From a virus, in the IMG/VR virus record IMGVR_UViG_3300031753_000004, positions 8,097 to 72,096 of that record: a DNA stretch of 64,000 bases; one strand, 5' to 3'. This document shows, piece after piece, positions 1 to 64,000 of this stretch (position 1 is its first letter; each line of letters starts with the position of its first letter). A program made the position numbers and the translations under genes. The notes beneath the pieces are model-generated. The model did no database searches. It had not been told where the DNA came from and was given only the letters and a program-made list of their open reading frames with translations.

Positions 1-874
1 TCTCGTCCACCGTGAACGACCCGCCGTATACCACCACCCCGTAGGCGTTGTCGTCGAACGCCCCGTAGAGCAGCGCCACGTTCGCCGTACCATCCAGCTT
101 CAGGCCGATGGAGTTCCCCGCCAGCTCGTAGGCTTTGCACCCCGACAGCGTGTCCTGCGAGTCCGCGACATAGAAGCCTACCGGGTTGGCCCCAAGCAGT
201 TCCTCGACGGCGCAGTAGTTCATGAAAACGTGCTCGGAGCCGCCGCTCACAAAGAATCCCACATCTCCAACATGTTTGACGTAAGTGTGGTCGATGGCAA
301 CGTTGTTGACTCCCTGGAGCCAGATTCCGTATGCGTAGCTGTGAGCCACGGCACCAGGTGGGTCATCGAGGTTGTAGAGGGCGACGTGGGAGATGGTGAT
401 GTCGTGGGTTCCCTGGCTTGCCTTGAGACCAACGGTAGCAGCCAGCTCAGGAATCGAGGTAGTGGCATCTCTCACCTTCCTTATGACCGAGTCGCTGAAT
501 GAGAAGAAGCCGGCCCCCTGCTCCAGCATCAGGCCGACCTGGATAGGATTTGTGCCGTGGGAGTCGCCGATGGCAACGTGGGAGATGCTGACGTTCTGCA
601 CATAGGGAGCCACGTCCACAATGATCTCTTTCCCGTTGGCCCCGCCAGACCCCACAATGAACGGGTTTTGATGGGCTGCGTCCGGCTGGCCGATGAGCGT
701 GAGCGGCTTCGTGATGACGATGTCCTCTCGGTACGTCCCGTGGGCGATCAGTAGAGTGTCTCCAGCAGAGGCGGCATCAATGGCGCTCTGTAGTGCGTGT
801 GGCCCCGGAACGACCTGGATAGTGGCCGGGGTATAACGCGGTTCTAGTTCCTCCAGTCTTAGAGCAACCTTCAT
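1..874 (-). CDS. Secreted parallel beta-helix (pectin-lyase-like) protein with planctomycete LE-x-LE-x-R N-terminal signal; runs off the left edge
   Basis: Not in the ORF track; translated by hand from ATG at 874 (RBS AGAGGAGG): MKVALRLEELEPRYTPATIQVVPGPHALQSAIDAASAGDTLLIAHGTYREDIVITKPLTLIG. LQSAIDAA..GDT....GTY.E is the usual beta-helix cap. Confidence 0.75.
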   Translation of the reverse strand, partial: MKVALRLEELEPRYTPATIQVVPGPHALQSAIDAASAGDTLLIAHGTYREDIVITKPLTLIGQPDAAHQNPFIVGSGGANGKEIIVDVAPYVQNVSISHVAIGDSHGTNPIQVGLMLEQGAGFFSFSDSVIRKVRDATTSIPELAATVGLKASQGTHDITISHVALYNLDDPPGAVAHSYAYGIWLQGVNNVAIDHTYVKHVGDVGFFVSGGSEHVFMNYCAVEELLGANPVGFYVADSQDTLSGCKAYELAGNSIGLKLDGTANVALLYGAFDDNAYGVVVYGGSFTVDE

Positions 875-1008
875 GGGTGAGCCTCCTCTTAGGTTAGGTC
901 CCCTTTCTTATGACTCTGTATCCGCCTCCACAGACTTGAAATCGGCAGCCGAAGTGTACTCCCCGCATTTGGGCACTGTAGTATCTCTCCGGCACCTCGG
1001 TCTCAGGC

Positions 1009-2172
1009 TTACGCTTGTACGGTCCCCGCTTCTTCCTGCTCGCTGCTAGCTTCTTGGCCATGTGGCACCGTTGGACTGAGGAGCTGTAGCGCGTCGTAGT
1101 CAGGTCCTCGCCACTCGGGGGCCTCGGCGTACTGGCGGCTGTTGTGCTTGTTCCCTATCGCGCTCACCGTCCCGACGTGCTGAACCAGGCTAGGAGAGTG
1201 AACCCACTCGGTGTACTCTGCTTTCTTCATGGCCTCAGATACCGCCCCGTCCAGGTTGTGGAATCTCTGCGAGCTGGCAGACATCGGCCGCTCCACCATG
1301 TGCTGATGCTTCAATAACTCGACCACCCCCTTGCGGTCGAAGACGAGACCTAGCGCCCCGCGCCCGCACTGATTGCTGGCGTACCATCCCTTATCGGGCC
1401 TGCCGTCGCGCCCGGCCAATGATTGATTCTGCCGGACGGTGTAGAGGTTCCAGTATCCCTTCTCTGGGAACTGGCAGCGGTCGAGGTACTGCCGCAGGTT
1501 CCGGTACAGCAGGATGTCATCCTGGAAGATGGCGTAGCGGTTGCAGACCGGCTCCCGGATGAACAACTCATAGAGCGCCAGTATCCAGTTGCCGTAGGCA
1601 CGGATTTGCAGGTTGCGGGTCGTGACCTCCAGCCCGAACCGCGCGGCAGCAGCTTCGGCAGTCACATGGCTAGCACCGTCAATGAATAGCCTTGGCTGGT
1701 TGAACCCTGCCGCCCTGAGAGAGTCAAGCGTCTGATCCAAGAGGCCGTCGATGCGCTCGGGCACGGTGGTCACGCCGTAGGTCCAACTGACAGTCCTCAT
1801 GTCCTTGGTCTCGTACTTGTCGCAGGTAGCGCAGCAGGGCCGCATGTCTACCCGCTTGCCAACGGTACACTCCCCGAACACCTCGCACTTCATCAGCTTC
1901 TCGCGGACGTTGCCCCGGCAGGTAGAGCAGTTGACAGTCTCGCCGGTGTACTCACCGAGGTGGACGCATGGCTGGCTACGGTCTTGAATGGGAACTGGAC
2001 TTCTGCGATTCACTGGTGGCTTAGGCGTTCCATCCCAACGTGCTCGATACCTTTCGCTTAGTTCTGGTGAGCAGTTTACTCCGTGGCATAGCTCCCACAG
2101 ACGGCCGACCATCGGCACGCCACCTCTTTGGCATTCTGCATTTGGAGCATCACAGTGGCAATGTTCTATCAT
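1009..2172 (-). CDS. Glycosyltransferase (GT-A fold, GT2/GT25-like) with Cys-rich N-terminal domain
   Basis: YGVTTVPER, AIFQDDILL (xDD motif), SPSLVQHVGTVS; N-terminal ~120 aa rich in Cys pairs. Confidence 0.7.
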   Translation of the reverse strand: MIEHCHCDAPNAECQRGGVPMVGRLWELCHGVNCSPELSERYRARWDGTPKPPVNRRSPVPIQDRSQPCVHLGEYTGETVNCSTCRGNVREKLMKCEVFGECTVGKRVDMRPCCATCDKYETKDMRTVSWTYGVTTVPERIDGLLDQTLDSLRAAGFNQPRLFIDGASHVTAEAAAARFGLEVTTRNLQIRAYGNWILALYELFIREPVCNRYAIFQDDILLYRNLRQYLDRCQFPEKGYWNLYTVRQNQSLAGRDGRPDKGWYASNQCGRGALGLVFDRKGVVELLKHQHMVERPMSASSQRFHNLDGAVSEAMKKAEYTEWVHSPSLVQHVGTVSAIGNKHNSRQYAEAPEWRGPDYDALQLLSPTVPHGQEASSEQEEAGTVQA

Positions 2173-3302
2173 TCGGTCACTATGAGTTTGAATTGGCTTA
2201 TCGGGTCTGTGTCAGTCGGGCAAGGCATATCGAAGAACTGGATGCTCTGTATTGGGTTGCAGAACAGAATGCTGCTTGTCTCTCTGGAAATCGATCTATC
2301 TGAAGCGCTCGCGGAGACATTACACGCCAAGTCCATCGTTATCGTGATCGTGCAACCGCAGGCAGTCATCGTCCCTGTCCAGAGTTGTGTCGAAGGGTCC
2401 CAAGTGATCGACCCTGTTTCCCCGTCGATACAGTCACACGCTGGAAAGCCGAAGCTCTCCTTGACGGCAGTCACGTTTAGATCGAGCGGGAAAAGCTCTC
2501 CAGGACAGCAAGCTAGTATGCACTCGTCCGTTACGACTACCGTCACTGTTCCGCTGCAACACCCGGTTAGCGTGACAGGCGGGAAGGTCAGCGAGAAGTG
2601 GCTGCCAGCCCCAGTGCCTCCGCTCTCTCCGCAGGTACAACTGTCTGGAAATACTGTCTTAGTCTCGTCGCCGCAAGTCAGCGTCAGATAGTAGCCCATG
2701 CAAGATGCGTCTGCCCCCGTCCCGGCATCCCCGCCCCCGGTGATAGTTACCTTGAAAGCCGTAGTAGTAGCCGATACCTGTTGACAGTGCTGCGTAAGTT
2801 GAAACGGGGAGCAGGATACGGTAGTGGTTCCGAGGTTGGTTATCGAGTACCTGTCTGACGAGACTGAGAAGATACAACTAGCCTGGGAGAAGTCGAGAAA
2901 CACCGCTACCGTGTCGCCGCATGGGGACAGACCTTGACCGTACATCCCCTGCCGTGTCTCGTCCCAATTAAGAGCGATACTGAACCCGTCGATGCAAAGG
3001 CAAGGACCAACAGATAAGGTCTCAGCGGCAAAGACAGCCGTCATCGTGCCCGGCTTTCCCAAGCTGGGACAGCAGGCTCGGCAGTTAATAGATATGCCTA
3101 CAGTTCCGCAAGTGGTGCTATCAGTCCCAGACCAAGAACCCGAGCCGGCGCCACCTGATGTAAGTTTTATCACCTGCCCGTCCAAGCACTCGCAGCCGTC
3201 GTACGAGCTGAGATAGGCGCAAAGCTCTGGAGCCACATGCCCGCAGCAGGAGTCTCCACTCCCACCGCAGCAAGGCAGACAGGCTCCGCTTATGGTGTTC
3301 AA
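2169..3302 (-). CDS. Cys-rich repeat tail/virion protein
   Basis: About 34 Cys in 377 aa; three CC..CxC[LI]DG repeats; lies after the tail genes with ATGA-type coupling. Confidence 0.6.
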   Translation of the reverse strand: MNTISGACLPCCGGSGDSCCGHVAPELCAYLSSYDGCECLDGQVIKLTSGGAGSGSWSGTDSTTCGTVGISINCRACCPSLGKPGTMTAVFAAETLSVGPCLCIDGFSIALNWDETRQGMYGQGLSPCGDTVAVFLDFSQASCIFSVSSDRYSITNLGTTTVSCSPFQLTQHCQQVSATTTAFKVTITGGGDAGTGADASCMGYYLTLTCGDETKTVFPDSCTCGESGGTGAGSHFSLTFPPVTLTGCCSGTVTVVVTDECILACCPGELFPLDLNVTAVKESFGFPACDCIDGETGSITWDPSTQLWTGTMTACGCTITITMDLACNVSASASDRSISRETSSILFCNPIQSIQFFDMPCPTDTDPISQFKLIVTE

Positions 3303-3799
3303 GTGATGCTCGCCAACCTACCGTCATGGTGGAAAGTGAAAGTCTTCTGGGTGAATACGCAGGTAGCCGGGTTGAAGCTGGTGAGTACCGCTTGGACTAT
3401 CGGCCCGGTTCCTGTCCCAGTGCCAGGCGTGCTCTGAGGCACCCCCGCCACCACGAACTGGTTCCACTTGTCTTTAACCACCGGCACGTAGATGCTTCCG
3501 GTCACCGAGTCCACATCCAAGTTGCAGACGTTTCTCGTCCTGTTCCCTACCTGGCTCAGTTGCTTGGTGGCGTTGTCTATCCGATAGATGTTGCAGTCGG
3601 CCGCACCGACGGTACTCCCAACTCTTGCGGGTATCCCGCCGCTCGGTGTCAAGGCGACATAGATATCAGGCGTGAACTGGTCGCTGTCATCTGGCTCGGG
3701 ACGGTTGCGGGTATTGCGGGGCTGGCTCTTAAACCAGTCCACCATCTCACGCAGCAGCCCCAGGTCGTCCTCGGAGAGTCCGTATATCTGCTCTGCCAT
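3299..3799 (-). CDS. Putative minor tail protein
   Basis: 166-aa ORF in the coupled tail operon; contains GTGTGTG. Confidence 0.5.
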   Translation of the reverse strand: MAEQIYGLSEDDLGLLREMVDWFKSQPRNTRNRPEPDDSDQFTPDIYVALTPSGGIPARVGSTVGAADCNIYRIDNATKQLSQVGNRTRNVCNLDVDSVTGSIYVPVVKDKWNQFVVAGVPQSTPGTGTGTGPIVQAVLTSFNPATCVFTQKTFTFHHDGRLASIT

Positions 3800-3802
3800 G
3801 AG

Positions 3803-4285
3803 TCACGATGGTAGGAGGTAGAGGGAGAAGCGGGCATCGCCGGAGAGAGAACGGATATACATACCGCCCGAACTGGTTGGCTGGAATCGGCACGACTCAC
3901 CCGTAGCGATCGTAATACAGGCCATCTTCTCAAACCCAATCTCCAGCACCTTCGCCAGCGCCTCGCGCTTCTGCCTCTCCGTGGGATAGACCATGAAGGT
4001 TTTGAGCCCTTCCAGGTTCTTGACTATGAGCAGACTCGGCTCCTTGACCCAGCTGGACTCCGGCACTAGGGGCATCCACTCCTCCGTGGCCACCAGACTG
4101 CGAACGTATGCCTGCTCGATGGAATCCACTTCCCTGAAGTACCGGGTATCTACGCTGGTGGGTTGCTCCCTCGGGAGCTGGTAGTAGACGGTCTCCACCA
4201 CGCCTATGCGGGCCTTGAACGCCGTCGGCGGTGGCTGCTCTCTGGGCTGTCTGGGTGCCGGTGATGGGACTGGTTGACTGGACAT
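3803..4285 (-). CDS. Hypothetical tail-region protein
   Basis: 160-aa ORF with AGGAG RBS, in operon. Confidence 0.5.
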   Translation of the reverse strand: MSSQPVPSPAPRQPREQPPPTAFKARIGVVETVYYQLPREQPTSVDTRYFREVDSIEQAYVRSLVATEEWMPLVPESSWVKEPSLLIVKNLEGLKTFMVYPTERQKREALAKVLEIGFEKMACITIATGESCRFQPTSSGGMYIRSLSGDARFSLYLLPS

Positions 4286-4316
4286 TGCTGCTCCTTAGCC
4301 TAGAACCGACTCCCCC

Positions 4317-4754
4317 CTACTTGTCGAAAGCCTCCACTAGCAGGTTGCACGGTGCCACATCTGCCTTGGCTGCCAGTACGGTCACTACCCTGTCTGCCGA
4401 TCCTGTTCCCGTACCCGGTATCAACTCTCGGTTGATGAAGCGGGAGAGGCGGACCACCGTGCTCTCCCCAGGCAGCAACTCCAGGAACGGGTAGAACACC
4501 GCAGCGTCTTGGTCGTAGATGCCGATCATCACGAAGTTCGTCTGGTCGTAGTTCTCCATCCGTGCCCAGCCTCCCAGCGTGGCAAGGTTGGCGAGGGTGA
4601 TGACCGTTATATTCGTGGCGATGACCACCATGCCAGGCGTGGGACCGCTTGTGCCGAGGAAGTCGGCGGCGAAGGCGTTGGGCCTCGTAGGGCCGTAGCT
4701 TATGTTACCCTTGTTGATTGTCAGGCTCACCCGTACCTGTATCTCTGCCGCCAT
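4317..4754 (-). CDS. Putative virion structural protein
   Basis: Probable start MAAEIQVRVSLTINKG at 4754; beta-rich; contains PGTGTGS. Confidence 0.5.
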   Translation of the reverse strand: MAAEIQVRVSLTINKGNISYGPTRPNAFAADFLGTSGPTPGMVVIATNITVITLANLATLGGWARMENYDQTNFVMIGIYDQDAAVFYPFLELLPGESTVVRLSRFINRELIPGTGTGSADRVVTVLAAKADVAPCNLLVEAFDK

Positions 4755-4764
4755 GTCTGCCTCA

Positions 4765-5733
4765 CTAAAATTGGACGGGAATCCCCAATTGCAACAGATC
4801 CCCATCCTGGTAGTACTGGACGGGTATCTTGCCTGGACCGCCTGCGAACGGGGAAGTACCGACTGGGTTGCCGAGATCGGCCGGGAGACCGTCACCGTTC
4901 AACACGACGTTGGCCGGGTTGCCGTTGAAGTCCACGAAGCGGATGAAGTCCTTTGGGTCCTGCGAATCTGCGTCATCATCGGCCTCGTAGCCTCCATAGT
5001 TTTCGTCGGCTAGATCAGTAATCCACTGCCCGCGCAGAACCTTAGTGCCCTCGTCCAACAGTTCCCGGTCGAACCCGTCCGCCTTGAGATCGAAGGTGAA
5101 ATTTCGCTCGTAGTAGACGAAGCACGTCCCGTAGAACTTCCGCTCCCAACTGAAGTCGCTGAGCTTTATGCACCTAGCATCCAGACCCCAAAGCGGGTAG
5201 GCGTTGACGGTGTCCCGCAGACCCTCGCAGGTGGCCAGGTCGAGGTTGGGCACGTTCTGACTTATCTTGATCTGCCCCCGGTTCTTGTCGAACTCAGCCT
5301 TGGGTCCGTGAAATAGCTCGAAGGCCGAGTTCGTGATCGGGTTGCCGTCCTTGTCGTATACCACCTCTTCCTGGTAACGAACCGAGCTGCCGCTGACTCT
5401 CTGCGGGGTCAGGAGCGGGTCGGATATCTCCTGCTCGGGGCAGAACTTCCACCACGGTTGCGTCGTGAATGTGTTCGTCACCTCGAACTGGGTGTTGCGC
5501 TCATCATCCACCGCTGGGACTACTTCCATGTCGAACTTGCAGAAAGCGTAGATGTCGATGTCCTGCGCGTAGAACCAGAAGTTTCCGGGGATGGGCAAGC
5601 CAGGAGTCTGCATGACGTTGGCCGGGCCGTCGAAGGTATCGCACTGCACTTTCTGCGTGAGCTTGTAGGTGCGGTGGCCTATCTCGCTCCGAGTAGCGGA
5701 CCACTTCGCCGGGCCTAGAAGTATGCAGGTCAC
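4765..5733 (-). CDS. Putative distal tail / baseplate hub protein
   Basis: 322 aa immediately downstream of the tape measure gene (synteny). Confidence 0.5.
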   Translation of the reverse strand: MTCILLGPAKWSATRSEIGHRTYKLTQKVQCDTFDGPANVMQTPGLPIPGNFWFYAQDIDIYAFCKFDMEVVPAVDDERNTQFEVTNTFTTQPWWKFCPEQEISDPLLTPQRVSGSSVRYQEEVVYDKDGNPITNSAFELFHGPKAEFDKNRGQIKISQNVPNLDLATCEGLRDTVNAYPLWGLDARCIKLSDFSWERKFYGTCFVYYERNFTFDLKADGFDRELLDEGTKVLRGQWITDLADENYGGYEADDDADSQDPKDFIRFVDFNGNPANVVLNGDGLPADLGNPVGTSPFAGGPGKIPVQYYQDGDLLQLGIPVQF

Positions 5734-7766
5734 GCGATGCTCCCGCTCAGGTTGGCAGTGGCTAGAACTATGCTGGGACCACCGCCCTTGTTTGCTGCCA
5801 TAGCTGTGTTGGTGGCGATCTTGTTGAGGACTGCTACCTGAGTCTCCGAGGCATCCTCTATCGCCTCTGCTGCTGGGTCCTTCTGCCCTCCAGCACTTTG
5901 GGTCTCGGTCTTCTTGGCCGGGGCGTTGAAACTAGCCGCATACTCTTGGATATGGGTAAGCGCCTCGCTGGAGCCGAACAGGGCGGCGTCTACCTTCTTC
6001 ATGCCTTCATGGACACCCTTGCCGAATGCCCCCCCGAGGATGCCACCAGTATCGCTCCACTTCTTCTCGCCCTCCTTCTTCTCCTTCTCGCTTGGCACTA
6101 CGCCACCACCTTTGCCTAACTCCTCCTCCTTTCGCTTGCGGAACGCATCGAAGCTTTCTCTCAGCTCTCCACCCAGGTCGGCGTACTGCTTCTTGAGCTG
6201 CTTGGTGTACTCGCTTTCTCCTTCTCCACCCATTCTCTTCATCGTGTTCTCAAACGCATCACTGAAAGCTATAGCTACCCTAGTGCCGATGTCCTGCCAT
6301 TCCCCCTCTCCACCGAAGAGTATTTTGATATTGTTCCAAGTCGCTAACGCGCCGGCGTAGAGTGCAGCCCAGTATCCAACGACAAAGGACCAGTATTTAT
6401 TCCAAGCGGTTGTCATCAAATCAATAACTTGCGAGGTCCATATGCCTATCTGCGTCCAGGCTACCTGTGCCGTCAACTTGAGGTTCTTGAAGCCGAACTC
6501 GATGGCCCATAGTGCCAGTAGTACATCCGACTTGATCTTGGACCAATTGACCGAGGCGGAGAGTCCTATGCTGTCCCATGTCTCCTTCGCTGTCGTCTTG
6601 ATGGCCTCCCACACGTCCTTCAGCCAATCCCAGAATGCGGAGGCAGCTTCCTTGATGGCAACCCATGCAGCCGATCCCACCTGCCCTATCTCATCCGCTA
6701 TTGGAGCGAACCACTCCCAGAACTCGCCAGCCTTCTCCTTCACGTAGTCCCAAGCGGCTAACCCCACTTCCTTTATCTTGTTCCAGACTGCTGTCATCCC
6801 CCCTAGGCGGTTGACTAGTAGAGCTATCGCTCCCACCGCTACTCCGATCACGGCTCCCCAACCACTGAAGGCCATGAGCACAGGAGTAATAACCGTCTTG
6901 ACTATAGCCAGCGTCGGCCCGAGCCCGTGGAGACCTAGGAGTAGAGCTGGGAGGCCAAGAGTCACTACCTTCGTTACCTTGTCCAGCGAGCCGAACCAGT
7001 CCACCGCCATCTTGAGTCCGGTGACTACCGGGTTGAAGACCGTCGCCACGGCACCACCAAGATCGATGAAGAGTGCGTGGAAAGAGTGTTTTAGGTGCTC
7101 GATCTTGCCGACGCTGCTCTCTGTCTCTGCCTCAGCCACCTTCAGCCCACTGGCGATGAGGTGTTGCGCCTTGGCCACCAGCTCCGACTCGTCCTTGATC
7201 CCACGGAGTCCAGGTATTCTCCTCAGCAATTGGACATTACCCTGCTCCAGCGCTGCCGTTACCCGGATGTAGGTGCGAGACAGCTCCTCATTTCCCTTGG
7301 CTAGCCCGATGGCGTTCTTCACTACCCTCTCCGCTGCGTCTCCGCTGAAGCCCATCACCTCGGCCTGCTCCAGCATGGACCGGGTAGCCCCCTTGGTGAC
7401 TAGGCTGTGCTCGGCCACCTCCTTGCCGAACTCCTTGTAGCGGGCTAGCAGTGGCTCTACTGCGTGGCCGTTAGACTCTATGGCAGCGGTCAGCCGTATG
7501 GTGCTCTTCTCGAACTCTCCAAAGGCTCCGAACGCCTCCTTGAACCACTCGCCAGCCCCAAGCAACTCCAGCGCTCCGAGAGCGGAGTGAGCGAACCCCT
7601 TCAGGCTGTTGGAGTGCCCATCGATTTGATGGGCCGCCTCCTCCACTTGGTGGGCAGAATGCTGCGTCTCGGTCACGGCGTCGGTGAGCATCTTCTGATA
7701 CTCAGACCCGTCGCCGAGGAGCCGGACCACGATGGCCTCAAGTTCTGTCTCTGCCCCGCCAGCCAT
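5730..7766 (-). CDS. Tape measure protein
   Basis: Ala/Gly-rich helical protein; N-terminal LEAIVVRLLGDGSEYQKML; central hydrophobic segments and periodic Trp (AWDY, FWEW, AWVA, FWDW, VWEA, TWDS); follows tail chaperone. Confidence 0.85.
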   Translation of the reverse strand: MAGGAETELEAIVVRLLGDGSEYQKMLTDAVTETQHSAHQVEEAAHQIDGHSNSLKGFAHSALGALELLGAGEWFKEAFGAFGEFEKSTIRLTAAIESNGHAVEPLLARYKEFGKEVAEHSLVTKGATRSMLEQAEVMGFSGDAAERVVKNAIGLAKGNEELSRTYIRVTAALEQGNVQLLRRIPGLRGIKDESELVAKAQHLIASGLKVAEAETESSVGKIEHLKHSFHALFIDLGGAVATVFNPVVTGLKMAVDWFGSLDKVTKVVTLGLPALLLGLHGLGPTLAIVKTVITPVLMAFSGWGAVIGVAVGAIALLVNRLGGMTAVWNKIKEVGLAAWDYVKEKAGEFWEWFAPIADEIGQVGSAAWVAIKEAASAFWDWLKDVWEAIKTTAKETWDSIGLSASVNWSKIKSDVLLALWAIEFGFKNLKLTAQVAWTQIGIWTSQVIDLMTTAWNKYWSFVVGYWAALYAGALATWNNIKILFGGEGEWQDIGTRVAIAFSDAFENTMKRMGGEGESEYTKQLKKQYADLGGELRESFDAFRKRKEEELGKGGGVVPSEKEKKEGEKKWSDTGGILGGAFGKGVHEGMKKVDAALFGSSEALTHIQEYAASFNAPAKKTETQSAGGQKDPAAEAIEDASETQVAVLNKIATNTAMAANKGGGPSIVLATANLSGSIA

Positions 7767-7877
7767 GTCGGTTACCCTTGCCAACGGTTAGCAAGAAGCG
7801 GACAATAACGGTGCCTTAAACCCCTTTGCCGCGCTGCGGGGGTTCGGACGACAAGCCGGCTCCCAAGGCGCGGCGCC

Positions 7878-8201
7878 TTGTCGAAAGGAGCAGAAATCAT
7901 GTCCGCAGTTCCACTCGGCACAAAACTGCATCCCGACGGACTTTTATCCCGCCTGGCAACGGGGATAGTGCTGGCGGTAGTCCTGGTAGCTCTGGGTCTG
8001 ACGCTGTGCCTTCCCATCGCTCCGTTCATGATCGCGTTTGCGGTGCTGGCCATTCCGATAAGCCTCTTTCACTACTCCCGCCACGGCGATTGCCCGAGGT
8101 GCGGCAATAAAGTCTCGGTGAGAAAACGGAAGGGTGGAGTAACCTGTCGGGAATGCAAGACTAGGCTCCTGATTGTGAAGAATAGACTGTTAGCTACGTG
8201 A
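7878..8201 (+). CDS. Small two-TM membrane protein with C-terminal zinc ribbon (moron-like, opposite strand)
   Basis: Two hydrophobic stretches then CPRC...CREC; AAAGGAG RBS before ATG at 7899. Confidence 0.6.
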   Translation: MSKGAEIMSAVPLGTKLHPDGLLSRLATGIVLAVVLVALGLTLCLPIAPFMIAFAVLAIPISLFHYSRHGDCPRCGNKVSVRKRKGGVTCRECKTRLLIVKNRLLAT

Positions 8202-8923
8202 TGGTTCATCGCCATTTCCCGGAGGTTCATACCCTACTGCTGGCAGCCACTTCATCTTGGCCCACAGGTCTGCCTCTTGTAACGTCTTCGGCTTCCTACG
8301 GGACCTAGCCGCCGACCCGTACTGGCTACTCAACCTCTCCGCCTCCTGCCTCAGCCACTCGATCCAAACCATGTATTGCCGGTGGGTCAGAGGGCCGGGC
8401 CAGCCCAATAGGTCGTTCAGGCTCTTCCTCAGCTCGTGCGCTAGGCGGAGGTGTCCACCGTAGCGCTCGACGAGTTTTTTACCCCGTCCTCGACCGTGCC
8501 GTTGTCGGCTATCTCGTTCCGCTTCTTTTGCAGCTCCCCTATCTGCCTACTGAGCGAGGTGACGGTGACCTGCTCCTCCAGCCCGCCCATTTCCTTCGCT
8601 CGCTTGGCAAGTGGCTTCACCACCCGGCTAGGCCACTTGCTGCGCAGATCCTCTAGCGATACCTGCACCTGCTTCCCCGCTGCCTCGAACACGCAATAGG
8701 AGAGGAGCAAGGAGTCGGCCTCATGGATGTTGTCCGGCACTCCCAGCGGCTTGGTGTTGGCGTCTAACTTGACTCCCTTGGTCATGGTGTTGCGGTAGGC
8801 TATGACGCCGGCTTCGGTAGGCTCGCGGAGTATGTACTCACGCCGTTGGTGGGTGAACTTGAACTCCTGCGGGGCAAGATCGTCGAAGTTCATGTATCCG
8901 TCTGTGACTACTGCTTCTGCCAT
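8190..8923 (-). CDS. Tail assembly chaperone pair (gpG/gpGT-like): 8441..8923 plus -1 frameshift extension to 8190
   Basis: Between tail tube and tape measure; slippery A-AAA-AAC at 8480..8474; -1 frame reads KLVERYGGHLRLAHELRKSLNDLLGWPGPLTHRQY without a stop into ORF 8190..8408. Confidence 0.8.
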
Positions 8924-8956
8924 TGCTGCTCCTTAGAAATGATTCCCCCCTTATCA

Positions 8957-9448
8957 CTACGTGCCGGCTGCCGACGTGTAGAGCGGCCCGGCCTCGACGT
9001 TGTTTGCAGGATCCCAGTTTGTCGGGACTACGGTGATGGTCAAGAGTGGCATCTCCCCTTCCTTGTGCTCCGCCGGCTCCGCCTTCTGCAAGTACCCGTA
9101 GAACGCCACGGTGTCGTTGGTCGGGAAGTGGACGGTGACCGAGTCCTCGTGGTTAATCATCGTGACCAGATTGGTCGCGCTGTTGAAGGCGTCCGGATCG
9201 TAGGCGGCCGTCACCTTGATCGGGGTCAAGGTCTTTAGCTTCCTTGCCCGCATGGTGCGCCAGAGGATGTTGAGCATGGTCGTGTTGTTGATCGGCTCAC
9301 CGCCGTCTATTCCGGGTGGCTGGGTCGTCACCTCCCAGAACTGGATAGCCGCGTTTGCGGCAAAGGCGATGGTCGTCGGGAACCCGTCCGGCATCTTCCC
9401 ACTGGCAGGGCTAGGCAGGGACCGGGCAGTGATGGTTGGTGCTGCCAT
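8957..9448 (-). CDS. Major tail (tube) protein
   Basis: 163 aa; QPPGIDGGEPINNTTM, FYGYL, LTITVVPTN; upstream of chaperone and tape measure. Confidence 0.75.
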   Translation of the reverse strand: MAAPTITARSLPSPASGKMPDGFPTTIAFAANAAIQFWEVTTQPPGIDGGEPINNTTMLNILWRTMRARKLKTLTPIKVTAAYDPDAFNSATNLVTMINHEDSVTVHFPTNDTVAFYGYLQKAEPAEHKEGEMPLLTITVVPTNWDPANNVEAGPLYTSAAGT

Positions 9449-9470
9449 TCTTCTCTCCTCTGTTCCTCGG

Positions 9471-9917
9471 TTACGATACCTCTCTCAGCGCTACAGTTCC
9501 GTTTAGCGTGAACAAGAATCTCTTGGTTCCGGGCTGCCTCCCCAGCGGTATCACGTTGCCCTTGAGACAGCAGTTGTATATGAGGTAAGTGCTGGCATCT
9601 ATTACCACGGTGGCGACGTGTACGTGCTTGGCCAGCTGGTCGGCTATGGACCGGATCTTCTTGAACCCGATCTTTGAGTCCGTCGCCCTCACCCGCACCT
9701 GGAATCCCTCGTGCTCCATGTACTCACCGTCCAGCATCGACCGAGCGTCTATGTTCCCAAGTTCGTTGTAGACCGTGATCGTGTCGTCCGGGCTCGAAGG
9801 CTCCGCGTCTGCCTGTACCTGCCACGGAGCACCGCTGCCGGTGGCTACACCCTGGCCAAGAGCTATGAGCAGCCGGGCAATGATATCGGCCGGGGAGTGT
9901 AGTAGCAGTCCTGCCAT
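9471..9917 (-). CDS. Tail terminator / minor capsid-type protein
   Basis: EPSSPDDTITVYN, FQVRVRA, RFLFTLN; directly upstream of tail tube. Confidence 0.65.
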   Translation of the reverse strand: MAGLLLHSPADIIARLLIALGQGVATGSGAPWQVQADAEPSSPDDTITVYNELGNIDARSMLDGEYMEHEGFQVRVRATDSKIGFKKIRSIADQLAKHVHVATVVIDASTYLIYNCCLKGNVIPLGRQPGTKRFLFTLNGTVALREVS

Positions 9918-9919
9918 CT

Positions 9920-10138
9920 CTAGTCTTCTCGTAGGTCAAGCATAGTGCGAGTGCTTTTCTTAACCCTCAAGTCGTCTGGTCGCTCCTGATTATGCTTCCG
10001 TCTTAATGCTTCCAACTCATTCCTATCTTCCTCTCGCATAGCACTCTCCATGCGGGTGAAATCATGAAGAAATACCAGGAGCCAAGTACTGATAGACCCT
10101 GCTATGAACCACACTAGATCCTTGAGTATCGGGTCCAT
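9920..10138 (-). CDS. Small membrane protein
   Basis: Probable start MDPILKDLVWFIAGSISTWLLVF at 10138. Confidence 0.4.
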   Translation of the reverse strand: MDPILKDLVWFIAGSISTWLLVFLHDFTRMESAMREEDRNELEALRRKHNQERPDDLRVKKSTRTMLDLRED

Positions 10139-10140
10139 CT

Positions 10141-10587
10141 CTACTGTCCCTGCGGCGGCATGCGCGTGGGGTTGGTGGTCACGCTCCAGTTGCAGTAGCC
10201 AACCTTGCCGCCCACGGTGGTTACTATCACCTGGAATAGATACGTGCGCCCTCCCCGTATCGTGATCCCCGCCGGTACGTCCCAACGGAAGTTGAACCCC
10301 GTCCTGTCGCCCCCATAGGCCGGATCGTTCGTGCTGGTCTGGAGCGTATCGAACATCGTGGCAGCCGGGGTGAGAACCGGAGCCGGCACATCTACCAGTT
10401 GGTTCGGGATGTCGTTCGTGCTGGCAATGCTCAACACCATCGTCGCCACATCCGCCTTCTTAAGTGCATACCCCTCGCCCGGATTGCCTGCTGTGCCTGT
10501 GCCGTCTCGGGAGGTGATGCGCCCGTAGAGGGTACAGCTTCCCCCTTGGTCGCAGCTACCAGACACGACAAAGCTCTTGCTCGCCAT
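10141..10587 (-). CDS. Putative virion protein (Ig-like beta sandwich)
   Basis: 148 aa, beta-rich, GFNFRWDVP. Confidence 0.45.
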   Translation of the reverse strand: MASKSFVVSGSCDQGGSCTLYGRITSRDGTGTAGNPGEGYALKKADVATMVLSIASTNDIPNQLVDVPAPVLTPAATMFDTLQTSTNDPAYGGDRTGFNFRWDVPAGITIRGGRTYLFQVIVTTVGGKVGYCNWSVTTNPTRMPPQGQ

Positions 10588-10590
10588 CCA

Positions 10591-10956
10591 CTACCCCAAG
10601 ACGTTGCCCTGCTGTATCCCTGGAGAGAATACCCACCCCCGTGACAGACCCGGCTCGTACACCCAGCCCGACCGCAGCCCAGGCGAGAAGATGGTTCCGG
10701 AGTAGAGCCCCGGAGCGTAGGCGTAGCCCGTCTGCAATCCGGGCTCATAAACCGATCCCTGTATCAGCCCCGGAGCGTACACAGAACCGTCCTGTATGCC
10801 CGGTGAGAAGATGTCCCCATCCTTAAGCCCTGGAAAGTGGACGTACCCGCCGAACAGCCTCGGCACGCTGGGCTGGACTACCGACAGGCCGTCCGGCGTC
10901 ACCCACACGTCGGTGATTACTAAGTCCTGCCCAGAAGACGCCCAGTTGACGATCAT
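10591..10956 (-). CDS. Decapeptide-repeat virion protein
   Basis: Eight tandem [FYH]xPG[LI]xxGxx repeats. Confidence 0.55.
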   Translation of the reverse strand: MIVNWASSGQDLVITDVWVTPDGLSVVQPSVPRLFGGYVHFPGLKDGDIFSPGIQDGSVYAPGLIQGSVYEPGLQTGYAYAPGLYSGTIFSPGLRSGWVYEPGLSRGWVFSPGIQQGNVLG

Positions 10957-10959
10957 GAT

Positions 10960-11331
10960 TTAGTAGTCCGGTCCAAGCCCACGGGCTCTGATCTCAAGCT
11001 CAGTAAACGGCTCTAGATCCAACTGTTTGCCTATCAGTTCGTGACTCGTCCCTCCGTGGTACATGATCTTGCCTTTCGTTACCGTGAAATGGCAGCAGCT
11101 TCTCTTGGCCTGCGGGCTGTACCCCTTCATGCTTGGATCATTGCATGTCTCATTAATCGACGGCCTGAACGTGGGGCTCTCTACGTTTCCGTCGAATGTC
11201 CAGTTGTGTTGTGGCAACTGGTTCTTAGTCGGGATAATGTGCTCTCGGCCACAACCCTTGCACTTAACCAACCAGCCGGCCTTGCATTCCACAGTTAGTA
11301 TGCTCACGACTGTGTCACCATCGTTATCCAC
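10960..11331 (-). CDS. DUF6527-like zinc-binding protein
   Basis: CKGCGREH, WTFDGNVESPTFRPSI, CHFTVTKGKIMY, SHELIG. Confidence 0.6.
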   Translation of the reverse strand: MDNDGDTVVSILTVECKAGWLVKCKGCGREHIIPTKNQLPQHNWTFDGNVESPTFRPSINETCNDPSMKGYSPQAKRSCCHFTVTKGKIMYHGGTSHELIGKQLDLEPFTELEIRARGLGPDY

Positions 11332-13133
11332 TTGTCGGCGGCTCCCGAGGCGGTGAAGTGAAAAGTCACCACTCCGGCGTTCAGGTCGTTGGCTGTGAGG
11401 TTTATAACGTAGGTTCCTCCGCCTACTTCCGTCGGGGCATTGTCGGCAGCGGCATACGCCCCTCCGTCCTTTGACCTAGTTACTGTTATCGCAAGCAGCG
11501 GTATGCCGACCCCGCGAGCGTCCACCATCACGAACTCGAAGTTAGGCAGTGCCACATTCTTCTGAGGATGTACCCCCTTCACCGTCACATAGCCGTTGGC
11601 ATCCAGCAGGGGCTCATCGGCCGACTCTATGGAGTACCTAGAGGTGCTGTCCACGGCTATAACCCACGGGCGGTCTACCGTGGCTACCTTGGTGGCGTTG
11701 ACGTAGCCTATGATGTTTCTCGCTTGACCGATTCCTGCTCCCTGCCATATCCGTATGCGAGTGAACCGGTAGTAGCTGTCCGGCCCGCTCTCGCTGGCAG
11801 CTAGGGTGATGGTGCTGGTCCCACCCGCCTGCGCCAGCCCGTTGTGCATGGACTGTGAGTCGAGGGCGCTTATCTTCGGGTATCCACCTACGTCCGGGGT
11901 GGCGATGCCAGCCCCGAGCCACGCTACCGTATCGACCTGAACTGGTCGGATGAGGAACACCGAGGTATTGTCCGGAGCCGTTGGCCATGCTGGGTAGATG
12001 GTGGCGATCTTCGTGCTGCCAACGTAGCCGACGCACACCCCTGCCTCTGGAGCTCCAGTTCCGGAGATGATCTGTATGCTGTAGTTGACGTAGAAGTTGT
12101 CTGAGGCCGATGCCCCCGCATCCAGCTTTATCGTCGTGGTACTGTTGCCCGTAGCCTGCGCCGTGTTCACCCGCATGATCTCACGGGTATCCACGACCGG
12201 GACTCCGGCCGTGTTGGTAGCTGCCACGTTCGTACCAGCCCATTGCGTGACGTTTGCAGTGACTACTCCTGCTAGAGAGGCGATGATGCTGTCCGTCTCT
12301 CCTTCGACCTCTGCTATGTCACCGGCTATGGTTGTTACCGGAGCGCCCAAGGTGGTGATTATGGTTCCTGCCCGAATGTAGGCATCCCCGGTCTGAACTG
12401 TGTTACCGTCCAAGTTCTTGATCGTCGTCCCGGTCAAGTCAACAGTAGTAGTAGGGGCATTGATGTGTGCCCAATCTACGCCGACGTACCCCGCTGCTCC
12501 AGCAGAGGCCGTGCCGAGTATCTTGCCGAGGTCTATTCGACCGCTGGCATCAACCGATAAGGCGGCCGTGGCATTGCCCACAAATGCCCCCACGGTCACT
12601 CCGGCTCCGCAGGTCACGGTCTGGGTCTTGATCGTATTCACATCCACCTGCTGGGTAGTTGCGATCGTGGTTCCGGTCAGCCCCACCGTGGTGGTGGGAG
12701 CGTTCACATGGCTCCAGTCTATCCCAACGTATCCTGCTACCCCTGCCGATAGAGTGCCGAGAGTGTACTTCAGGTCTACCAGCGGGATGCCATTGACGTT
12801 GGGAGCCACGACCGCATGAGCGTTCCACTGCTCTACATCGGCATTTGTCTCGTTGAACCAGTGCCTAGGGATGATGGAGATGCCAGCCGTCGAACTCTTG
12901 CCGTGGAGGGTCACGCATGAGTAGTTGTTCTCTCCAGCAGCGAACGTGGCCTTATACAGCCCCTTGCAGTTGGTACTGTCTATCTCGGTCACATTTGGGG
13001 CAGCCGGGGTGAACTCCGTACCGTCTCCGACCCCTCGGATAGTGTGGTTGGCACCGTCTCCGGTCTTGCCAACATTATTCACGGCGTCCCAGGCCAAGTA
13101 GCACACAGTTACCGCCGTATTCTTGTAGGGCAC
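11304..13133 (-). CDS. Tail fibre-like repeat protein
   Basis: Thr/Ala/Gly-rich 609 aa; duplicated AGYVG[IV]DWxH[VI]NAPTTTVxLTGTTI and duplicated AQA..STT?I.L...G[YV]V..TK[IV]AT modules. Confidence 0.6.
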   Translation of the reverse strand: MPYKNTAVTVCYLAWDAVNNVGKTGDGANHTIRGVGDGTEFTPAAPNVTEIDSTNCKGLYKATFAAGENNYSCVTLHGKSSTAGISIIPRHWFNETNADVEQWNAHAVVAPNVNGIPLVDLKYTLGTLSAGVAGYVGIDWSHVNAPTTTVGLTGTTIATTQQVDVNTIKTQTVTCGAGVTVGAFVGNATAALSVDASGRIDLGKILGTASAGAAGYVGVDWAHINAPTTTVDLTGTTIKNLDGNTVQTGDAYIRAGTIITTLGAPVTTIAGDIAEVEGETDSIIASLAGVVTANVTQWAGTNVAATNTAGVPVVDTREIMRVNTAQATGNSTTTIKLDAGASASDNFYVNYSIQIISGTGAPEAGVCVGYVGSTKIATIYPAWPTAPDNTSVFLIRPVQVDTVAWLGAGIATPDVGGYPKISALDSQSMHNGLAQAGGTSTITLAASESGPDSYYRFTRIRIWQGAGIGQARNIIGYVNATKVATVDRPWVIAVDSTSRYSIESADEPLLDANGYVTVKGVHPQKNVALPNFEFVMVDARGVGIPLLAITVTRSKDGGAYAAADNAPTEVGGGTYVINLTANDLNAGVVTFHFTASGAADKWITMVTQS

Positions 13134-13134
13134 A

Positions 13135-14115
13135 TCACCACTCGTTGTCGGCGCATAGCTGGTAGATCGGCACGATGACTCCGCTGGAAACCGGGTTGTA
13201 GAGGATAACGATCAAACCTGATACTCCTACACCACCATTCAGGCTTCCGTTGCCTCCGCCACCACCACCGGCTCCGTAACTGCCTCCAGCCCCACCCGCA
13301 CTAACGGCGTTTGCTCCACCACCACCACCACCACCAGAGCCAAGTATCGTTCCGGAGGCAACAGCTCCAGTTGGCGCAGAGGTAGTAGTTAATTCAGTTC
13401 CGCTGCCACCACCAGCTCCAACTCCACCACCAGTTCCTCCAATCGCGTTGTCTCCAGTCCCGCCAGTCTGGGACAACGTGCTGCTCGCTCCTGCACCGCT
13501 AGGTCCGGCTGCCCCACCACCACCACCGCCACCACCAGCACCCGGCCCGTTACTTCCAGTGCCACCGTTGAAAGCGTTCGCGCTTGGCGTGCAGCTTGCG
13601 GCAGCTCCTCCAGCTCCGCCAGCACCACCGGCAGCACCAGTTGCACCAGCAACGCCAGCCTTGGCAACCACTATGTTGGTAGAACTCGTGTTTGTTATCT
13701 TGGTGTCCGTGGCAATTCCAAACCCAATCGTGACCGTTCCTCCAGCTGCGCCCAAAGTAGCATTGGTGAGTTTGGCAAACGCCCCTCCACCTCCACCTCC
13801 TCCAGGGCTGCCCGTACCAGATTGTCCTTTACCTCCTCCAGCACCGCCTCCAACAGCCTCAACAATGTTGTCGGCATTGTTCCAGTCACTTGGCAAGACG
13901 AAGCTGGTCCCAGTGATGATGGCGAATATATTGGAAAAGGCGTGGTGCCTCGGCACCGAGAGGATGATGCGTATGACCTCATCGTCACTGAACTGTCTCA
14001 GGTAGTCCAGCTTCTTGAGGTCACGAGCCCCAAGCTGCCGTCTCTGGAAGCGCAGTTCCTTCGGGTCTCGGAGTTGCCTCAGATACTCCAGTTTCTTCCG
14101 CTCGTAGCAGTGCAA
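13135..14115 (-). CDS. Glycine-rich virion/tail fibre protein
   Basis: VEAVGGGAGG, GGGGGGAF, GGSYGAGGGG, SGLIVILY pattern of phage Gly-rich domains. Confidence 0.65.
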   Translation of the reverse strand: MHCYERKKLEYLRQLRDPKELRFQRRQLGARDLKKLDYLRQFSDDEVIRIILSVPRHHAFSNIFAIITGTSFVLPSDWNNADNIVEAVGGGAGGGKGQSGTGSPGGGGGGGAFAKLTNATLGAAGGTVTIGFGIATDTKITNTSSTNIVVAKAGVAGATGAAGGAGGAGGAAASCTPSANAFNGGTGSNGPGAGGGGGGGGAAGPSGAGASSTLSQTGGTGDNAIGGTGGGVGAGGGSGTELTTTSAPTGAVASGTILGSGGGGGGGANAVSAGGAGGSYGAGGGGGGNGSLNGGVGVSGLIVILYNPVSSGVIVPIYQLCADNEW

Positions 14116-14118
14116 GTC

Positions 14119-14520
14119 TCACTCCAGCCTGGTGAACGCGCTGGCGCGTAAATTTCCGAACTCGATTGGCGTTCGCTGCTGGCTTTCTCGTTGAAGCCGT
14201 AAACCGCACAACAGCAATGCCTGCCCTAGAGTCTTCCCCGCCCTTAGCGCCGTGGTTAGGATCTTGCTGAAGGTGCCATCATTCGACATCTCCCGCATAG
14301 GCTTCTCTAAGAACTTGCTGCTGCCGTGCGGACCCCAGTAGACCCCGAGTCCACTCTTTCTCGGCATCCCCTCCCACTTCATCTCCATGTTCTCGTGGAC
14401 GAAGATGGCGTACGCAGCGGTGAAGCCAACGGTCACGCTCACATCACTGTCCTTGCGAGCCTGCGCCGCCTTTGCTCGCAGCTTGCTGACCAGACTTTGC
14501 AGTCTCTGGATCTCGGCCAT
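14119..14520 (-). CDS. HK97 gp10-like tail completion protein
   Basis: VGFTAAYAIFVHE, KFLEKP, TPIEFGNLRASA. Confidence 0.7.
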   Translation of the reverse strand: MAEIQRLQSLVSKLRAKAAQARKDSDVSVTVGFTAAYAIFVHENMEMKWEGMPRKSGLGVYWGPHGSSKFLEKPMREMSNDGTFSKILTTALRAGKTLGQALLLCGLRLQRESQQRTPIEFGNLRASAFTRLE

Positions 14521-14939
14521 TACGTGTACGCCTGCGCCTTAGTTCCTCGATACCTCTTCAGTTGCACCGTCCGCCGTATGACGCGCATCTTCACGTCTGG
14601 GGTGTTGTAGTAACTCACCACCTCCATAAGCTCCGGCTCCTTGCTCAGAGTTGAGGAGCCTGTACCCAGCCAGTCCGAGAGCTTGCCGAGCCACATGAGG
14701 CTTCCTGAGAGTATCGTCAGTCCCACCACTACCTCGGCGTCGATGTTCACCACGTCTCCGTCTCTGGTCGTGATCTCCTTCTTGACGTATTTCCACCTGA
14801 CGGGTATCTGCTGGGGTGGTCCCACCTCCGGCTCCCCATAGGCGTTGGTAAGGACTATGCCCTCGGCTATGAGCACCGGGAGCAGTACCGCCGTCTGGCC
14901 TCCGGGGACGGATAGGTCATGGACTTCTGGGGCTGGCAT
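14520..14939 (-). CDS. Head closure protein (putative)
   Basis: TNAYGEP, IPVRW; synteny in head-tail block. Confidence 0.55.
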   Translation of the reverse strand: MPAPEVHDLSVPGGQTAVLLPVLIAEGIVLTNAYGEPEVGPPQQIPVRWKYVKKEITTRDGDVVNIDAEVVVGLTILSGSLMWLGKLSDWLGTGSSTLSKEPELMEVVSYYNTPDVKMRVIRRTVQLKRYRGTKAQAYT

Positions 14940-15485
14940 TCATTGAGTCTCTACGTCGTGGTCTTTCCACAGGTCGGCGTACACTTCCCCGTTCTTGATC
15001 CGATACAACGTCCTTACAGAAATCCCGACCTCCCTGGACACGCGAGTTACCGACTCGCCACCGGTTAATCGTCTCCTAAGTTCTCTGGCGGCCTCGTCGG
15101 AGATTGTTCTCACCAGCCTTGACCGTACTATACCGTCCCTTGCAAAATCTATAGTCATGTTGTCTCGGTGTGTGCCCCAAGAGATGTTGCTCAGCGAGCT
15201 ATCCCACCTACCGCCAGGACCATGCCTTGTTTCCATTCCCTTTGGACGCGGTCCAACGAATGCTTCTAGGACTAAGGTGTGGACATACTTCGTAATTTCT
15301 GGAAGTTTGCCCCTCCCAAGAGTCACAGCCGGATACCCGTTCTTTGCGCGAGGATGAAGAAGTCGTGGGAACGGCAACCATCCAACAGTTCGACGCCCTG
15401 GACGCCAACTTCGTACTCTCCCTATGTTAGACACGTCGTAGCCCTCGAATCCGACAACCGGCCTCCACTGCTCAGTCACTGACAT
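14940..15485 (-). CDS. Free-standing NUMOD4-HNH homing endonuclease with C-terminal HTH
   Basis: EQWRPVVGFEGYDVSNIGRVRS (NUMOD4), YVHTLVLEAFVGPRP, RH...SNISWGTHRDN. Confidence 0.85.
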   Translation of the reverse strand: MSVTEQWRPVVGFEGYDVSNIGRVRSWRPGRRTVGWLPFPRLLHPRAKNGYPAVTLGRGKLPEITKYVHTLVLEAFVGPRPKGMETRHGPGGRWDSSLSNISWGTHRDNMTIDFARDGIVRSRLVRTISDEAARELRRRLTGGESVTRVSREVGISVRTLYRIKNGEVYADLWKDHDVETQ

Positions 15486-15489
15486 GCCA

Positions 15490-15918
15490 CTAGCTCCTTT
15501 GGTCGTATGGCGTTTGTTGGCTAGGCGGGCGCCCTAACCAAATGCCCTGACATACCTTCCTCTTGTCGTCGGCAAACAGCGCTTGCAGGCATCCGCTGGT
15601 ATCTAGCCGCATCGCCTTCATGCCGTACTTGCTGCCCTCAAGGTACATATCCGTCTTGCCCTGAAACTGCGCCGACGCCCCCTGTGTGGTCTTGCTCTGG
15701 TACGCCTGATCGGTCATCACGTAGTCGTGCGCCGCTAGGTTCCGCTCGATCAACTCCAGCCGGCTGGCCAACATGGTGATGCCACGAACGTTCTGAGCCT
15801 GCGCTACCAAGTCGTCCACCGTGGCAGAGGCGCTATCGCAATGCTGTTGAAGATCGGTCACGCCGTCGTAGTCGCCGGCAAGGAGCGTCTGGACTTGCCC
15901 CGGAGTTGTGCGGCTCAT
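15490..15918 (-). CDS. Head-tail adaptor (putative)
   Basis: LELIERNLAAH, LEGSKYG, LDTSGCL. Confidence 0.65.
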   Translation of the reverse strand: MSRTTPGQVQTLLAGDYDGVTDLQQHCDSASATVDDLVAQAQNVRGITMLASRLELIERNLAAHDYVMTDQAYQSKTTQGASAQFQGKTDMYLEGSKYGMKAMRLDTSGCLQALFADDKRKVCQGIWLGRPPSQQTPYDQRS

Positions 15919-16037
15919 GGTCGTCCCTTTGGAAAGAAATGAGCGGGGTGGCGTCGGAGCAGCATGAGGGGGGATCTAAGCCCCAGTGCGGCCCTTCCGT
16001 CTGGACCAGCAACAGCCAGACCACCCCGCTCGTTTGT

Positions 16038-16295
16038 CTACGGCTTCTTCTTGGCCCCTCCCGCCGGAGGAGTCACCGGAGCGGCCGGCGTGTTGGCGGC
16101 AATGTCTGCCGCGAGAGCGGCCTGCGACGTTTGCAGCGCCGTTACAATCGCTGCTAGTTTTGTCGGGTTCGTCCCAGCGGCGGCGAGTTGAGCGGCCAAG
16201 TTGTTGATGAACTGGACGGCGGACCCTTCGACAGTGACATTTTGGGCCACCTGAGCGGACAGGGCGGCAAGGGGATCAGTCGGAGGTGCTGACAT
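16038..16295 (-). CDS. Small Ala-rich coiled-coil protein
   Basis: 85 aa, RBS AAGGAG. Confidence 0.55.
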   Translation of the reverse strand: MSAPPTDPLAALSAQVAQNVTVEGSAVQFINNLAAQLAAAGTNPTKLAAIVTALQTSQAALAADIAANTPAAPVTPPAGGAKKKP

Positions 16296-16307
16296 AGTTC
16301 GTGCTCC

Positions 16308-17177
16308 TTACTTGGGTTGGTTGGCTTTAACGGATGCTTCCAGGGCGTCACCAGACGCCCTGAGTTGGTTCGTGGCATCAACAAGCGCCTGCGGATCATT
16401 GTTTGGGTCGTTGATAGATGTCGCTATGGCGGCGATCGCCCTAGACTGCTGGTTGAGCAACCGGATGATGTAGTTGAGATTGCTGCTTACGGAGCCGAAG
16501 CCCGGGGAAATAGAAGCTCTCGCCTTTCGGTATGCTGTTAGCCTGGAATATGCCCCCGCCTGCGCCTCTTTGCCGCCACCCGGTTTTGCGTCGGCTCCCC
16601 AAACGTCGGTAGACGTGCCGATCGCCGTTTCGATCGAGGCATAACCAGTAGGGGCCAGCGTGAACGGTTTCGATAGTACCCCACGGAAATCGAAAGGCCC
16701 CGCCGTCTGTTCTTCCTCAAACCATTTAGGAAGAGCGAAATTAGCGACAGGAACGCCGTCGATCTCGTACCCAGTCCCCTCAAGCATGTCGCCGATTTCA
16801 TGCGGCCAGATGGCGCGTCCAGAGAGGTATGGGCCTTCGGCAAGGTCTGTTACGTAGGGGTTGATGAGCGATTCACCAACTTCGTGGCTGAGGACTTCCG
16901 GCCACGCAATGCCAGAGGTTTTCGCGAAAACGTAGCTAACCGTTGCACCCTGCGCGTCTCGGGTGTGATAGCCTTCCGCACCAGCCTGGTCTGAGTTGTC
17001 CAGTATGAAGACAATCTCGTATCCCGGCGTGACCTTTGTGTCCTTCCACAACTTTGCCGGAATGTTCCAGGTGGGCGCAATGTCCCGCGCCACCTGCGTC
17101 TGGACGGCATTGGCGGCAGCCTGGAAGTCCGTTTCGCTCACCACCGTCGATTGGTTGACTAGCAACACCTGTCGCAT
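16308..17177 (-). CDS. Putative zinc metallopeptidase (HExxE type)
   Basis: AGAEGYH, VLSHEVGESLINP, EIGD, VANFALPKWF. Confidence 0.6.
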   Translation of the reverse strand: MRQVLLVNQSTVVSETDFQAAANAVQTQVARDIAPTWNIPAKLWKDTKVTPGYEIVFILDNSDQAGAEGYHTRDAQGATVSYVFAKTSGIAWPEVLSHEVGESLINPYVTDLAEGPYLSGRAIWPHEIGDMLEGTGYEIDGVPVANFALPKWFEEEQTAGPFDFRGVLSKPFTLAPTGYASIETAIGTSTDVWGADAKPGGGKEAQAGAYSRLTAYRKARASISPGFGSVSSNLNYIIRLLNQQSRAIAAIATSINDPNNDPQALVDATNQLRASGDALEASVKANQPK

Positions 17178-17294
17178 CAGTCTCGTGCCTTCCAGGGGTT
17201 GTGCCTACCGTCATCAACCCAGACCCACGCTAGGAATCCAAGGATGATGACGGCGACAGCTACTATGATGGCTGCCTCAATGTGAGCACCGTTA

Positions 17295-17858
17295 TCATGG
17301 GCCGGTCGGTGCAGCGGCAGAGCCGGCCGGAGCCGCTGCACCGATCCCACCTACAAGGCTGCCGATCAATGGCAGTAGCAGGGGAATCGCCGCCGCCATT
17401 GCCGGGTTGCTGGCGAGTAGCGGAGCCAGAGCAGCAGGCAGGCCGCCGAGGAACGATTGCACCTGCGAGGTCGGCACGCTGGATAGTGCTTGCTTGATCG
17501 GGGCAAGGGCGCTTCCAGTGCCGCCGGATACGCCACCCGAGGAGACGAAGATCGGCCACAGCGGAAAGCCGCCCGCCCACTGCGGATCGATCAGTCCAGC
17601 CGGGTGGTTGCCGGCAATGACGAAACCGTAGTACTCTTTGAACGAAACCGAGGTCTCAAGGTTGATATCCTTGTAGGCCATTGTTGTCTTGTCGAATGGA
17701 GTACCGCCTGGCACGGGTCCAAGGCGTAGATTCTCGGCGCAGGCGAGAACCGCAGCAATCAACTGACCGAGCAGGTCAACGACGGTCGATTGGAAGTCGT
17801 TCCCGCTAGGCACTGCCACGGGCGGAGTAGCGGGAGGGGCTGATACGGGTGAAGACAT
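17295..17858 (-). CDS. Hypothetical protein with hydrophobic C-terminus
   Basis: 187-aa ORF coupled to neighbours. Confidence 0.45.
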   Translation of the reverse strand: MSSPVSAPPATPPVAVPSGNDFQSTVVDLLGQLIAAVLACAENLRLGPVPGGTPFDKTTMAYKDINLETSVSFKEYYGFVIAGNHPAGLIDPQWAGGFPLWPIFVSSGGVSGGTGSALAPIKQALSSVPTSQVQSFLGGLPAALAPLLASNPAMAAAIPLLLPLIGSLVGGIGAAAPAGSAAAPTGP

Positions 17859-18136
17859 TAGTTCGGTGCTCCTAGTTCGGGTTCTTGATTAGTAGCTGAC
17901 GCTTCGGTTTCCTCCTCTTCGTCTAGCGGAGGAAACCAGTTCTCAGGGTTCATTGCATAGAAGAATTTGGAGACTAGAACGCACGGCCAGAATGCGATCG
18001 TGAACACGGTTATGGCCGTCCATCCCCAGTTCCACTTCGTAAGGCTACTTCCCGGCCTACCGAGGTGGGATATCCACGAGCAGGCCATCAGGCCGGCGCA
18101 GAAGACGTATGCCAATACCCAACCCCACCAAGGCAT
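17858..18136 (-). CDS. Small two-TM membrane protein
   Basis: Two hydrophobic segments, acidic tail. Confidence 0.5.
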   Translation of the reverse strand: MPWWGWVLAYVFCAGLMACSWISHLGRPGSSLTKWNWGWTAITVFTIAFWPCVLVSKFFYAMNPENWFPPLDEEEETEASATNQEPELGAPN

Positions 18137-18139
18137 TAC

Positions 18140-18907
18140 TCACCTCACGTGATAGATCGCATTGGTCCAACTTGTCTTCCACTTTGAATAACTCATGTAC
18201 CCGACGGGCGCAGCGGTGGAACCGGCACTCGGCGGTGCTCCGCCAGCCGGTGGCATCATGCCGGGAGGCGCTCCCCCGGCCGGCGGAGAAGCCTGCGGCG
18301 GCGCCCCCACGGACGGCGGAGCAGATGGAGGCGCTCCCACCGCAGGCGGTACTACGATAGGCGGTGCTGGGTGGAGGATGATCGGCGACTGCGGCACCTG
18401 AAACACCGGGGGCGCTCCAATGGCCGGCGGTACGTACGGTGCCGGGGCGATGGGCGTCGGGACGTAGGGCGGTGCTCCCATCGATGGCGGTACGTAAGGA
18501 GGCGGTCCCACAGCAGGCGGAACGTAGGGAGGAGCACCAATAGCAGGAGGCACGTAAGGGGGAGCGCCAATAGCAGGCGGTACATAGGGCGGTGGTCCTT
18601 CAGCCGGAGGGTAGTACGGCGGAGCCCACGGCCCGGCGCCGGGTTGCCCTTGGATGTACGGGGCGACGTAGGGGGCAGGCGCTACTTGAGGAGCCGGCTG
18701 CTGGATGATAATTGGCTGCGGTGCGGGTGCAGGCGGTGGAGGTTGATACGGGGCAACCGGGGCAGGAGCCGGCTGTGTGCCCCCTGCCTCCAGCCTCTCC
18801 AGCCTCCGTTCCACGCTGTTGCGCCAGGGCAGGATGCAGACTCGGTGGTAAGTCGGTGGCGCTTGCGCCGGTTGGCACAGTGCCATCAGTAGGATCAGGC
18901 TGTTCAT
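18140..18907 (-). CDS. Secreted Pro-rich repeat protein
   Basis: Signal peptide MNSLILLMALCQP; repeated G[AP]PPYVPP units. Confidence 0.6.
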   Translation of the reverse strand: MNSLILLMALCQPAQAPPTYHRVCILPWRNSVERRLERLEAGGTQPAPAPVAPYQPPPPAPAPQPIIIQQPAPQVAPAPYVAPYIQGQPGAGPWAPPYYPPAEGPPPYVPPAIGAPPYVPPAIGAPPYVPPAVGPPPYVPPSMGAPPYVPTPIAPAPYVPPAIGAPPVFQVPQSPIILHPAPPIVVPPAVGAPPSAPPSVGAPPQASPPAGGAPPGMMPPAGGAPPSAGSTAAPVGYMSYSKWKTSWTNAIYHVR

Positions 18908-19794
18908 CTTCTCACCTCATTTTTGGCTCTTCGTTCGTCTTCATATGGGTTGTCCGGCAGTTCAGGATTCATTCCGTCGAACAAGTAGTAGGTTCTTATC
19001 TTCCCGTCTGGCATTTTCTCTGCTCGAACAGGAGAGCGTTTGTATCCCCACTTCGGGAACTTCTCCAAGTCGGCCTTTGTGTTCTGTGTTACAGCAGCGG
19101 TGTGCTCGTCCGTGAATCGATGCGGATGCCCGTCTTTCTCGTAATTGTGCTTTAAGATCGCGTCGGCATAGATGCCGTTGGGCATGTACCACCATTGCCA
19201 GGACGCGAGGCCGTGCCATCCAGAGCAGCCGCTTCGGTAGTAATCATGGAAGCCAGTCGCGCCATACTTGCACGTCGCTCCGAAGGCACGGCATTCCTTC
19301 GCTGCGAGCAGCCAGACCCACCGTTCAACTAGCTGGCGCTTCCGCTCTTCGTTCTCATTCAGCGGTTGATGCCAGTCCTCTCTCTCTGCCGTCCGCCTGT
19401 CTTCCATGTGGGGAACGACAGCCACGGCATGGACAACCAACGTCGTGCGCCCGTCTTTCTCGAGAATGTACTCCGTCCTGATCCCGGCATCGGCGTACCC
19501 AGGCGAGCCATGCTTAATGGCTAGGTCTATTTGCTCCCGGTCACTTTCGTGGATGGGGTCAGGGAAAGGCACTTTTTTGATCGGCTCGCACGTCATCTCT
19601 ACCTTGTGCTTCCCGTCCTTGGACTGGAGGATGATCTTCTTGCCTGGCTTGATCTCGACCGGACCTGAGACGCCATCTTTGTCCAGCTTGTGAACTTCCG
19701 GCTCTTGTCGAGCGGCCATAAGAATGAGAATCTGCAACCCAACTCCGGGCGCGCCGATCAAAGCAAATAGTAGAACAATCAGCCACTTCATCAC
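18904..19794 (-). CDS. Membrane-anchored/secreted hypothetical protein
   Basis: N-terminal hydrophobic segment, 296 aa. Confidence 0.5.
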   Translation of the reverse strand: MMKWLIVLLFALIGAPGVGLQILILMAARQEPEVHKLDKDGVSGPVEIKPGKKIILQSKDGKHKVEMTCEPIKKVPFPDPIHESDREQIDLAIKHGSPGYADAGIRTEYILEKDGRTTLVVHAVAVVPHMEDRRTAEREDWHQPLNENEERKRQLVERWVWLLAAKECRAFGATCKYGATGFHDYYRSGCSGWHGLASWQWWYMPNGIYADAILKHNYEKDGHPHRFTDEHTAAVTQNTKADLEKFPKWGYKRSPVRAEKMPDGKIRTYYLFDGMNPELPDNPYEDERRAKNEVRR

Positions 19795-19833
19795 GTCAAC
19801 CTTCTTTCTGCCTCTTCAGTCCGTGACTCGGAT

Positions 19834-20148
19834 CTATCTCCTGTGTCCGCCCCACCCGATGCTTAACCCAACTCCGGGGCTGTAACCGTATGGGTAGGTG
19901 TAGCCGGGGTAGTAGTACGGGGCTGGTGCCGGGACGACCGGGGCAACCGGAGCAACGTATGGAGTCGTCGGGTACGGGTAGTAGTAGGGGTAAGGGTTGT
20001 AATAGCCGTAATACGGCTGGGCATAGTAGGGGCGGTATCCCCATCCTCCGCCCACTCCAAGGCTGAAGCCTCCACGCCAATGGTCACGGTCATCCACCTT
20101 CGTCGTGCAAGGCACCGAGAGGGCGATCAGCAGAGCTAGTGCGTTCAT
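19834..20148 (-). CDS. Secreted Tyr/Pro/Gly-rich small protein
   Basis: Signal peptide MNALALLIALS; YYPYP-rich body. Confidence 0.55.
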   Translation of the reverse strand: MNALALLIALSVPCTTKVDDRDHWRGGFSLGVGGGWGYRPYYAQPYYGYYNPYPYYYPYPTTPYVAPVAPVVPAPAPYYYPGYTYPYGYSPGVGLSIGWGGHRR

Positions 20149-20492
20149 GTCTTCACCGTTACTTGGGCCGTGGCTGGGACGTTGCTCAAGGCAGCCGTCT
20201 TGTGTAACGTCCGTGACTTGGTGTAGTTCACGATAGTCCAGGCAGAAGCCGCCACCGCTATGGCTGCCACGACAAGGTTAGTGATGGCACCGTAGAGGGT
20301 AGAGGCGTCGGCCGGCTTCACTATCCCGGTCGAGAGCATGATGCTCATACCCACCTTGAGGAACGTCAGCCAGGTCTCGCTCGGTATGCCAGTCTTGGCA
20401 CCGATCCAGGTCTGCACGTCGGCAGGGGTCTCTACCACGGTTGGCGTCGGATCGGTCGCCACTATCGTCCCTCCAGTTGCCTCTGCACCCAT
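20145..20492 (-). CDS. Holin-like two-TM protein
   Basis: KTGIPSETWLT, two TM segments, NYTKSRT; true start may be GTG at 20462. Confidence 0.45.
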   Translation of the reverse strand: MGAEATGGTIVATDPTPTVVETPADVQTWIGAKTGIPSETWLTFLKVGMSIMLSTGIVKPADASTLYGAITNLVVAAIAVAASAWTIVNYTKSRTLHKTAALSNVPATAQVTVKT

Positions 20493-21094
20493 GCGGGCGG
20501 AGGCCAGCTTACCGGGGGCTTCATGCCTCCAGCCGATGGGCCGGAAGGAGGCGCGCCACCAGCGGCCGGCGGAGTCACCGGCGGATTAGTTCCCGGTCCC
20601 GGAGCCGGAGGGTTAGGATTCACCACCGGAGGCGGAACGACAGGCGGCGTCGGCTTCATAGTCGGTGGCCCGACCAGTATCGTCAGCGGGAACATATCAC
20701 TCGGCACGGTCAGGACGGTGCCCGTATCTCCGTGGGTCATGTTGATACCGGCTGGCGGCGGCCACGTGGCGTGCTGCTTACGAGCCTGTTCCAGCCACTT
20801 CTTGCCATCGCAGCACTGGCAGTCCTTACAGGTGCATCCCGGCCCGCATGGACAGTCGGGGCAGCACTGGCCTACCTCCCTGCTCTCCCTCACCGCCGGC
20901 ACAGGCTTATCCGGGCTAGTGTCAATTCTCGGCGCATGCGGAACGTAGTACCTCGGCGGTTGCTGCGCCCTGGTGCAACTCACGAGGTACAGGAAGCACG
21001 CCACGACGAACCCGGCTGTCAAGAAGCTCCACCACGGACTCCACTTGCGGTTCATACTCTTCTCCTGCCCCGTATAGGGGCGGTTAGTGTTCAC
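20462..21094 (-). CDS. Secreted/membrane protein with metallothionein-like Cys cluster and Pro-rich tail
   Basis: TM segment then CCPDCPCGPGCTCKDCQCC. Confidence 0.55.
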   Translation of the reverse strand: MNTNRPYTGQEKSMNRKWSPWWSFLTAGFVVACFLYLVSCTRAQQPPRYYVPHAPRIDTSPDKPVPAVRESREVGQCCPDCPCGPGCTCKDCQCCDGKKWLEQARKQHATWPPPAGINMTHGDTGTVLTVPSDMFPLTILVGPPTMKPTPPVVPPPVVNPNPPAPGPGTNPPVTPPAAGGAPPSGPSAGGMKPPVSWPPPAWVQRQLEGR

Positions 21095-21372
21095 GTCACG
21101 ACAATCTGCCCGGTGGTCTCAGCGTTGTGCCCGTCGTGGAATGTCCACGTTCCCGGAGGCACTCCCGTCAAGTCGAAGCTCACGCCGTCATCGGGAGCTA
21201 TGTCCTGCCCGTTGGCATCGGCGTTAATCAGGCTGTCCGGAGATCCGTCATCCCAGACCACCGAATGCACGACGGCGTCGTTGTTCTCCACACCGAGCGG
21301 TGTAGAGGCCCTCACCGGCGTTGACTTCGGAGAGATGCTCCCCTCGGAAGTGAACTCGATCACCTTTGCCAT
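21091..21372 (-). CDS. Small cupredoxin-like beta protein
   Basis: ATG at 21372 with AGGAG RBS; NNDAVVHSV, PGTWTFHD, GQIVVT. Confidence 0.45.
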   Translation of the reverse strand: MAKVIEFTSEGSISPKSTPVRASTPLGVENNDAVVHSVVWDDGSPDSLINADANGQDIAPDDGVSFDLTGVPPGTWTFHDGHNAETTGQIVVT

Positions 21373-21422
21373 GTCTGGATCTCCTTGAATACCCCGCACG
21401 GGGGCGGTTAGCGTTCTTCACT

Positions 21423-22421
21423 TCAGGTAGGGCACTGCTGCTGCGGAGGGTTGCTGTACCCTCTCTGCGGCTGCACCCGTATCATTCGCTGCCGTGGCTG
21501 CGTCTGCTGGTACTTCTGAAACGGGTCAGGACTTGGCTGGGTAGGAGCAGGACCAGGACCGCCGTTCCCAAGATCGAAATTGTTGCCACGATACAGGTCA
21601 ATGTTTCCACTATCGCCGTATCGGTAGTATCCATCCCCGTACTCCTGACTGGGCGGTAGTTGCTGCTGCTGATGCTCATATATCCACTGATTGATCTGCG
21701 GCTGGTTAGGTGGAGTGGTCTGCGGTTGATAGAGCTGTGCCTGTAGCTGCTGTCCGCTATTCCAGCCGCACCGTTGAAGGAAGCCTTGAATGGCTCGCAC
21801 CGAGCAGTAGATGCCGGGACCGCCGCGAGGATCTTCCTGCTTCGCTAATCGCGGAGGCCCTGCATAAGCGGAACACACGCCGATAAGCTGTCCGGTGTCG
21901 AGGTCAAGTAAATTTCCGCCTGATCGCCCGTGCCACGGAGGTTCCCGAGTGAAAGTAATGGATGGGTCGGAGGCGACCCCCCGACCCATCGGCACTGACG
22001 ACCCAAGGAGCGTGGCTCGGCGAGTAGTCACGGGGAGACGCATTTCGTCATACCCCACAGACACTATGTTTCGGCCTGGAACATATCCAGGAGGAGCGAC
22101 AGGGCACACGTAGGGAAATGGCCCCTGAACCTCTATTAGTGCGATGTCCAGTTTCTTGTCTTGGTAGACCAGGCGTTTCCAAGCCCGTTGATTTGTGCCC
22201 ACAGGCCAACCCTGCGGGACCGGGAAATCCACCTTGAGCGGGGCACTGGTATTGTGCCCATCGAAGCCATGTGCGCATCCGAGAAGGTAGCTGTGCTGGG
22301 CGTCGGTGTAGATGACGGTGGCGGAACACCCCAAGCCGGGTAGGCGCACAACGGCGTCTATCGGCCCGGCCATCGCCACTGACGCGAATAGGAGACTCAG
22401 GATTGCGGCTGTGTAGCGCAT
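21423..22421 (-). CDS. Secreted trypsin-like serine protease; possible selenocysteine readthrough to TAA at 21408
   Basis: Signal peptide MRYTAAILSLLFASVAMA from 22421; triad GCAH, DIALI, GRSGG; Gln/Pro tail ending CPT-TGA. Confidence 0.8.
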   Translation of the reverse strand: MRYTAAILSLLFASVAMAGPIDAVVRLPGLGCSATVIYTDAQHSYLLGCAHGFDGHNTSAPLKVDFPVPQGWPVGTNQRAWKRLVYQDKKLDIALIEVQGPFPYVCPVAPPGYVPGRNIVSVGYDEMRLPVTTRRATLLGSSVPMGRGVASDPSITFTREPPWHGRSGGNLLDLDTGQLIGVCSAYAGPPRLAKQEDPRGGPGIYCSVRAIQGFLQRCGWNSGQQLQAQLYQPQTTPPNQPQINQWIYEHQQQQLPPSQEYGDGYYRYGDSGNIDLYRGNNFDLGNGGPGPAPTQPSPDPFQKYQQTQPRQRMIRVQPQRGYSNPPQQQCPT

Positions 22422-22818
22422 TCGTCCGCTTTCTCCTTCAGGTGAATCCAGAGCATGCCAACCATTGCCGAACTTCCCGCGAAGAAGTAGCCGAGCATCG
22501 CTACCGCGAACCCTCTCCACCATCCGGGCGTCATGTCCTCGCAAACTTCCATTACCCAGCAGCCGACGCCCATCAGGGCCAGTCCACCGTAAGCCATCGA
22601 CCAAAACAGAATTCCGATTGCGAGCAGCACTAGTCGTCCTGGTTGAAGTACACGACAGAAAACGCACAAAGAACCGAGAACAGAACCATTCCCATGAAGA
22701 AAAAGAACTGCCCCCAAGCCGTGTCAGTTCCGCCGACTTTGCTTTGCCCATAACCCACAAGGCCAAAGACAAGGGCCGCGCTTCCGATCAGGCTGGCGAA
22801 TGTGTAAAGCGTATTCAT
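22397..22818 (-). CDS. Two adjacent small two-TM membrane proteins (22630..22818 and 22397..~22630)
   Basis: Strongly hydrophobic translations, abutting ORFs. Confidence 0.45.
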
Positions 22819-23792
22819 TAGCCAAATACTTCCTTTACCTGTCTAACAAGTTCATCCCCGTTTGCCTTGGTGGGGATGAGCATTCCACCTTCGCCGATTT
22901 CGTTCCATGCGTAGTTCAGGACGAGCCCGATATTGGGACTGCCGGCAATGAACTTCTTGGCGGCGAGCAACAGTTCTCGGTACTTCTCCGGCGTAACGGC
23001 GTCGAAGTAACCCTCCGGAGGAATGTCGAGCGGGCGCCTGTCAAAACCGGCGCACACGACAGGCACGTACTTCGCCCCGGTCGCAGCAAAGCTGTCCCAA
23101 TACGGCGGAATCGTAGTGAGTAGGCTGCCGTAGTCGATAGCCACCGTCTCTGTCGGAAGATGCCCGACGCTGGCGTAATCGCCGCACACGAAATCAAAGC
23201 CATCTGCCAGCGCCTGGGGAACGTCGGCTGGATTGGACAGCGTGCCACCCAGAAGCAAGTCGTTGCCCAGCCCAGCCCGATCTCTGAGCACCTGCAAAAA
23301 TACCTTGGCGTTAGCGCCTAACTGAGAATGAAAGTCAGCCGCCGAATCGATAATCAGCACAGGCTTGCCGCCAACACGCAAGTACTGCGGATCGGCAAAG
23401 TAGCTTGCCCAGAGGTCGCAAGTGGTGCTCCAGACGCCTGGGTCTGTAATGATGTAGTTCGGACTACAGACATAGTTGAGGCAGAACTTGAGGCGCGACT
23501 TGTTCGGAGCGGTCAGGAAGAAATTCAGCCCGTTGTTGCTGTTCGCAATGGTGCCGGGGAAGTGTTCGACGCGCGGAGTGGCGTACCAGTCGTACGCGAG
23601 GAAGTCGAGTCCGGCGTCTGCGGCTTGGCCTATCTGCGCGGCCATAATCGCCAGCAGGTCATCGAACCAGCCGACGAGGGGCTCTCGCAATGGAAACTTG
23701 AGCCGCCAGTCTGTGGCACCGTTGAAGTAGTGGGGCGCTCCGAACGCCCGCCACCACCCGCTGAAGTACCAGGCTCCTACCAATGGCCTCAC
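22818..23792 (-). CDS. Glycoside hydrolase, GH99-like TIM barrel
   Basis: Probable GTG start at 23792; GAWYFSGW, GLDFLAYDWY, YFADPQYLRVGGKPVL, AGFDRRP, YAWNEIGEG. Confidence 0.75.
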   Translation of the reverse strand: MRPLVGAWYFSGWWRAFGAPHYFNGATDWRLKFPLREPLVGWFDDLLAIMAAQIGQAADAGLDFLAYDWYATPRVEHFPGTIANSNNGLNFFLTAPNKSRLKFCLNYVCSPNYIITDPGVWSTTCDLWASYFADPQYLRVGGKPVLIIDSAADFHSQLGANAKVFLQVLRDRAGLGNDLLLGGTLSNPADVPQALADGFDFVCGDYASVGHLPTETVAIDYGSLLTTIPPYWDSFAATGAKYVPVVCAGFDRRPLDIPPEGYFDAVTPEKYRELLLAAKKFIAGSPNIGLVLNYAWNEIGEGGMLIPTKANGDELVRQVKEVFG

Positions 23793-24661
23793 TGAAACAA
23801 CTCCATGATGTCGTTTAGGCACTTGGTCTGTGTGCCCTGTGCCTTTTCCGGAAGCACTTGCGGCAGGTTCCTGCCCGGCCCTTGGTCCCAGCTCTCCACT
23901 ACGACATGCTCCGGCATTCCGATGAGATCGCGAATCTGTTTCGCGTTGGCGATAGTTTTGTCGCACCAGTCCTGGCTGTCTGTAGCTGGTCCACCCGGCC
24001 ACATGATGACGCCGCAAGGGATGCTGCGAGCGATGCAATTTGACCGGAGCAAAGGCAGGTCTCGGGCCAGCGCTCCGGCGTAGATCGCGCCGGCCAACTC
24101 CGAGAAGTCGATATCCAGGTGGCAGAAGTCGGGCTTAGCGCCTGCTTGAATGAGTCCGTCAAGCGCCTGCGCGTGCTGAGCCGCCGTCAGCGACGGGTAG
24201 GAAAATGTTAAGCCTACCTGAGTCGCTGGTCGGAACGCCTTGACTGCCTTAACGTAGTCGGCAGTCCTCCCCACGGTAGCGTTGATGTCCAGACCCGACT
24301 GGAGGCCGTCGAATATCGGGCTGTCCATCGAGACAAAGTCGAGCGTTCCGCCGGTACTTTCGACGTGAGAGATCATGGCCTGCGTATCCATGACAGCTTG
24401 CACCTGGTTGGCCATGTACTGCGGCTTCACGACACCAGCATTTACCGCTAGCTTGATTGACCAATCCTTCAGCTTGGCCACCGCTCCGACCGCCGCCAGA
24501 ACGGACCAGGCATTCTTCGCACCCTGCGCCCAGTTCTCCAGCTCCGGCGTCTCCAGCATGATGATGCTCGTGGCGTTCCTCGAGCGCGGCCACTGCACCG
24601 GGTAGGCAAAGAGGTCTGAGACGTTCGCGTTCAAGTTAGGACAGAGCCAAACGGCCTTCAC
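23789..24661 (-). CDS. Putative TIM-barrel (glycoside hydrolase-like) protein
   Basis: FVSMDSP, DFCHLDID, HVVVESW. Confidence 0.45.
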   Translation of the reverse strand: MKAVWLCPNLNANVSDLFAYPVQWPRSRNATSIIMLETPELENWAQGAKNAWSVLAAVGAVAKLKDWSIKLAVNAGVVKPQYMANQVQAVMDTQAMISHVESTGGTLDFVSMDSPIFDGLQSGLDINATVGRTADYVKAVKAFRPATQVGLTFSYPSLTAAQHAQALDGLIQAGAKPDFCHLDIDFSELAGAIYAGALARDLPLLRSNCIARSIPCGVIMWPGGPATDSQDWCDKTIANAKQIRDLIGMPEHVVVESWDQGPGRNLPQVLPEKAQGTQTKCLNDIMELFQ

Positions 24662-24779
24662 TTCTTGGTTCCCTTCCTGACTTTTTTCTTCACCTTCTTT
24701 GGTCGAGGCTTGCTCGTATCGCGCCTCACCCTCATATCAGTCTTGTGGCTGAACACAAAGTCTCCGGTAAACATCATGA

Positions 24780-25079
24780 CTACTCACCGACTATAGGTGA
24801 CTGTGGCCATCCGAAGTGGCCGGTCAGCAGGCCCAGCAGGAAACCGATGAAGAGGAACATGGCGGCTGGTATCCACGGGAACGCTTTCCATAGCCTCTCC
24901 ATCCCTCTGCTAATGCTCGCTTCGTTCCCCCACTTGCGTATCAGCCACCCATCTATCCACCCGATCAGGGCCACGAACAGGAGCAGTGCGGGTATCAGGC
25001 ATACGGCAGCCGCCAGACCTATCGAGGTCGGGGTTATGGCTATCACTTCTCCCACGGCGGATACCTCTCCCCGCCCCAC
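24780..25079 (-). CDS. Small two-TM membrane protein
   Basis: Hydrophobic segments, ASISR, LTGHFGWPQ. Confidence 0.5.
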   Translation of the reverse strand: MGRGEVSAVGEVIAITPTSIGLAAAVCLIPALLLFVALIGWIDGWLIRKWGNEASISRGMERLWKAFPWIPAAMFLFIGFLLGLLTGHFGWPQSPIVGE

Positions 25080-25363
25080 TGATCTCCATTCCTCTCGTAG
25101 TACCCTCCGAACTTAGGGCAGTTGTCGTACCAGCAGGCATAAAGCGCCCCGTCTCGGTAGAGGTAGTAGCAGTGCTTGGACTGCTTGACCCACTTCAAGG
25201 ACGGCTGGTACTGCACCTGTTGGTACTGGTAGCTCTGCATCTGGGGCATGTAGCCCATGCCACCACCGAAGCCGCCCATGCCCATCGAGGACGCACCGCC
25301 CCCGCCGCAAGAGCCGCCGCCTCACCCACTGACCGTCATCGCTAGTAACAGGATCGAGTACAT
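25043..25363 (-). CDS. Secreted Gly-rich protein with in-frame UGA at codon 14 (candidate selenoprotein, otherwise pseudogene)
   Basis: RBS TAGGAG, then ATG 25363 MYSILLLAMTVSG-TGA(25324..25322)-GGGSCGGGGASSMG, continuing in frame with ORF 25043..25285. Confidence 0.55.
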
Positions 25364-25396
25364 TGTTGCTGCTCCTAAACAGAGAAACCTAGCGCG

Positions 25397-25621
25397 TCAA
25401 AGCAGGCTGGCAAGGAACTTGATCGCGAAGATGGCCACCACCACGGCCACACAGATCCAGAAGATGCGAATAACCCAAGGCGGAATGGTATAGCCCAGTA
25501 CACCGAGGATGATGTACATGATGGCGATAATGCCACAAATGATTATCAGAGCGACGATCCATTGAATGAGACCCCAGGTCGCTATTGGTCCAACCGCCTG
25601 CGCTAGCATGAGAGCCGACAT
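25397..25621 (-). CDS. Small two-TM membrane protein (holin-like)
   Basis: Two long hydrophobic helices around TIPPW. Confidence 0.5.
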   Translation of the reverse strand: MSALMLAQAVGPIATWGLIQWIVALIIICGIIAIMYIILGVLGYTIPPWVIRIFWICVAVVVAIFAIKFLASLL

Positions 25622-25628
25622 GGTTCAC

Positions 25629-25976
25629 CTACTTCTTGTAGACCTGGAGAGCAATGGTCAGTGCGCTGAAGATTATCATCAGTACCGCCGCATACGCTGC
25701 CAACCTACTCTTGACCTCCGCTACCGATGTGGCCAGTGCCACATGAGACTTCAGCAGCTCCTCGTACCTCTTGTCCGCGATCCCGGCCACCCTATCCGTC
25801 TCTCTCCTTTGCAGCTCCAGTGCCTTGTCGTTGCTGTCCAGCCTCAGTTCAATACGTTCCCGAATAGCCTCATCTCGGTGCTCCAAGTACTCCCTTACCG
25901 ATACCAGCGAATCGTTCTGGCTTTGGCGAATCCTTCCTGGCTTCCTGTTGACCATACCTATCGTGCTGCACTGCAC
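25629..25976 (-). CDS. Coiled-coil protein with C-terminal TM (XhlA/holin-like)
   Basis: Heptad region then AAYAAVLMIIFSALTIAL. Confidence 0.5.
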   Translation of the reverse strand: MQCSTIGMVNRKPGRIRQSQNDSLVSVREYLEHRDEAIRERIELRLDSNDKALELQRRETDRVAGIADKRYEELLKSHVALATSVAEVKSRLAAYAAVLMIIFSALTIALQVYKK

Positions 25977-25985
25977 AAATCTTGG

Positions 25986-26387
25986 CTAAGCCTTCCGGTA
26001 AAACGCTGCCCACGCAACTAGGGTTCCCACTATCAAGGTGCCCACGGCAATCATCAACCCCACCAACCACTGCTGACCTGCTGTCCTTGCCTCCATACTC
26101 GCCACCCTCGACTCCAACTTCTGCGCCGTGCCGAAAGCCAAGTCAACCTTTTCCGTGAGTGACTTCTGCTGCTCCCTCCAGGTGTCTTGGCTGACGTACT
26201 TCTCGAAATTCTGCTGTGCCCGCGCGTGCTCGTGATTTAGCTCGTTCAGTCGCCTCTCGTACTCCGAAGCCTGAAGGCGCTTCGCGTTTTCAGAGGACTC
26301 GAGCGCCTCCCGGAGAATCTTGACATCGGCCTCCAGGTCCTTGAACTCACGTAGACCTACGTGGTCTCTGGCGCTGTCGTTGGGCAC
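25986..26387 (-). CDS. Coiled-coil protein with C-terminal TM (XhlA/holin-like)
   Basis: EYERRLNELNHEH coil then WLVGLMIAVGTLIVGTLVAWAAF. Confidence 0.55.
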   Translation of the reverse strand: MPNDSARDHVGLREFKDLEADVKILREALESSENAKRLQASEYERRLNELNHEHARAQQNFEKYVSQDTWREQQKSLTEKVDLAFGTAQKLESRVASMEARTAGQQWLVGLMIAVGTLIVGTLVAWAAFYRKA

Positions 26388-26420
26388 GGCCGGGCTCCGC
26401 TGTCCAGTCGATCAGTAGAA

Positions 26421-26492
26421 TGGCTCGGCTGGGATTTGCACCCAGGTTCTCCAGGTTATGGGCCTGGCGAGATACTGCTTCTCCACCGAGCT
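26421..26492 (-). tRNA. tRNA-Met(CAU), initiator-like, atypical
   Basis: AGCTCGG TG GAGA AGCAGTA TCTC G CCAGG CCCATAA CCTGG AGAAC CTGGG TGCAAAT CCCAG CCGAGCC A; cloverleaf with 1:72 mismatch; no encoded CCA. Confidence 0.8.
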
Positions 26493-26513
26493 GTCACTAA
26501 GAAGGGGGCTGGT

Positions 26514-26972
26514 CTACGCAGCCGGGCTAGGTTGCCTCGCTGTTTTCAGGATGCGGAGGATATCGTCCTTCTTGCTGGCCCCCTTCAGGTCGATCTCCTC
26601 TTCCTCTGCATGGGCGATGAGTTGCGGAATGTTCATCTTCTCCAGCGGATAGGGCTCGGGCGCGCTCTGGAACTGCTGCCCCTGCCCCTCGTGTACCCGC
26701 TCGAACTTGCGGCTGCCGGCTCCGTGGTTGTGCCGCTGCTCCATGTCAACGTCCGACTGGATCAAGTCCCCGTCGTAGTCCGGCGGGTCGAGTGGAGTAC
26801 GGGCTCGATAGACGTGGTTAGTACCTCGCACGGGCTTGCCCGCTATGTCCACCGTCTGCTCGCAGTTGGGACATTCGCACCCATCCGGCCCCTTGCCGAA
26901 GTGGAGACCTATGAGTACCCGAAAGAGCCCGCCCTGCTCCGCCTGCTTCTTCGATTTGTACGCCGTAGCCAT
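26514..26972 (-). CDS. Protein with C-terminal Rho-N/HeH-like domain
   Basis: Start MATAYK at 26972; LEKMNIPQLIAHAEEEEIDLKGASKKDDILRIL; typical post-capsid position. Confidence 0.6.
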   Translation of the reverse strand: MATAYKSKKQAEQGGLFRVLIGLHFGKGPDGCECPNCEQTVDIAGKPVRGTNHVYRARTPLDPPDYDGDLIQSDVDMEQRHNHGAGSRKFERVHEGQGQQFQSAPEPYPLEKMNIPQLIAHAEEEEIDLKGASKKDDILRILKTARQPSPAA

Positions 26973-26985
26973 CTGCTGCTCCTGT

Positions 26986-27210
26986 CTAGCTGGACTTTGC
27001 CAACTGGGTCTCAGTGGCACTGAAAGAGTGCTTGCCGTCTATGCTCATGCACCTGTACTTGCTGTTGACCGATGCCGTCGCGATGCTGTCCACGTAGCAC
27101 TTGGCCCCGGTCTGTGTATTGCCGCCGCCGTGGTTGTAGGTCAGCGCGGCATAATCGGGGTGATTGGTGTCGATCACCTTGAGTATGTCGCTAGGTTTGA
27201 ACAGAGCCAT
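26986..27210 (-). CDS. Small SH3/KOW-like protein, paralogue of 27224..27556
   Basis: FKPSDILKVIDTNHP...YRCMSIDGKHSFSATETQL. Confidence 0.55.
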   Translation of the reverse strand: MALFKPSDILKVIDTNHPDYAALTYNHGGGNTQTGAKCYVDSIATASVNSKYRCMSIDGKHSFSATETQLAKSS

Positions 27211-27223
27211 CGGCCTACCCCAT

Positions 27224-27556
27224 CTACTTCTTCGGGAACCCCGGATTGGCCGGCTTGGGTGGCTCCTTCGCCTTGGCCGGCTTGTTCATCTGTCCCGCCC
27301 GAGACGGACCAGTCGCCGGCGTCACCTTCGGTATTGCGGTCAGTTGCCCCTCGGTGGCGTTGAAAGAATGCTTTCCGTCTGGGCTGATACAGGAGTAGAC
27401 CAGCTCGCCGTCTACTTCCCGGCTGTACTCGACCGTGCAGTCTCCCGCCAGCGGAGCGGTGTTTAGCTCCTCATGGAGTGGATGCTCCTTGTCGGTCAGC
27501 TTCACCGCATCCCCGTTCTTGAACGCCGGTGTCTTTGCGGCCTTATCGTCTGCCAT
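27224..27556 (-). CDS. Small SH3/KOW-like protein with Pro/Lys tail
   Basis: FKNGDAVKLTDKEHP...YSCISPDGKHSFNATEGQL. Confidence 0.55.
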   Translation of the reverse strand: MADDKAAKTPAFKNGDAVKLTDKEHPLHEELNTAPLAGDCTVEYSREVDGELVYSCISPDGKHSFNATEGQLTAIPKVTPATGPSRAGQMNKPAKAKEPPKPANPGFPKK

Positions 27557-27615
27557 CTGTGGGTCTCCTTATTCGGCAAGCGTGGAAACACTTCATATGA
27601 ACGTATCAGTATGTG

Positions 27616-28896
27616 TTAGGCCGTGGTTGCATGCAAAATCCCGGTTCTGCTGCTGTAGTCGCTCCTCAGACGCGGCACCTGAATGCAAAGGCACTTAAAG
27701 CACAGCTCCAGTCCGCCCTTCTGCTCCCACTGGACCGTGGTGATGTCCATGCCGTTGATGGCCTGTGCCACCTCGGATGTCATCTGCACGATCACGAAGG
27801 TGTAGAGGTGCGCTGGGATGGCGACACCCGCCCAGGTTGCCGCCACACCCAGCATGCGGTCAAGGCGACGAACGTCCAAAATGTCCGGATTCTTGAGGAG
27901 CATCGTACGCAGGGTCTCGCCGGGGTTGTTTCCGCCGGAGACCGCGTAGACCCGGTTCATGTACTGCGTCCAGTCCGTCGAGTGATAGAGGACGAACGGA
28001 CCATAGAACCCCTGGAGGTAAATCTGGTCGAGGGCCGCCAGCACTTCGTTGTGGGTCGTGTCCGGCACCCAGCCGCCCGTTACGGGAGAGGTAATGTTGG
28101 TCTTGGTCAAACGCTGCGGGAAGTTGGTGTAGCCGTAGACCGTGCTGGTGCCTGTGTGCGTGCCAGGCCCGGCGGTCTGCGTGGCGTAGGTGACGCCGGT
28201 CACGTTGCCGATGAGCGTGTCCTCGATCATCTCACCTACCCGGCGGCCAGCAGCTTCACCCATGACCGTGTCAAGCGGGGTGTTGCTGTTCCGGGACACC
28301 ATCAGCTCGCGGGAGCTGTAGCCGAAGTCCGAGTGGGTAATCGGCAGGGGCAGCGAACGGAGGATGAAGAGTGGTGTATCGTTCCGGCCAGCGGTGCGAG
28401 CGTCCATGTCCACCACGGCCTCGCCGGGGTCGGACATGGCCTGGTATTCGAGGGTCATCTTGCCCATCGCGTTGAACCCGCCGAAGCTGGAGGCTTCAAG
28501 CAGGTCGTTCCATGCCTTCAGGCGCTGGCGGGCGGATCTCACCACCTGGCGGTCGAGCTGTATCCAGTCCTCCTTCCGCAGAGTGGTGGCGTTAGTCACC
28601 ATCGGAAGGTTGTAGCCCTGGTTCCGCAGGTCGTTCGTTAGGTAGCGGCGGAGTAGGGGACGGCGCTCGCCACCAGTGCTGTCGTTCCTGGTGAACCCGC
28701 CCTTCAGGTCGGTGATGGCCACGCATGATCGCCCCCGGTCGTCGAGGAAGGGGCGTCGGAGCCTCGACCAGTTACGGTCAGGCATACTCCCGCCCTGCGG
28801 CAACTGGTTGAAGACGCTGGACTGGTTCTGGTTCCAGGTTGGACCGTAGTGGTCAACCATCTTCGGGTTGGCGACGAATCCGTCGAGCAGGGGCAT
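27616..28896 (-). CDS. Major capsid protein (HK97 fold, encapsulin/linocin-like)
   Basis: Start MPLLDG at 28896 with GGAGG RBS; NATTLRKEDWIQLD, LPLPITHSDF, YGYTNFP, FYGPFVLY, ITTVQWE, IQVPRLRSD. Confidence 0.85.
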   Translation of the reverse strand: MPLLDGFVANPKMVDHYGPTWNQNQSSVFNQLPQGGSMPDRNWSRLRRPFLDDRGRSCVAITDLKGGFTRNDSTGGERRPLLRRYLTNDLRNQGYNLPMVTNATTLRKEDWIQLDRQVVRSARQRLKAWNDLLEASSFGGFNAMGKMTLEYQAMSDPGEAVVDMDARTAGRNDTPLFILRSLPLPITHSDFGYSSRELMVSRNSNTPLDTVMGEAAGRRVGEMIEDTLIGNVTGVTYATQTAGPGTHTGTSTVYGYTNFPQRLTKTNITSPVTGGWVPDTTHNEVLAALDQIYLQGFYGPFVLYHSTDWTQYMNRVYAVSGGNNPGETLRTMLLKNPDILDVRRLDRMLGVAATWAGVAIPAHLYTFVIVQMTSEVAQAINGMDITTVQWEQKGGLELCFKCLCIQVPRLRSDYSSRTGILHATTA

Positions 28897-28967
28897 CTCT
28901 GTTTCCTCCCTCTCCTGTGTTCCGTTGAGTAAAAGCCTCTTACACGAGTCCCTCTTCCGAGAGGGGG

Positions 28968-29447
28968 TTACAGTTTCTTCACCCAGGTCAAGTTGCTCCC
29001 CGCCACCTGAGTCAGCACCTCCAGGCAGATAGCCCAAGGCTGTCCAGGCGTGGTACTGGCAGGGACAAGGATGCCTGTCTCTGCATCCTGCATGAGCACA
29101 TCACCTATGGCATAGGTGTTGCCCGTGCCGGCCACCTCGCCGAGCAGACAGTTGAGTTCGTCACCCGGTATGGGGTGGTAGAGGAAGCACCGGGCACCGC
29201 TGACGTAGGCCGTGGTCATCGAGAGACCTTGCAGGAGATCCTCCCGCAAGACCGCACTGCCCTTGTTGAGACCGTCCGTGGCGCTGTTGGCCGCGATCCA
29301 GCTCCAGCGGCCGGAGCCAGACGACAGAGCGATGGTCGGGTCGATCTCCATAATGGTGCCTGGAGAGGACGTATCGAGGATCGTCCCCTCCTCGTAGTTC
29401 CCTCGGGCGTCGGCCGGGAACACAACGATTCGATTACCCCTTGCCAT
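28968..29447 (-). CDS. Head decoration / capsid cement protein
   Basis: 159 aa between protease and capsid genes; PGDELN, IGDVL. Confidence 0.65.
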   Translation of the reverse strand: MARGNRIVVFPADARGNYEEGTILDTSSPGTIMEIDPTIALSSGSGRWSWIAANSATDGLNKGSAVLREDLLQGLSMTTAYVSGARCFLYHPIPGDELNCLLGEVAGTGNTYAIGDVLMQDAETGILVPASTTPGQPWAICLEVLTQVAGSNLTWVKKL

Positions 29448-29507
29448 TAGTTAGACTCCTCTTCTCTGTTCCGTATGGATAAGTCCCGAGCCTCACGGCA
29501 AGGGGGT

Positions 29508-31943
29508 TTACATCGCCTCTTTCTCAGGCTCGTGCTCCTCGTCCTCACCGCCCACGTCTTGACCAGCCGTGTCCTTGCCCGACTTGTTGCGGATGGACCG
29601 CCGATAGATGCCGCCCGTGTGCTCGGCCGTCAGCGGGAGCACGTCGGCAGACTCGTTCTCAGTCAGGCCGTAGGAACCGGGACCACCCGCAGCCAGGCCG
29701 TAGTTGGCGACCGGATAGCTCTCGTCGAGGTAGTCTTCATTGGCCGTGGGGATCAGGCTCACAAGCAGGCGCAGCTCGCTGAGGTCCTTCTGCATGAATT
29801 GGTTGCCGATGGCTTGGCGGTCCTCGGGACGGACGTTAGTGATGAGCCTGGTGACGAGTTTGATCTTCTGCTCACGCACGGCTCGCAGGTTCTCCCTCGC
29901 CGCCTCCTTCACCGGGGCCGGTACGTTGGGGTCGTTGAACCAGGCGTTCATCACCGCGCGGGAGTTGCCCTTCGGCCCGTCCTTTTTCTCGATCTTGACC
30001 CCTTGCTCGTCGTACTCGTCCTCAATCTCCTTGTGCTTCTTGCCCTCGTCATCCACGGCTTGCCCCTGCTCGGGCTTCTCCTCGGTCATGACGTTGGTCT
30101 TAGCATTGCCCACCGGAGCCTTGGCGATTTCCCCGAGCAGGCGCTTGAGTTCGTCGTCGCTCATCCGGTTGTAGGCGAGCTTGTCCTGCTCGCACGCGCA
30201 GTTGGCGGTCAGGAGCCGGAGCGCCTGCCCTCTGCTGTATCCGACTGTTCCGAAGTTAGGCATGGTGGTCTCCTGTTCCTGATTTCCGATCATCGACGCT
30301 TGATGCAGACTCGCCGCCTTCCGGTGAAGCGCTGCCGCGTTATCGTGTTGGTCCGCTGTATTGGGGTCTTTGTTCTTGCGTGCATCCGTGGCCGCGTCCT
30401 CATGGGCCTCGGCCGCCTTGGTGTGGAAGCTGGCCGCCTTCTTGCTATTGCCTTCCTTGCTATGGTCCACTGCTGCCAGCGCCGGCTCGCGCGCCGGGGG
30501 ATGCTCTGCCATGAGCGATGCACCAGCGGCTTGCTTGCTGGCGTCGTGCGCCGGTGGCACTGGGGGCGGATTGAACTGACTAGGCGGTCCCATAGGTATC
30601 CCCTGTGGTGCTTGGTTGTGTGCGCTCAAAGTGCTGATGTCCCCACCACTGCCACCGCCCAGTGTTGCTCCGGAGCTACCACCTCCAGCCCCACCAGCGA
30701 AGTTGTCCTCCAGAGCATCCTTTGCTTTGCCGCCCTTGAGCGCGGTTTCGTTCATCTTGTTCCACTCGTCGTTCGTGAGGTCGGTCTCATGGTGGGTCTC
30801 GGCAGGAGGCTTGGGATTGCCTGGGACGTACTGTTGATCTAGTGCCAGAGGCTTCTCGGGGTGCTCATCTCCGTACCAGCCTCCGTAGCCATCCTTCGCG
30901 GCCTCATGCACGTCGCCCTTTCCTGTTCCGGCCCCGTGTTCCATGTACTGCCCCGTCTCTGGGTGCTGAGGGTTGCCGTACTTGCCGGCGTTGACGCTGA
31001 ACCAATCCATGAAGCGCTCGAGGAGAGTCTTGGGCATGGCATTAACGGCAGGACTATGGGCTTTTGCAGCAGCCATGTGAAGTTCCGCCGCCTTGGTGTG
31101 TAATGCTGCCGCCGCCGGGTAGCCCATCTCGGTTTCCCTAGCCGCTGCTGCCGTATGGAGCTTGGCCGTGTCCTCGTGGGCTGCTTTAGCAGACCCATGC
31201 TGCTGCTTATCCGAAGCCATCAGCGCGTGAGTTGATGAGCGAGCGGTGTATTCGGCATCGACGTTCGTCTTGGCTTTGTCTAGCTTGTGGCTATCTGCCT
31301 CCATCGTTGCTTGATGGGCATGTTTGGTAGCCGTACTAGGACGAGGCCCAGACCCAGGACCACCGTTCACCATCACCCCGCAACCCTGCTCGTTGGAACA
31401 AGCGCCCTTCTGGTCGGGAAGTATGGCGATGTGATCGGGGCGGTAGTTGCGCGCCGTGAACTCATAGGGGGTGCCGTTGTGAGTGGTGCCTTCCGGCACC
31501 GCTTCGTTGTCTGTGAAGAGCCCGGTCGATAGTTCAATGGGCTTGTTCTTGAGCAGGCGCGGCAGAATTGGCTCAACGCCGCGATTCACCAGCTTGTTGT
31601 CTACCTGTCGCGTCTTCTCTTCATCGAACCAGCCTTCGCTGAGCATCTTCCCGTTGATGTGCGTCTTCCGGTTAAAGCCGATGCCCCAGTTCTGGATGAT
31701 GCCGGGGTCGCGCGCGGAGACATGCCTACCCTGAGAATCGGTAGGATGCCACACCACCAAGGGCATGTAATCCCATGCCTTGTAGCTGTTGCGAGTCTCG
31801 CGCTCTGGGTAGAACAGCGGCCCCTGGCTGCCGTGTAGCACGCCGTTCAGCGGCAGAAGAGACATGGGGGCGACAAGGAAGCTGCGGCCGTTCAGAGTTT
31901 CACGCCGTACCTTGCCAGCCAGGTTGACCGAGAAAATCTCCAT
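29508..31943 (-). CDS. DUF2213-type prohead protease/scaffold with internal His/Ala-repeat inserts
   Basis: VRRETLNGRSFLVAP, PLVVWHP, IELSTGL, PDHIAILPDQKGACSNEQGCG; AAxxHxxAA repeats; charged scaffold-like C-terminus. Confidence 0.8.
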   Translation of the reverse strand: MEIFSVNLAGKVRRETLNGRSFLVAPMSLLPLNGVLHGSQGPLFYPERETRNSYKAWDYMPLVVWHPTDSQGRHVSARDPGIIQNWGIGFNRKTHINGKMLSEGWFDEEKTRQVDNKLVNRGVEPILPRLLKNKPIELSTGLFTDNEAVPEGTTHNGTPYEFTARNYRPDHIAILPDQKGACSNEQGCGVMVNGGPGSGPRPSTATKHAHQATMEADSHKLDKAKTNVDAEYTARSSTHALMASDKQQHGSAKAAHEDTAKLHTAAAARETEMGYPAAAALHTKAAELHMAAAKAHSPAVNAMPKTLLERFMDWFSVNAGKYGNPQHPETGQYMEHGAGTGKGDVHEAAKDGYGGWYGDEHPEKPLALDQQYVPGNPKPPAETHHETDLTNDEWNKMNETALKGGKAKDALEDNFAGGAGGGSSGATLGGGSGGDISTLSAHNQAPQGIPMGPPSQFNPPPVPPAHDASKQAAGASLMAEHPPAREPALAAVDHSKEGNSKKAASFHTKAAEAHEDAATDARKNKDPNTADQHDNAAALHRKAASLHQASMIGNQEQETTMPNFGTVGYSRGQALRLLTANCACEQDKLAYNRMSDDELKRLLGEIAKAPVGNAKTNVMTEEKPEQGQAVDDEGKKHKEIEDEYDEQGVKIEKKDGPKGNSRAVMNAWFNDPNVPAPVKEAARENLRAVREQKIKLVTRLITNVRPEDRQAIGNQFMQKDLSELRLLVSLIPTANEDYLDESYPVANYGLAAGGPGSYGLTENESADVLPLTAEHTGGIYRRSIRNKSGKDTAGQDVGGEDEEHEPEKEAM

Positions 31944-31944
31944 C

Positions 31945-31986
31945 TGCTATGAAACGTAACCGTGCATTGGGCACGGTGACATAGCA
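31945..31986 (-). promoter_or_regulatory. Hairpin immediately upstream of the protease start codon
   Basis: Nested inverted repeats TGCTATG/CATAGCA and ACCGTGC/GCACGGT ending 1 nt before ATG at 31943. Confidence 0.4.
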
Positions 31987-32027
31987 ACGCCCAAAGTATT
32001 TACGGGGGTTAAGACGAGAGAAGTGAG

Positions 32028-32279
32028 CTACTCGACCGCCTTGACATGCTGGTAGTAGGTGAACCCATCAATGATTACCACTGCGATGGTCTCACCGTTG
32101 GGACGTAGCTTGCGCCTGATACTGGAGAGGTGTGGGCGAATGTTGATTAGTCGGCCCATGTCGTCTGGTAGGCAGGCGTGGAGGTCGGCCTTGGTGTGGA
32201 GACGGCCGTCTCTGAGGAGTTGGAGCATCAGTCTTTCTGTAGGCGTGAATCCGTTCGCGCTAATCGGTCGGCTCCTCAT
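32028..32279 (-). CDS. Small winged-HTH protein
   Basis: FTPTERLMLQLL...IRPHLSSIRRKL (OmpR-like C-terminal pattern). Confidence 0.6.
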   Translation of the reverse strand: MRSRPISANGFTPTERLMLQLLRDGRLHTKADLHACLPDDMGRLINIRPHLSSIRRKLRPNGETIAVVIIDGFTYYQHVKAVE

Positions 32280-32571
32280 CCGGCACTTGCGAGTAGTGCA
32301 AGTCGTCATGATGGAAAAGCGGCTGACGTTTAGCAGCCCTCTCCTCCAGTACACGGATCTTTGCTTCGGTCCCAGGGATAGCTCTCACCGGCCACGTAGG
32401 GACCGTGCTCATCTCCCCGCCGTAGTCGTTGCATCGTTCGCCTTTGCATGACTTGGCGACTCGTGGATACAGCACGCGAATCTCAACGCGCCGGTAGCAG
32501 CGCCAGCACAGGCCGCGTGACTCGGTTCCGGGTAGTCTCCGGCAGTGGCGGCAGTAGGGGATGGTGTTCAT
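32260..32571 (-). CDS. Zinc-finger protein with planctomycete-type PGxxxKIxVLxxRA..LFH domain
   Basis: CRHC...RGLCWRCY; AIPGTEAKIRVLEERAAKRQPLFHHDD. Confidence 0.6.
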   Translation of the reverse strand: MNTIPYCRHCRRLPGTESRGLCWRCYRRVEIRVLYPRVAKSCKGERCNDYGGEMSTVPTWPVRAIPGTEAKIRVLEERAAKRQPLFHHDDLHYSQVPDEEPTD

Positions 32572-35500
32572 AGGATTCCCTCCGGCGCATCGCTGGCCTC
32601 GAAGTCATCTAGACTCTTGGCTCCAGACTTCTCGGCAGCTTCCTCAATGTCTTCCTTGGTTCGCTTTTGATCTGAGTCGTCTTCGCCCACGTTGGCCGGC
32701 AAAAATGCGCATCTACAGTTCACGTGCGCCGGGATCATTCCGTGAGCATCATCGATGCTTAGCACAACCCCTTCCATCGGCGAACATTCTTCGCAATTAT
32801 GGACAAGCACACCATTAGCGTAAAACTCCTCTTCATCTTCCACCTGGATGTTGTAGACTGGAAGTGGAATACCAAGCAGTGAATGACCTATTACATCGCT
32901 TTCAGTCAAGAGAGCATAACAATGCCGTTTGAGTTCACGTGCCCCACTTGCAGCACAAGTTTTTATCGACGCACTAAGGGACTCTATCGTGGAGTGAAGA
33001 AGCGCTATTGCTCGTTCGCGTGTTCCCTCAAAGGCAGGAGGGAGGGTGGCTTTAAGTTCGTCTGCGACCAGTGCGGCAAGACATTCAAGAGTCATACTGC
33101 GACTCAAAAGGCCTCCTGCTCTCGCCGGTTCTGTTCCCATCGGTGCTATTCGCTGGCCCGCCGCAATGGTGCCGAACATCCTTGCCCGATTTGTGGGAAG
33201 AAGATCCATCGGTGGGCTAGTTCTATCGTCAAAGGCGATCGGCGCTTCTGCTCCAGATCTTGTTACGAGTCCTCTAGGCAAAACGAGGTCGCTAAGGTCT
33301 GCCTCGGCTGCGGTAAGTCCTTCACTGTCAATGGCTCTACTTCCGACCGATACGCATATTGTTCGGTCAAGTGCCGGGTCAAAACCAAGGGAGGCGAATA
33401 CAGACGGTGCCGGTCCTGCGGAAAGCGAATCCTTTTGGGCGGCTGTGATAAACGCCGTGGCAATATGAGGAAACATTGCTCCGAAGAGTGTCGCCGTCCT
33501 CCAGTTATCCAGAAGTGCGTCACCTGCGGCACTGAATTTAGGAGAGTTCCATCCAACACCAAGAGGCGCTTTTGCTCGTTCGCTTGCTACCGTCGCTCGC
33601 GCCATGAAACCTCTCTTGAGCGAATGGTACGGCTCGCACTTGACAGGCTCGGCATCGCTTACATCCAAGAGGCACGAGTCGGCCGGTTCTCTGTGGACTT
33701 CTTGCTCCCACACACGATGGTCGCTATTGAGGCCGACGGCACCTACTGGCATCGAAACACCGAGAGGGACGCCAGGAAGAATACGTGCCTCTCCCGCTTG
33801 GGATGGCGCGTCTACCGAATCACCGAAGCGGAAGTTAATAATGCCAAGGATGTCGGCAAGCTCATTTCCGACCGTCTGCAATGTCTGTTCTAACCGAAGT
33901 TTCCCGGCCGCTGTCCATCCTTGTTCCGAAGTCCAGAACGGGTGATTGGCGGTCGATGTGTTCCTGCCGACCGCTGTGAGTACGGTCGTCATCGGTCCTT
34001 CGTAGTCTCTCACGAACGTCTTGAGAACCGCACGCCAGCCGCCTCTTGTCCTCACTTTCATGCCGACCAGTATGTCTTGGATCGGCACTTCGCCTTCCTC
34101 CGTCTCGACCAGAGTCCACGCTGGAAAACACACATGGTCGTCCCCTGCCGTGCTCCACTCGACCGCTACGCCGACCTCTTGCACTCCCAGGTCTTCCATT
34201 GCGTCAAGCTGCCCTTCGGCGTGGGCTCGGATAATCTCCGTGCGTGCAACCGCTTCCGCCCTCACCTCCGAAAATCCAACCTCGTCCTCCAGGTCGCCAG
34301 CAATCTCCAAGGGATGCTTTCCTTGCACTAATCCATCTGTGAGGGCTCTGCTGCACTTATTCGACATATCCTCCGTCACGTTCTTCAGCTCATCGAACGT
34401 GCGGTCAGCCAGAAGCCGCACTTTCTCAATCGACTCCGGCTGCGCGAAAGACGACCGCAGGAACTCTTCGCGCGTGCCCCGGTAGAAGTCGCTCACCGAC
34501 TGTTGCGCCTCAGCCGTGAATAGCTCGGGATGCTCCTTGCCCAGCTTGGACATTCGCACATCGTCAAACGCTCTGCCGGCGCCTTTGGCGAAGCCTTCTT
34601 GGATGTATCGCTTCCAGCGCTCCTCTTCGGTTTCGTTGCTGATGAGGGAGAACGTCTGCCGCTTGAGCCACGCCTGGAATGCCTTCACCTTGTCGGTGGG
34701 ATCGTGGAACATCCAGCGGGTGTTGACTACCAGCGAGTATGTTCCTTCGACGTGGCGGAAGGGAACCTCAACGGTTCTGAACTCTCTGGCGTTGGTAGTC
34801 AACATCGGCTTCGGATGCTTCTCGTACAAGTCGTGCGCCAGGTCAATAGCCTGCATCACCCCGCCCGTCTCGTCCAATGCCGCCGACAAGAGAGCGTAGT
34901 ACCAATCGTTGAACCCGTGCGCCTCGAGCGCCATAGCCACGGTCGCAGCGTTCTCTTGCTCCGAGTTGTGGATGAGGTATCGCTTGACACCACCGCTCAC
35001 CTTGCCGGCCGCCTCTTTGACGAGCCCGGTAGCAGCACGGATTGTGGCCAGCGGATCGCGGGCCGTCGAATACGCCAGATATCCCACCGAGGCCACAGGC
35101 AGAGTCCCGGTCACTAGCGCGGGCAGATGGGCCGCATGGACGCCTGCTATGGCGCTGAACTTAAACGCCTCGAATGTGCCGAGGTCGATCTTGCTGAGCA
35201 CCCCTCGGAGTTGCTTGGCCTGCTCTGGAGTATGGCCACGCTCTCGCGCTGTCCTCTCGGCGAGCGCCTGCGTGGACGTGAAGACTGCGAACGCGGCAGA
35301 GATCCCCATCTTGCCGGCGTAGGCTAGCGGGCCGTAGGTGGCATTCACCGCGTGGGGTAAGTGATCTGGCAGGCTTGATACCGCTTTACCAATGCCGTCT
35401 GCTGCGTAGGACTTGGCAAGGTGCTCGATATGGGCAGCGCCGGTGCCTACTGCCTTCAGGCCGGTAAGCATGCCGGAGAAGGAGATCCTACCTTCGCCTT

Positions 35501-36449
35501 CAAGAGAACCGAACTCGCCGCCTTCGCCCCATCTGCCGTGTTCGTCGCGGGGCTGGTCTGGGCTCCAATTCCGAATGACTTGATCCCTGATTGGCATTCC
35601 TGTTCCGCTGCCACCTATCCAATGCTTGAAGGCCGACATGGTGACGGCCTTCATCCCGTCGAACCCGGTCCAGCCCTCCGAGTAGTTATCGTGATAGGCT
35701 TTCTTGGCGTCCTTCGCATTCGTGAAGCCGACCATGCACTTGTGCTCGTCGAACGTACCGTCCTGCCGCTTCTGGTCGATGATGAACACGACCTCGCTCT
35801 CTGGGTGCGGACCTAGAAACACGTCCACATGGTCACCGTCCGCCTCGCTCTCAGTCCTCTTGATGTAGCCGTAGTGGTGGGCCATTCGCTGGACGTAGCT
35901 CTTGCCCCGGCGAAGGTTGCCGGCCGCTACCTCTATGGTGATCGGAAGCCCCTGGACCGTGACATGGCCCTTGCGGTAGTTGCCCGCCTCTTTCTGCTCG
36001 GGTGATGGGTCGGGGTCGGCCTCACTTGCTGCCGCCTCAATCGCCGCTCGTAGATCGCGGTTTACCGTAAACGGCTCTCGCTCCTTCAGCCCGAAGGCGT
36101 CCTCGTCCACCAAAAGCTTGACGATCCTACCCTTGAGGAGCGCAAACTGCCGCTTGATCTTGGCACAGAACGCCCGGCGCATCGTCACAGTTTTTGTCGG
36201 ATCAAGGCGCGATGCCTTGACGCTCGGCTTCTTCTTGGCCTTTTTGTTGGCGCGGAGTTTCAGCTTGTTTGTGGCGATGCGGTTCGGTTTGCGCTTGGGG
36301 AGCTTCTTGCCCTTTGGAGTGTGCTCCTCCCAGCGCTTGGCCATAGCGGGATCGTTGGCGTGCATCCATGCGCGCTGTTTTTCAGATACAAACGGGTTCA
36401 CCGTCAGGGCGTTGGCCGTCGGTCGGCGCTTCTTGGGTCGGACTTTCAT
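32568..36449 (-). CDS. Polyvalent Mu gpF-like head morphogenesis protein with InPase-like domain and an intein
   Basis: Probable start MKVRPKK at 36449; RAEAVARTEIIRA, EWSTAGDDHV/CEEC...IPAHVNCRC (gpF); EQKEAGNYRKGHV...HYGYI...DGDHVDVF...FDEHKCMVGF (InPase-like domain of polyvalent proteins); WSPDQPRDEHGRW. Confidence 0.85.
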   Translation of the reverse strand: MKVRPKKRRPTANALTVNPFVSEKQRAWMHANDPAMAKRWEEHTPKGKKLPKRKPNRIATNKLKLRANKKAKKKPSVKASRLDPTKTVTMRRAFCAKIKRQFALLKGRIVKLLVDEDAFGLKEREPFTVNRDLRAAIEAAASEADPDPSPEQKEAGNYRKGHVTVQGLPITIEVAAGNLRRGKSYVQRMAHHYGYIKRTESEADGDHVDVFLGPHPESEVVFIIDQKRQDGTFDEHKCMVGFTNAKDAKKAYHDNYSEGWTGFDGMKAVTMSAFKHWIGGSGTGMPIRDQVIRNWSPDQPRDEHGRWGEGGEFGSLEGEGRISFSGMLTGLKAVGTGAAHIEHLAKSYAADGIGKAVSSLPDHLPHAVNATYGPLAYAGKMGISAAFAVFTSTQALAERTARERGHTPEQAKQLRGVLSKIDLGTFEAFKFSAIAGVHAAHLPALVTGTLPVASVGYLAYSTARDPLATIRAATGLVKEAAGKVSGGVKRYLIHNSEQENAATVAMALEAHGFNDWYYALLSAALDETGGVMQAIDLAHDLYEKHPKPMLTTNAREFRTVEVPFRHVEGTYSLVVNTRWMFHDPTDKVKAFQAWLKRQTFSLISNETEEERWKRYIQEGFAKGAGRAFDDVRMSKLGKEHPELFTAEAQQSVSDFYRGTREEFLRSSFAQPESIEKVRLLADRTFDELKNVTEDMSNKCSRALTDGLVQGKHPLEIAGDLEDEVGFSEVRAEAVARTEIIRAHAEGQLDAMEDLGVQEVGVAVEWSTAGDDHVCFPAWTLVETEEGEVPIQDILVGMKVRTRGGWRAVLKTFVRDYEGPMTTVLTAVGRNTSTANHPFWTSEQGWTAAGKLRLEQTLQTVGNELADILGIINFRFGDSVDAPSQAGEARILPGVPLGVSMPVGAVGLNSDHRVWEQEVHREPADSCLLDVSDAEPVKCEPYHSLKRGFMARATVASERAKAPLGVGWNSPKFSAAGDALLDNWRTATLFGAMFPHIATAFITAAQKDSLSAGPAPSVFASLGFDPALDRTICVSVGSRAIDSEGLTAAEADLSDLVLPRGLVTRSGAEAPIAFDDRTSPPMDLLPTNRARMFGTIAAGQRIAPMGTEPARAGGLLSRSMTLECLAALVADELKATLPPAFEGTRERAIALLHSTIESLSASIKTCAASGARELKRHCYALLTESDVIGHSLLGIPLPVYNIQVEDEEEFYANGVLVHNCEECSPMEGVVLSIDDAHGMIPAHVNCRCAFLPANVGEDDSDQKRTKEDIEEAAEKSGAKSLDDFEASDAPEGIL
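32796..34130 (-). mobile_element. Contiguous intein (445 aa) in the gpF-like protein
   Basis: Block A CFPAWTLVET, block B TANHPFWT, blocks F/G VYNIQVEDEEEFYANGVLVHN followed by +1 Cys; removal restores the gpF motif WSTAGDDHVCEEC. Confidence 0.92.
32883..33893 (+). CDS. Zinc-finger-repeat endonuclease (Vsr/DUF559-like PD-(D/E)xK C-terminus) nested antisense within the intein
   Basis: Six CxxC...CSxxC repeats, then ETSLE, RFSVDF, IEADGTYWH, DARKN, GWRVYRI; probable start ATG 32922 after AAGAGAG. Confidence 0.88.
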   Translation: MTYYIAFSQESITMPFEFTCPTCSTSFYRRTKGLYRGVKKRYCSFACSLKGRREGGFKFVCDQCGKTFKSHTATQKASCSRRFCSHRCYSLARRNGAEHPCPICGKKIHRWASSIVKGDRRFCSRSCYESSRQNEVAKVCLGCGKSFTVNGSTSDRYAYCSVKCRVKTKGGEYRRCRSCGKRILLGGCDKRRGNMRKHCSEECRRPPVIQKCVTCGTEFRRVPSNTKRRFCSFACYRRSRHETSLERMVRLALDRLGIAYIQEARVGRFSVDFLLPHTMVAIEADGTYWHRNTERDARKNTCLSRLGWRVYRITEAEVNNAKDVGKLISDRLQCLF

Positions 36450-36573
36450 TTCTTGTCCTTGAGCAGGTCCCGTATCTGCCGCAGATAGGCGGAGATGTTG
36501 CACAGAACCAAGAATGACAACACGGCCAGGGTCGCCTTTGCCCACTCATCAAGCAGGTTTTCGTATGCTCCAA

Positions 36574-36927
36574 TCATCGTTGTCTGCTCCTCAGCAACTC
36601 CTCAATATCGCCAAGATCATCTTTGAGCCACTGTTTGACGCCTCGGAACGCCTCAAGCGCCTCCGGGCTGTTGACCGTCACCCAGCGCAGTTCGCTCCGT
36701 CTCCAGTCTGGCTTGTCCTTACCGAGAAAGAACTGGCCCTCTACCCGCCTCCGCAGATCCATGCTGTCAAGAATGTACTCCAGCTTGACATCCTTTTTAT
36801 GGAGATTGCACACTCCCTCCAGCATCAGGTAGTAGGGACGCTCCTTGTTGGGGTCCAGAGGGCGAGCGTGGTACACCCTCAGCTGGACATTCCACTCGGC
36901 CGGCTTGGGGCAGAAGAAGCATTTCAT
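36574..36927 (-). CDS. Hypothetical protein with CxxC/CxxH
   Basis: MKCFFCPKPA...VCNLH. Confidence 0.45.
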   Translation of the reverse strand: MKCFFCPKPAEWNVQLRVYHARPLDPNKERPYYLMLEGVCNLHKKDVKLEYILDSMDLRRRVEGQFFLGKDKPDWRRSELRWVTVNSPEALEAFRGVKQWLKDDLGDIEELLRSRQR

Positions 36928-36932
36928 TTCTC

Positions 36933-37334
36933 TTAGTCCTTGTCTTTGACGCGAGCCATTGCCCACGGTGCCGACGTGTCTTGCTCCCAGTGGTCGTCTC
37001 TCCGCCAGTAGAAGCGACTACTCTTGCTGTAGTAAGCGGCCACCACGCCACGGGTAGGGCTGTACTGGTAGTATAGGTCTTCGCCCATGTGCCGCCAGGT
37101 GAAATCGTTGGTCGGCAAAAGGTAGCGGGGCTGCTCGCCACCATACCCAAAACGAAGCGCTCCAGGTCCAAGCGGAGCCAAGCGAACACCGTTTCTCTGG
37201 TCTTGTTCGGCGTAGGTCCATCCTCCACCCGCGTAGGGAGATTGCGAAGCCTCCGGGCAGCACGGCCTTGGCTGCTGAGCAGGGGAGATGCTAAGACACA
37301 GGGTCGTCAAAACTATCCCAATGGCCGCTCTCAT
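36933..37334 (-). CDS. Secreted hypothetical protein
   Basis: Signal peptide MRAAIGIVLTTLCLSISPA; GGAGG RBS. Confidence 0.5.
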   Translation of the reverse strand: MRAAIGIVLTTLCLSISPAQQPRPCCPEASQSPYAGGGWTYAEQDQRNGVRLAPLGPGALRFGYGGEQPRYLLPTNDFTWRHMGEDLYYQYSPTRGVVAAYYSKSSRFYWRRDDHWEQDTSAPWAMARVKDKD

Positions 37335-37350
37335 TTGTGTGACCTCCGCT

Positions 37351-37569
37351 TCATGGTCCCCTGAATCCTCTCTTGGCTGCCTCGGCCACGGTCTCAGGCT
37401 TCTTAGGAGTGCAAACCACCTGCCACCTGTATCCCTCGCCCTTCGCTAGCACACTGACGGAGACGCTATCGGCCAGGTCTCCCAGCGCATGCTGAACGTG
37501 CTGGGCTACATCAGCCGCCCTGCCATCAGCGCCAGATTCTACGATGATCGTTGCCTCGATGATTTTCAT
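37351..37569 (-). CDS. Hypothetical protein
   Basis: 72-aa ORF directly after portal. Confidence 0.4.
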   Translation of the reverse strand: MKIIEATIIVESGADGRAADVAQHVQHALGDLADSVSVSVLAKGEGYRWQVVCTPKKPETVAEAAKRGFRGP

Positions 37570-37574
37570 AGGAA

Positions 37575-39554
37575 CTACTCCAGCTTAGGTTTCGCTCCCG
37601 GCTTAGGTGGCGGCTGACCAGGCTTTGGCATTCCCCCGCCTGGCGGCGCTATGATCGGCGGTGCCGGCGGAGGCTTAGGCGTTGCCGGATGCCCTAGCTC
37701 TCCAGGCGGAGGCATGGTCATGGTATCCTCGGCGTCCTTGGCCGCATCGGTGATGGCATCCGCCTCTTCCTCATCGTAACCTGCTTCTCTGGTCCACATG
37801 TCCTTAACGGGCAGTACAGATTCCGCATTTGTGGAGACGTAAGCGCCGATCGCCTGCATGCGCTGGAGGAATATACCAGCCCGGTCCTTGTCGCTCAAGC
37901 TATCGAGGTCGGGCCATTCGATCGAATACCCCTCGGGCTCCGGCAGCACGCCCATGCTGATGAGCCGGTCCACGAACGGCACAATGATGCGCGGCGTAAT
38001 GTACCCACGCTGCCGCTCGCGCAGGCGGTCGTTCCAGCTACTGTCGTCCTGGGACGATGCCAACTCCCCGCGTTCGCTTCCCTTAAACACCCGAATGGGT
38101 ATGCCCAACTGAATGCAAATGGCCTCAATCTGAATGTTGATATGCGGTGTCGGGTCGGGGACCGTCGGGGCAATCGTCTTGGCCGACATGCCCGAGAGAA
38201 CCAGAAACCGCTGGAGGCCGTTCTGGTAATTCTCGATCATGTCCTGGAGGTTTTGCTTGGGGATATTGACATCCCCGCCAAGCTCAGGGTGAGTCTCCAG
38301 GCTTATGCCCGTGACGCAGGCTTTCCAGTATCCCTCAGCGGCACCACCACGGATCTTGCGTATGTCTAGTAGCGCGTTGAGCACTGGGCGCATTCGCGGA
38401 ACGCCAAAGATCTCACTTGACCCGAGATTATCTGCGAGATGGATAACCCTCGACCAGTGAACGCGCACCGTAGCCAGAGGTAGTCCGATGCCACTGTGCT
38501 GCTCACGAGGGTCATTGAGAGTAATGCGGTAAATAACCGGCATACCGAAGCGGGGATTGCGTGCATTGGCTTCATACTGCACCACCTGGACCAAGGATTC
38601 ATCGAATGCACGCAGGTAGATGAGTTTCCGCTCTTGACCGGCCGGCTTCTCGCTTGGATACTCCGAAGGCCCGAACTGGACTCCGGTGTACTGCGCGTCG
38701 GTCCCCTGCATGCCAAGCTGATCGGAGAAGTCGCTGCCGAGGTCTGCGGCCGAGGTCTTGAAGAGGTTGACCGTCGGCTCCACGTCGGCAACCGCCGTGC
38801 CCTGGTCGTCGTCTTCCTTGGGCTTCCGGCGTCTTGGCCGGTTGGGATTGGTGAGTCCGTTTACGGCGAGCCACGCCTCGTCCGGGTTCATGTCAACGAA
38901 CAGCTCGCCCTTGCGATTGGTGGTTATCTCCGGGCTGGGGATGGAGCGGCAGAGGTGCTTGATGTGAGAGTCTACGTTGGCGTTGCCCGTAAGTCTCGGA
39001 GATAGAGCAGAAACACCGTCTGCCGGTTGATCGAAGGCAAGACCATCGTCGATACCGATAAGTAGAACACCATAATGCCCAAGTCCAGAAAGAATGTCAG
39101 CCCGTCGAAGATGCTCCCAGACCGGCGAGCCCTCTTCATCCTGATACCACGACTGCGCCCCTCGGAGTGTCTTGCTGAGTCCATCCCACCCCTCCTCGAA
39201 TGGAGTTATCTTTTCTGGATCTTCATCCTCATACACCAGCGGCGTAACCTGCCAACTCTCTTTGGGCAGGCATTGCACCACGCGGCAGGCGATTGGCTCG
39301 CGGTCGTATAGTCTGCGGTAGTAGTCCGGGTCGATGAGCGTGGTGCCTATCCCCGTCTCCATATCGGGGTAGCCGCACTCATCGTCTATGTTCCGGCGCG
39401 GATCGAAGAAGCGGCGGAACACCTCCCGGTTGAGGAGCGTGATTTGCTCGGATTGGTTGGCGACGATATTGGCCGTGAGCGGGTCCATGAGGCCCGCGTA
39501 TAGGCCGTGTCCGTTGTGGCCGTTGGTGGATAGTCTAGTTCGGCTTACCATCAC
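37575..39554 (-). CDS. Portal protein (DUF1073-like)
   Basis: LYDREPIACRVV, NPRFGMPVIY, VHWSRVIH, GIPIRVFKG, IEWPDL; Pro-rich C-terminus; between TerL and gpF. Confidence 0.85.
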   Translation of the reverse strand: MMVSRTRLSTNGHNGHGLYAGLMDPLTANIVANQSEQITLLNREVFRRFFDPRRNIDDECGYPDMETGIGTTLIDPDYYRRLYDREPIACRVVQCLPKESWQVTPLVYEDEDPEKITPFEEGWDGLSKTLRGAQSWYQDEEGSPVWEHLRRADILSGLGHYGVLLIGIDDGLAFDQPADGVSALSPRLTGNANVDSHIKHLCRSIPSPEITTNRKGELFVDMNPDEAWLAVNGLTNPNRPRRRKPKEDDDQGTAVADVEPTVNLFKTSAADLGSDFSDQLGMQGTDAQYTGVQFGPSEYPSEKPAGQERKLIYLRAFDESLVQVVQYEANARNPRFGMPVIYRITLNDPREQHSGIGLPLATVRVHWSRVIHLADNLGSSEIFGVPRMRPVLNALLDIRKIRGGAAEGYWKACVTGISLETHPELGGDVNIPKQNLQDMIENYQNGLQRFLVLSGMSAKTIAPTVPDPTPHINIQIEAICIQLGIPIRVFKGSERGELASSQDDSSWNDRLRERQRGYITPRIIVPFVDRLISMGVLPEPEGYSIEWPDLDSLSDKDRAGIFLQRMQAIGAYVSTNAESVLPVKDMWTREAGYDEEEADAITDAAKDAEDTMTMPPPGELGHPATPKPPPAPPIIAPPGGGMPKPGQPPPKPGAKPKLE

Positions 39555-39581
39555 CTCTTTCGCTTCCTAGATCCCCTCTTG

Positions 39582-42514
39582 CTACTTTTTCTCCACCCAC
39601 CGTTCCAGCTCGCATGTGATCCGCATTATCTCAACCGCTATGGACTCTGGGCACTCTTCCCTCGAAATTCTCTCGATAAGCACTTGTAGGCAAGCAGCAG
39701 CGCCAGTATAGAAAGGCCCCTCCGATACCTTACGAATCAGCGGTCTGATCAAGAAGTTAAACCGGCCGACTGTCTGATCTAACTTCTCTGTCAGCGCCGT
39801 ATTATGCGGATCGTTCTTCATGCGCTCCAGTACATCCACTGCCATCGCCAATCTCCTTAATCTTCGCCTCGCACTCCGCCACATCGTCGTCCAGGAACTT
39901 CAGCCTCTCCCGTAGTGCCGTTGGGTCAACATCCGCAGGCACGGACGGCCCGAACGGTTGCCCATTGTCGTCCACCGGCTGCACCCTATGCTGAAGCGGC
40001 GCGCCACGGCCGTACTGGTTCTCATCGATCCACTTCACCATATTCAATATCCGCTCCGCCTCGGCTCTCACCGTGATTTTCCGCAGCCGCCAGTACCACG
40101 TAGTGATGCGCCTCAACTCCGCCTCGTCGGTCGGTGGCGGCCACTCAGGGCCTTCATACCTACGGTCGCTGTAGGTCCAGCCATCGGGGAACAAGAGCCG
40201 GCCCTCGAATGGAACCGGGTCGCCGTGCTCCTCGCAGAACTTGAGGAAGTAAGCGCGCCAGTCCAGGTTGATGGTCAGGATGGGCAACACTGGTTTGTCG
40301 GGACGGATATCAGGCATCTTCTTTCGGCTGTATCTCGAACTGGTGCGAAACTTCATACACCGTCTTGCGCAACCTCAGCACTTCCAAAATTCTTACCCCC
40401 CACCGCTTGGGCAGTATCCAGCTACGCACATACTTAACCCGACCCGGCTCAATAGGCTTGTTGATATAGTCCAAGACGCGCTTGTCCTCAATCTCATTGA
40501 GCCTCTTAACAAATCGTTCTTCTAGACTCATTTCTTGGAACTCCGGTGTTTCCGCCTCCCAAAGTACATGGCCAGAACATTTGCGGGGCCGACAATATCT
40601 CCAGAGGTCATGTGCTGGATGGTCGGCGTACTGTCATAGTTATCCGCATTAAAGGTGACTATGCCATCAGCTATTGCCGTCTCAATGATGTTACGAACCA
40701 TCTGCTCTATCGACACGTCGCCGGCCTCTAGCTCTTTCGCGTAGCGTGCCTGCCTTTCTTGGTACTCAGCGTATTCTCGCACCTCACGCGCCTCATCGGA
40801 CTCCATCATAGATCCCCTTTCGCATTTCCAATTGCTCGTATAGTCCTCCGCCTCCAGCATCGGGTCGCACAACCGTCCGTGGTGGTCGATCATGTTTCTC
40901 TCACTGGCCACATCCCTCGTCTTGGACGCTGTGAAAGTTGCCATCGCTTTCCTTCTTGTAGCGCCCTTTCATCCACATGCCATCGATCACCTTTTCGATA
41001 ATCCAGACATCCCCCTCGTTCAAGGTTCTGACGGTATCCTCACCGACTTCTGCCCCATCCAAGGGACCACCAACGTATTCAGCCATAACCGTCTCTCACA
41101 GAAGCGGCGGGCGGTCACGCCAGGATTCTGGCTTATGATCTGCCGCGTCCGGCGTGAACGTAGGCAGGTCAACTACGAAGCTACTTCCGCAGTTCGGCAC
41201 TGGCTCCAGCAGGTTGTAGTGGTACAGCCCACCACCGATATCCACCATCTCGCACCTGCACAGAACCCTGGTCTTGTCTTCCCGCTCAACCCAGATGTTT
41301 CCTTTGACTTTCTTAGGCTGATCTGGACGATCAAGACTAGGAAAACCAGTGGGCCAATCACAACAGACAACCGCTTCGCCTGGATCGGTCATCTCCTGCT
41401 CTGCTAGTGGCACCCGCTTAACGACTGAGCCTACAATGCCCGACGGCCAGGACCTCTTGGACAGACAGGCACCACAGGTAACATGGCTAGGTATCGTGGT
41501 GGTTGCCTGGTTCGCTAAATCGGCCCCACACAGCGCTATGAAAGGTCGCTCGGCGTAGTGGACTAGCTCATCAGGTTCTGACTCGTCGCACACCTCCATC
41601 TTGCCGATGACAGACTCCCAAGCTTCATCGAATGATGGCGGAAGATCGGGGAGCCCCACGCTGATGAACGGTCCTGCGATAATCGCTTCGCCTGGATCGG
41701 TCATCTCTTGGCGCTCCAGAAGCCTCTTAGCTCCCGCGTCTATATCAAAGCAATGGAACTTAACCATCGCTAGAGAGAACGTCTTGTCGGTTGACAGCAT
41801 CACCACAGCGAACGTCCCGGTTGCTTCCTCTCTAGTCAACTCAAGCCTGAAGAAACCATTCTGGTCTCCTACTGGCTTGTTGCGAGCTGGAGCCCACCGA
41901 TCTTTGCCGCGAATGATCCAGGCCAGCGCCTCTCCCAAATACGGCTCCCTCTTCCAGCCTGTTTCTGGACTAATCTTGAAAAACTCACAGTACACCGATT
42001 GCCCGACTGCACCTTGCTTAAGATGGATCATCTCCCTACCTCCTGCTCACCTCGAACGGACACAGATTCCTCTCCACTTCGTCAATCTTCTCATACGTCT
42101 CAGCGCGCCAGGCATCGACCGTAGGATAATCCGGTGGATAGTCGTGGGTGATCGCCCCGCACAGGACGCATTTGAACGTCCGATGCACTTCGTTGGGCTT
42201 CCGATACCAGATGTGGTCCTTGCGGTCGGGGCGCTTTGTTCTGGGAGTCTGGTAGCCCATGTTGCCTCCGGCGATGAGGACGATTTGAGCGTTGTCGGGC
42301 ATGGTTAGATCCCCTACCTGATAGGCACAGTTTCTCCAGCAACTATGTGAAAGCACTCGTCCCAATAGCCGCTAGAGTCTATGTCCATGCTGTTGCGTTT
42401 AGCCAGATCCTTGACGCCCGCTCGCGCCTCCTCCAGGGTATCGAACTGCTCAAAGCCGTTTGAATGATCGCCATCGCTGCATGAACCAAAGTCATGGTAG
42501 AGGAAATACTTCAT
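39582..42514 (-). other. Cluster of ~8 small overlapping accessory ORFs between TerL and portal (39582..39884, 39802..~40317, 40310..40531, 40528..40944, 40901..41086, 41096..42031, 42036..~42302, 42314..~42514)
   Basis: Abutting minus-strand ORFs with start/stop overlaps; no recognisable family. Confidence 0.5.
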
Positions 42515-44094
42515 ATGGCCGCTCCAGCATAAGACACGATGGGCTTGTGGTTCATGGCGAAGCAAGCCAAAACCAAACTGTCAGCTTCGTCAGGCGATGC
42601 GCCAATCAACTCCACCAGCGTCTTCTGCTTCGTCTCCTCCTGACCTGGCTTCCTGTGCTTCGGAGGCAGCATGATCCGCCCATTCTCGTCGTACTGCTTC
42701 AGGATCTTCGATAGCTGATGCCGGAGCCGCTTGTAGACTTCCCCTCGATGCGGCCCGGGGATCGCAAAGCCGTGGCCATGCGTCGGGTCCAAGAGAAGCG
42801 ATAGTTCATGAAACATCTGCGCCCTGCGGTTCACGTAGGCGTAGCGCTCCTCACGCACCTCACGCTTTTCCGGAAACAGCGTCTTGGCTCGTTTCACTTC
42901 CACGCTGATGGCTTCCCCGAAGGCCACCGTACGGACATTGTAGCCATGAAGCCGCATAGTGTCGGCGTGCTGCTTGCCGCCGCCCCCGCGATCTATCGCC
43001 ACGTCCTCCGGCTTCACTCGGTGGCTCTGGATGAACGCTTTGAGAAACTTGACGACATCGGTAGTATCCGGAGTCAGATGGCTCTCCAGTTCGATTATGC
43101 CCCGACCGTCTACGGCGCATTGCGATGAGTTGGCGCCACCCTCGCCGGGATCGACGCCTATGGCTTTGGCCACGCGCTTGGTGCGGTCCCGCAGTAGTTG
43201 CTCGTATAACTCATGCGCGCGGTCTAGCCACGCCGGGGGGAACAGATACAACTCCGGCCCCGTGTAGAACTGGGCATTGAGCGAGACGCACTTTTGCTTT
43301 TCGTCGTAGAGGACTAGGTCGCGTTGCAACGTGTGCCATGTTTTTATTCCTGGGATGATAACTTCCCCGGTGGGCTCCAGGCCGGCGGCTATCTGCGCGC
43401 GGGCGTACTTGACGTTTGGGGAGTCCTCGGCGGTGACGCGCAGCATCTTGCGAAAGTACTTGCCGCCTCGCTCGTCCTTGACATCACCGCCATCTATCCC
43501 TCGCCGGAAAAACGATTCGCACTGCCACGCATTGCCGAAGATAAGCAGCCTCTTGGCCCAAGGCACCACGATGGGATAATATCGATCCGGGATACTCGAC
43601 GCCTCGTCCGCTACCCACAGCGTTCGTGGCACTCCATCGTTAGCCTCCTCTAGCGTGGGTGGCGCCGCGTGGTGGCCTCCCATCGAGGCTACCGTATCTT
43701 CAGAGGCCACCAGGCCGATGATGTAACTGGTCGAGCAGAGCTTGCCCTTGTAAACCTTGCGGATGTCTTGGTGATTCAACACCAACATGCCGCCTTGATC
43801 GACGGCCAGAGGGATTGTGCTTATCCGGATGAATTTGCTGATCTCTCCCCAGAGAACGCGCAGGTGAGCCTCTTTCGCCGACGTGGTCACTATGCGGCAT
43901 GGCCAGCGCGTCAGGAAATACCAGAGAACAATAAACCCCGCCACGAAGTCCTTCCCCGCTTCGTTGGACGCGACCACATACGTCTCTACGTTGTCCTCGA
44001 CCGAGTAGACGATGTCTTCCTGGTACGGCGCGAAGACTACGTCTGGCCAGAGGTAGTTCTTCAGCTCCAGGGGATCGTCGGGGAGGCTAAGCAT
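42511..44094 (-). CDS. terL: Terminase large subunit
   Basis: Walker A-like ASNEAGKDF, Walker B LWVADEAS, RNaseH-like IGVDPGEGG, YVNRRAQMF, SPDEADS. Confidence 0.88.
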   Translation of the reverse strand: MLSLPDDPLELKNYLWPDVVFAPYQEDIVYSVEDNVETYVVASNEAGKDFVAGFIVLWYFLTRWPCRIVTTSAKEAHLRVLWGEISKFIRISTIPLAVDQGGMLVLNHQDIRKVYKGKLCSTSYIIGLVASEDTVASMGGHHAAPPTLEEANDGVPRTLWVADEASSIPDRYYPIVVPWAKRLLIFGNAWQCESFFRRGIDGGDVKDERGGKYFRKMLRVTAEDSPNVKYARAQIAAGLEPTGEVIIPGIKTWHTLQRDLVLYDEKQKCVSLNAQFYTGPELYLFPPAWLDRAHELYEQLLRDRTKRVAKAIGVDPGEGGANSSQCAVDGRGIIELESHLTPDTTDVVKFLKAFIQSHRVKPEDVAIDRGGGGKQHADTMRLHGYNVRTVAFGEAISVEVKRAKTLFPEKREVREERYAYVNRRAQMFHELSLLLDPTHGHGFAIPGPHRGEVYKRLRHQLSKILKQYDENGRIMLPPKHRKPGQEETKQKTLVELIGASPDEADSLVLACFAMNHKPIVSYAGAAI

Positions 44095-44350
44095 GTGTCG
44101 GAACTACAACGAATATGTCAACGTCCCCGATCTTCATCTTGTCATTGACCGAAGCAACCTTTGTCATCTGGTCGTATTTAACAACCCTTCTGACTTGCTG
44201 CTTTCCGTCGATGGTGCAAATAAACCTCACGCCCACGTAGAAGTCATCTAGACTGGCCCTTGGCTGGTGCGTCAACCCCGCATACGACGCCAGCGGAGCC
44301 GCACAGAGCAGCGCTAGGGGCCGTCGGAGGAAGTTTCGTCTGTTGAGCAT
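44087..44350 (-). CDS. Small protein with twin-arginine (Tat) signal
   Basis: MLNRRNFLRRPLALLCAAPLA. Confidence 0.55.
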   Translation of the reverse strand: MLNRRNFLRRPLALLCAAPLASYAGLTHQPRASLDDFYVGVRFICTIDGKQQVRRVVKYDQMTKVASVNDKMKIGDVDIFVVVPTHA

Positions 44351-44472
44351 TCTTCGTGCTCCTTCTCCAGGTATGCTTCATAATTCTCTTGGCATTCGTG
44401 GCAGTCCAACCAGTCATGCTCCCAATTGCCCCACCTTGAGCAAGCCCAACTCGGTACTTGGTTGTCAGGCAT

Positions 44473-44784
44473 TCACGCTCCTTGTTTCACTTGCGGCAGC
44501 AGGCTCTCAAGCTGGGAGATATTGACCAGCAGATCCGGAATCAACTCTTTGGCGATGCCCAGCTTCTCCACAGTACTCGGCATGAGATAGCTGATCGCGC
44601 GACCACCACTCTTCAAGGCCCAACCACGCTTGCGGCCGGCGTCAGTGATGATCTGCTTCACGTCTCTCGCTATCTGCACAGTCTGTTGAAACAGCCTCTC
44701 CACCTGCTCCTCAATCGTCGGCTGAGGCTCGGCCGGCTTCGGCTCCTCAACCACCGTCGCCGCCGACTTCTCTTGCTCATTCAT
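44473..44784 (-). CDS. Hypothetical protein
   Basis: 103-aa ORF with GGGAG RBS. Confidence 0.45.
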   Translation of the reverse strand: MNEQEKSAATVVEEPKPAEPQPTIEEQVERLFQQTVQIARDVKQIITDAGRKRGWALKSGGRAISYLMPSTVEKLGIAKELIPDLLVNISQLESLLPQVKQGA

Positions 44785-44865
44785 CGTGTTCTCCCGTCGT
44801 TATAAACCGAGCGGGTACTCCGCAAGCTCTCGGCCCTGCATTTCCCCGCTCGGGACACCAAGAAA

Positions 44866-44988
44866 AAGCGGCTGGCCGGGCTTGAGTACCGGCTCCTTAC
44901 GTATTCATCCTACGTGGTGGTAACTCCCACACTATTCTCGGGGAGGTAAGGTCAACCAGTAGCGTGTCCTTCCACGCCGCAGCCGCTT
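44866..44988 (-). ncRNA. tRNA-like structured RNA with expanded central region
   Basis: Terminal stem AAGCGGCTG/CAGCCGCTT, D-like arm GCGT-GGAAGGAC-ACGC, T-like arm GCCGG-TACTCAAGC-CCGGC, internal CCTTAC/GTAAGG helix; intergenic. Confidence 0.55.
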
Positions 44989-44991
44989 ATT

Positions 44992-45261
44992 TCATTCCCC
45001 CACCACCAGCAGATTCACCGTATCCGTCACCAGCCCCGCCGAGGTTATGGTTATCACCGTCCCAACGAAAGTAGCTACCACCGCCGTCCTCTGATCGCAG
45101 CCGATGAACGCCACCGCTTGCAGTTTGTGAAACGCGAACGGCCCTACCACGCTCACGTCTATGCTGTCTCCGCTGTTGACACCGACCAGGCGTAGGAGCA
45201 TGGTCCTCTGCGCCCCGGCACCGTCCAGGTACAGGCTGCTAGCTGTGGTTATCGCTGCCAC
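44992..45261 (-). CDS. Small beta-rich protein, possibly virion decoration
   Basis: 89 aa, Thr/Val-rich. Confidence 0.4.
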   Translation of the reverse strand: MAAITTASSLYLDGAGAQRTMLLRLVGVNSGDSIDVSVVGPFAFHKLQAVAFIGCDQRTAVVATFVGTVITITSAGLVTDTVNLLVVGE

Positions 45262-45262
45262 G

Positions 45263-45622
45263 TCATCTCCTGACCATCTCTAGGTCTTTTAGTGGTGGGT
45301 AGTTCTCCGGGTGCTCCTCGTCGTAGTCTTCAGGCTCTGGGTCGCGAACCTCTTCAGGTACTTTCAGTAATTCCTCAAGCGACCACTTGCAGACCGCAAG
45401 CTGCGCCTCGCTGAATCTGCCCCCGTAATCCAGAGCCCAGCTCTCTTCATCAAGGCACGCGCGTACGCATTCGTCTTCCCAGTTCTCATCTTCCCAGACA
45501 GCGTGGCTAGGGCCGTAGTGCAGTACGCTTTCGTCACCGCCTAGCTTTTCGACAGCAGCGTCGTAGATGTCCGCAACCGGCTTCGACCAACCCCAGTGAC
45601 AGTACCAGCAGATCCCCATCAC
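45263..45622 (-). CDS. Acidic hypothetical phage protein
   Basis: MGICWYCHWGW, LHYGPSHAVWEDEN. Confidence 0.5.
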   Translation of the reverse strand: MMGICWYCHWGWSKPVADIYDAAVEKLGGDESVLHYGPSHAVWEDENWEDECVRACLDEESWALDYGGRFSEAQLAVCKWSLEELLKVPEEVRDPEPEDYDEEHPENYPPLKDLEMVRR

Positions 45623-46224
45623 ATCTCCGCATTCTCTTCTGGCTTCGGCAACTGCTTCCCCACCGACTCTATCTTAGCGTCTATCGGGTGCGGCTCGCCA
45701 CGCTTACGACCCTTCCGCGCGGCTAGCTCGTCGAAGAGCTTCAGGAGGTCGGCGTTCATGTTCAGATTCTTCACCGGAGCATTCAAGCCCAAGATCTCGC
45801 AGCGCTTGTCGATGCACCACTGGACGCCAGCAAGGAATGCAGGGTTGCCGTCGCGCTGCTCGCGCTTCAGGCTGACCCGAGTATGCTTGTCGGTCTTGCC
45901 GCTCTCCGTCGTTTCCTTCGGCTGCTTGCTCTCAACCCAGGCCTCCCAGTACGTGCGCTCAAGGGCATCGACCTTGGCCAGTTCGCGGGCTTTGTGTTCA
46001 TCGATTTTACAGACAGTCGAGGCAACCCACTGCTTACGAGCCCACGCAAGATCCCGGCTAACTTGGGACTGGTCAACCTCGAAGGCGCGAGCGATTTCCC
46101 ATTGTGTCTGACCACGCAGGTATCTCTCCGCCACATTCTTGCGGCGCTCAAGAACCACCATTCTCTCTTGTGGCGTAGGGGGCGGCATTATGCACCACAA
46201 AATATGCAGTGGCTCACTTGGCAA
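45619..46224 (-). CDS. Terminase small subunit (putative, N-terminal HTH)
   Basis: ERRKNVAERYLRGQTQWEIA...QVSRDL, CIDKRCEILGLNAP; upstream of TerL; start may be a downstream ATG. Confidence 0.65.
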   Translation of the reverse strand: MPSEPLHILWCIMPPPTPQERMVVLERRKNVAERYLRGQTQWEIARAFEVDQSQVSRDLAWARKQWVASTVCKIDEHKARELAKVDALERTYWEAWVESKQPKETTESGKTDKHTRVSLKREQRDGNPAFLAGVQWCIDKRCEILGLNAPVKNLNMNADLLKLFDELAARKGRKRGEPHPIDAKIESVGKQLPKPEENAEM

Positions 46225-46263
46225 GCCTCGGCTCTAGGTGTTTCCACCTGTTACAATACCCTC

Positions 46264-46425
46264 ATGCCTATTTGCCAGCCGGTTCCCCTGGAAGTCTTCT
46301 TTGAAACGCCAGTCGCGTGCGTCAACTGCGCCTGGTGCGGGCTCATCAAGGATGCCGAGTTCCGGCTCGAGCAAGAGGTCCGCTGCCCCAAGTGCGGCAA
46401 CCCAGTGGAGCCAATGGCCGGCTGA
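46264..46425 (+). CDS. Small zinc-ribbon protein on the opposite strand, possibly leaderless
   Basis: MPICQPVP...CVNC...CPKC; extended -10 TGTTACAAT ends 7 nt before the ATG. Confidence 0.5.
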   Translation: MPICQPVPLEVFFETPVACVNCAWCGLIKDAEFRLEQEVRCPKCGNPVEPMAG

Positions 46426-46458
46426 GGCTACTATGGCGCATCATACCCCATCTACCTC

Positions 46459-46809
46459 TCAGGTTTCCTTGATTTCGATTCCGTGGCAGGCGAGCATCAA
46501 TGCTTTCTTGATTTTATACTCGCGCGTGCGGAAGCCCTTGCAGTCCTCGACTACGTCTTGCCGGCTCCAACCATCCGGCGCTTTCTCGTCATAGGTGAAG
46601 TCCGCAACGTAACGGCAAATGCGGATACCTTTAACCCATAAATCAAACGGAATCTGTCGATGCAGGTTGCGGATCTCGCCGGCCTTTTCGAGAAGCCTAA
46701 GCTCTCCGTATCTCCGAGCCTCTTTCGTGCTCTGGAATCGTATGCCGTCAACGACGGTGGAACGGTTGCCGTACTTCTGGCGTCTTGGCAGCCTCAGCTT
46801 ACTTGGCAT
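46459..46809 (-). CDS. DUF1064 family nuclease (resolvase-like)
   Basis: KYGNRSTVVDGIRFQSTKEARRY, YVADFTY, VVEDCKG, YKIKKALM. Confidence 0.85.
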   Translation of the reverse strand: MPSKLRLPRRQKYGNRSTVVDGIRFQSTKEARRYGELRLLEKAGEIRNLHRQIPFDLWVKGIRICRYVADFTYDEKAPDGWSRQDVVEDCKGFRTREYKIKKALMLACHGIEIKET

Positions 46810-46812
46810 CGG

Positions 46813-47418
46813 TTATCCTCCGGATCGGTCCAGCACCGACCCCTGACGGCGCAAATAGTCGTGTACTGAATCGAGAATCGCCCTGTCCTCATCAGTCCGT
46901 GCGTGCCGACGTGTCAGTTTAGCAATTCGCATGTAGCACTGTTTCAGCAATTCCTGCGGCTCCGCGAGCGCGTTTTCCAAGTCGAAAACCGTCAGCCCGT
47001 CAACGGCAAGCCGAGTAGCCGCCTTGGGCTTCGGCCGTTCAATCGGCATACAGGCTTTACGCAAGGCCGCTCTGATTCCGCGCAATTGCCCGACAAGATA
47101 ACCTTTCTGAGCTACCAGTCGCGCACGTCGGACATTCAATTCTTGAAAGTCTTTCGTGGCCAGCCATGATCCTTTGACCCGCACGCCGATAGCGGTTAGC
47201 TCCGCCTCGACTTCCGCGAGTTGGCCGGCAAGTTCGTCTCTCTTGTCGTGCAACCCCACAGGCGCATACTGCGGATTTGGCCGGCACGACTGGCACCAGC
47301 CCTCGGCGAACTTGGCGCGCTTCGCATCCAAGAACGGATCGTCTCGGTCGATCACAAACTCTTCGCTGTGGCCGCACCGTCTGGTAATCAGCGCGGTTGC
47401 AATATCATCCGGCATCAC
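46813..47418 (-). CDS. Hypothetical protein with CGH/CxxC and coiled coil
   Basis: RCGHSE, WCQSC, heptads. Confidence 0.45.
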   Translation of the reverse strand: MMPDDIATALITRRCGHSEEFVIDRDDPFLDAKRAKFAEGWCQSCRPNPQYAPVGLHDKRDELAGQLAEVEAELTAIGVRVKGSWLATKDFQELNVRRARLVAQKGYLVGQLRGIRAALRKACMPIERPKPKAATRLAVDGLTVFDLENALAEPQELLKQCYMRIAKLTRRHARTDEDRAILDSVHDYLRRQGSVLDRSGG

Positions 47419-47651
47419 TTCCCCTCCTCCTTCGCCGACTCCAGCGGCTTGCGGCGGGCGCGGATGGAGGCGGCGACTCTCCTAAGCGTCATATACCCGT
47501 AGCATTCGCAGAAGCCGATCTCACATCAGCAGTCGCAGCCGGTCAACTTCGGCGAGAAGTTCCTCAGCGTGGTGCGGATGCCAGTGCATCCGGTCATCGT
47601 TCAGTCTGCTTCGGAGAAACGCTAACCGCTCCTTGCTCATTGGCTCGCTCA

Positions 47652-48534
47652 TCACGTCCCCCTAAGCTTTCTCGTGTCCCGCAACTGCTCCCTAACTTTT
47701 TTCATTTCCGAAGCAAGGGATTTCTCCCTTTCCGTTAGGTACTTCTCCCTGGCCTCTCTTTGATACTGCCGATAGGTGGCCAACCTCGGAGGCATCTGCT
47801 CGTAACTCTCCAAAAAGCCGTCGTCCAAGTCCTCAACGTCGTGATCGATTCCTAGTAGGTGGCAAAACGCAGAGAGAGACGGGGTGTCGTGCCAGTGGAT
47901 CAATTCATCTCCGCGAAATATCGCGGTCCAATCTTCGGCGCGGATGATGGTCAGCTTTGGCTCGCTCAATCCGCACTCTCCTTGATGTTTCGCACCCGTT
48001 TTGAGAAATCAGGCAAATCGAAGTCCTCTCCGTATTTGACCATCACCGAGCGCTCGCATTCTCGGCAACACCACTTGTTAAGTCGATCAGCCTTCTCAGC
48101 AGGCTTGGCGTGTCCACCTTCGTAAGTTCCCGGATCGACCGGAGCGACAGGCAATTCACCGTCAGCCAGGTACTCGTAATCGTCTTCGTTCGACGGATCG
48201 AGTTGAACTTTCGGCCTTCTGTTGTGGCCCCAAGCCTTCTCGCACTTGGCATCGCAGGCCAAGATGAGCGGGTTGCCTAAATACAGAATGTGCTTGGCGA
48301 TCAATCCGCACTCTCCTTCGTTTTTGCAGACTCCAGCGGCATCCGTCCCCCGCTTCTCTGCCAGAAATCGGCTAGGGCACTCTGCATCCGGTCGGCGAAG
48401 TCGGACATCTCGCCCATCGTCACGAATCCGAACGCGACCATCTGCCTCCGGAGCTTCACGCAGTCGGGGATGCCTTCGCGGATCGGGATGTCTCGCCAGG
48501 GGGTTGCCACCAGGGGTGCCCTCTCAGGCCGCAC
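47652..48534 (-). other. Three small coupled ORFs (47652..47969, 47966..48304, 48301..48534)
   Basis: Junctions share an 18-bp repeat; middle ORF has ACDAKCEKAWG...LNKWCCRECERS. Confidence 0.5.
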
Positions 48535-48926
48535 AATACCAGCGCCGCCTCAGACTCGCTCCGCTTTGGCAGACGCAGAAGATCAAACACAACCCGCTCG
48601 ATGTCCGCCTGGAGAACGCCTTCTCTCGCCGCTGCCAGCGCTAACAAGTCGCACCGAAGCGGACGGTTGCCAGCGTGCGAATCGGTATGGCAGACGCGGC
48701 ATAAGCTGACGATATTTTCCCGGATGTCCACTTGGCTACCTCCACCGAGGCCACGCGCGAAAATGTGGGCTGGGTCTCTTCCCCACGGGCACAGCCGACC
48801 GCAATACTCGCAAGGCCCTGGAAGCCGGAAAAGCGACAGCAATTCAGGGTCTTCGATAATCACGATACTCCTAGTTTCGGTGCGTTGCACTGTGGAGCCC
48901 CAGTGCCGAATTTCGTCGTTACCCAA
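48456..48926 (-). CDS. HNH-family nuclease
   Basis: CEYCG, DPAHIFARGLGGG, NIVSLCRVCHTDSH; true start likely near 48863. Confidence 0.7.
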   Translation of the reverse strand: MGNDEIRHWGSTVQRTETRSIVIIEDPELLSLFRLPGPCEYCGRLCPWGRDPAHIFARGLGGGSQVDIRENIVSLCRVCHTDSHAGNRPLRCDLLALAAAREGVLQADIERVVFDLLRLPKRSESEAALVLCGLRGHPWWQPPGETSRSAKASPTA

Positions 48927-49318
48927 GCCAATGCCCAGACTCTCTCCGACTCCGTGAACTCCTGCATGATCCTATCCAGCTTCGCCGCCAAGAGCAGCGT
49001 CCGGTCGGTCTGTCGTGGCTTCTTCTTCGTTGGCGTTTCCGTTGTCATCGTGTTGATCCTTTCGCTTGACGGTTCCTGGTTCTCTCACACCCTCTCTCTA
49101 GGGCATTGACGGCTCCGAAGCTTCAACGTCCGGCTACCGCTGCGCTTCGCCTCATCACTGCGCGTACCCTGGCTGTATTGTGAGAACTCCGAAGGCTATG
49201 CCGAGCAGGTTCGCGCCGTCCAAGGATTCCTTTATAGGCCATCCCCAGGCGACCGTTTGTTATTACCTATCCGCCCTTTTGGAGCCGGACCTGCTAAACC
49301 GATCGGACTGTCAGACAG

Positions 49319-49747
49319 TCACGTCTTGCCTTCCTGATGTCTGCCGTTCCGTTCCGTCCTATTCTCAATTTCCTGCACCAGCCTCAGATGCTCGATCACC
49401 TCGGCACGGTACACTATGATCGAGGCCCTCAAGTCCGCGTCGATCCGCTTCCCCGGCACCCGGGCAAGCAGCTTACCTTCACTGGACAGCCGCAGGCTCA
49501 CTCCCCTGGCATCGCACGCCGACAGTATCGACCTCACCACACCTGCCTTTGCTTGCCCTAGGTACTCCGCCAGGGTTCTAAGGGTCATCTCCCGGATCAT
49601 GCGCCGGATGCGGTAGTCATCGGGAACGATCTTCACCAGTTCTCTGGCCACCAGCGCGGCGAATTCTCTGGCGTCCTGTTGCTTCTGGTCGTCCATGAAA
49701 ACGTCCGTGACTACTTCCTCTTCCGGTGCTTCGCTGCGTTTGGGCAT
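49319..49747 (-). CDS. Protein with TubC N-terminal docking-like domain
   Basis: ILSACDARGVSLRLSSEGKLLARVP...IIVYRAEVIEHL. Confidence 0.55.
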   Translation of the reverse strand: MPKRSEAPEEEVVTDVFMDDQKQQDAREFAALVARELVKIVPDDYRIRRMIREMTLRTLAEYLGQAKAGVVRSILSACDARGVSLRLSSEGKLLARVPGKRIDADLRASIIVYRAEVIEHLRLVQEIENRTERNGRHQEGKT

Positions 49748-49944
49748 GTCGCGAAATGCGACTTGTAACGCGACCCTTCTAGTACTGGATCAAACAGTTC
49801 GCCGCTCATCACGTGCGCCTTGCCATCGACCAGGACCACGTTTCCATCAGGCGCGGGATCTGGGTCTAGCGGCATGAGCGCGCCAGTTGCGGCCGTGCGA
49901 ACCCAGATAATCTCTTTGCCACAAGATCGGCATTGCTCGCTCAT
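49711..49944 (-). CDS. Small phage zinc-binding protein
   Basis: CRSCGKEIIW, MPLDPDP, SHFATCP. Confidence 0.65.
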   Translation of the reverse strand: MSEQCRSCGKEIIWVRTAATGALMPLDPDPAPDGNVVLVDGKAHVMSGELFDPVLEGSRYKSHFATCPNAAKHRKRK

Positions 49945-52136
49945 ACAAGCGCCTCGCGTTTGGCTTTGCCGGCATCTACCAATCTTTGCCACGCATCGGC
50001 CGGAAGCACACGGTTAACTAGCAGGAGATCGTGGGCGATGGCAGTGAGCGAATCATTGTCGGCGGCGCTAGAAATCTCTTGGCCCTTCTTGTCCTCGAAC
50101 TCCCTCGGGTTTTTCCATGCCCCGATAATTTGGCTCGCGTCGTATGATGAGCGCACTTGTTCCGGATGGATTCCAAGCTGACCGAGACGCCACAGCTGCT
50201 TGTCGCTCGGGGAAACTGGGGTCCACTGATCCAGAGGAATTCCGTTCTTGTAAGCGACTTCCGATAGATCCTCTCGCGCCTTGAGTTGGCCGATAATCCG
50301 CCCGGCCTTCTTCCGGGAAATCGGCGCCCGGATATCCATTCCTAGGAAAGCGATCAGATTCATTTGGGCAGAGGTTGCGCCACCTTGGTTGACGTTTGAC
50401 CCCGACCCTACCTCGTGGGCGCTGTAGCGAACTTCCGCATCAGCTTTGGCCCGGACGCGGGCTTCCTCCAGTCGCTGCCGTTCCGCCTCTTGCTGTCGCG
50501 CGCGCTCGGCCTCAACTTCTCGCTTGGCGCGGCGAACGACCTCTGCCACATCCGTCTCTTCGCCGGATTGCTCCAGCAGGTTTGCCGCTAGTTCCGCGAC
50601 CTCATCGTCCAGACCTTCGGCATAAATTTGGATCGTGGACGCACAGTCTGCCAGGCCAGTGATTCCTACAAGATCGATAATCAGCGCGTTCGGTTTGTCG
50701 CTGGTTGCGATAGCCTCGACACGCTCCTCGGCTGTCAGCAATTCGTGCAGGACGGGCATGATTGATCGGCATGGCCGGCAGGAACGGCCTTTCATCTGTT
50801 CGGCCAGCGAAGAGGCTTTCTTGCTGACTGGACGGAACACGGCCACGCAGGAAATATCGGGATCGTTGTAACCTTCTCGGCAAAGCCCGCATACCGATAG
50901 GAATTGAAACTCGCCGGCTTGGTGCCCGGTATACGCCGCCTTACGGTCATGGGGCTGAGTCGTGCCGTTGATCGACTTGGCCTGCTCGCCGGCCTTCGTG
51001 ATATGCGCCGTGTCGATCAATGCCCCGCATTTGCACTGCGCACCGTCGCCGATCAGCTTGATCGGATACCAGCGCCTCAGATGGCATTGTGGGCATTGCG
51101 CTTCCGAGCGCGCGTTGATGTAGAGGGCGACATTAGCGGCCATGTCGATTCCTGGGGAAAACACCAACGTGCGCCGATCTTCCACCATGTCAAGGAGAGG
51201 CTCTATCAGTTTCGCCAGCGTCCCTTCTTGGCCAAGGATGCGCTCAAGATCAGCCTCGTCAAAGTCTCCGGCTATCTGCTTAATCCGCTTGAAGTCCACG
51301 CCTGCGACCTCGATGTACTTCTGCACGTAGGGCACGGCCCAGCCTTCGCTGATCCCGCAAGGGCGCTCGATGTGGAACAGAGGAAAATCAATGGCCACAG
51401 CCGGGAACATCTTGTGGCCGATGCTAATGCCATCCCCGCGCTTCGGAGTGGCTGTCAGTCCGTTCCGTTTGCTCTCTGGGTTCTGATCGAACCAGTCCGC
51501 GATATGGCCGACCGACTTGAGGTTGTGCGCGTGCCGGTGGGCTTCGTCCGAGAAAACCAGCCAGTTGAGGCGCCAGTCGAATTTGTGAAGCCGGCTCCAT
51601 GCTGCATGCGCTTCAGGTATATCCCGTAGGCTCTTAACTTTGTCGCGAACGTCGTCAACGTCGGTGCCGGTAGCCAGTGCGTGGACGAGCCTTTTGCAAA
51701 CACGTTTGGATAATCCGCGCGCGTCGATTCCGTATGCTTCCAAGACGCGCGCTTGCTCTGCGGTCATAGCCTCGGCTGGGAGAAGAGACTGCCGGCTGGC
51801 CACGGTGACTAGCGGAATGTCTCCTGGATGAACGCGGTCCTCTCCCATCTCGATACCGGGAATGATCCCGAGAAAATCGTCTATCTCTTGCGCGAATTGC
51901 CATACTAAGTCACGCTCATAACTCACTACCAAAACCCGGTGATTAGGCCCGCGCGCTAGCCAGGTCCGCGCCTTGAGGCAGGCCATCGGCGTCTTCCCTC
52001 CTCCGGTGAACACGCGCGTGAGTACGCCACGCTCTCCGGAGTTCCAGAGGCGTAAGCTTTCGTCGTGGTCCTTTCGCTGGTAGTCGCGAGCGACCAGAGC
52101 TACGCGCGGTTCATGGATAAAAAGGGCGGATGCCAT
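49941..52136 (-). CDS. Superfamily 2 (DExH) helicase
   Basis: RDYQ, TGGGKT, DEAH, GLTATP, EGYNDP, QMKGR; zinc insert CPQC...CKCG. Confidence 0.85.
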   Translation of the reverse strand: MASALFIHEPRVALVARDYQRKDHDESLRLWNSGERGVLTRVFTGGGKTPMACLKARTWLARGPNHRVLVVSYERDLVWQFAQEIDDFLGIIPGIEMGEDRVHPGDIPLVTVASRQSLLPAEAMTAEQARVLEAYGIDARGLSKRVCKRLVHALATGTDVDDVRDKVKSLRDIPEAHAAWSRLHKFDWRLNWLVFSDEAHRHAHNLKSVGHIADWFDQNPESKRNGLTATPKRGDGISIGHKMFPAVAIDFPLFHIERPCGISEGWAVPYVQKYIEVAGVDFKRIKQIAGDFDEADLERILGQEGTLAKLIEPLLDMVEDRRTLVFSPGIDMAANVALYINARSEAQCPQCHLRRWYPIKLIGDGAQCKCGALIDTAHITKAGEQAKSINGTTQPHDRKAAYTGHQAGEFQFLSVCGLCREGYNDPDISCVAVFRPVSKKASSLAEQMKGRSCRPCRSIMPVLHELLTAEERVEAIATSDKPNALIIDLVGITGLADCASTIQIYAEGLDDEVAELAANLLEQSGEETDVAEVVRRAKREVEAERARQQEAERQRLEEARVRAKADAEVRYSAHEVGSGSNVNQGGATSAQMNLIAFLGMDIRAPISRKKAGRIIGQLKAREDLSEVAYKNGIPLDQWTPVSPSDKQLWRLGQLGIHPEQVRSSYDASQIIGAWKNPREFEDKKGQEISSAADNDSLTAIAHDLLLVNRVLPADAWQRLVDAGKAKREALV

Positions 52137-52906
52137 TAGCCTAGCTGATCCAAATTAAGTTTCGGTAAGCGGCCTGTCCCCTGGCATGGTCGGCAGTCTT
52201 TGCCCTTATCAGTCCCTTTGCCATCGCAGCGCGGGCAGATGCCGCTGCATTTGCAAGCCCGGAGCATTTCGCAGCCATCCGCGAATTTCCTTCTGATCCC
52301 CTCTCGCCGGTTCATGTCGCTAATCCAGATATCTCTCGGAAGCTCGTCCTCAACTAACTTTGTGACAGAACGGCAGAAGCTCTCTATGGTTGCGTTTATC
52401 CGCTTCATGGCGTCGGCAGAACTTTCTTCTTCCGGCTCCTCCCCAGGCTGCCTGGCCGATGGCTGGCGATTGTCCGGAACCCTAAACGGCGTCGGTGGCC
52501 GTTGTCCGACGCGCTCAGCACGGGTCCGCCGCTCCGCCGCTGGCGATGATGGTTTCTCCGAGGCGCCGGAGGTTTGCGACCCCACGCTAGGAGCATCGTC
52601 GCGGCGGAGAGGGGCCGGCTCGTCTGGGGACTCTATAGCGTCGTCCAAATGCGCAAGCGTTGCGCATTTGGACCAGTTTTCCGCTATACGTATGTAAAGT
52701 TGGGCCGTTCGTACGGAAAATGCGACATTCGTTTCCAGCCACTTCAGCCAAGAGCCGTGGTCTACTTGTGCCCTAGCTTTTATCAGGGCATCCCCGGCTA
52801 TTCGGAAGCTCGCTTCCCCGGCTTTGTGAGCCGCATTGATCTCGACGGCTAGCGCCTTGAGGTCTACTACTGAGCGAACGGCTGCCGGTGGCGTCACGTC
52901 TTTCAC
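52136..52906 (-). CDS. DUF3102-domain protein with C-terminal DnaJ-type zinc finger
   Basis: AGDALIKAR, HGSWLKWL, FSVRTAQLYI; CPRCDGKG...CRPCQGTG. Confidence 0.7.
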   Translation of the reverse strand: MKDVTPPAAVRSVVDLKALAVEINAAHKAGEASFRIAGDALIKARAQVDHGSWLKWLETNVAFSVRTAQLYIRIAENWSKCATLAHLDDAIESPDEPAPLRRDDAPSVGSQTSGASEKPSSPAAERRTRAERVGQRPPTPFRVPDNRQPSARQPGEEPEEESSADAMKRINATIESFCRSVTKLVEDELPRDIWISDMNRREGIRRKFADGCEMLRACKCSGICPRCDGKGTDKGKDCRPCQGTGRLPKLNLDQLG

Positions 52907-52939
52907 GGTTGCTCCTTGCGGTGCGCTTCGGTGCGATTC

Positions 52940-53170
52940 CTAACTGCTTCCTAAGTCCTGTGCGCGAATAAACTTGCACTTGGCAACGATGGTGCGTGCT
53001 TTCATGCGCTCCCACGACACAAGGCCGGCGCGCCGGAGCCGCTTTAGGTGTCCGAAAGCCGCTTGCGGGTTCGGAGAGCCCATAGCCAGCACCAGTTCAC
53101 GAACCTCCGGCGGCCGATCGCTCTGCCAGAGCGCTCCGAGGATGAGCAAGGCGTTGTGGTTGAAGGTCAA
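52940..53170 (-). CDS. LexA-like DNA-binding (wHTH) protein
   Basis: PPEVRELV, HLKRLRRAGLVSWE, ARTI. Confidence 0.65.
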   Translation of the reverse strand: MTFNHNALLILGALWQSDRPPEVRELVLAMGSPNPQAAFGHLKRLRRAGLVSWERMKARTIVAKCKFIRAQDLGSS

Positions 53171-53787
53171 GCAGCCTCCAGTGCTGGCGTCTCTCGGTCC
53201 AGGTATGGCGTCAGCTTGCGAGCGTTAGCCCAGTCCAAGAACGCCCTGAGCCAGCGGCGGCAATCGGCTTCTAGCTCCGCATAGCGCCAGAAGCGGAATG
53301 AGTCCACGGAGCGAAGCTCGCAATACCCGCATTTTGGGTCCTTGAAGTTCCAAAGGTTGTATTGGACGCTGGCCGCGTCGTGGACGAGCAAGTAGGCCCG
53401 CCACTGGAGGGACGGCTCATAGTCTCTGGCGTCCGGCGTGCCGAACTTCGCCTTGTTCTCTTGAAGCGCCAAGCCGCGAACGTGATCGACCTGGGCGACG
53501 AGCGCGACCGGCGAGCCATGTACATCGAGGATCTTCGTTGACTTCACCTCGCAGAGGCCGGAGCCGACGTAGGCCCGCGCCTCGCCCAGCATCTTGCTAT
53601 CGAACCAGAATTCGCGCGTTGAGTATTCGCCGCATAGCGCCGCTTGCCAAGTGGACCCCGCGCGCATCTGCCAAGTCGGTTCAAAGGGCTTTCCGGCTAT
53701 CTGGTCGATGAGTTCTTGCTCCACCGCGTATTCGCTCTGTAGCACGCGGCGGAAAGATTCCAGCGTGGTAGTTGATACTCTGAGCAT
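53167..53787 (-). CDS. PD-(D/E)xK exonuclease (Cas4/RecB-like)
   Basis: Start MLRVSTTTLESF at 53787; CEVK, VD...ENKAK, SLQWRAYL; adjacent to Sak4-like gene. Confidence 0.6.
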   Translation of the reverse strand: MLRVSTTTLESFRRVLQSEYAVEQELIDQIAGKPFEPTWQMRAGSTWQAALCGEYSTREFWFDSKMLGEARAYVGSGLCEVKSTKILDVHGSPVALVAQVDHVRGLALQENKAKFGTPDARDYEPSLQWRAYLLVHDAASVQYNLWNFKDPKCGYCELRSVDSFRFWRYAELEADCRRWLRAFLDWANARKLTPYLDRETPALEAA

Positions 53788-54701
53788 TACGCCGCTTGCT
53801 CCTTTGCACGGAACGCCTTCGCCTGCGGATCGAACACCCAACCCTGCGATTCCGCAAAGTTTTTGCAGAGGTGCCATGCTTGCTTCTGGGCACCGTTCGC
53901 AAGCGTCTTCACGTCCTTGATGCCGGTGTTGAACGCTTCCAGACTCGGCTTTTTCTCAAGCCAAGCGCGGAAGTTCTCAACCGCCTGAACCAGCTCCGCG
54001 CTCTCCGCAGAAATGCGGCCCATCGACGCCTTGGCCTCAGCTAGCAGCTTCGCCAGGAAGCGGGGCTCGGTGCCGAAGTCGGGTAGGTTGATCTGCCCCC
54101 ATCCGCATGGAGGGACTTTGGCCATCCACCGATCAGTTGGATTGAAGTCGATTACCCGCCGCCCAGCCTCGAAGTGCAGGTAGCCCACAACGTCGCAATG
54201 ATTCATGAGCGTGTTGTAACTTCCACCAACCACGTCTGGGCAGTAGTAAACATCGTCGCCAAGGCGCTCCGCTTTCTCGTGCGCCAGGAACACGAGGTCT
54301 TGACCGCGCTGGCGAATGTCAGCAACCCAGGCGGCAAACCATGACTTTAGGATTCCGTAACCCGGCAGACTGAGTCCACCGAGCCGATTTCCGTTTTTTG
54401 GGTTGTCCGCGATGATGGCGGCCGAGAGTTTGTCGAGCGCCATGCCGATCGTGTCAACGATGATGGTCCGGTAAGGCTTGTAATCGAAGTCGAGAACATC
54501 GGACCACGTTTCAAATATTGCGGCAGTCTTGCGCCCGTAGGCCCGGTAGATGCCTGGGTCAAAGGCGAGCGTGACGGGCTCCTCGGATGTTTGCGCCAGG
54601 GAGCTTTTCCGGCTTCCGGGCTGGCCGTAGCCGAGCAAGCAGATTTGCTTTACTTCGATGGTCTGATTCGGTTCGATTAGCTGAACGGTCATATGTTCCA
54701 C
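53787..54701 (-). CDS. Sak4/AAA_24-like ATPase (recombination/annealing)
   Basis: YGQPGSRKSS, TIIVDT, VFLAHE, CDVVGYL. Confidence 0.8.
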   Translation of the reverse strand: MEHMTVQLIEPNQTIEVKQICLLGYGQPGSRKSSLAQTSEEPVTLAFDPGIYRAYGRKTAAIFETWSDVLDFDYKPYRTIIVDTIGMALDKLSAAIIADNPKNGNRLGGLSLPGYGILKSWFAAWVADIRQRGQDLVFLAHEKAERLGDDVYYCPDVVGGSYNTLMNHCDVVGYLHFEAGRRVIDFNPTDRWMAKVPPCGWGQINLPDFGTEPRFLAKLLAEAKASMGRISAESAELVQAVENFRAWLEKKPSLEAFNTGIKDVKTLANGAQKQAWHLCKNFAESQGWVFDPQAKAFRAKEQAA

Positions 54702-54704
54702 CTT

Positions 54705-55180
54705 TCATGTGGGCTGGTCTTGGAGCATCTTTTCTAAGTCGCAAATCCGCGCGTCCTTCTCTTCCATCTGGCCGACGAGCCGCTCGTTTTCCACGGTGAG
54801 TTCCGCGATCTTCTCCAGCAGCTTCGCGCACCAAGGGCAGCGTTGCGGTATTTCCCGCGTTCTGGCAATGGCCAATTCGAGCTGGGTCATCGCATTATCC
54901 TTCTCAATCGTCAGGTCGGATGACGGGGCGGTCATTGGGGCGACTCCATTTCGTCAGCGCGAGAGTAAGCGATCTTTTTAAGCCCTTCTTTAGATGCCTC
55001 GGCTTCCTCCAAGGCATTCTGGATTCGCGCGGACCATTCAAATTCGCCGAGCGACTTCTTAGCGTTCATAAGGTGGAGAATCGCGGCGTTCAGGTGCCCA
55101 ATGGTGATCCTAATTCTTTCACGGTCATCAACCATCGCCATCCCTCCAAGGTTGCCCGGCGCCGCGTCGTGGAGAGACAA
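54705..55180 (-). CDS. Two small ORFs (54705..54935 coiled coil; 54932..55180 helical domain paralogous to 58014..58367)
   Basis: ORF track; GGAGG RBS before MAMVDD. Confidence 0.45.
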
Positions 55181-55216
55181 CGCGGGCCGGGCTTAGCGGC
55201 AACTTCCGCCACTAAG

Positions 55217-55245
55217 AGTATCAGCATTTGCTGCCGATAAGTCAA
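55217..55245 (-). promoter_or_regulatory. Sigma70-like promoter with overlapping operator-like inverted repeats
   Basis: TTGACT-17 nt-GATACT; related quasi-palindromes GGCAGCAAATGCTG and GGCGGAAGTTGCCG. Confidence 0.6.
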
Positions 55246-55256
55246 GCGCCGTTTAA

Positions 55257-55475
55257 CTAGATTTTCCTGGATACGAAGAATTCGAGCAGCAGGCGGAAGG
55301 GTTTGGGCGGAGGGATGCCGTCCTCCCAAGAGCGCCAACTGCGAACAGAGACGCCGATCAGGTCGGCGGCGTCGGCTTGGGTCAGACCGCGCGCCAAGCG
55401 GGCCTCGTAGACGTTTGTAGGGAGGCCCTTGGGGCGCTTCTTCTTTCGCTTCCTTGGCGGCATGGTGCCTAGCAT
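55257..55475 (-). CDS. XRE-family HTH regulator
   Basis: ARLARGLTQADAADLIGVSVRSWRSWEDG. Confidence 0.8.
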   Translation of the reverse strand: MLGTMPPRKRKKKRPKGLPTNVYEARLARGLTQADAADLIGVSVRSWRSWEDGIPPPKPFRLLLEFFVSRKI

Positions 55476-55676
55476 AGATTCTCCCGTTCATCCGATCAAC
55501 CTCCCCGCTCTTCCGAGGCTTCCGGAATCACGATCTCAATGGACGCAGCGATCCGGACCCAGCACCCGCTATCGTGCTCTCCCGTCGTAGCACGGTTGGC
55601 GTTCTTGAGCATCGCCGAGATGTGAATCCGCGCCGCTCGTATCAGGCAGCTAACGTCGCATGTATCTCCGGCGAAC

Positions 55677-56477
55677 TCACACACGTCGTACTTGTCGCAG
55701 ATCATCGACCCTCCCCGCCTCCGGTATCCGCGCCTCCGCCTCTTTCCGCCGGATGACGTTCTCTCGCCAGCGCATTGCGTACCGCAGACAGTTGGCGCAG
55801 GACTTATGCCTACCGACGCACTCAGGGAGCGGCGGTCGTTTTCTTGCCTGCTTGCTCCACGCCATCGAATCCGCCGACTCCATTACGTCGCCCACCAATC
55901 GGAGCCCGTCCGTTTTGAAACCGAAGCCGTGCAACCGCAGTCCGTGGCAAGCCAAATCGAATATGATTCGTCCGGCCGCTGCCGTGGCCTGTCGTCTGCA
56001 AAGGCTTCCGACCCCTACCAGCGGCAATGACCTAAGGTCGATACCTGCCGCCTCGTACTGGCGCAGATGGTCGATGTATTCGCGGTGCGCGAACCCCTGA
56101 AGCACTGGCACCCAAGGAACCGACGGAGCAAGCTCGCGGAGATGGACGTAGCTAACAAGCGTCCGCTCTTGGTGGTCTCGCACAGTGAGTCCAGTTTTCT
56201 CCAGCATCACCGTTTCGCACATCCAGTCTTGGACCGACGCCCATTGCATCCGGCCTATTTCTTTCTGCCAGCGCTGGACTTCTTCTGCGTATTGCTCAGC
56301 GCTGACCGTCCATCGCCCGTGCTTGTCGATTTCCGAGAACGCCCCTGAGTCGAGCGCCCACGGCCCGGCAGCTCGCGGGAACGTTTTGTATCGAAGCAAC
56401 CGGACGCGAGACACAAAAAGTGGGACCACGACATGGTTCAGCCACCCCGGTTGATGCGTTCCCAGGTAGAAGATCAT
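55677..56477 (-). CDS. tRNA-guanine transglycosylase-like protein (DpdA-like, candidate DNA base exchange)
   Basis: ALDSGAFS, QDWMCE, PVLQG, VGVGSLCRR, LHGFG, SADSMAWS. Confidence 0.75.
   Translation of the reverse strand: MIFYLGTHQPGWLNHVVVPLFVSRVRLLRYKTFPRAAGPWALDSGAFSEIDKHGRWTVSAEQYAEEVQRWQKEIGRMQWASVQDWMCETVMLEKTGLTVRDHQERTLVSYVHLRELAPSVPWVPVLQGFAHREYIDHLRQYEAAGIDLRSLPLVGVGSLCRRQATAAAGRIIFDLACHGLRLHGFGFKTDGLRLVGDVMESADSMAWSKQARKRPPLPECVGRHKSCANCLRYAMRWRENVIRRKEAEARIPEAGRVDDLRQVRRV

Positions 56478-64000: not shown

What the first reader, a model, noticed from the sequence alone, without database searches (positions are those of the whole stretch)
25043..25363. Candidate phage selenoprotein 1: signal peptide, in-frame UGA and SECIS-like hairpin
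Seen: a strong RBS (TAGGAG) and ATG at 25363 give MYSILLLAMTVSG, then TGA (25324..25322), then the frame continues GGGSCGGGG... for 92 more codons. Starting 18 nt after the UGA is an 8-bp hairpin CGGGGGCG-GTG-CGTCCTCG (25304..25286) with a G-initiated GU-containing apical loop. Known: bacterial SECIS elements lie just 3' of the UGA with a G/GU in a small apical loop. Inference: UGA is read as Sec at a Cys-like position (G-U-GGGS-C) at the start of the mature secreted protein, using host SelABCD. Gene callers would miss this and start at the internal Met.
Basis: partly seen in the sequence, partly recalled or inferred. Interest (0 to 1): 0.78.

Follow-up and report, generated by a model that had tools for sequence, protein, structure and literature searches.

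The report
Conserved in-frame UGA in phage lipoprotein
A small secreted-protein gene of an uncultured tailed phage has a stop codon (UGA) exactly where its signal peptide needs a cysteine, and a related phage keeps the same stop and the same RNA hairpin, so this may be the first selenocysteine-containing protein encoded by a phage.

Summary
On the minus strand an AGGAG Shine-Dalgarno site and ATG 25363 open 13 hydrophobic codons. TGA 25324-25322 follows, then 92 open in-frame codons. The 8-bp hairpin lies at 25304-25286.

The TGA sits at the +1 Cys of a lipobox (V-S-G|C). The orthologue in a second phage lineage (G001/L001) has the same layout: 12 hydrophobic codons, T-V-S-G, TGA, then a Gly/Ser linker with Cys five residues on. 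The flanking codons differ synonymously. A hairpin starts 17 nt after the UGA in both.

Both hairpins meet the published bacterial SECIS consensus. Only 34 of 958 UGA triplets on this strand do so.

The phage uses TGA as its commonest stop, so an alternative genetic code is excluded. Sequencing error and pseudogene are unlikely. Paralogues of the C-terminal beta domain carry ordinary signal peptides, so the family is extracytoplasmic.

Weak points:
- DNA is available for only two lineages.
- No Cys-form homologue was found.
- The host is unknown.
- The signal peptide is short and uncharged.
- The local fold energy is no better than that of shuffled sequence.

My odds:
- Selenocysteine: about 0.4.
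- Other readthrough or hop: 0.2.
- Separate mini-ORF plus internal start: 0.28.

The parts
25372..25376 (-). Shine-Dalgarno AGGAG, 8 nt upstream of ATG 25363
   Evidence: Sequence. Motif check: present for ATG 25363, absent for the internal ATGs 25285 and 25279.
25325..25363 (-). 13-codon hydrophobic signal-peptide-like segment MYSILLLAMTVSG; its last three residues V-S-G form lipobox positions -3 to -1
   Evidence: The orthologue in L001 reads MIPLLIALTVSG, with synonymous differences in the V, S and G codons and in two Leu codons. It is the only such hit on the coding strand of the window.
25322..25324 (-). In-frame TGA at the position of the lipobox +1 Cys; candidate Sec or otherwise recoded codon
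   Evidence: The same TGA is at the aligned codon in L001 (2950-2952) and in L002. The genome search reports '1 TGA' inside the G001 match.
25286..25304 (-). 8-bp hairpin with GUG loop, 17 nt after the UGA and 25 nt from UGA to loop; candidate bacterial SECIS
   Evidence: -10.3 kcal/mol. The L001 hairpin at 2970-2988 is in the same register. Across 8 pairs in 2 sequences, 15 of 16 cells pair, with one double compensatory change and two one-sided changes.
25307..25309 (-). Second Cys codon (TGC), five residues after the UGA, giving U/C-x4-C; conserved in L001
25202..25321 (-). Gly/Ser, then Met/Gly/Gln-rich linker, predicted disordered; contains the internal ATG 25285 used by gene callers
   Evidence: The AF2 model has pLDDT below 50 for residues 7-48. 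P0003 starts at 25285.
25052..25201 (-). Conserved C-terminal domain of about 50 aa, predicted as a five-stranded beta meander with no named family
   Evidence: Alignments. AF2 pLDDT is 78-91 over residues 51-100, with strands 56-62, 65-70, 73-79, 88-92 and 95-100. No Pfam or PHROG hit. No fold match at E<=0.001.
25043..25045 (-). Terminal TGA stop of the gene, overlapping the GTG start (25046-25044) of the next gene as GTGA
24780..25046 (-). Downstream, translationally coupled 88-aa membrane protein; its homologue lies just upstream of the orthologue in G001
36933..37334 (-). Paralogue (133 aa, P0009) of the same beta domain, with an ordinary N-terminal signal peptide (MRAAIGIVLTTLCLSISPAQQ...)

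Best explanation
The locus is one gene, 25363-25043 on the minus strand. It encodes a small extracytoplasmic, probably lipid-anchored, phage protein. The parts in order are a 13-residue hydrophobic signal segment ending V-S-G, a recoded UGA at the lipobox +1 position, a disordered Gly/Ser/Met/Gln-rich tether, and a beta domain of about 50 aa.

The ribosome does not simply terminate at the UGA. The most likely decoding is selenocysteine, delivered by the host SelB-tRNA(Sec) complex. That complex would be recruited by the conserved hairpin that starts 17 nt downstream. The mature protein would then begin with Sec followed by Cys at +5 (U-x4-C).

Shown: the conserved UGA, the conserved translated upstream peptide, the conserved hairpin that fits the bSECIS consensus, the phage's standard genetic code, and the secreted nature of the paralogues.

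Inferred: readthrough itself, Sec as the inserted residue, lipidation or cleavage at that residue, and the protein's role in the envelope. I put recoding of any kind at about 0.6 and Sec specifically at about 0.4.
For: (1) The orthologue in a second phage lineage (L001/G001) has the same architecture. ATG 2914 opens MIPLLIALTVSG, followed by TGA 2950-2952 and then GSGGC... in frame with the conserved domain.

(2) The two lineages are well separated. Only 109 of 208 fourfold-degenerate sites in the capsid gene are identical, and the domain is about 36-45% identical. Even so, the T-V-S-G codons differ only synonymously and the TGA is kept.

(3) Each lineage appears in two assemblies with the same reading. 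P0003 is seen on 2 contigs. L001 and L002 are 100% identical over 6043 bp.

(4) TGA is a true stop in this phage. 58 of 111 minus-strand ORFs end in TGA, several in ATGA/GTGA overlaps.

(5) Both hairpins satisfy the bSECIS constraints quoted in PMC13188914 (passages): loop 3-9 nt, stem 4-16 bp, G in the first two loop positions followed by U, 16-37 nt from the UGA, and energy <= -7.5 kcal/mol. The window hairpin has a 3-nt loop, 8 bp, 25 nt spacing and -10.3 kcal/mol. The L001 hairpin has a 5-nt loop, 7 bp, 24 nt spacing and -10.7 kcal/mol. Only 34 of 958 UGA triplets pass, and 7 of 958 are as stable.

(6) The hairpins share a register. 15 of 16 pair cells are paired, against 37-62% when the partner is slid, and one pair changes on both sides from G-U to U-A.

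(7) Three paralogues and P0010 carry normal signal peptides followed by Gly-rich linkers. A form of this gene without a signal peptide would be the odd one out.

(8) The upstream ATG has a canonical SD; the internal ATGs have none. In L001 the upstream ATG is coupled to the preceding gene through an ATGA overlap.

(9) Ser-Ser-Met before the first internal start codon of the window gene matches the N-terminus of P0004 (MSSMGMGG).

(10) Sec recoding can be efficient: 30-40% in E. coli according to the abstract of PMC4513850 (listing).
Against: - No homologue with Cys (TGC/TGT) at this codon was found. There were none among the 5 hits of the exhaustive profile search, the 2 hits or the 5 hits. 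Nearly all selenoproteins are said to have Cys homologues (PMC12013277 passages).
- DNA is available for only two lineages, so the covariation rests on one double change. The shuffle control is uninformative (245 of 500).
- The local fold is no more stable than shuffles for the window (z -0.07) and only mildly so for L001 (z -1.64; 13 of 200).
- SECIS-like structures become more frequent with GC content (PMC12013277).
- There is no Rfam match at E<=10.
- The host is unknown, so its Sec machinery is unverified. Neither phage record has a tRNA-Sec or a suppressor tRNA.
- The signal segment is only 12-13 residues with no Lys or Arg, unlike those of the paralogues.
- An invariant Met marks the start of the called ORF in all 4 orthologues (M27 in A2). 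That fits internal initiation.
- Sec in a lipobox, or in any phage protein, has no precedent in the papers I searched.
Confidence: 0.4

Rival explanations
1. There are two separate products. The 12-13-codon ORF is a conserved leader mini-ORF that terminates at the UGA. The 80-aa protein is made from the internal ATG 25285 (GTG 2971 or ATG 2986 in L001) by reinitiation. Alternatively, initiation is regulated by the hairpin, whose 3' arm abuts or contains that start codon. The gene callers would then be right.
For: - All four orthologous database proteins are called from this region (P0003, P0004, P0005, P0007).
- A Met is invariant there.
- The 3' arm of the hairpin ends just before ATG 25285, and in L001 it contains an ATG. 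This resembles start-codon sequestration.
- The short, uncharged peptide is a poor signal peptide.
- Between the TGA and the internal Met, the two lineages show 7 replacements and no purely synonymous difference (my count).
Against: - There is no SD-like motif before the internal starts.
- The restart would lie 36 nt after the stop.
- A ribosome at the UGA would not reach a hairpin that begins 17 nt downstream (inference).
- The peptide's sequence, not just its presence, is conserved, and it ends exactly in a lipobox with the stop at the Cys position.
- The paralogues are secreted, so a cytoplasmic form would be anomalous.
- Ser-Ser upstream of the first internal start codon is conserved with P0004.
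Confidence: 0.28
2. The UGA is recoded without selenocysteine. A low level of near-cognate readthrough (Trp or Cys tRNA) would do this. So would a 3-nt hop of peptidyl-tRNA(Gly) from the GGN codon before the UGA to the GGC after it. Either would give a small amount of full-length secreted protein, with the UGA acting as an expression throttle. The conserved second Cys could then be the lipidated or functional residue.
For: - Both lineages have Gly codons on both sides of the stop: GGG-TGA-GGC and GGC-TGA-GGC.
- A conserved Cys lies five residues on, preceded by small residues (G-G-S-C and S-G-G-C).
- No Sec machinery or Cys homologue could be shown.
- The conserved TGA and signal peptide support this reading as much as they support Sec.
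Against: - Programmed readthrough and hopping are very rare in bacterial genes (recalled knowledge).
- A G after the UGA is not a notably leaky context (recalled).
- This reading gives the conserved, bSECIS-conforming hairpin no role.
- Trp at the lipobox +1 position would destroy the motif that the UGA position so exactly mimics.
Confidence: 0.2
3. The gene is broken or the TGA is an assembly artefact: a Cys codon (TGC/TGT) turned into TGA by mutation or sequencing error, with no biological recoding.
For: TGA is one substitution away from either Cys codon. No reads could be inspected.
Against: - The same TGA is present in a second lineage whose fourfold-degenerate sites are only 52% identical.
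- Each lineage is seen in two assemblies.
- The 92- and 86-codon downstream frames stay open, and the domain is conserved with P0004 and P0007.
- The upstream codons show synonymous-only change.
Confidence: 0.05
4. The phage or its host uses a genetic code in which TGA is a sense codon (Trp, Gly or Cys).
For: The frame is open across the TGA.
Against: - 58 of 111 minus-strand ORFs end in TGA. This gene's own end is TGA, within a GTGA overlap with the next start.
- A scan for other SD-preceded short ORFs continuing in frame past a stop gave 36 rows. By my reading none of the other 35 resembles this case.
- No suppressor tRNA is present.
Confidence: 0.02

Closest known systems
Bacterial selenoprotein genes with an in-coding-region SECIS (bSECIS consensus of Zhang and Gladyshev, as summarised in PMC13188914)
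   Same: An in-frame UGA conserved between orthologues. A small stem-loop follows, 24-25 nt from UGA to loop, with G then U at the start of the apical loop and energy below -7.5 kcal/mol. The UGA sits where a Cys would be functional.
   Different: - It is encoded by a phage.
- No Cys-form homologue is known.
- There is no redox-enzyme fold.
- The UGA lies at the signal-peptide/lipobox junction rather than in an enzyme active site.
- The host Sec machinery is unverified.
Poxvirus glutathione peroxidase selenoproteins (molluscum contagiosum, fowlpox), the viral selenoproteins named in the review PMC8310308 (passages)
   Same: A virus-encoded gene whose UGA would be read as Sec by host machinery. 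In fowlpox the SECIS also lies inside the coding region.
   Different: Those are captured cellular GPx genes that use the eukaryotic SECIS/SBP2 system. This is a prokaryotic virus with an orphan beta-domain protein and a bacterial-type hairpin next to the UGA.
Small phage-encoded lipoproteins (o-spanins such as lambda Rz1; superinfection-exclusion lipoproteins such as T5 Llp or Cor). Recalled from memory, not tested by any search.
   Same: Small size, a hydrophobic leader ending in a lipobox-like V-S-G, a Gly-rich tether after the acylation site, and a location among small membrane-protein genes in the late region.
   Different: - There is no sequence or fold match (PHROGs; fold searches).
- No adjacent i-spanin-type partner with an N-terminal membrane helix was seen.
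- The acylated Cys codon is replaced by UGA.
Programmed stop-codon readthrough or hopping in phages (Q-beta A1 readthrough, T4 gene 60 bypass). Recalled from memory.
   Same: A stop codon inside a continuous coding frame, with matched Gly codons flanking it and a nearby hairpin.
   Different: Those events extend or join large domains. Here the stop lies 13 codons into the gene, at a motif residue, so what is inserted matters.
Leader-peptide attenuators that free a sequestered start codon (erm/cat type). Recalled from memory.
   Same: A short upstream ORF with a good SD, and a downstream hairpin adjoining the next start codon.
   Different: There is a single hairpin with no alternative pairing. 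The mini-ORF stop lies 17 nt before the hairpin. No SD is sequestered. The mini-ORF is in frame with the body and looks like a signal peptide.

Membership tests
Bacterial selenoprotein gene (Sec-UGA plus bSECIS) | In-frame UGA conserved at the same codon in orthologues | tested here: met
   Both lineages with DNA (2 of 2) have TGA at the aligned codon. The DNA of P0004 and P0007 could not be obtained.
Bacterial selenoprotein gene (Sec-UGA plus bSECIS) | Stem-loop meeting the bSECIS consensus: loop 3-9 nt, stem 4-16 bp, G in the first two loop positions, 16-37 nt from the UGA, MFE <= -7.5 kcal/mol (PMC13188914) | tested here: met
   Window: 3-nt loop GUG, 8 bp, 25 nt, -10.3 kcal/mol. L001: 5-nt loop AGUUC, 7 bp, 24 nt, -10.7 kcal/mol. 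Background: 34 of 958 UGA triplets pass. Caveat: the local fold z-score is -0.07.
Bacterial selenoprotein gene (Sec-UGA plus bSECIS) | Homologues with Cys in place of Sec | tested here: not met
   No Cys form was found in the exhaustive profile search (5 hits), (2 hits) or (5 hits). The family is tiny, so this is weak negative evidence.
Bacterial selenoprotein gene (Sec-UGA plus bSECIS) | Host encodes selA, selB, selC and selD | not testable with these tools
   The host is unknown. The only lead is one Atlas row pointing to Planctomycetota. Some planctomycetes have full Sec gene sets (PMC4807772 passages). The phage records have no tRNA-Sec.
Bacterial selenoprotein gene (Sec-UGA plus bSECIS) | Selenium actually incorporated (75Se labelling or mass spectrometry) | not testable with these tools
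   This needs an experiment.
Bacterial lipoprotein (SPase II substrate) | Lipobox [LVI][ASTVI][GAS]-C at the end of the hydrophobic region (motif recalled) | tested here: inconclusive
   V-S-G precedes the UGA in both lineages. The motif is complete only if the UGA is read as Cys or Sec.
Bacterial lipoprotein (SPase II substrate) | Positively charged n-region before the hydrophobic core | tested here: not met
   MYSILLLAMTVSG and MIPLLIALTVSG contain no Lys or Arg. The paralogues do: MR..., MVK..., MKR....
Phage o-spanin | Lipoprotein gene adjacent to or embedded in an i-spanin gene, or a match to spanin families | tested here: not met
   No PHROG match for the protein or its neighbours. The neighbouring coiled-coil proteins have C-terminal, not N-terminal, hydrophobic segments (by eye).
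Leader-peptide or uORF-controlled gene with internal start | Ribosome-binding site for the downstream start, sequestered or coupled closely to the uORF stop | tested here: not met
   No SD-like motif before ATG 25285 or 25279. There are 36 nt between the stop and the restart.
Alternative genetic code (TGA as a sense codon) | TGA absent or rare as a gene-terminal stop | tested here: not met
   58 of 111 ORFs end in TGA.

The most novel reading that the evidence does not exclude
This is the first selenoprotein gene found in a bacteriophage, and the Sec occupies the lipobox +1 position. The host Lgt/Lsp pathway would then build a diacylglyceryl-selenoether 'selenolipoprotein'. Alternatively, signal peptidase would expose an N-terminal Sec-x4-Cys pair on a Met-rich tether that acts as a redox or metal-binding head. 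The phage would in either case tie production of an envelope protein to the host's selenium status and SelB.
Probability: 0.35. Interest if true: 0.88.

Novelty: new variant of a known kind. Interest (0 to 1): 0.72.

Why it matters
The review I read names viral selenoproteins only from two poxviruses. A 2026 review of prokaryotic selenoproteomes contains no occurrence of 'phage', 'virus' or 'lipoprotein'. A phage gene that depends on host SelB would be a new kind of host dependence. It could also serve as a marker for Sec-competent hosts.

Sec at a lipoprotein acylation site would be new biochemistry for Lgt and Lsp.

If the residue is not Sec, a conserved UGA 13 codons into a signal peptide would still be a rare case of programmed recoding, or of leader-peptide control, in a DNA phage.

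It is also a practical warning. Gene callers truncated all four known orthologues to forms that lack a signal peptide.

Tried and rejected
**More homologue DNA.**
- Viral-contig scans with P0002, A1 and A2, with a neighbouring membrane protein, with a degenerate DNA pattern and with the capsid returned only record G001. In one search, 11 of the 12 pattern hits were chance matches.
- Metagenome contigs gave only L002, which is identical to L001.
- Genome contigs gave nothing.
- GenBank phages searched with P0004 gave no match.
- The capsid's best isolate match was 31% identical, so it gives no host clue.

**Sequencing runs.** None was listed. Read support for the TGA could not be checked, and no RNA holder was listed.

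**RNA and tRNA searches.**
- Rfam gave no match at E<=10.
- No tRNA-Sec or suppressor tRNA was found in G000 or G001.

**Protein function.**
- Pfam and PHROGs gave no family for the protein.
- The ESM Atlas gave no usable hit for P0003.
- Foldseek against PDB and BFVD gave no match at E<=0.001.
- The function of the beta domain therefore stays unknown.

**Other readings considered.**
- A +1 frameshift at GGG-UGA is rejected. The +1 frame does not carry the conserved domain.
- Other recoded genes: a scan of the coding strand found no second signal-peptide-plus-stop case.

**Not available or not attempted.**
- Relatives of a virus record are not drawn.
- Earlier findings were not open.
- No complex-prediction job was run.
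- Supplements S8 and S9 of PMC4807772, which list Sec genes in planctomycetes, were not seen.
Full report
**1.

All coordinates below are on the minus strand. AGGAG (25376-25372) lies 8 nt before ATG 25363. The ORF reads MYSILLLAMTVSG, then TGA (25324-25322). The same frame continues for 92 codons (GGGSCGGGGASSMGMGG...) to TGA 25045-25043.

The hairpin CGGGGGCG/GUG/CGUCCUCG at 25304-25286 is real. It appears in the MFE fold. No other in-frame start codon lies between the preceding in-frame stop and ATG 25363. Public gene calls begin at the internal ATG 25285 and give the 80-aa protein P0003.

**2. Context**

The window is 64 kb of a 72,096-bp virus record with direct terminal repeats, rated 100% complete. 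It is a tailed phage. It encodes a large terminase, portal, capsid-type structural protein, tape-measure protein, helicase, Sak4-like annealing protein and a queuine tRNA-ribosyltransferase homologue. Essentially all genes are on the minus strand.

TGA is the commonest gene-terminal stop: 58 of 111 greedy minus-strand ORFs end in it. Several of these sit in ATGA/GTGA overlaps, including this gene's own end (GTGA with the next gene). A TGA-sense genetic code is therefore excluded. The phage encodes one tRNA, Met(CAT), and no tRNA-Sec or suppressor tRNA.

**3.

The UGA sits exactly at the +1 Cys of a lipoprotein lipobox. The hydrophobic stretch ends V-S-G and the next codon is TGA. A relaxed scan looked for a start codon, 10-40 codons ending in a hydrophobic run and a lipobox-like tripeptide, a stop, and then at least 40 open codons. 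It found this site and no other on the coding strand of the window. It found five unrelated sites on the non-coding strand.

**4. The key result is conservation**

An exhaustive profile search of 1.84 billion representative proteins found only 5 hits:
- P0003, the window's own product;
- P0004 (85 aa);
- P0005 (80 aa);
- P0007 (73 aa);
- P0006, a low-complexity match in a 2655-aa protein.

All four family members are called from the Gly/Met-rich region and none has a signal peptide.

P0005 lies on IMG/VR record G001, fetched as locus L001. Its DNA reads ATG 2914, MIPLLIALTVSG, TGA 2950-2952, then GSGGCSVGSSPMMM... in frame with the conserved domain. The ATG overlaps the stop of the preceding gene as ATGA.

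In the ten aligned codons before the TGA, five differ only synonymously. These include the Val, Ser and Gly codons of the lipobox. Two codons are identical and three are replacements (I/P, L/I, M/L; my count). After the TGA both sequences have a Gly/Ser linker with a Cys exactly five residues on.

The two phages are clearly separate lineages. Their capsid proteins are 90% identical, but only 109 of 208 fourfold-degenerate sites agree. Structural genes are 70-78% identical in DNA. The domain of this gene is only about 36-45% identical.

Each lineage is seen in two assemblies. P0003 occurs on 2 contigs. L001 and the metagenome contig L002 are identical over 6043 bp.

Sequencing error and a decaying pseudogene are therefore unlikely. 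The upstream peptide is translated and under selection. The downstream frame is under selection. The TGA between them is maintained.

**5. The hairpin**

In L001 a 7-bp hairpin (CGUGGGC/AGUUC/GCCCAUG, 2970-2988) starts at the same nucleotide as in the window, 17 nt after the UGA.

On the two-sequence alignment, 15 of 16 pair cells are standard pairs. Four pairs are invariant and two change on one side (G-C to G-U or the reverse). One changes on both sides (G-U to U-A). The innermost pair is open in L001. Sliding the 3' partner by 1-3 columns drops pairing to 37-62%. With two sequences the shuffle control says nothing (245 of 500).

The bSECIS constraints are quoted in a 2026 review (PMC13188914, passages):
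- apical loop of 3-9 nt;
- upper stem of 4-16 bp;
- a G in the first two loop positions, mostly followed by G or U;
- 16-37 nt between the UGA and the loop;
- MFE <= -7.5 kcal/mol.

Both hairpins meet every constraint. The window hairpin has a GUG loop, 8 bp, 25 nt spacing and -10.3 kcal/mol. The L001 hairpin has an AGUUC loop, 7 bp, 24 nt spacing and -10.7 kcal/mol.

As a control I applied the same rules with ungapped stems. Of 958 UGA triplets on the coding strand, 34 pass and 7 are as stable as this one. Of 58 gene-end UGAs, 3 pass and 1 is as stable. An earlier, slightly different rule set gave 13 of 958 UGA triplets and 195 of 9131 sampled positions.

Several results weaken the hairpin evidence:
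- The 71-nt local fold is no better than shuffles (z -0.07; 89 of 200).
- L001 is only mildly better than shuffles (z -1.64; 13 of 200).
- Rfam has no match.
- SECIS-like structures are known to rise with GC content and to give many false positives (PMC12013277 passages).

**6. The protein**

The N-terminal 48 residues are predicted disordered. Residues about 55-104 form a confident five-stranded beta unit, with pLDDT 78-91 in 10-residue blocks. It has no Pfam, PHROG, PDB or BFVD relative.

The same domain recurs in several other proteins:
- A second window gene, 36933-37334 (P0009, 133 aa).
- Two more genes directly downstream of the G001 orthologue: P0008, and the N-terminus of a 292-aa protein.
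- P0010, from a third contig.

By eye these paralogues start with ordinary signal peptides: MRAAIGIVLTTLCLSISPAQQ, MVKYIVSTLAFCCLAMQG, MKRAVAILILLCGFPVQA. In P0008 a poly-Gly tether follows. The family is therefore extracytoplasmic, and a version of this gene without a signal peptide would be anomalous.

The neighbours are small membrane proteins, two tail-anchored coiled-coil proteins, a WbsX-like protein and a trypsin-like peptidase. That fits an envelope-directed module. The precise role is not established; spanin-like, exclusion or adhesion functions are all possible.

**7. Mechanism**

I consider four readings.

(a) Sec insertion by host SelB at the conserved hairpin. This explains the UGA at a Cys-type position, the conserved hairpin with G-U in its loop, and the continuity of signal peptide, tether and domain. 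Among conserved in-frame UGAs in bacteria it is by far the commonest known cause (established knowledge). It lacks a Cys homologue and a known host. I give it 0.40.

(b) Non-Sec recoding, either near-cognate readthrough or a 3-nt hop between the flanking Gly codons (GGG/GGC-UGA-GGC). The conserved second Cys could then be the functional or lipidated residue. I give it 0.20.

(c) A separate mini-ORF plus internal initiation at Met27. The invariant Met and the hairpin abutting the start codon support it. The missing SD, the 36-nt gap, the lipobox-like peptide and the secreted paralogues count against it. I give it 0.28.

(d) Artefact, pseudogene or alternative genetic code. Together I give these about 0.07.

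**8. Comparison with what is known**

The feature works like a bacterial Sec-UGA/bSECIS pair. It meets the two sequence-level criteria I could test and fails the Cys-homologue criterion. The host-machinery and selenium criteria are untestable here.

The review PMC8310308 (passages) names only poxvirus GPx genes as viral selenoproteins. The 2026 prokaryotic selenoproteome review has no occurrence of 'phage', 'virus', 'viral' or 'lipoprotein'.

Three full-text searches found nothing describing a phage selenoprotein or Sec in a lipobox, judged from titles and abstracts:
- 'selenoprotein, bacteriophage, SECIS, UGA': 25 papers, 15 listed.
- 'selenocysteine, lipobox': 4 papers, 3 listed.
- A broader phage/virome query.

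A planctomycete host is only a lead. The nearest Atlas cluster of the neighbouring peptidase is commonest in Planctomycetota, with the phylum known for 16 of 140 members. Some planctomycetes have complete Sec-insertion gene sets and one analysed strain does not (PMC4807772 passages). I did not see that paper's supplementary tables.

**9. Verdict**

The TGA sits at the lipobox Cys and is conserved with its hairpin in a second phage lineage.

The Sec interpretation is the single most likely reading but is not established. The evidence rests on two lineages. The decisive data are the contigs of P0004 and P0007, the host's identity, reads, and a reporter or 75Se experiment.

Noticed in passing
window 36933-37334 (-); L001 3207-3647 and 3754-4632 (+): A small orphan beta domain of about 50 aa, with a W..K....YYLY....L..CYYD....Y.....W....PPW-like pattern, recurs 2 times in this phage and 3 times in tandem in G001. 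In G001 one copy forms the N-terminal part of a 292-aa protein. It has no Pfam, PHROG or PDB relative.
   Followed up: partly
window 26421-26492 (-); L004 3689-3762 (+): Both phage lineages carry a tRNA-Met(CAT) gene 1-2.8 kb upstream of the UGA-containing gene. I did not determine whether it is an initiator, an elongator or an Ile2-type tRNA.
   Followed up: no
window 25629-25976 (-) and 25986-26387 (-): Two adjacent proteins of 115 and 133 aa, by eye coiled-coil-like with a C-terminal hydrophobic tail-anchor. They are followed by a 74-aa protein with two hydrophobic segments (25397-25621). None has a Pfam family above its curated cut-off (the 133-aa protein gave two sub-threshold hits) or any PHROG family. 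They may form a lysis or envelope module together with the finding.
   Followed up: no
window 55677-56477 (-): A strong match to the phage queuine tRNA-ribosyltransferase family (phrog_1279, E 7.6e-89). This suggests 7-deazaguanine modification of DNA or tRNA.
   Followed up: no
window 32568-36545 (-): A 1325-aa multidomain virion protein. Its PHROG matches include minor head protein / head morphogenesis families and a DarB-like antirestriction family.
   Followed up: no
window 53225-53332 (-): A 35-codon frame starting MRVLRASLRGLIPLLALCG... looks like a lipoprotein signal with a normal Cys. It overlaps another ORF (53271-53525) in a different frame, so it may be a chance frame.
   Followed up: no
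window 24780-25046 (-) versus L001 2387-2677 (+): The 88-aa membrane protein that is coupled downstream of the gene in this phage lies upstream of the orthologue in G001, separated from it by an unrelated 74-aa gene. The module has been rearranged between the two lineages while the UGA gene kept its layout.
   Followed up: partly

What the first reader, a model, noticed from the sequence alone, without database searches (positions are those of the whole stretch)
32796..34130. Unbroken intein whose homing endonuclease is encoded on the opposite strand, codon-for-codon inside the intein
Seen: the gpF-like gene carries a 445-aa intein with intact blocks A, B, F and G, and excision restores WSTAGDDHVCEEC. 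The ~330 aa where an in-frame LAGLIDADG or HNH domain normally sits show no recognisable motif. The same DNA read on the + strand (32883..33893) is a complete gene: six CxxC..CSxxC zinc-finger repeats plus a Vsr/DUF559-like nuclease, with its own RBS-like AAGAGAG and ATG at 32922. The two frames are exactly in register, so the nuclease gene contains no TTA, CTA or TCA codon although it freely uses other A/T-ending codons (CGA, GGA, ACT). Known: canonical inteins carry the endonuclease in frame, and split-intein 'fractured genes' flank a free-standing Vsr-like nuclease. Inference: this is a third architecture, a double-coding mobile element. The nuclease is expressed from an antisense transcript, uncoupled from late head-gene expression, while its reverse complement is translated as a disposable loop that is spliced out.
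Basis: partly seen in the sequence, partly recalled or inferred. Interest (0 to 1): 0.92.

Follow-up and report, generated by a model that had tools for sequence, protein, structure and literature searches.

The report
Intein with antisense homing-nuclease gene
A self-splicing protein insert (intein) in a phage head-assembly gene carries a complete DNA-cutting "homing" nuclease gene on the opposite DNA strand, codon against codon; the layout is real and kept by selection, but a 2025 preprint already described it, so this is a new example and not a new kind.

Summary
The minus-strand 1325-aa MuF-like head protein (32568-36545) holds an unbroken 445-aa class-1 intein (32796-34130). The plus strand of the intein's interior (32922-33893; alternative start 32883) encodes six zinc ribbons plus an EDxHD/Vsr-like nuclease, in exact codon register.

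The nuclease is real: Pfam DUF559 and MTES_1575 score above cut-off, the profile hits I-Bth0305I (3R3P) at 9e-18, and the fold matches at TM 0.81. The minus-strand interior has no Pfam domain and no confident fold (pLDDT <50, residues 105-364).

The layout recurs in 26 distinct lineages (13 viral, 13 metagenomic) with both intein ends detected. None has a stop in the intein frame.

The nuclease avoids TTA/CTA/TCA far beyond local codon usage: P=0.006 in the window and 1.5e-16 in an AT-rich relative. Nuclease and splicing domain co-diverge (Mantel r=0.73). The closest extein relative (82% identity) has an empty site.

The "third architecture" claim does not hold. Gosselin, Arsenault and Gogarten (bioRxiv 10.1101/2025.01.02.630785) report full inteins with anti-sense VSR-like nucleases in actinophages, and non-canonical nucleases in all their minor-capsid inteins. 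They cite antisense LAGLIDADG inteins from 1998. This scan has also found the layout on other DNA. Splicing, antisense transcription and cleavage remain untested.

The parts
32568..36545 (-). Host gene: 1325-aa precursor with an InPase domain, a MuF-like (phage Mu gpF / minor capsid) domain and the intein. The stop codon is at 32568-32570.
   Evidence: ORF list. Pfam InPase 8.8e-47 and Phage_Mu_F 2.2e-09.
32796..34130 (-). Contiguous class-1 intein, 445 aa: Cys1 (CFPAWTLV...), block B T60-x-x-H63, and C-terminal ...VLVHN followed by Cys+1 (CEEC).
   Evidence: (invariant C1, T60, H63, H444, N445 across 13 lineages).
33825..34130 (-). N-terminal Hint splicing lobe (intein residues 1-102).
   Evidence: AlphaFold2 block means pLDDT 82-96 for residues 1-100, with strands up to residue 102. 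Foldseek hits only mini-inteins, e.g. gp41-1 6qaz at TMt 0.67.
32796..32870 (-). C-terminal Hint splicing lobe (intein residues 421-445, blocks F/G).
   Evidence: Last two and a half 10-residue pLDDT blocks are 92, 93 and 93, with strands at 423-444. My own C-intein HMM hit has E 3.4e-17.
32871..33824 (-). Intein loop that is translated but has no confident fold: the reverse complement of the nuclease gene, spliced out with the intein.
   Evidence: pLDDT <50 for residues 105-364 and low-to-moderate helices at 334-419. No Pfam domain. Same codons only 22.1% identical between lineages against 39.3% on the plus strand.
32922..33893 (+). Homing-nuclease gene, 323 aa plus stop. An alternative in-frame ATG lies at 32883. 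The gene lies at intein codons 80-403.
   Evidence: (homologues start MPF/MPE at the position of 32922).
32908..32914 (+). Weak Shine-Dalgarno-like AAGAGAG, 7 nt upstream of ATG 32922.
   Evidence: Sequence. Some relatives carry stronger sites in this position: L031 AAGGAGG and L021 AGGAG. Function not shown.
32940..33599 (+). Array of six CxxC...C[SC]xxC zinc ribbons, the presumed DNA-recognition module.
   Evidence: Regex count of 6. The cysteines are conserved in the alignment. Foldseek gives only weak matches to tandem zinc-finger arrays.
33612..33881 (+). EDxHD / Vsr-like catalytic domain (IEADGTYWH...RDARK).
   Evidence: Pfam MTES_1575 and DUF559. Profile against PDB: 3r3p 9.4e-18 and Vsr 1cw0 9e-08. 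Foldseek: 3r3p_A TMt 0.81, rmsd 2.3 A. E270, D272 and H277 are invariant.
33825..33893 (.). About 23 codons where both strands encode confidently modelled protein: Hint strands 83-102 on the minus strand and the nuclease C-terminal tail on the plus strand.
   Evidence: Geometry.

Best explanation
This is a mobile intein of the 'anti-sense VSR-like homing endonuclease' type, inserted just before the conserved CxxC of the MuF-like head protein.

Shown from sequence:
- The minus strand is one open frame through a class-1 intein. Its two Hint lobes (residues 1-102 and 421-445) flank a loop of about 320 residues.
- That loop is the exact codon-for-codon reverse complement of a plus-strand gene for a nuclease with six zinc ribbons and an EDxHD/Vsr-like catalytic domain.
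- Protein-level selection acts on the plus strand.
- The only visible constraint on the minus-strand loop is the absence of stops. This is achieved by excluding TTA, CTA and TCA from the nuclease's codons.

Inferred:
- The head-gene mRNA is translated through the loop. The loop stays unstructured, the Hint lobes dock and splice, and ...GDDHV is joined to CEEC..., restoring the MuF domain.
- The nuclease is made from its own plus-strand transcript, starting at ATG 32922.
- During co-infection the nuclease cuts intein-less MuF alleles near the empty site. Repair then copies the intein and the nuclease together (homing).

Origin, as proposed by Dassa 2009 and Gosselin 2025: a free-standing nuclease gene landed in the loop of a mini-intein.
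For: Nuclease identity:
- Pfam DUF559 and MTES_1575 score above cut-off.
- The family profile hits I-Bth0305I (3r3p) at 9.4e-18.
- The AlphaFold2 model has mean pLDDT 78 and matches 3r3p_A at TMt 0.81.

Intein identity:
- C1, T60, H63, H444 and N445 are invariant in 13 lineages.
- The Hint lobes are confidently modelled and match only mini-inteins.
- The N- and C-exteins abut at Phage_Mu_F profile position 78.

The loop is not a domain:
- pLDDT is below 50 over residues 105-364, and Pfam finds nothing there.

Recurrence:
- Loci were collected through the nuclease only. Of 54 viral clusters, 13 have both intein ends antisense in one open frame, plus L031 by eye.
- Of 44 further metagenome clusters, 13 do, plus 4 with one end detected and the frame spanning the nuclease.
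- 0 clusters have a stop in the intein frame.
- In the 13 viral lineages the register is always codon for codon. The other two antisense frames carry 7-31 stops.

Codon policing:
- P(no TTA/CTA/TCA), given the amino acids and the extein's synonymous usage, is 0.006 in the window.
- It is 1.5e-16 in L022, where the extein uses TTA/CTA for 32 of 40 Leu and the nuclease for 0 of 19.
- The summed log10 P over 13 lineages is -41.
- Free-standing relatives carry 136 such codons in 4848.

Which strand is selected:
- Identity is 39.3% on the plus strand against 22.1% on the minus strand, with plus higher in 78 of 78 pairs.

Old association:
- Nuclease identity tracks splicing-domain identity (Mantel r=0.73, p=1e-4).

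Mobility:
- Seven distinct extein relatives have a readable site. Six are empty there, including the closest (L089, 82% identity...DDSV|CPEC...). One (L092/L093) has the same intein with an antisense nuclease.

Precedent for function:
- I-Bth0305I cleaves the uninterrupted target gene next to the insertion site (abstract of PMC3239194 as listed).
Against: - No experiment or RNA data exist for this locus. No sequencing run was listed.
- The simple scan finds no sigma-70-like promoter on the plus strand upstream of the nuclease. The host is unknown, so this is weak evidence.
- The Shine-Dalgarno-like site is weak.
- For the window alone, the open frame has P of about 0.005-0.006. Long chance antisense ORFs occur elsewhere in the window.
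- 4 of 15 full-length free-standing relatives also lack TTA/CTA/TCA, so a single case could pass a filter on arrival.
- The P values use extein codon usage as the null, which may not fit a mobile gene. Some exteins are short (L063: 9 Leu, 3 Ser).
- The Mantel signal is partly carried by one high-GC clade (L006/L007/L008/L034).
- All close pairs were identical, so no dN/dS could be computed.
- Whether the nuclease recognises this particular MuF site is inferred, not shown.
Confidence: 0.85

Rival explanations
1. Safe-harbour squatter. The nuclease is a selfish free-standing homing nuclease that merely sits in the dispensable intein loop. It moves or acts independently of the intein and targets some other site. 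The intein itself is no longer mobile.
For: The same nuclease family is found free-standing in 24 of 54 viral clusters and 21 of 44 metagenome clusters. It also occurs in different host genes: L010 with a weak prohead-protease hit, L063 with no MuF hit, and between DNA-methylase ORFs without an intein in mycobacteriophages. The preprint also derives these elements from free-standing nucleases.
Against: Nuclease and splicing domain co-diverge (Mantel r=0.73). In 11 of 13 viral lineages the pair sits at the same D[DE/K]xx|CxxC site. The intein and nuclease are present or absent together among close extein relatives.
Confidence: 0.08
2. Relic. In this phage the nuclease gene is no longer expressed or active. 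The intein is a fixed, vertically inherited insert whose loop happens still to carry an intact antisense ORF.
For: No promoter was found and the ribosome-binding site is weak. The preprint notes that several VSR-like intein groups look vertically inherited.
Against: The ORF is intact. E270, D272, G273, Y275, W276 and H277 are invariant. The fold is confidently modelled. The plus strand is more conserved than the minus in 78 of 78 pairs. An antisense ORF has no protection from host-gene selection and should decay quickly if unused.
Confidence: 0.05
3. Chance or artefact. The minus frame is open across the nuclease gene by accident of composition. The gene is really a fractured gene with a split intein, or a disrupted pseudogene.
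For: GC is 58.6%. The window has other long antisense shadow ORFs, and single-locus P is about 0.005-0.006.
Against: There is no stop after the N-intein and no separate start for the C-intein. 0 of 26 lineages with both ends detected are broken, including AT-rich ones with P=1.5e-16. True split forms do exist in the family and look different (L009/L038, L146/147, L173).
Confidence: 0.01
4. The minus-strand interior is itself a functional domain, which would make this true two-protein dual coding over the whole 970 bases.
For: Helices predicted at intein residues 334-419 have block-mean pLDDT rising from about 35 to 71. Short conserved strings such as VPVGAV occur in the loop.
Against: The conserved strings are the mirror of the nuclease's EADGTYWH motif. 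There is no Pfam hit. Foldseek hits cover only about 105-150 columns and match only splicing domains. Identity is 22.1% against 39.3%.
Confidence: 0.01

Closest known systems
Full inteins with anti-sense VSR-like (EDxHD) homing endonucleases in actinobacteriophages (Gosselin, Arsenault, Gogarten; bioRxiv 10.1101/2025.01.02.630785; abstract, sections 8 and 15 and search passages read)
   Same: An uninterrupted intein. The HEN region read in frame has no recognisable structure. The antisense ORF is VSR-like and matches 3R3P. Minor capsid (MuF-type) proteins are among the hosts of their non-canonical nuclease inteins. An origin from a free-standing nuclease is proposed.
   Different: This element lies in an uncultivated 72-kb IMG/VR virus of unknown host, not in PhagesDB. 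Relatives span GC3 0.23-0.89. In the text I read and searched, the preprint gives no codon-register or stop-avoidance statistics ('codon usage' occurs 0 times). Its supplements were not seen, so I could not check whether any of its inteins is a close homologue.
Fractured genes: split inteins flanking a free-standing Vsr-like endonuclease gene (Dassa et al. 2009, PMC2677866; search passages read)
   Same: The same nuclease family sits at the same place, between intein motifs N4 and C2. The context is phage. The Hint lobes here resemble the gp41-1 intein from that work (6qaz).
   Different: There the host gene is broken into two ORFs. No passage of the paper returned by my term search mentions an antisense or opposite-strand nuclease ('antisense' 0 hits; 'opposite' only for charges). 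Here the nuclease is antisense and the host frame is continuous. The paper states that Vsr-like nucleases were not known inside inteins.
I-Bth0305I, the EDxHD homing endonuclease of the recA group I intron of Bacillus phage 0305phi8-36 (Taylor et al. 2011, PMC3239194; abstract only; PDB 3R3P)
   Same: The catalytic domain matches: profile E 9.4e-18, fold TMt 0.81, 32% identity. It has a homing role next to an insertion site.
   Different: It is intron-encoded on the sense strand. Its N-terminal DNA-binding region did not align (residues 239-329 only).
Antisense LAGLIDADG homing endonucleases in inteins (Synechocystis DnaX, Chloroflexus SpoVR-like; Gorbalenya 1998 and Gogarten 2002, known to me only as cited in the preprint; papers not seen)
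   Same: The homing endonuclease is encoded on the strand opposite to a contiguous intein.
   Different: A different nuclease family (LAGLIDADG) and cellular hosts.
Canonical bifunctional inteins with an in-frame LAGLIDADG or HNH domain (e.g. PI-SceI, 1vde/1dfa)
   Same: The same Hint fold, and the same insertion point for the endonuclease module between the two lobes.
   Different: There the endonuclease is part of the intein polypeptide. Here it is a separate protein from the other strand.

Membership tests
Class-1 intein (Hint superfamily) | N-terminal Cys/Ser1, block B TxxH, C-terminal His-Asn, and a +1 Cys/Ser/Thr nucleophile | tested here: met
   C1, T60, H63, H444 and N445 are invariant in 13 lineages, and Cys+1 is present.
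Class-1 intein (Hint superfamily) | Hint (horseshoe) fold formed by the N- and C-terminal lobes | tested here: met
   AlphaFold2 block-mean pLDDT 82-96 for residues 1-100 and 92-93 for the C-terminal blocks. Foldseek matches gp41-1, DnaB and BIL domains at E 1e-7 to 1e-5.
Class-1 intein (Hint superfamily) | In-frame insertion in a conserved host site; removal restores the host domain | tested here: met
   Phage_Mu_F profile 3-78 lies before the intein and 78-111 after it. Intein-less relatives read ...DD(S/R)V|C(P/D/Q)xC....
Class-1 intein (Hint superfamily) | Protein splicing activity | not testable with these tools
   Needs expression of the precursor or virion proteomics.
EDxHD / I-Bth0305I-type (Vsr-like, DUF559) homing endonuclease | Catalytic domain homologous to 3R3P/Vsr, with conserved E, D, H and D/K positions | tested here: met
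   E270, D272 and H277 are invariant, and D283 and K286 at least 90% conserved. The motif name EDxHD comes from the literature.
EDxHD / I-Bth0305I-type (Vsr-like, DUF559) homing endonuclease | Site-specific cleavage of the element-free allele | not testable with these tools
   Inferred from the sporadic presence among close extein relatives.
Anti-sense VSR-like HEN intein (Gosselin et al. 2025 preprint) | A contiguous intein whose HEN region, read on the opposite strand, gives a VSR-like nuclease ORF, while the in-frame reading has no recognisable fold | tested here: met
Fractured gene / naturally split intein (Dassa et al. 2009) | A stop after the N-intein and a separate start for the C-intein ORF, with the nuclease gene between two host ORFs | tested here: not met
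   A single 1325-aa ORF with no stop. Split relatives exist elsewhere (L009/L038).
Canonical bifunctional intein | Endonuclease domain translated in frame as part of the intein | tested here: not met
   The in-frame loop has no Pfam domain or fold. The nuclease is on the plus strand.

The most novel reading that the evidence does not exclude
One nuclease cassette (zinc ribbons plus an EDxHD domain) colonises intein loops in every coding geometry:
- antisense in exact codon register (26 lineages with both intein ends detected);
- same strand in the +1 frame, overprinted on an open intein frame (4 viral clusters: L029/30, L036, L039, L042/44/45);
- in frame (8 viral and 2 metagenome clusters);
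- split (L009/38, L146/147, L173).

In the two overlapping geometries the host frame stays open. In the antisense one this is shown to rest on continuing selection on the nuclease's synonymous codons, which is a measurable case of one gene's codon choice being policed by another gene's need to be read through.

The +1-frame and in-frame EDxHD forms, and the codon-policing statistics, were not in the papers I searched or read.
Probability: 0.5. Interest if true: 0.55.

Novelty: new member of a known kind. Interest (0 to 1): 0.4.

Why it matters
This element shows that about 970 bases can serve two genes at once with very unequal constraint. One strand encodes a folded nuclease. The other only has to stay free of stops, because its product is thrown away by protein splicing.

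Three things follow.
- It gives a clean natural system for measuring selection on synonymous codons. TTA, CTA and TCA are banned even in an AT-rich genome where TTA is the main Leu codon.
- It documents how free-standing homing nucleases and mini-inteins merge into composite mobile elements, extending the Dassa 2009 model.
- It explains a class of mis-annotations. Automatic pipelines call the intein a large insert of unknown function and miss the nuclease, or call the antisense shadow a hypothetical protein (see Donovan gp58).

The Hint lobes tolerate a loop of about 320 residues with no predicted fold. If splicing is confirmed, this is of practical interest for intein engineering.

As a discovery it is no longer first. 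A 2025 preprint and several earlier reports of this scan describe the same layout.

Tried and rejected
- Megablast of 32000-37000 against GenBank phages found no match, so no named close relative.
- tblastn of the nuclease against phages gave only distant hits at 25-38% identity. The 0305phi8-36 hit is the sense-strand intron nuclease I-Bth0305I. The Microcystis phage MaeS hit is a free-standing ORF.
- The promoter/terminator scan of 32400-34400 found no plus-strand promoter-like site and no terminator-like site. With an unknown host this decides nothing.
- Sequencing runs: none was listed and no RNA holder was listed.
- dN/dS per strand on close pairs was not possible. All 12 within-cluster pairs of antisense loci were identical over the nuclease. 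I used amino-acid identity of the same codons on both strands instead.
- Leaderless or -10-like motifs ([TG]AC[CA]AT 6-7 nt before the ATG in L006-L008): I considered these by eye in the output. I did not pursue them, because the same bases encode conserved intein residues on the other strand.
- 'Zero broken lineages' is not a test of ongoing selection versus a filter at insertion. Both predict only open frames if MuF is essential. The argument for continuing selection rests on co-divergence and on L022. Its nuclease has the AT-rich composition of its host genome (GC3 0.23) yet has no TTA.
- Script slips: one search picked a wrong N-terminus for the window (corrected). Searches stopped with a Python error after printing the rows used here. 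L031 and L034 were therefore not processed in those two listings.
- Not done: a genome-contig scan, the search for homologous proteins, the search of protein representatives, complex prediction and the atlas search. Supplements of the preprint are closed, so I could not compare my loci with its clusters 60 and 91.
Full report
**What is in the window.**
The minus strand carries one 1325-aa ORF (32568..36545). Pfam finds an N-terminal InPase domain (8.8e-47) and a Phage_Mu_F domain (2.2e-09, above the curated cut-off), plus weak Hint/Intein_splicing hits that bracket a long unmatched interior. The intein runs from Cys at 34130 to Asn at 32796, 445 aa...STAGDDHV|CFPAWTLV ... GVLVHN|CEECSPMEG. The N-extein matches Phage_Mu_F profile positions 3-78 and the first 31 residues of the C-extein match positions 78-111. 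Excision therefore restores the domain without gap or overlap.

On the plus strand, 32883..33893 is a 336-codon ORF. Homologues begin at the position of the inner ATG 32922 (MPFEF...), which has AAGAGAG 7 nt upstream. Its product has six CxxC...C[SC]xxC zinc ribbons and a C-terminal nuclease domain. Pfam gives MTES_1575 8.7e-11 and DUF559 9.6e-10, both above cut-off, and Vsr 3e-4. The two frames share codon boundaries exactly.

**Which strand encodes a real protein in the overlap.**
A profile of 13 nuclease homologues hits the catalytic domain of the homing endonuclease I-Bth0305I (3r3p) at 9.4e-18 and Vsr (1cw0) at 9e-08. The AlphaFold2 model of the window's nuclease has mean pLDDT 78.3. Its best Foldseek match is 3r3p_A, with TM 0.81 on the target, rmsd 2.3 A and 32% identity.

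The intein model is confident only for residues 1-100 (block means 82-96) and the C-terminal residues from about 421 (block means 92-93). Residues 105-364 are below 50, with block means around 24-35 for most of the stretch. Foldseek matches only splicing domains, led by a bacterial intein-like domain, the gp41-1 intein and DnaB inteins, over about 105-150 columns.

I compared 13 lineages pairwise over the same aligned codons. They are 39.3% identical when read on the plus strand and 22.1% when read on the minus strand, and plus is higher in 78 of 78 pairs. The few conserved strings in the loop (VPVGAV) mirror the nuclease's EADGTYWH motif. So the plus strand carries the selected protein, and the minus-strand loop is a read-through spacer. 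About 23 codons (33825-33893) are an exception. There the last Hint strands of the N lobe overlap the nuclease's C-terminal tail.

**Is the open frame more than chance?**
For this locus alone the case is only moderate. Given the nuclease's Leu and Ser content and the extein's synonymous usage, P(open) is 0.006. From the per-codon frequency it is 0.0053. The window also holds 342- and 455-aa antisense shadow ORFs opposite ordinary genes.

The family settles the question. I collected loci through the nuclease alone, so the state of the other strand played no part in selection. I classified them with my own HMMs of the N-lobe, the C-lobe and the nuclease.
- **Viral contigs:** 85 loci plus the window fell into 54 clusters at 80% nuclease identity. 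Of these, 13 have both intein ends on the opposite strand in one open frame. One more (L031) does so by eye.
- **Metagenome contigs:** 80 loci added 44 clusters. Of these, 13 are of the same kind. Another 4 have one end detected and the frame spanning the nuclease.
- **Broken frames:** no cluster has the two ends on the opposite strand in different frames or separated by a stop, 0 of 26 with both ends detected.
- **Register:** in the 13 viral lineages the register is codon for codon. The other two antisense frames carry 7-31 stops.
- **Joint probability:** summed over those 13 lineages, log10 P(open) is -41 by the amino-acid-conditioned null and -29.8 by the per-codon null.

The clearest case is L022. 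Its extein uses TTA or CTA for 32 of 40 Leu codons. Its nuclease, with an equally AT-rich third position (GC3 0.23), uses them for 0 of 19 (P=1.5e-16).

Some caveats apply. Extein usage may not be the right null for a mobile gene. Some exteins are short. And 4 of 15 full-length free-standing relatives also lack the three codons.

**Filter at insertion or continuing selection?**
Finding zero broken lineages does not separate the two, because both predict only open frames if the host gene is essential. Two results point to continuing selection.
- Nuclease identity tracks splicing-domain identity across lineages (Mantel r=0.73, p=1e-4; Spearman 0.60). The pairs have therefore diverged together down to about 30-50% protein identity while staying stop-free. 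Part of this signal comes from one high-GC clade.
- L022's nuclease shares the AT-rich composition of its host genome and still avoids TTA.

**Mobility.**
I searched with the N-extein. Seven distinct relatives have a readable site. Six are empty there: L089 (82% identity...DDSV|CPECAALDG...), L090, L091, L094/95, L096/99 and L098. One (L092/93) has an intein at the same site with an antisense nuclease, at 255.6 bits to my nuclease HMM. L097 ends before the site. This sporadic pattern among close alleles is what homing predicts. I-Bth0305I, the characterised family member, cuts its intron-less target next to the insertion site (abstract listed).

**Mechanism, with shown and inferred steps.**
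- Shown: the two ORFs, their register, their domain identities, the conservation asymmetry, the codon avoidance, the co-divergence and the empty alleles.
- Inferred: the head-gene mRNA is translated through the loop and the Hint lobes splice. The nuclease is translated from its own plus-strand RNA starting at 32922. It cuts empty MuF alleles in mixed infections, and repair copies the whole element.

No plus-strand sigma-70-like promoter was found, the host is unknown, and no run was listed.

**Comparison with what is known.**
Dassa et al. 2009 (PMC2677866, search passages read) described split inteins flanking a free-standing Vsr-like nuclease. They stated that Vsr-like nucleases were not known inside inteins. 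No passage returned by my term search mentions an antisense arrangement.

The bioRxiv preprint of Gosselin, Arsenault and Gogarten (10.1101/2025.01.02.630785; abstract, sections 8 and 15 and search passages read) reports full inteins with an anti-sense VSR-like nuclease in actinophages. The in-frame reading shows no recognisable structure, and HHpred matches 3R3P. [quoted passage not shown] All of its minor-capsid inteins are non-canonical. It cites antisense LAGLIDADG inteins to Gorbalenya 1998 and Gogarten 2002; I did not see those papers.

The window's element meets every feature of that kind, so it is a new member and not a new architecture. It fails the defining feature of a fractured gene, because there is no stop and no second ORF. 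It also fails that of a canonical bifunctional intein.

This scan has also reported the same layout on other DNA: e1-176563, e1-3422237, e1-3440232, e1-5894229 and e1-1359511.

- The element occurs outside PhagesDB, in uncultivated viruses spanning GC3 0.23 to 0.89.
- The register is always codon for codon in the lineages examined.
- Stop avoidance and co-divergence are now quantified.
- The same nuclease cassette also occurs on the same strand in the +1 frame of an open intein (4 clusters; intein frame 0 stops, nuclease frame 1-2, third frame 5-26).
- It also occurs in frame (8 viral and 2 metagenome clusters) and split (3 clusters).

My literature searches found no description of the +1-frame or in-frame EDxHD forms. 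The preprint says that VSR-like nucleases had no intein-associated report other than split inteins.

**Verdict.**
The novelty claim is superseded. I rate interest at 0.4, because the biology is elegant and well supported but already in print as a preprint.

Noticed in passing
L029/L030 (host ORF 2099-4834 +, nuclease ORF 3009-4454 +); L036; L039; L042/L044/L045: The same zinc-ribbon/EDxHD nuclease is encoded on the same strand as an uninterrupted MuF intein, in the +1 frame (overprinted). The intein frame has 0 stops, the nuclease frame 1-2 and the third frame 5-26. I did not find this geometry for VSR-like nucleases in the papers read.
   Followed up: partly
L056-L059, L060-L062, L064, L065, L068-L070, L078, L153, L154: These inteins carry the DUF559/EDxHD domain in frame, in the canonical bifunctional style. 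Hosts include an HK97-gp10-like protein (L056) and a MuF-like protein (L060). Dassa 2009 said that Vsr-like nucleases were not known in inteins.
   Followed up: partly
L009/L038 (N piece 3005-4768 +, C piece 4735-5820 +); also L146/L147, L173: Split form: the N-extein and N-intein are fused in frame to the nuclease, followed by a stop. The C-intein and C-extein lie in a separate overlapping ORF. This is a fractured-gene variant in which the nuclease is part of the N-fragment.
   Followed up: partly
L021:1101-4640 (-): One 1180-aa ORF holds two inteins. The first has an antisense nuclease. The second has an in-frame DUF559/MTES_1575 domain (residues 724-809). The ORF also has a C-terminal ADP-ribosyltransferase-like Pfam domain.
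   Followed up: no
L100 (Mycobacterium phage Donovan, NC_023552.1 39119-39907) and L101 (phage Camster, MW055902.1 37333-38121): The annotated 'hypothetical protein' gp58/gp55 lies on the strand opposite to a 286-aa nuclease homologue (three HMM hits, E 1e-14 to 5e-09). It is flanked by two DNA-methylase ORFs, and no intein lobes were detected. It looks like an antisense shadow ORF annotated in place of the nuclease, in a methylase gene broken by the insertion.
   Followed up: partly
L013 (4016-4708), L019, L027, L040/L041, L043: These free-standing nuclease homologues have 0-1 TTA/CTA/TCA codons and a co-extensive antisense ORF that ends at the gene borders. L013 is AT-rich (GC3 0.28, 1 of 231 codons). 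They may be recent escapees from intein loops, or may sit in inteins that my HMMs miss.
   Followed up: no
L090 and L094/L095 (downstream of the match end, about 3070-3180): Relatives of the window's MuF protein with an empty DDxV|CxxC site carry an insert at a second site about 27 residues downstream, after ...RHPN (the NCRC motif). L094/95 has a weak nuclease-like hit on the opposite strand there (21.9 bits).
   Followed up: no
L028:3390-4682 (-): This antisense-nuclease intein has an extra insertion of about 80 residues inside its N-terminal Hint lobe (alignment columns 57-137).
   Followed up: no
window 27613-28641 (+) and 29475-30842 (+): These are 342-aa and 455-aa ORFs exactly opposite ordinary minus-strand genes (27616-29037 and 29508-31943). 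They are probably chance antisense shadows, and they were useful as a baseline for how long such frames get in this genome.
   Followed up: no
window 35616-35999 (-), residues 183-310 of the host protein: The MuF-like head protein carries an N-terminal Pfam InPase (inorganic pyrophosphatase-like) domain at 158.8 bits. This is an unusual fusion partner for MuF.
   Followed up: no
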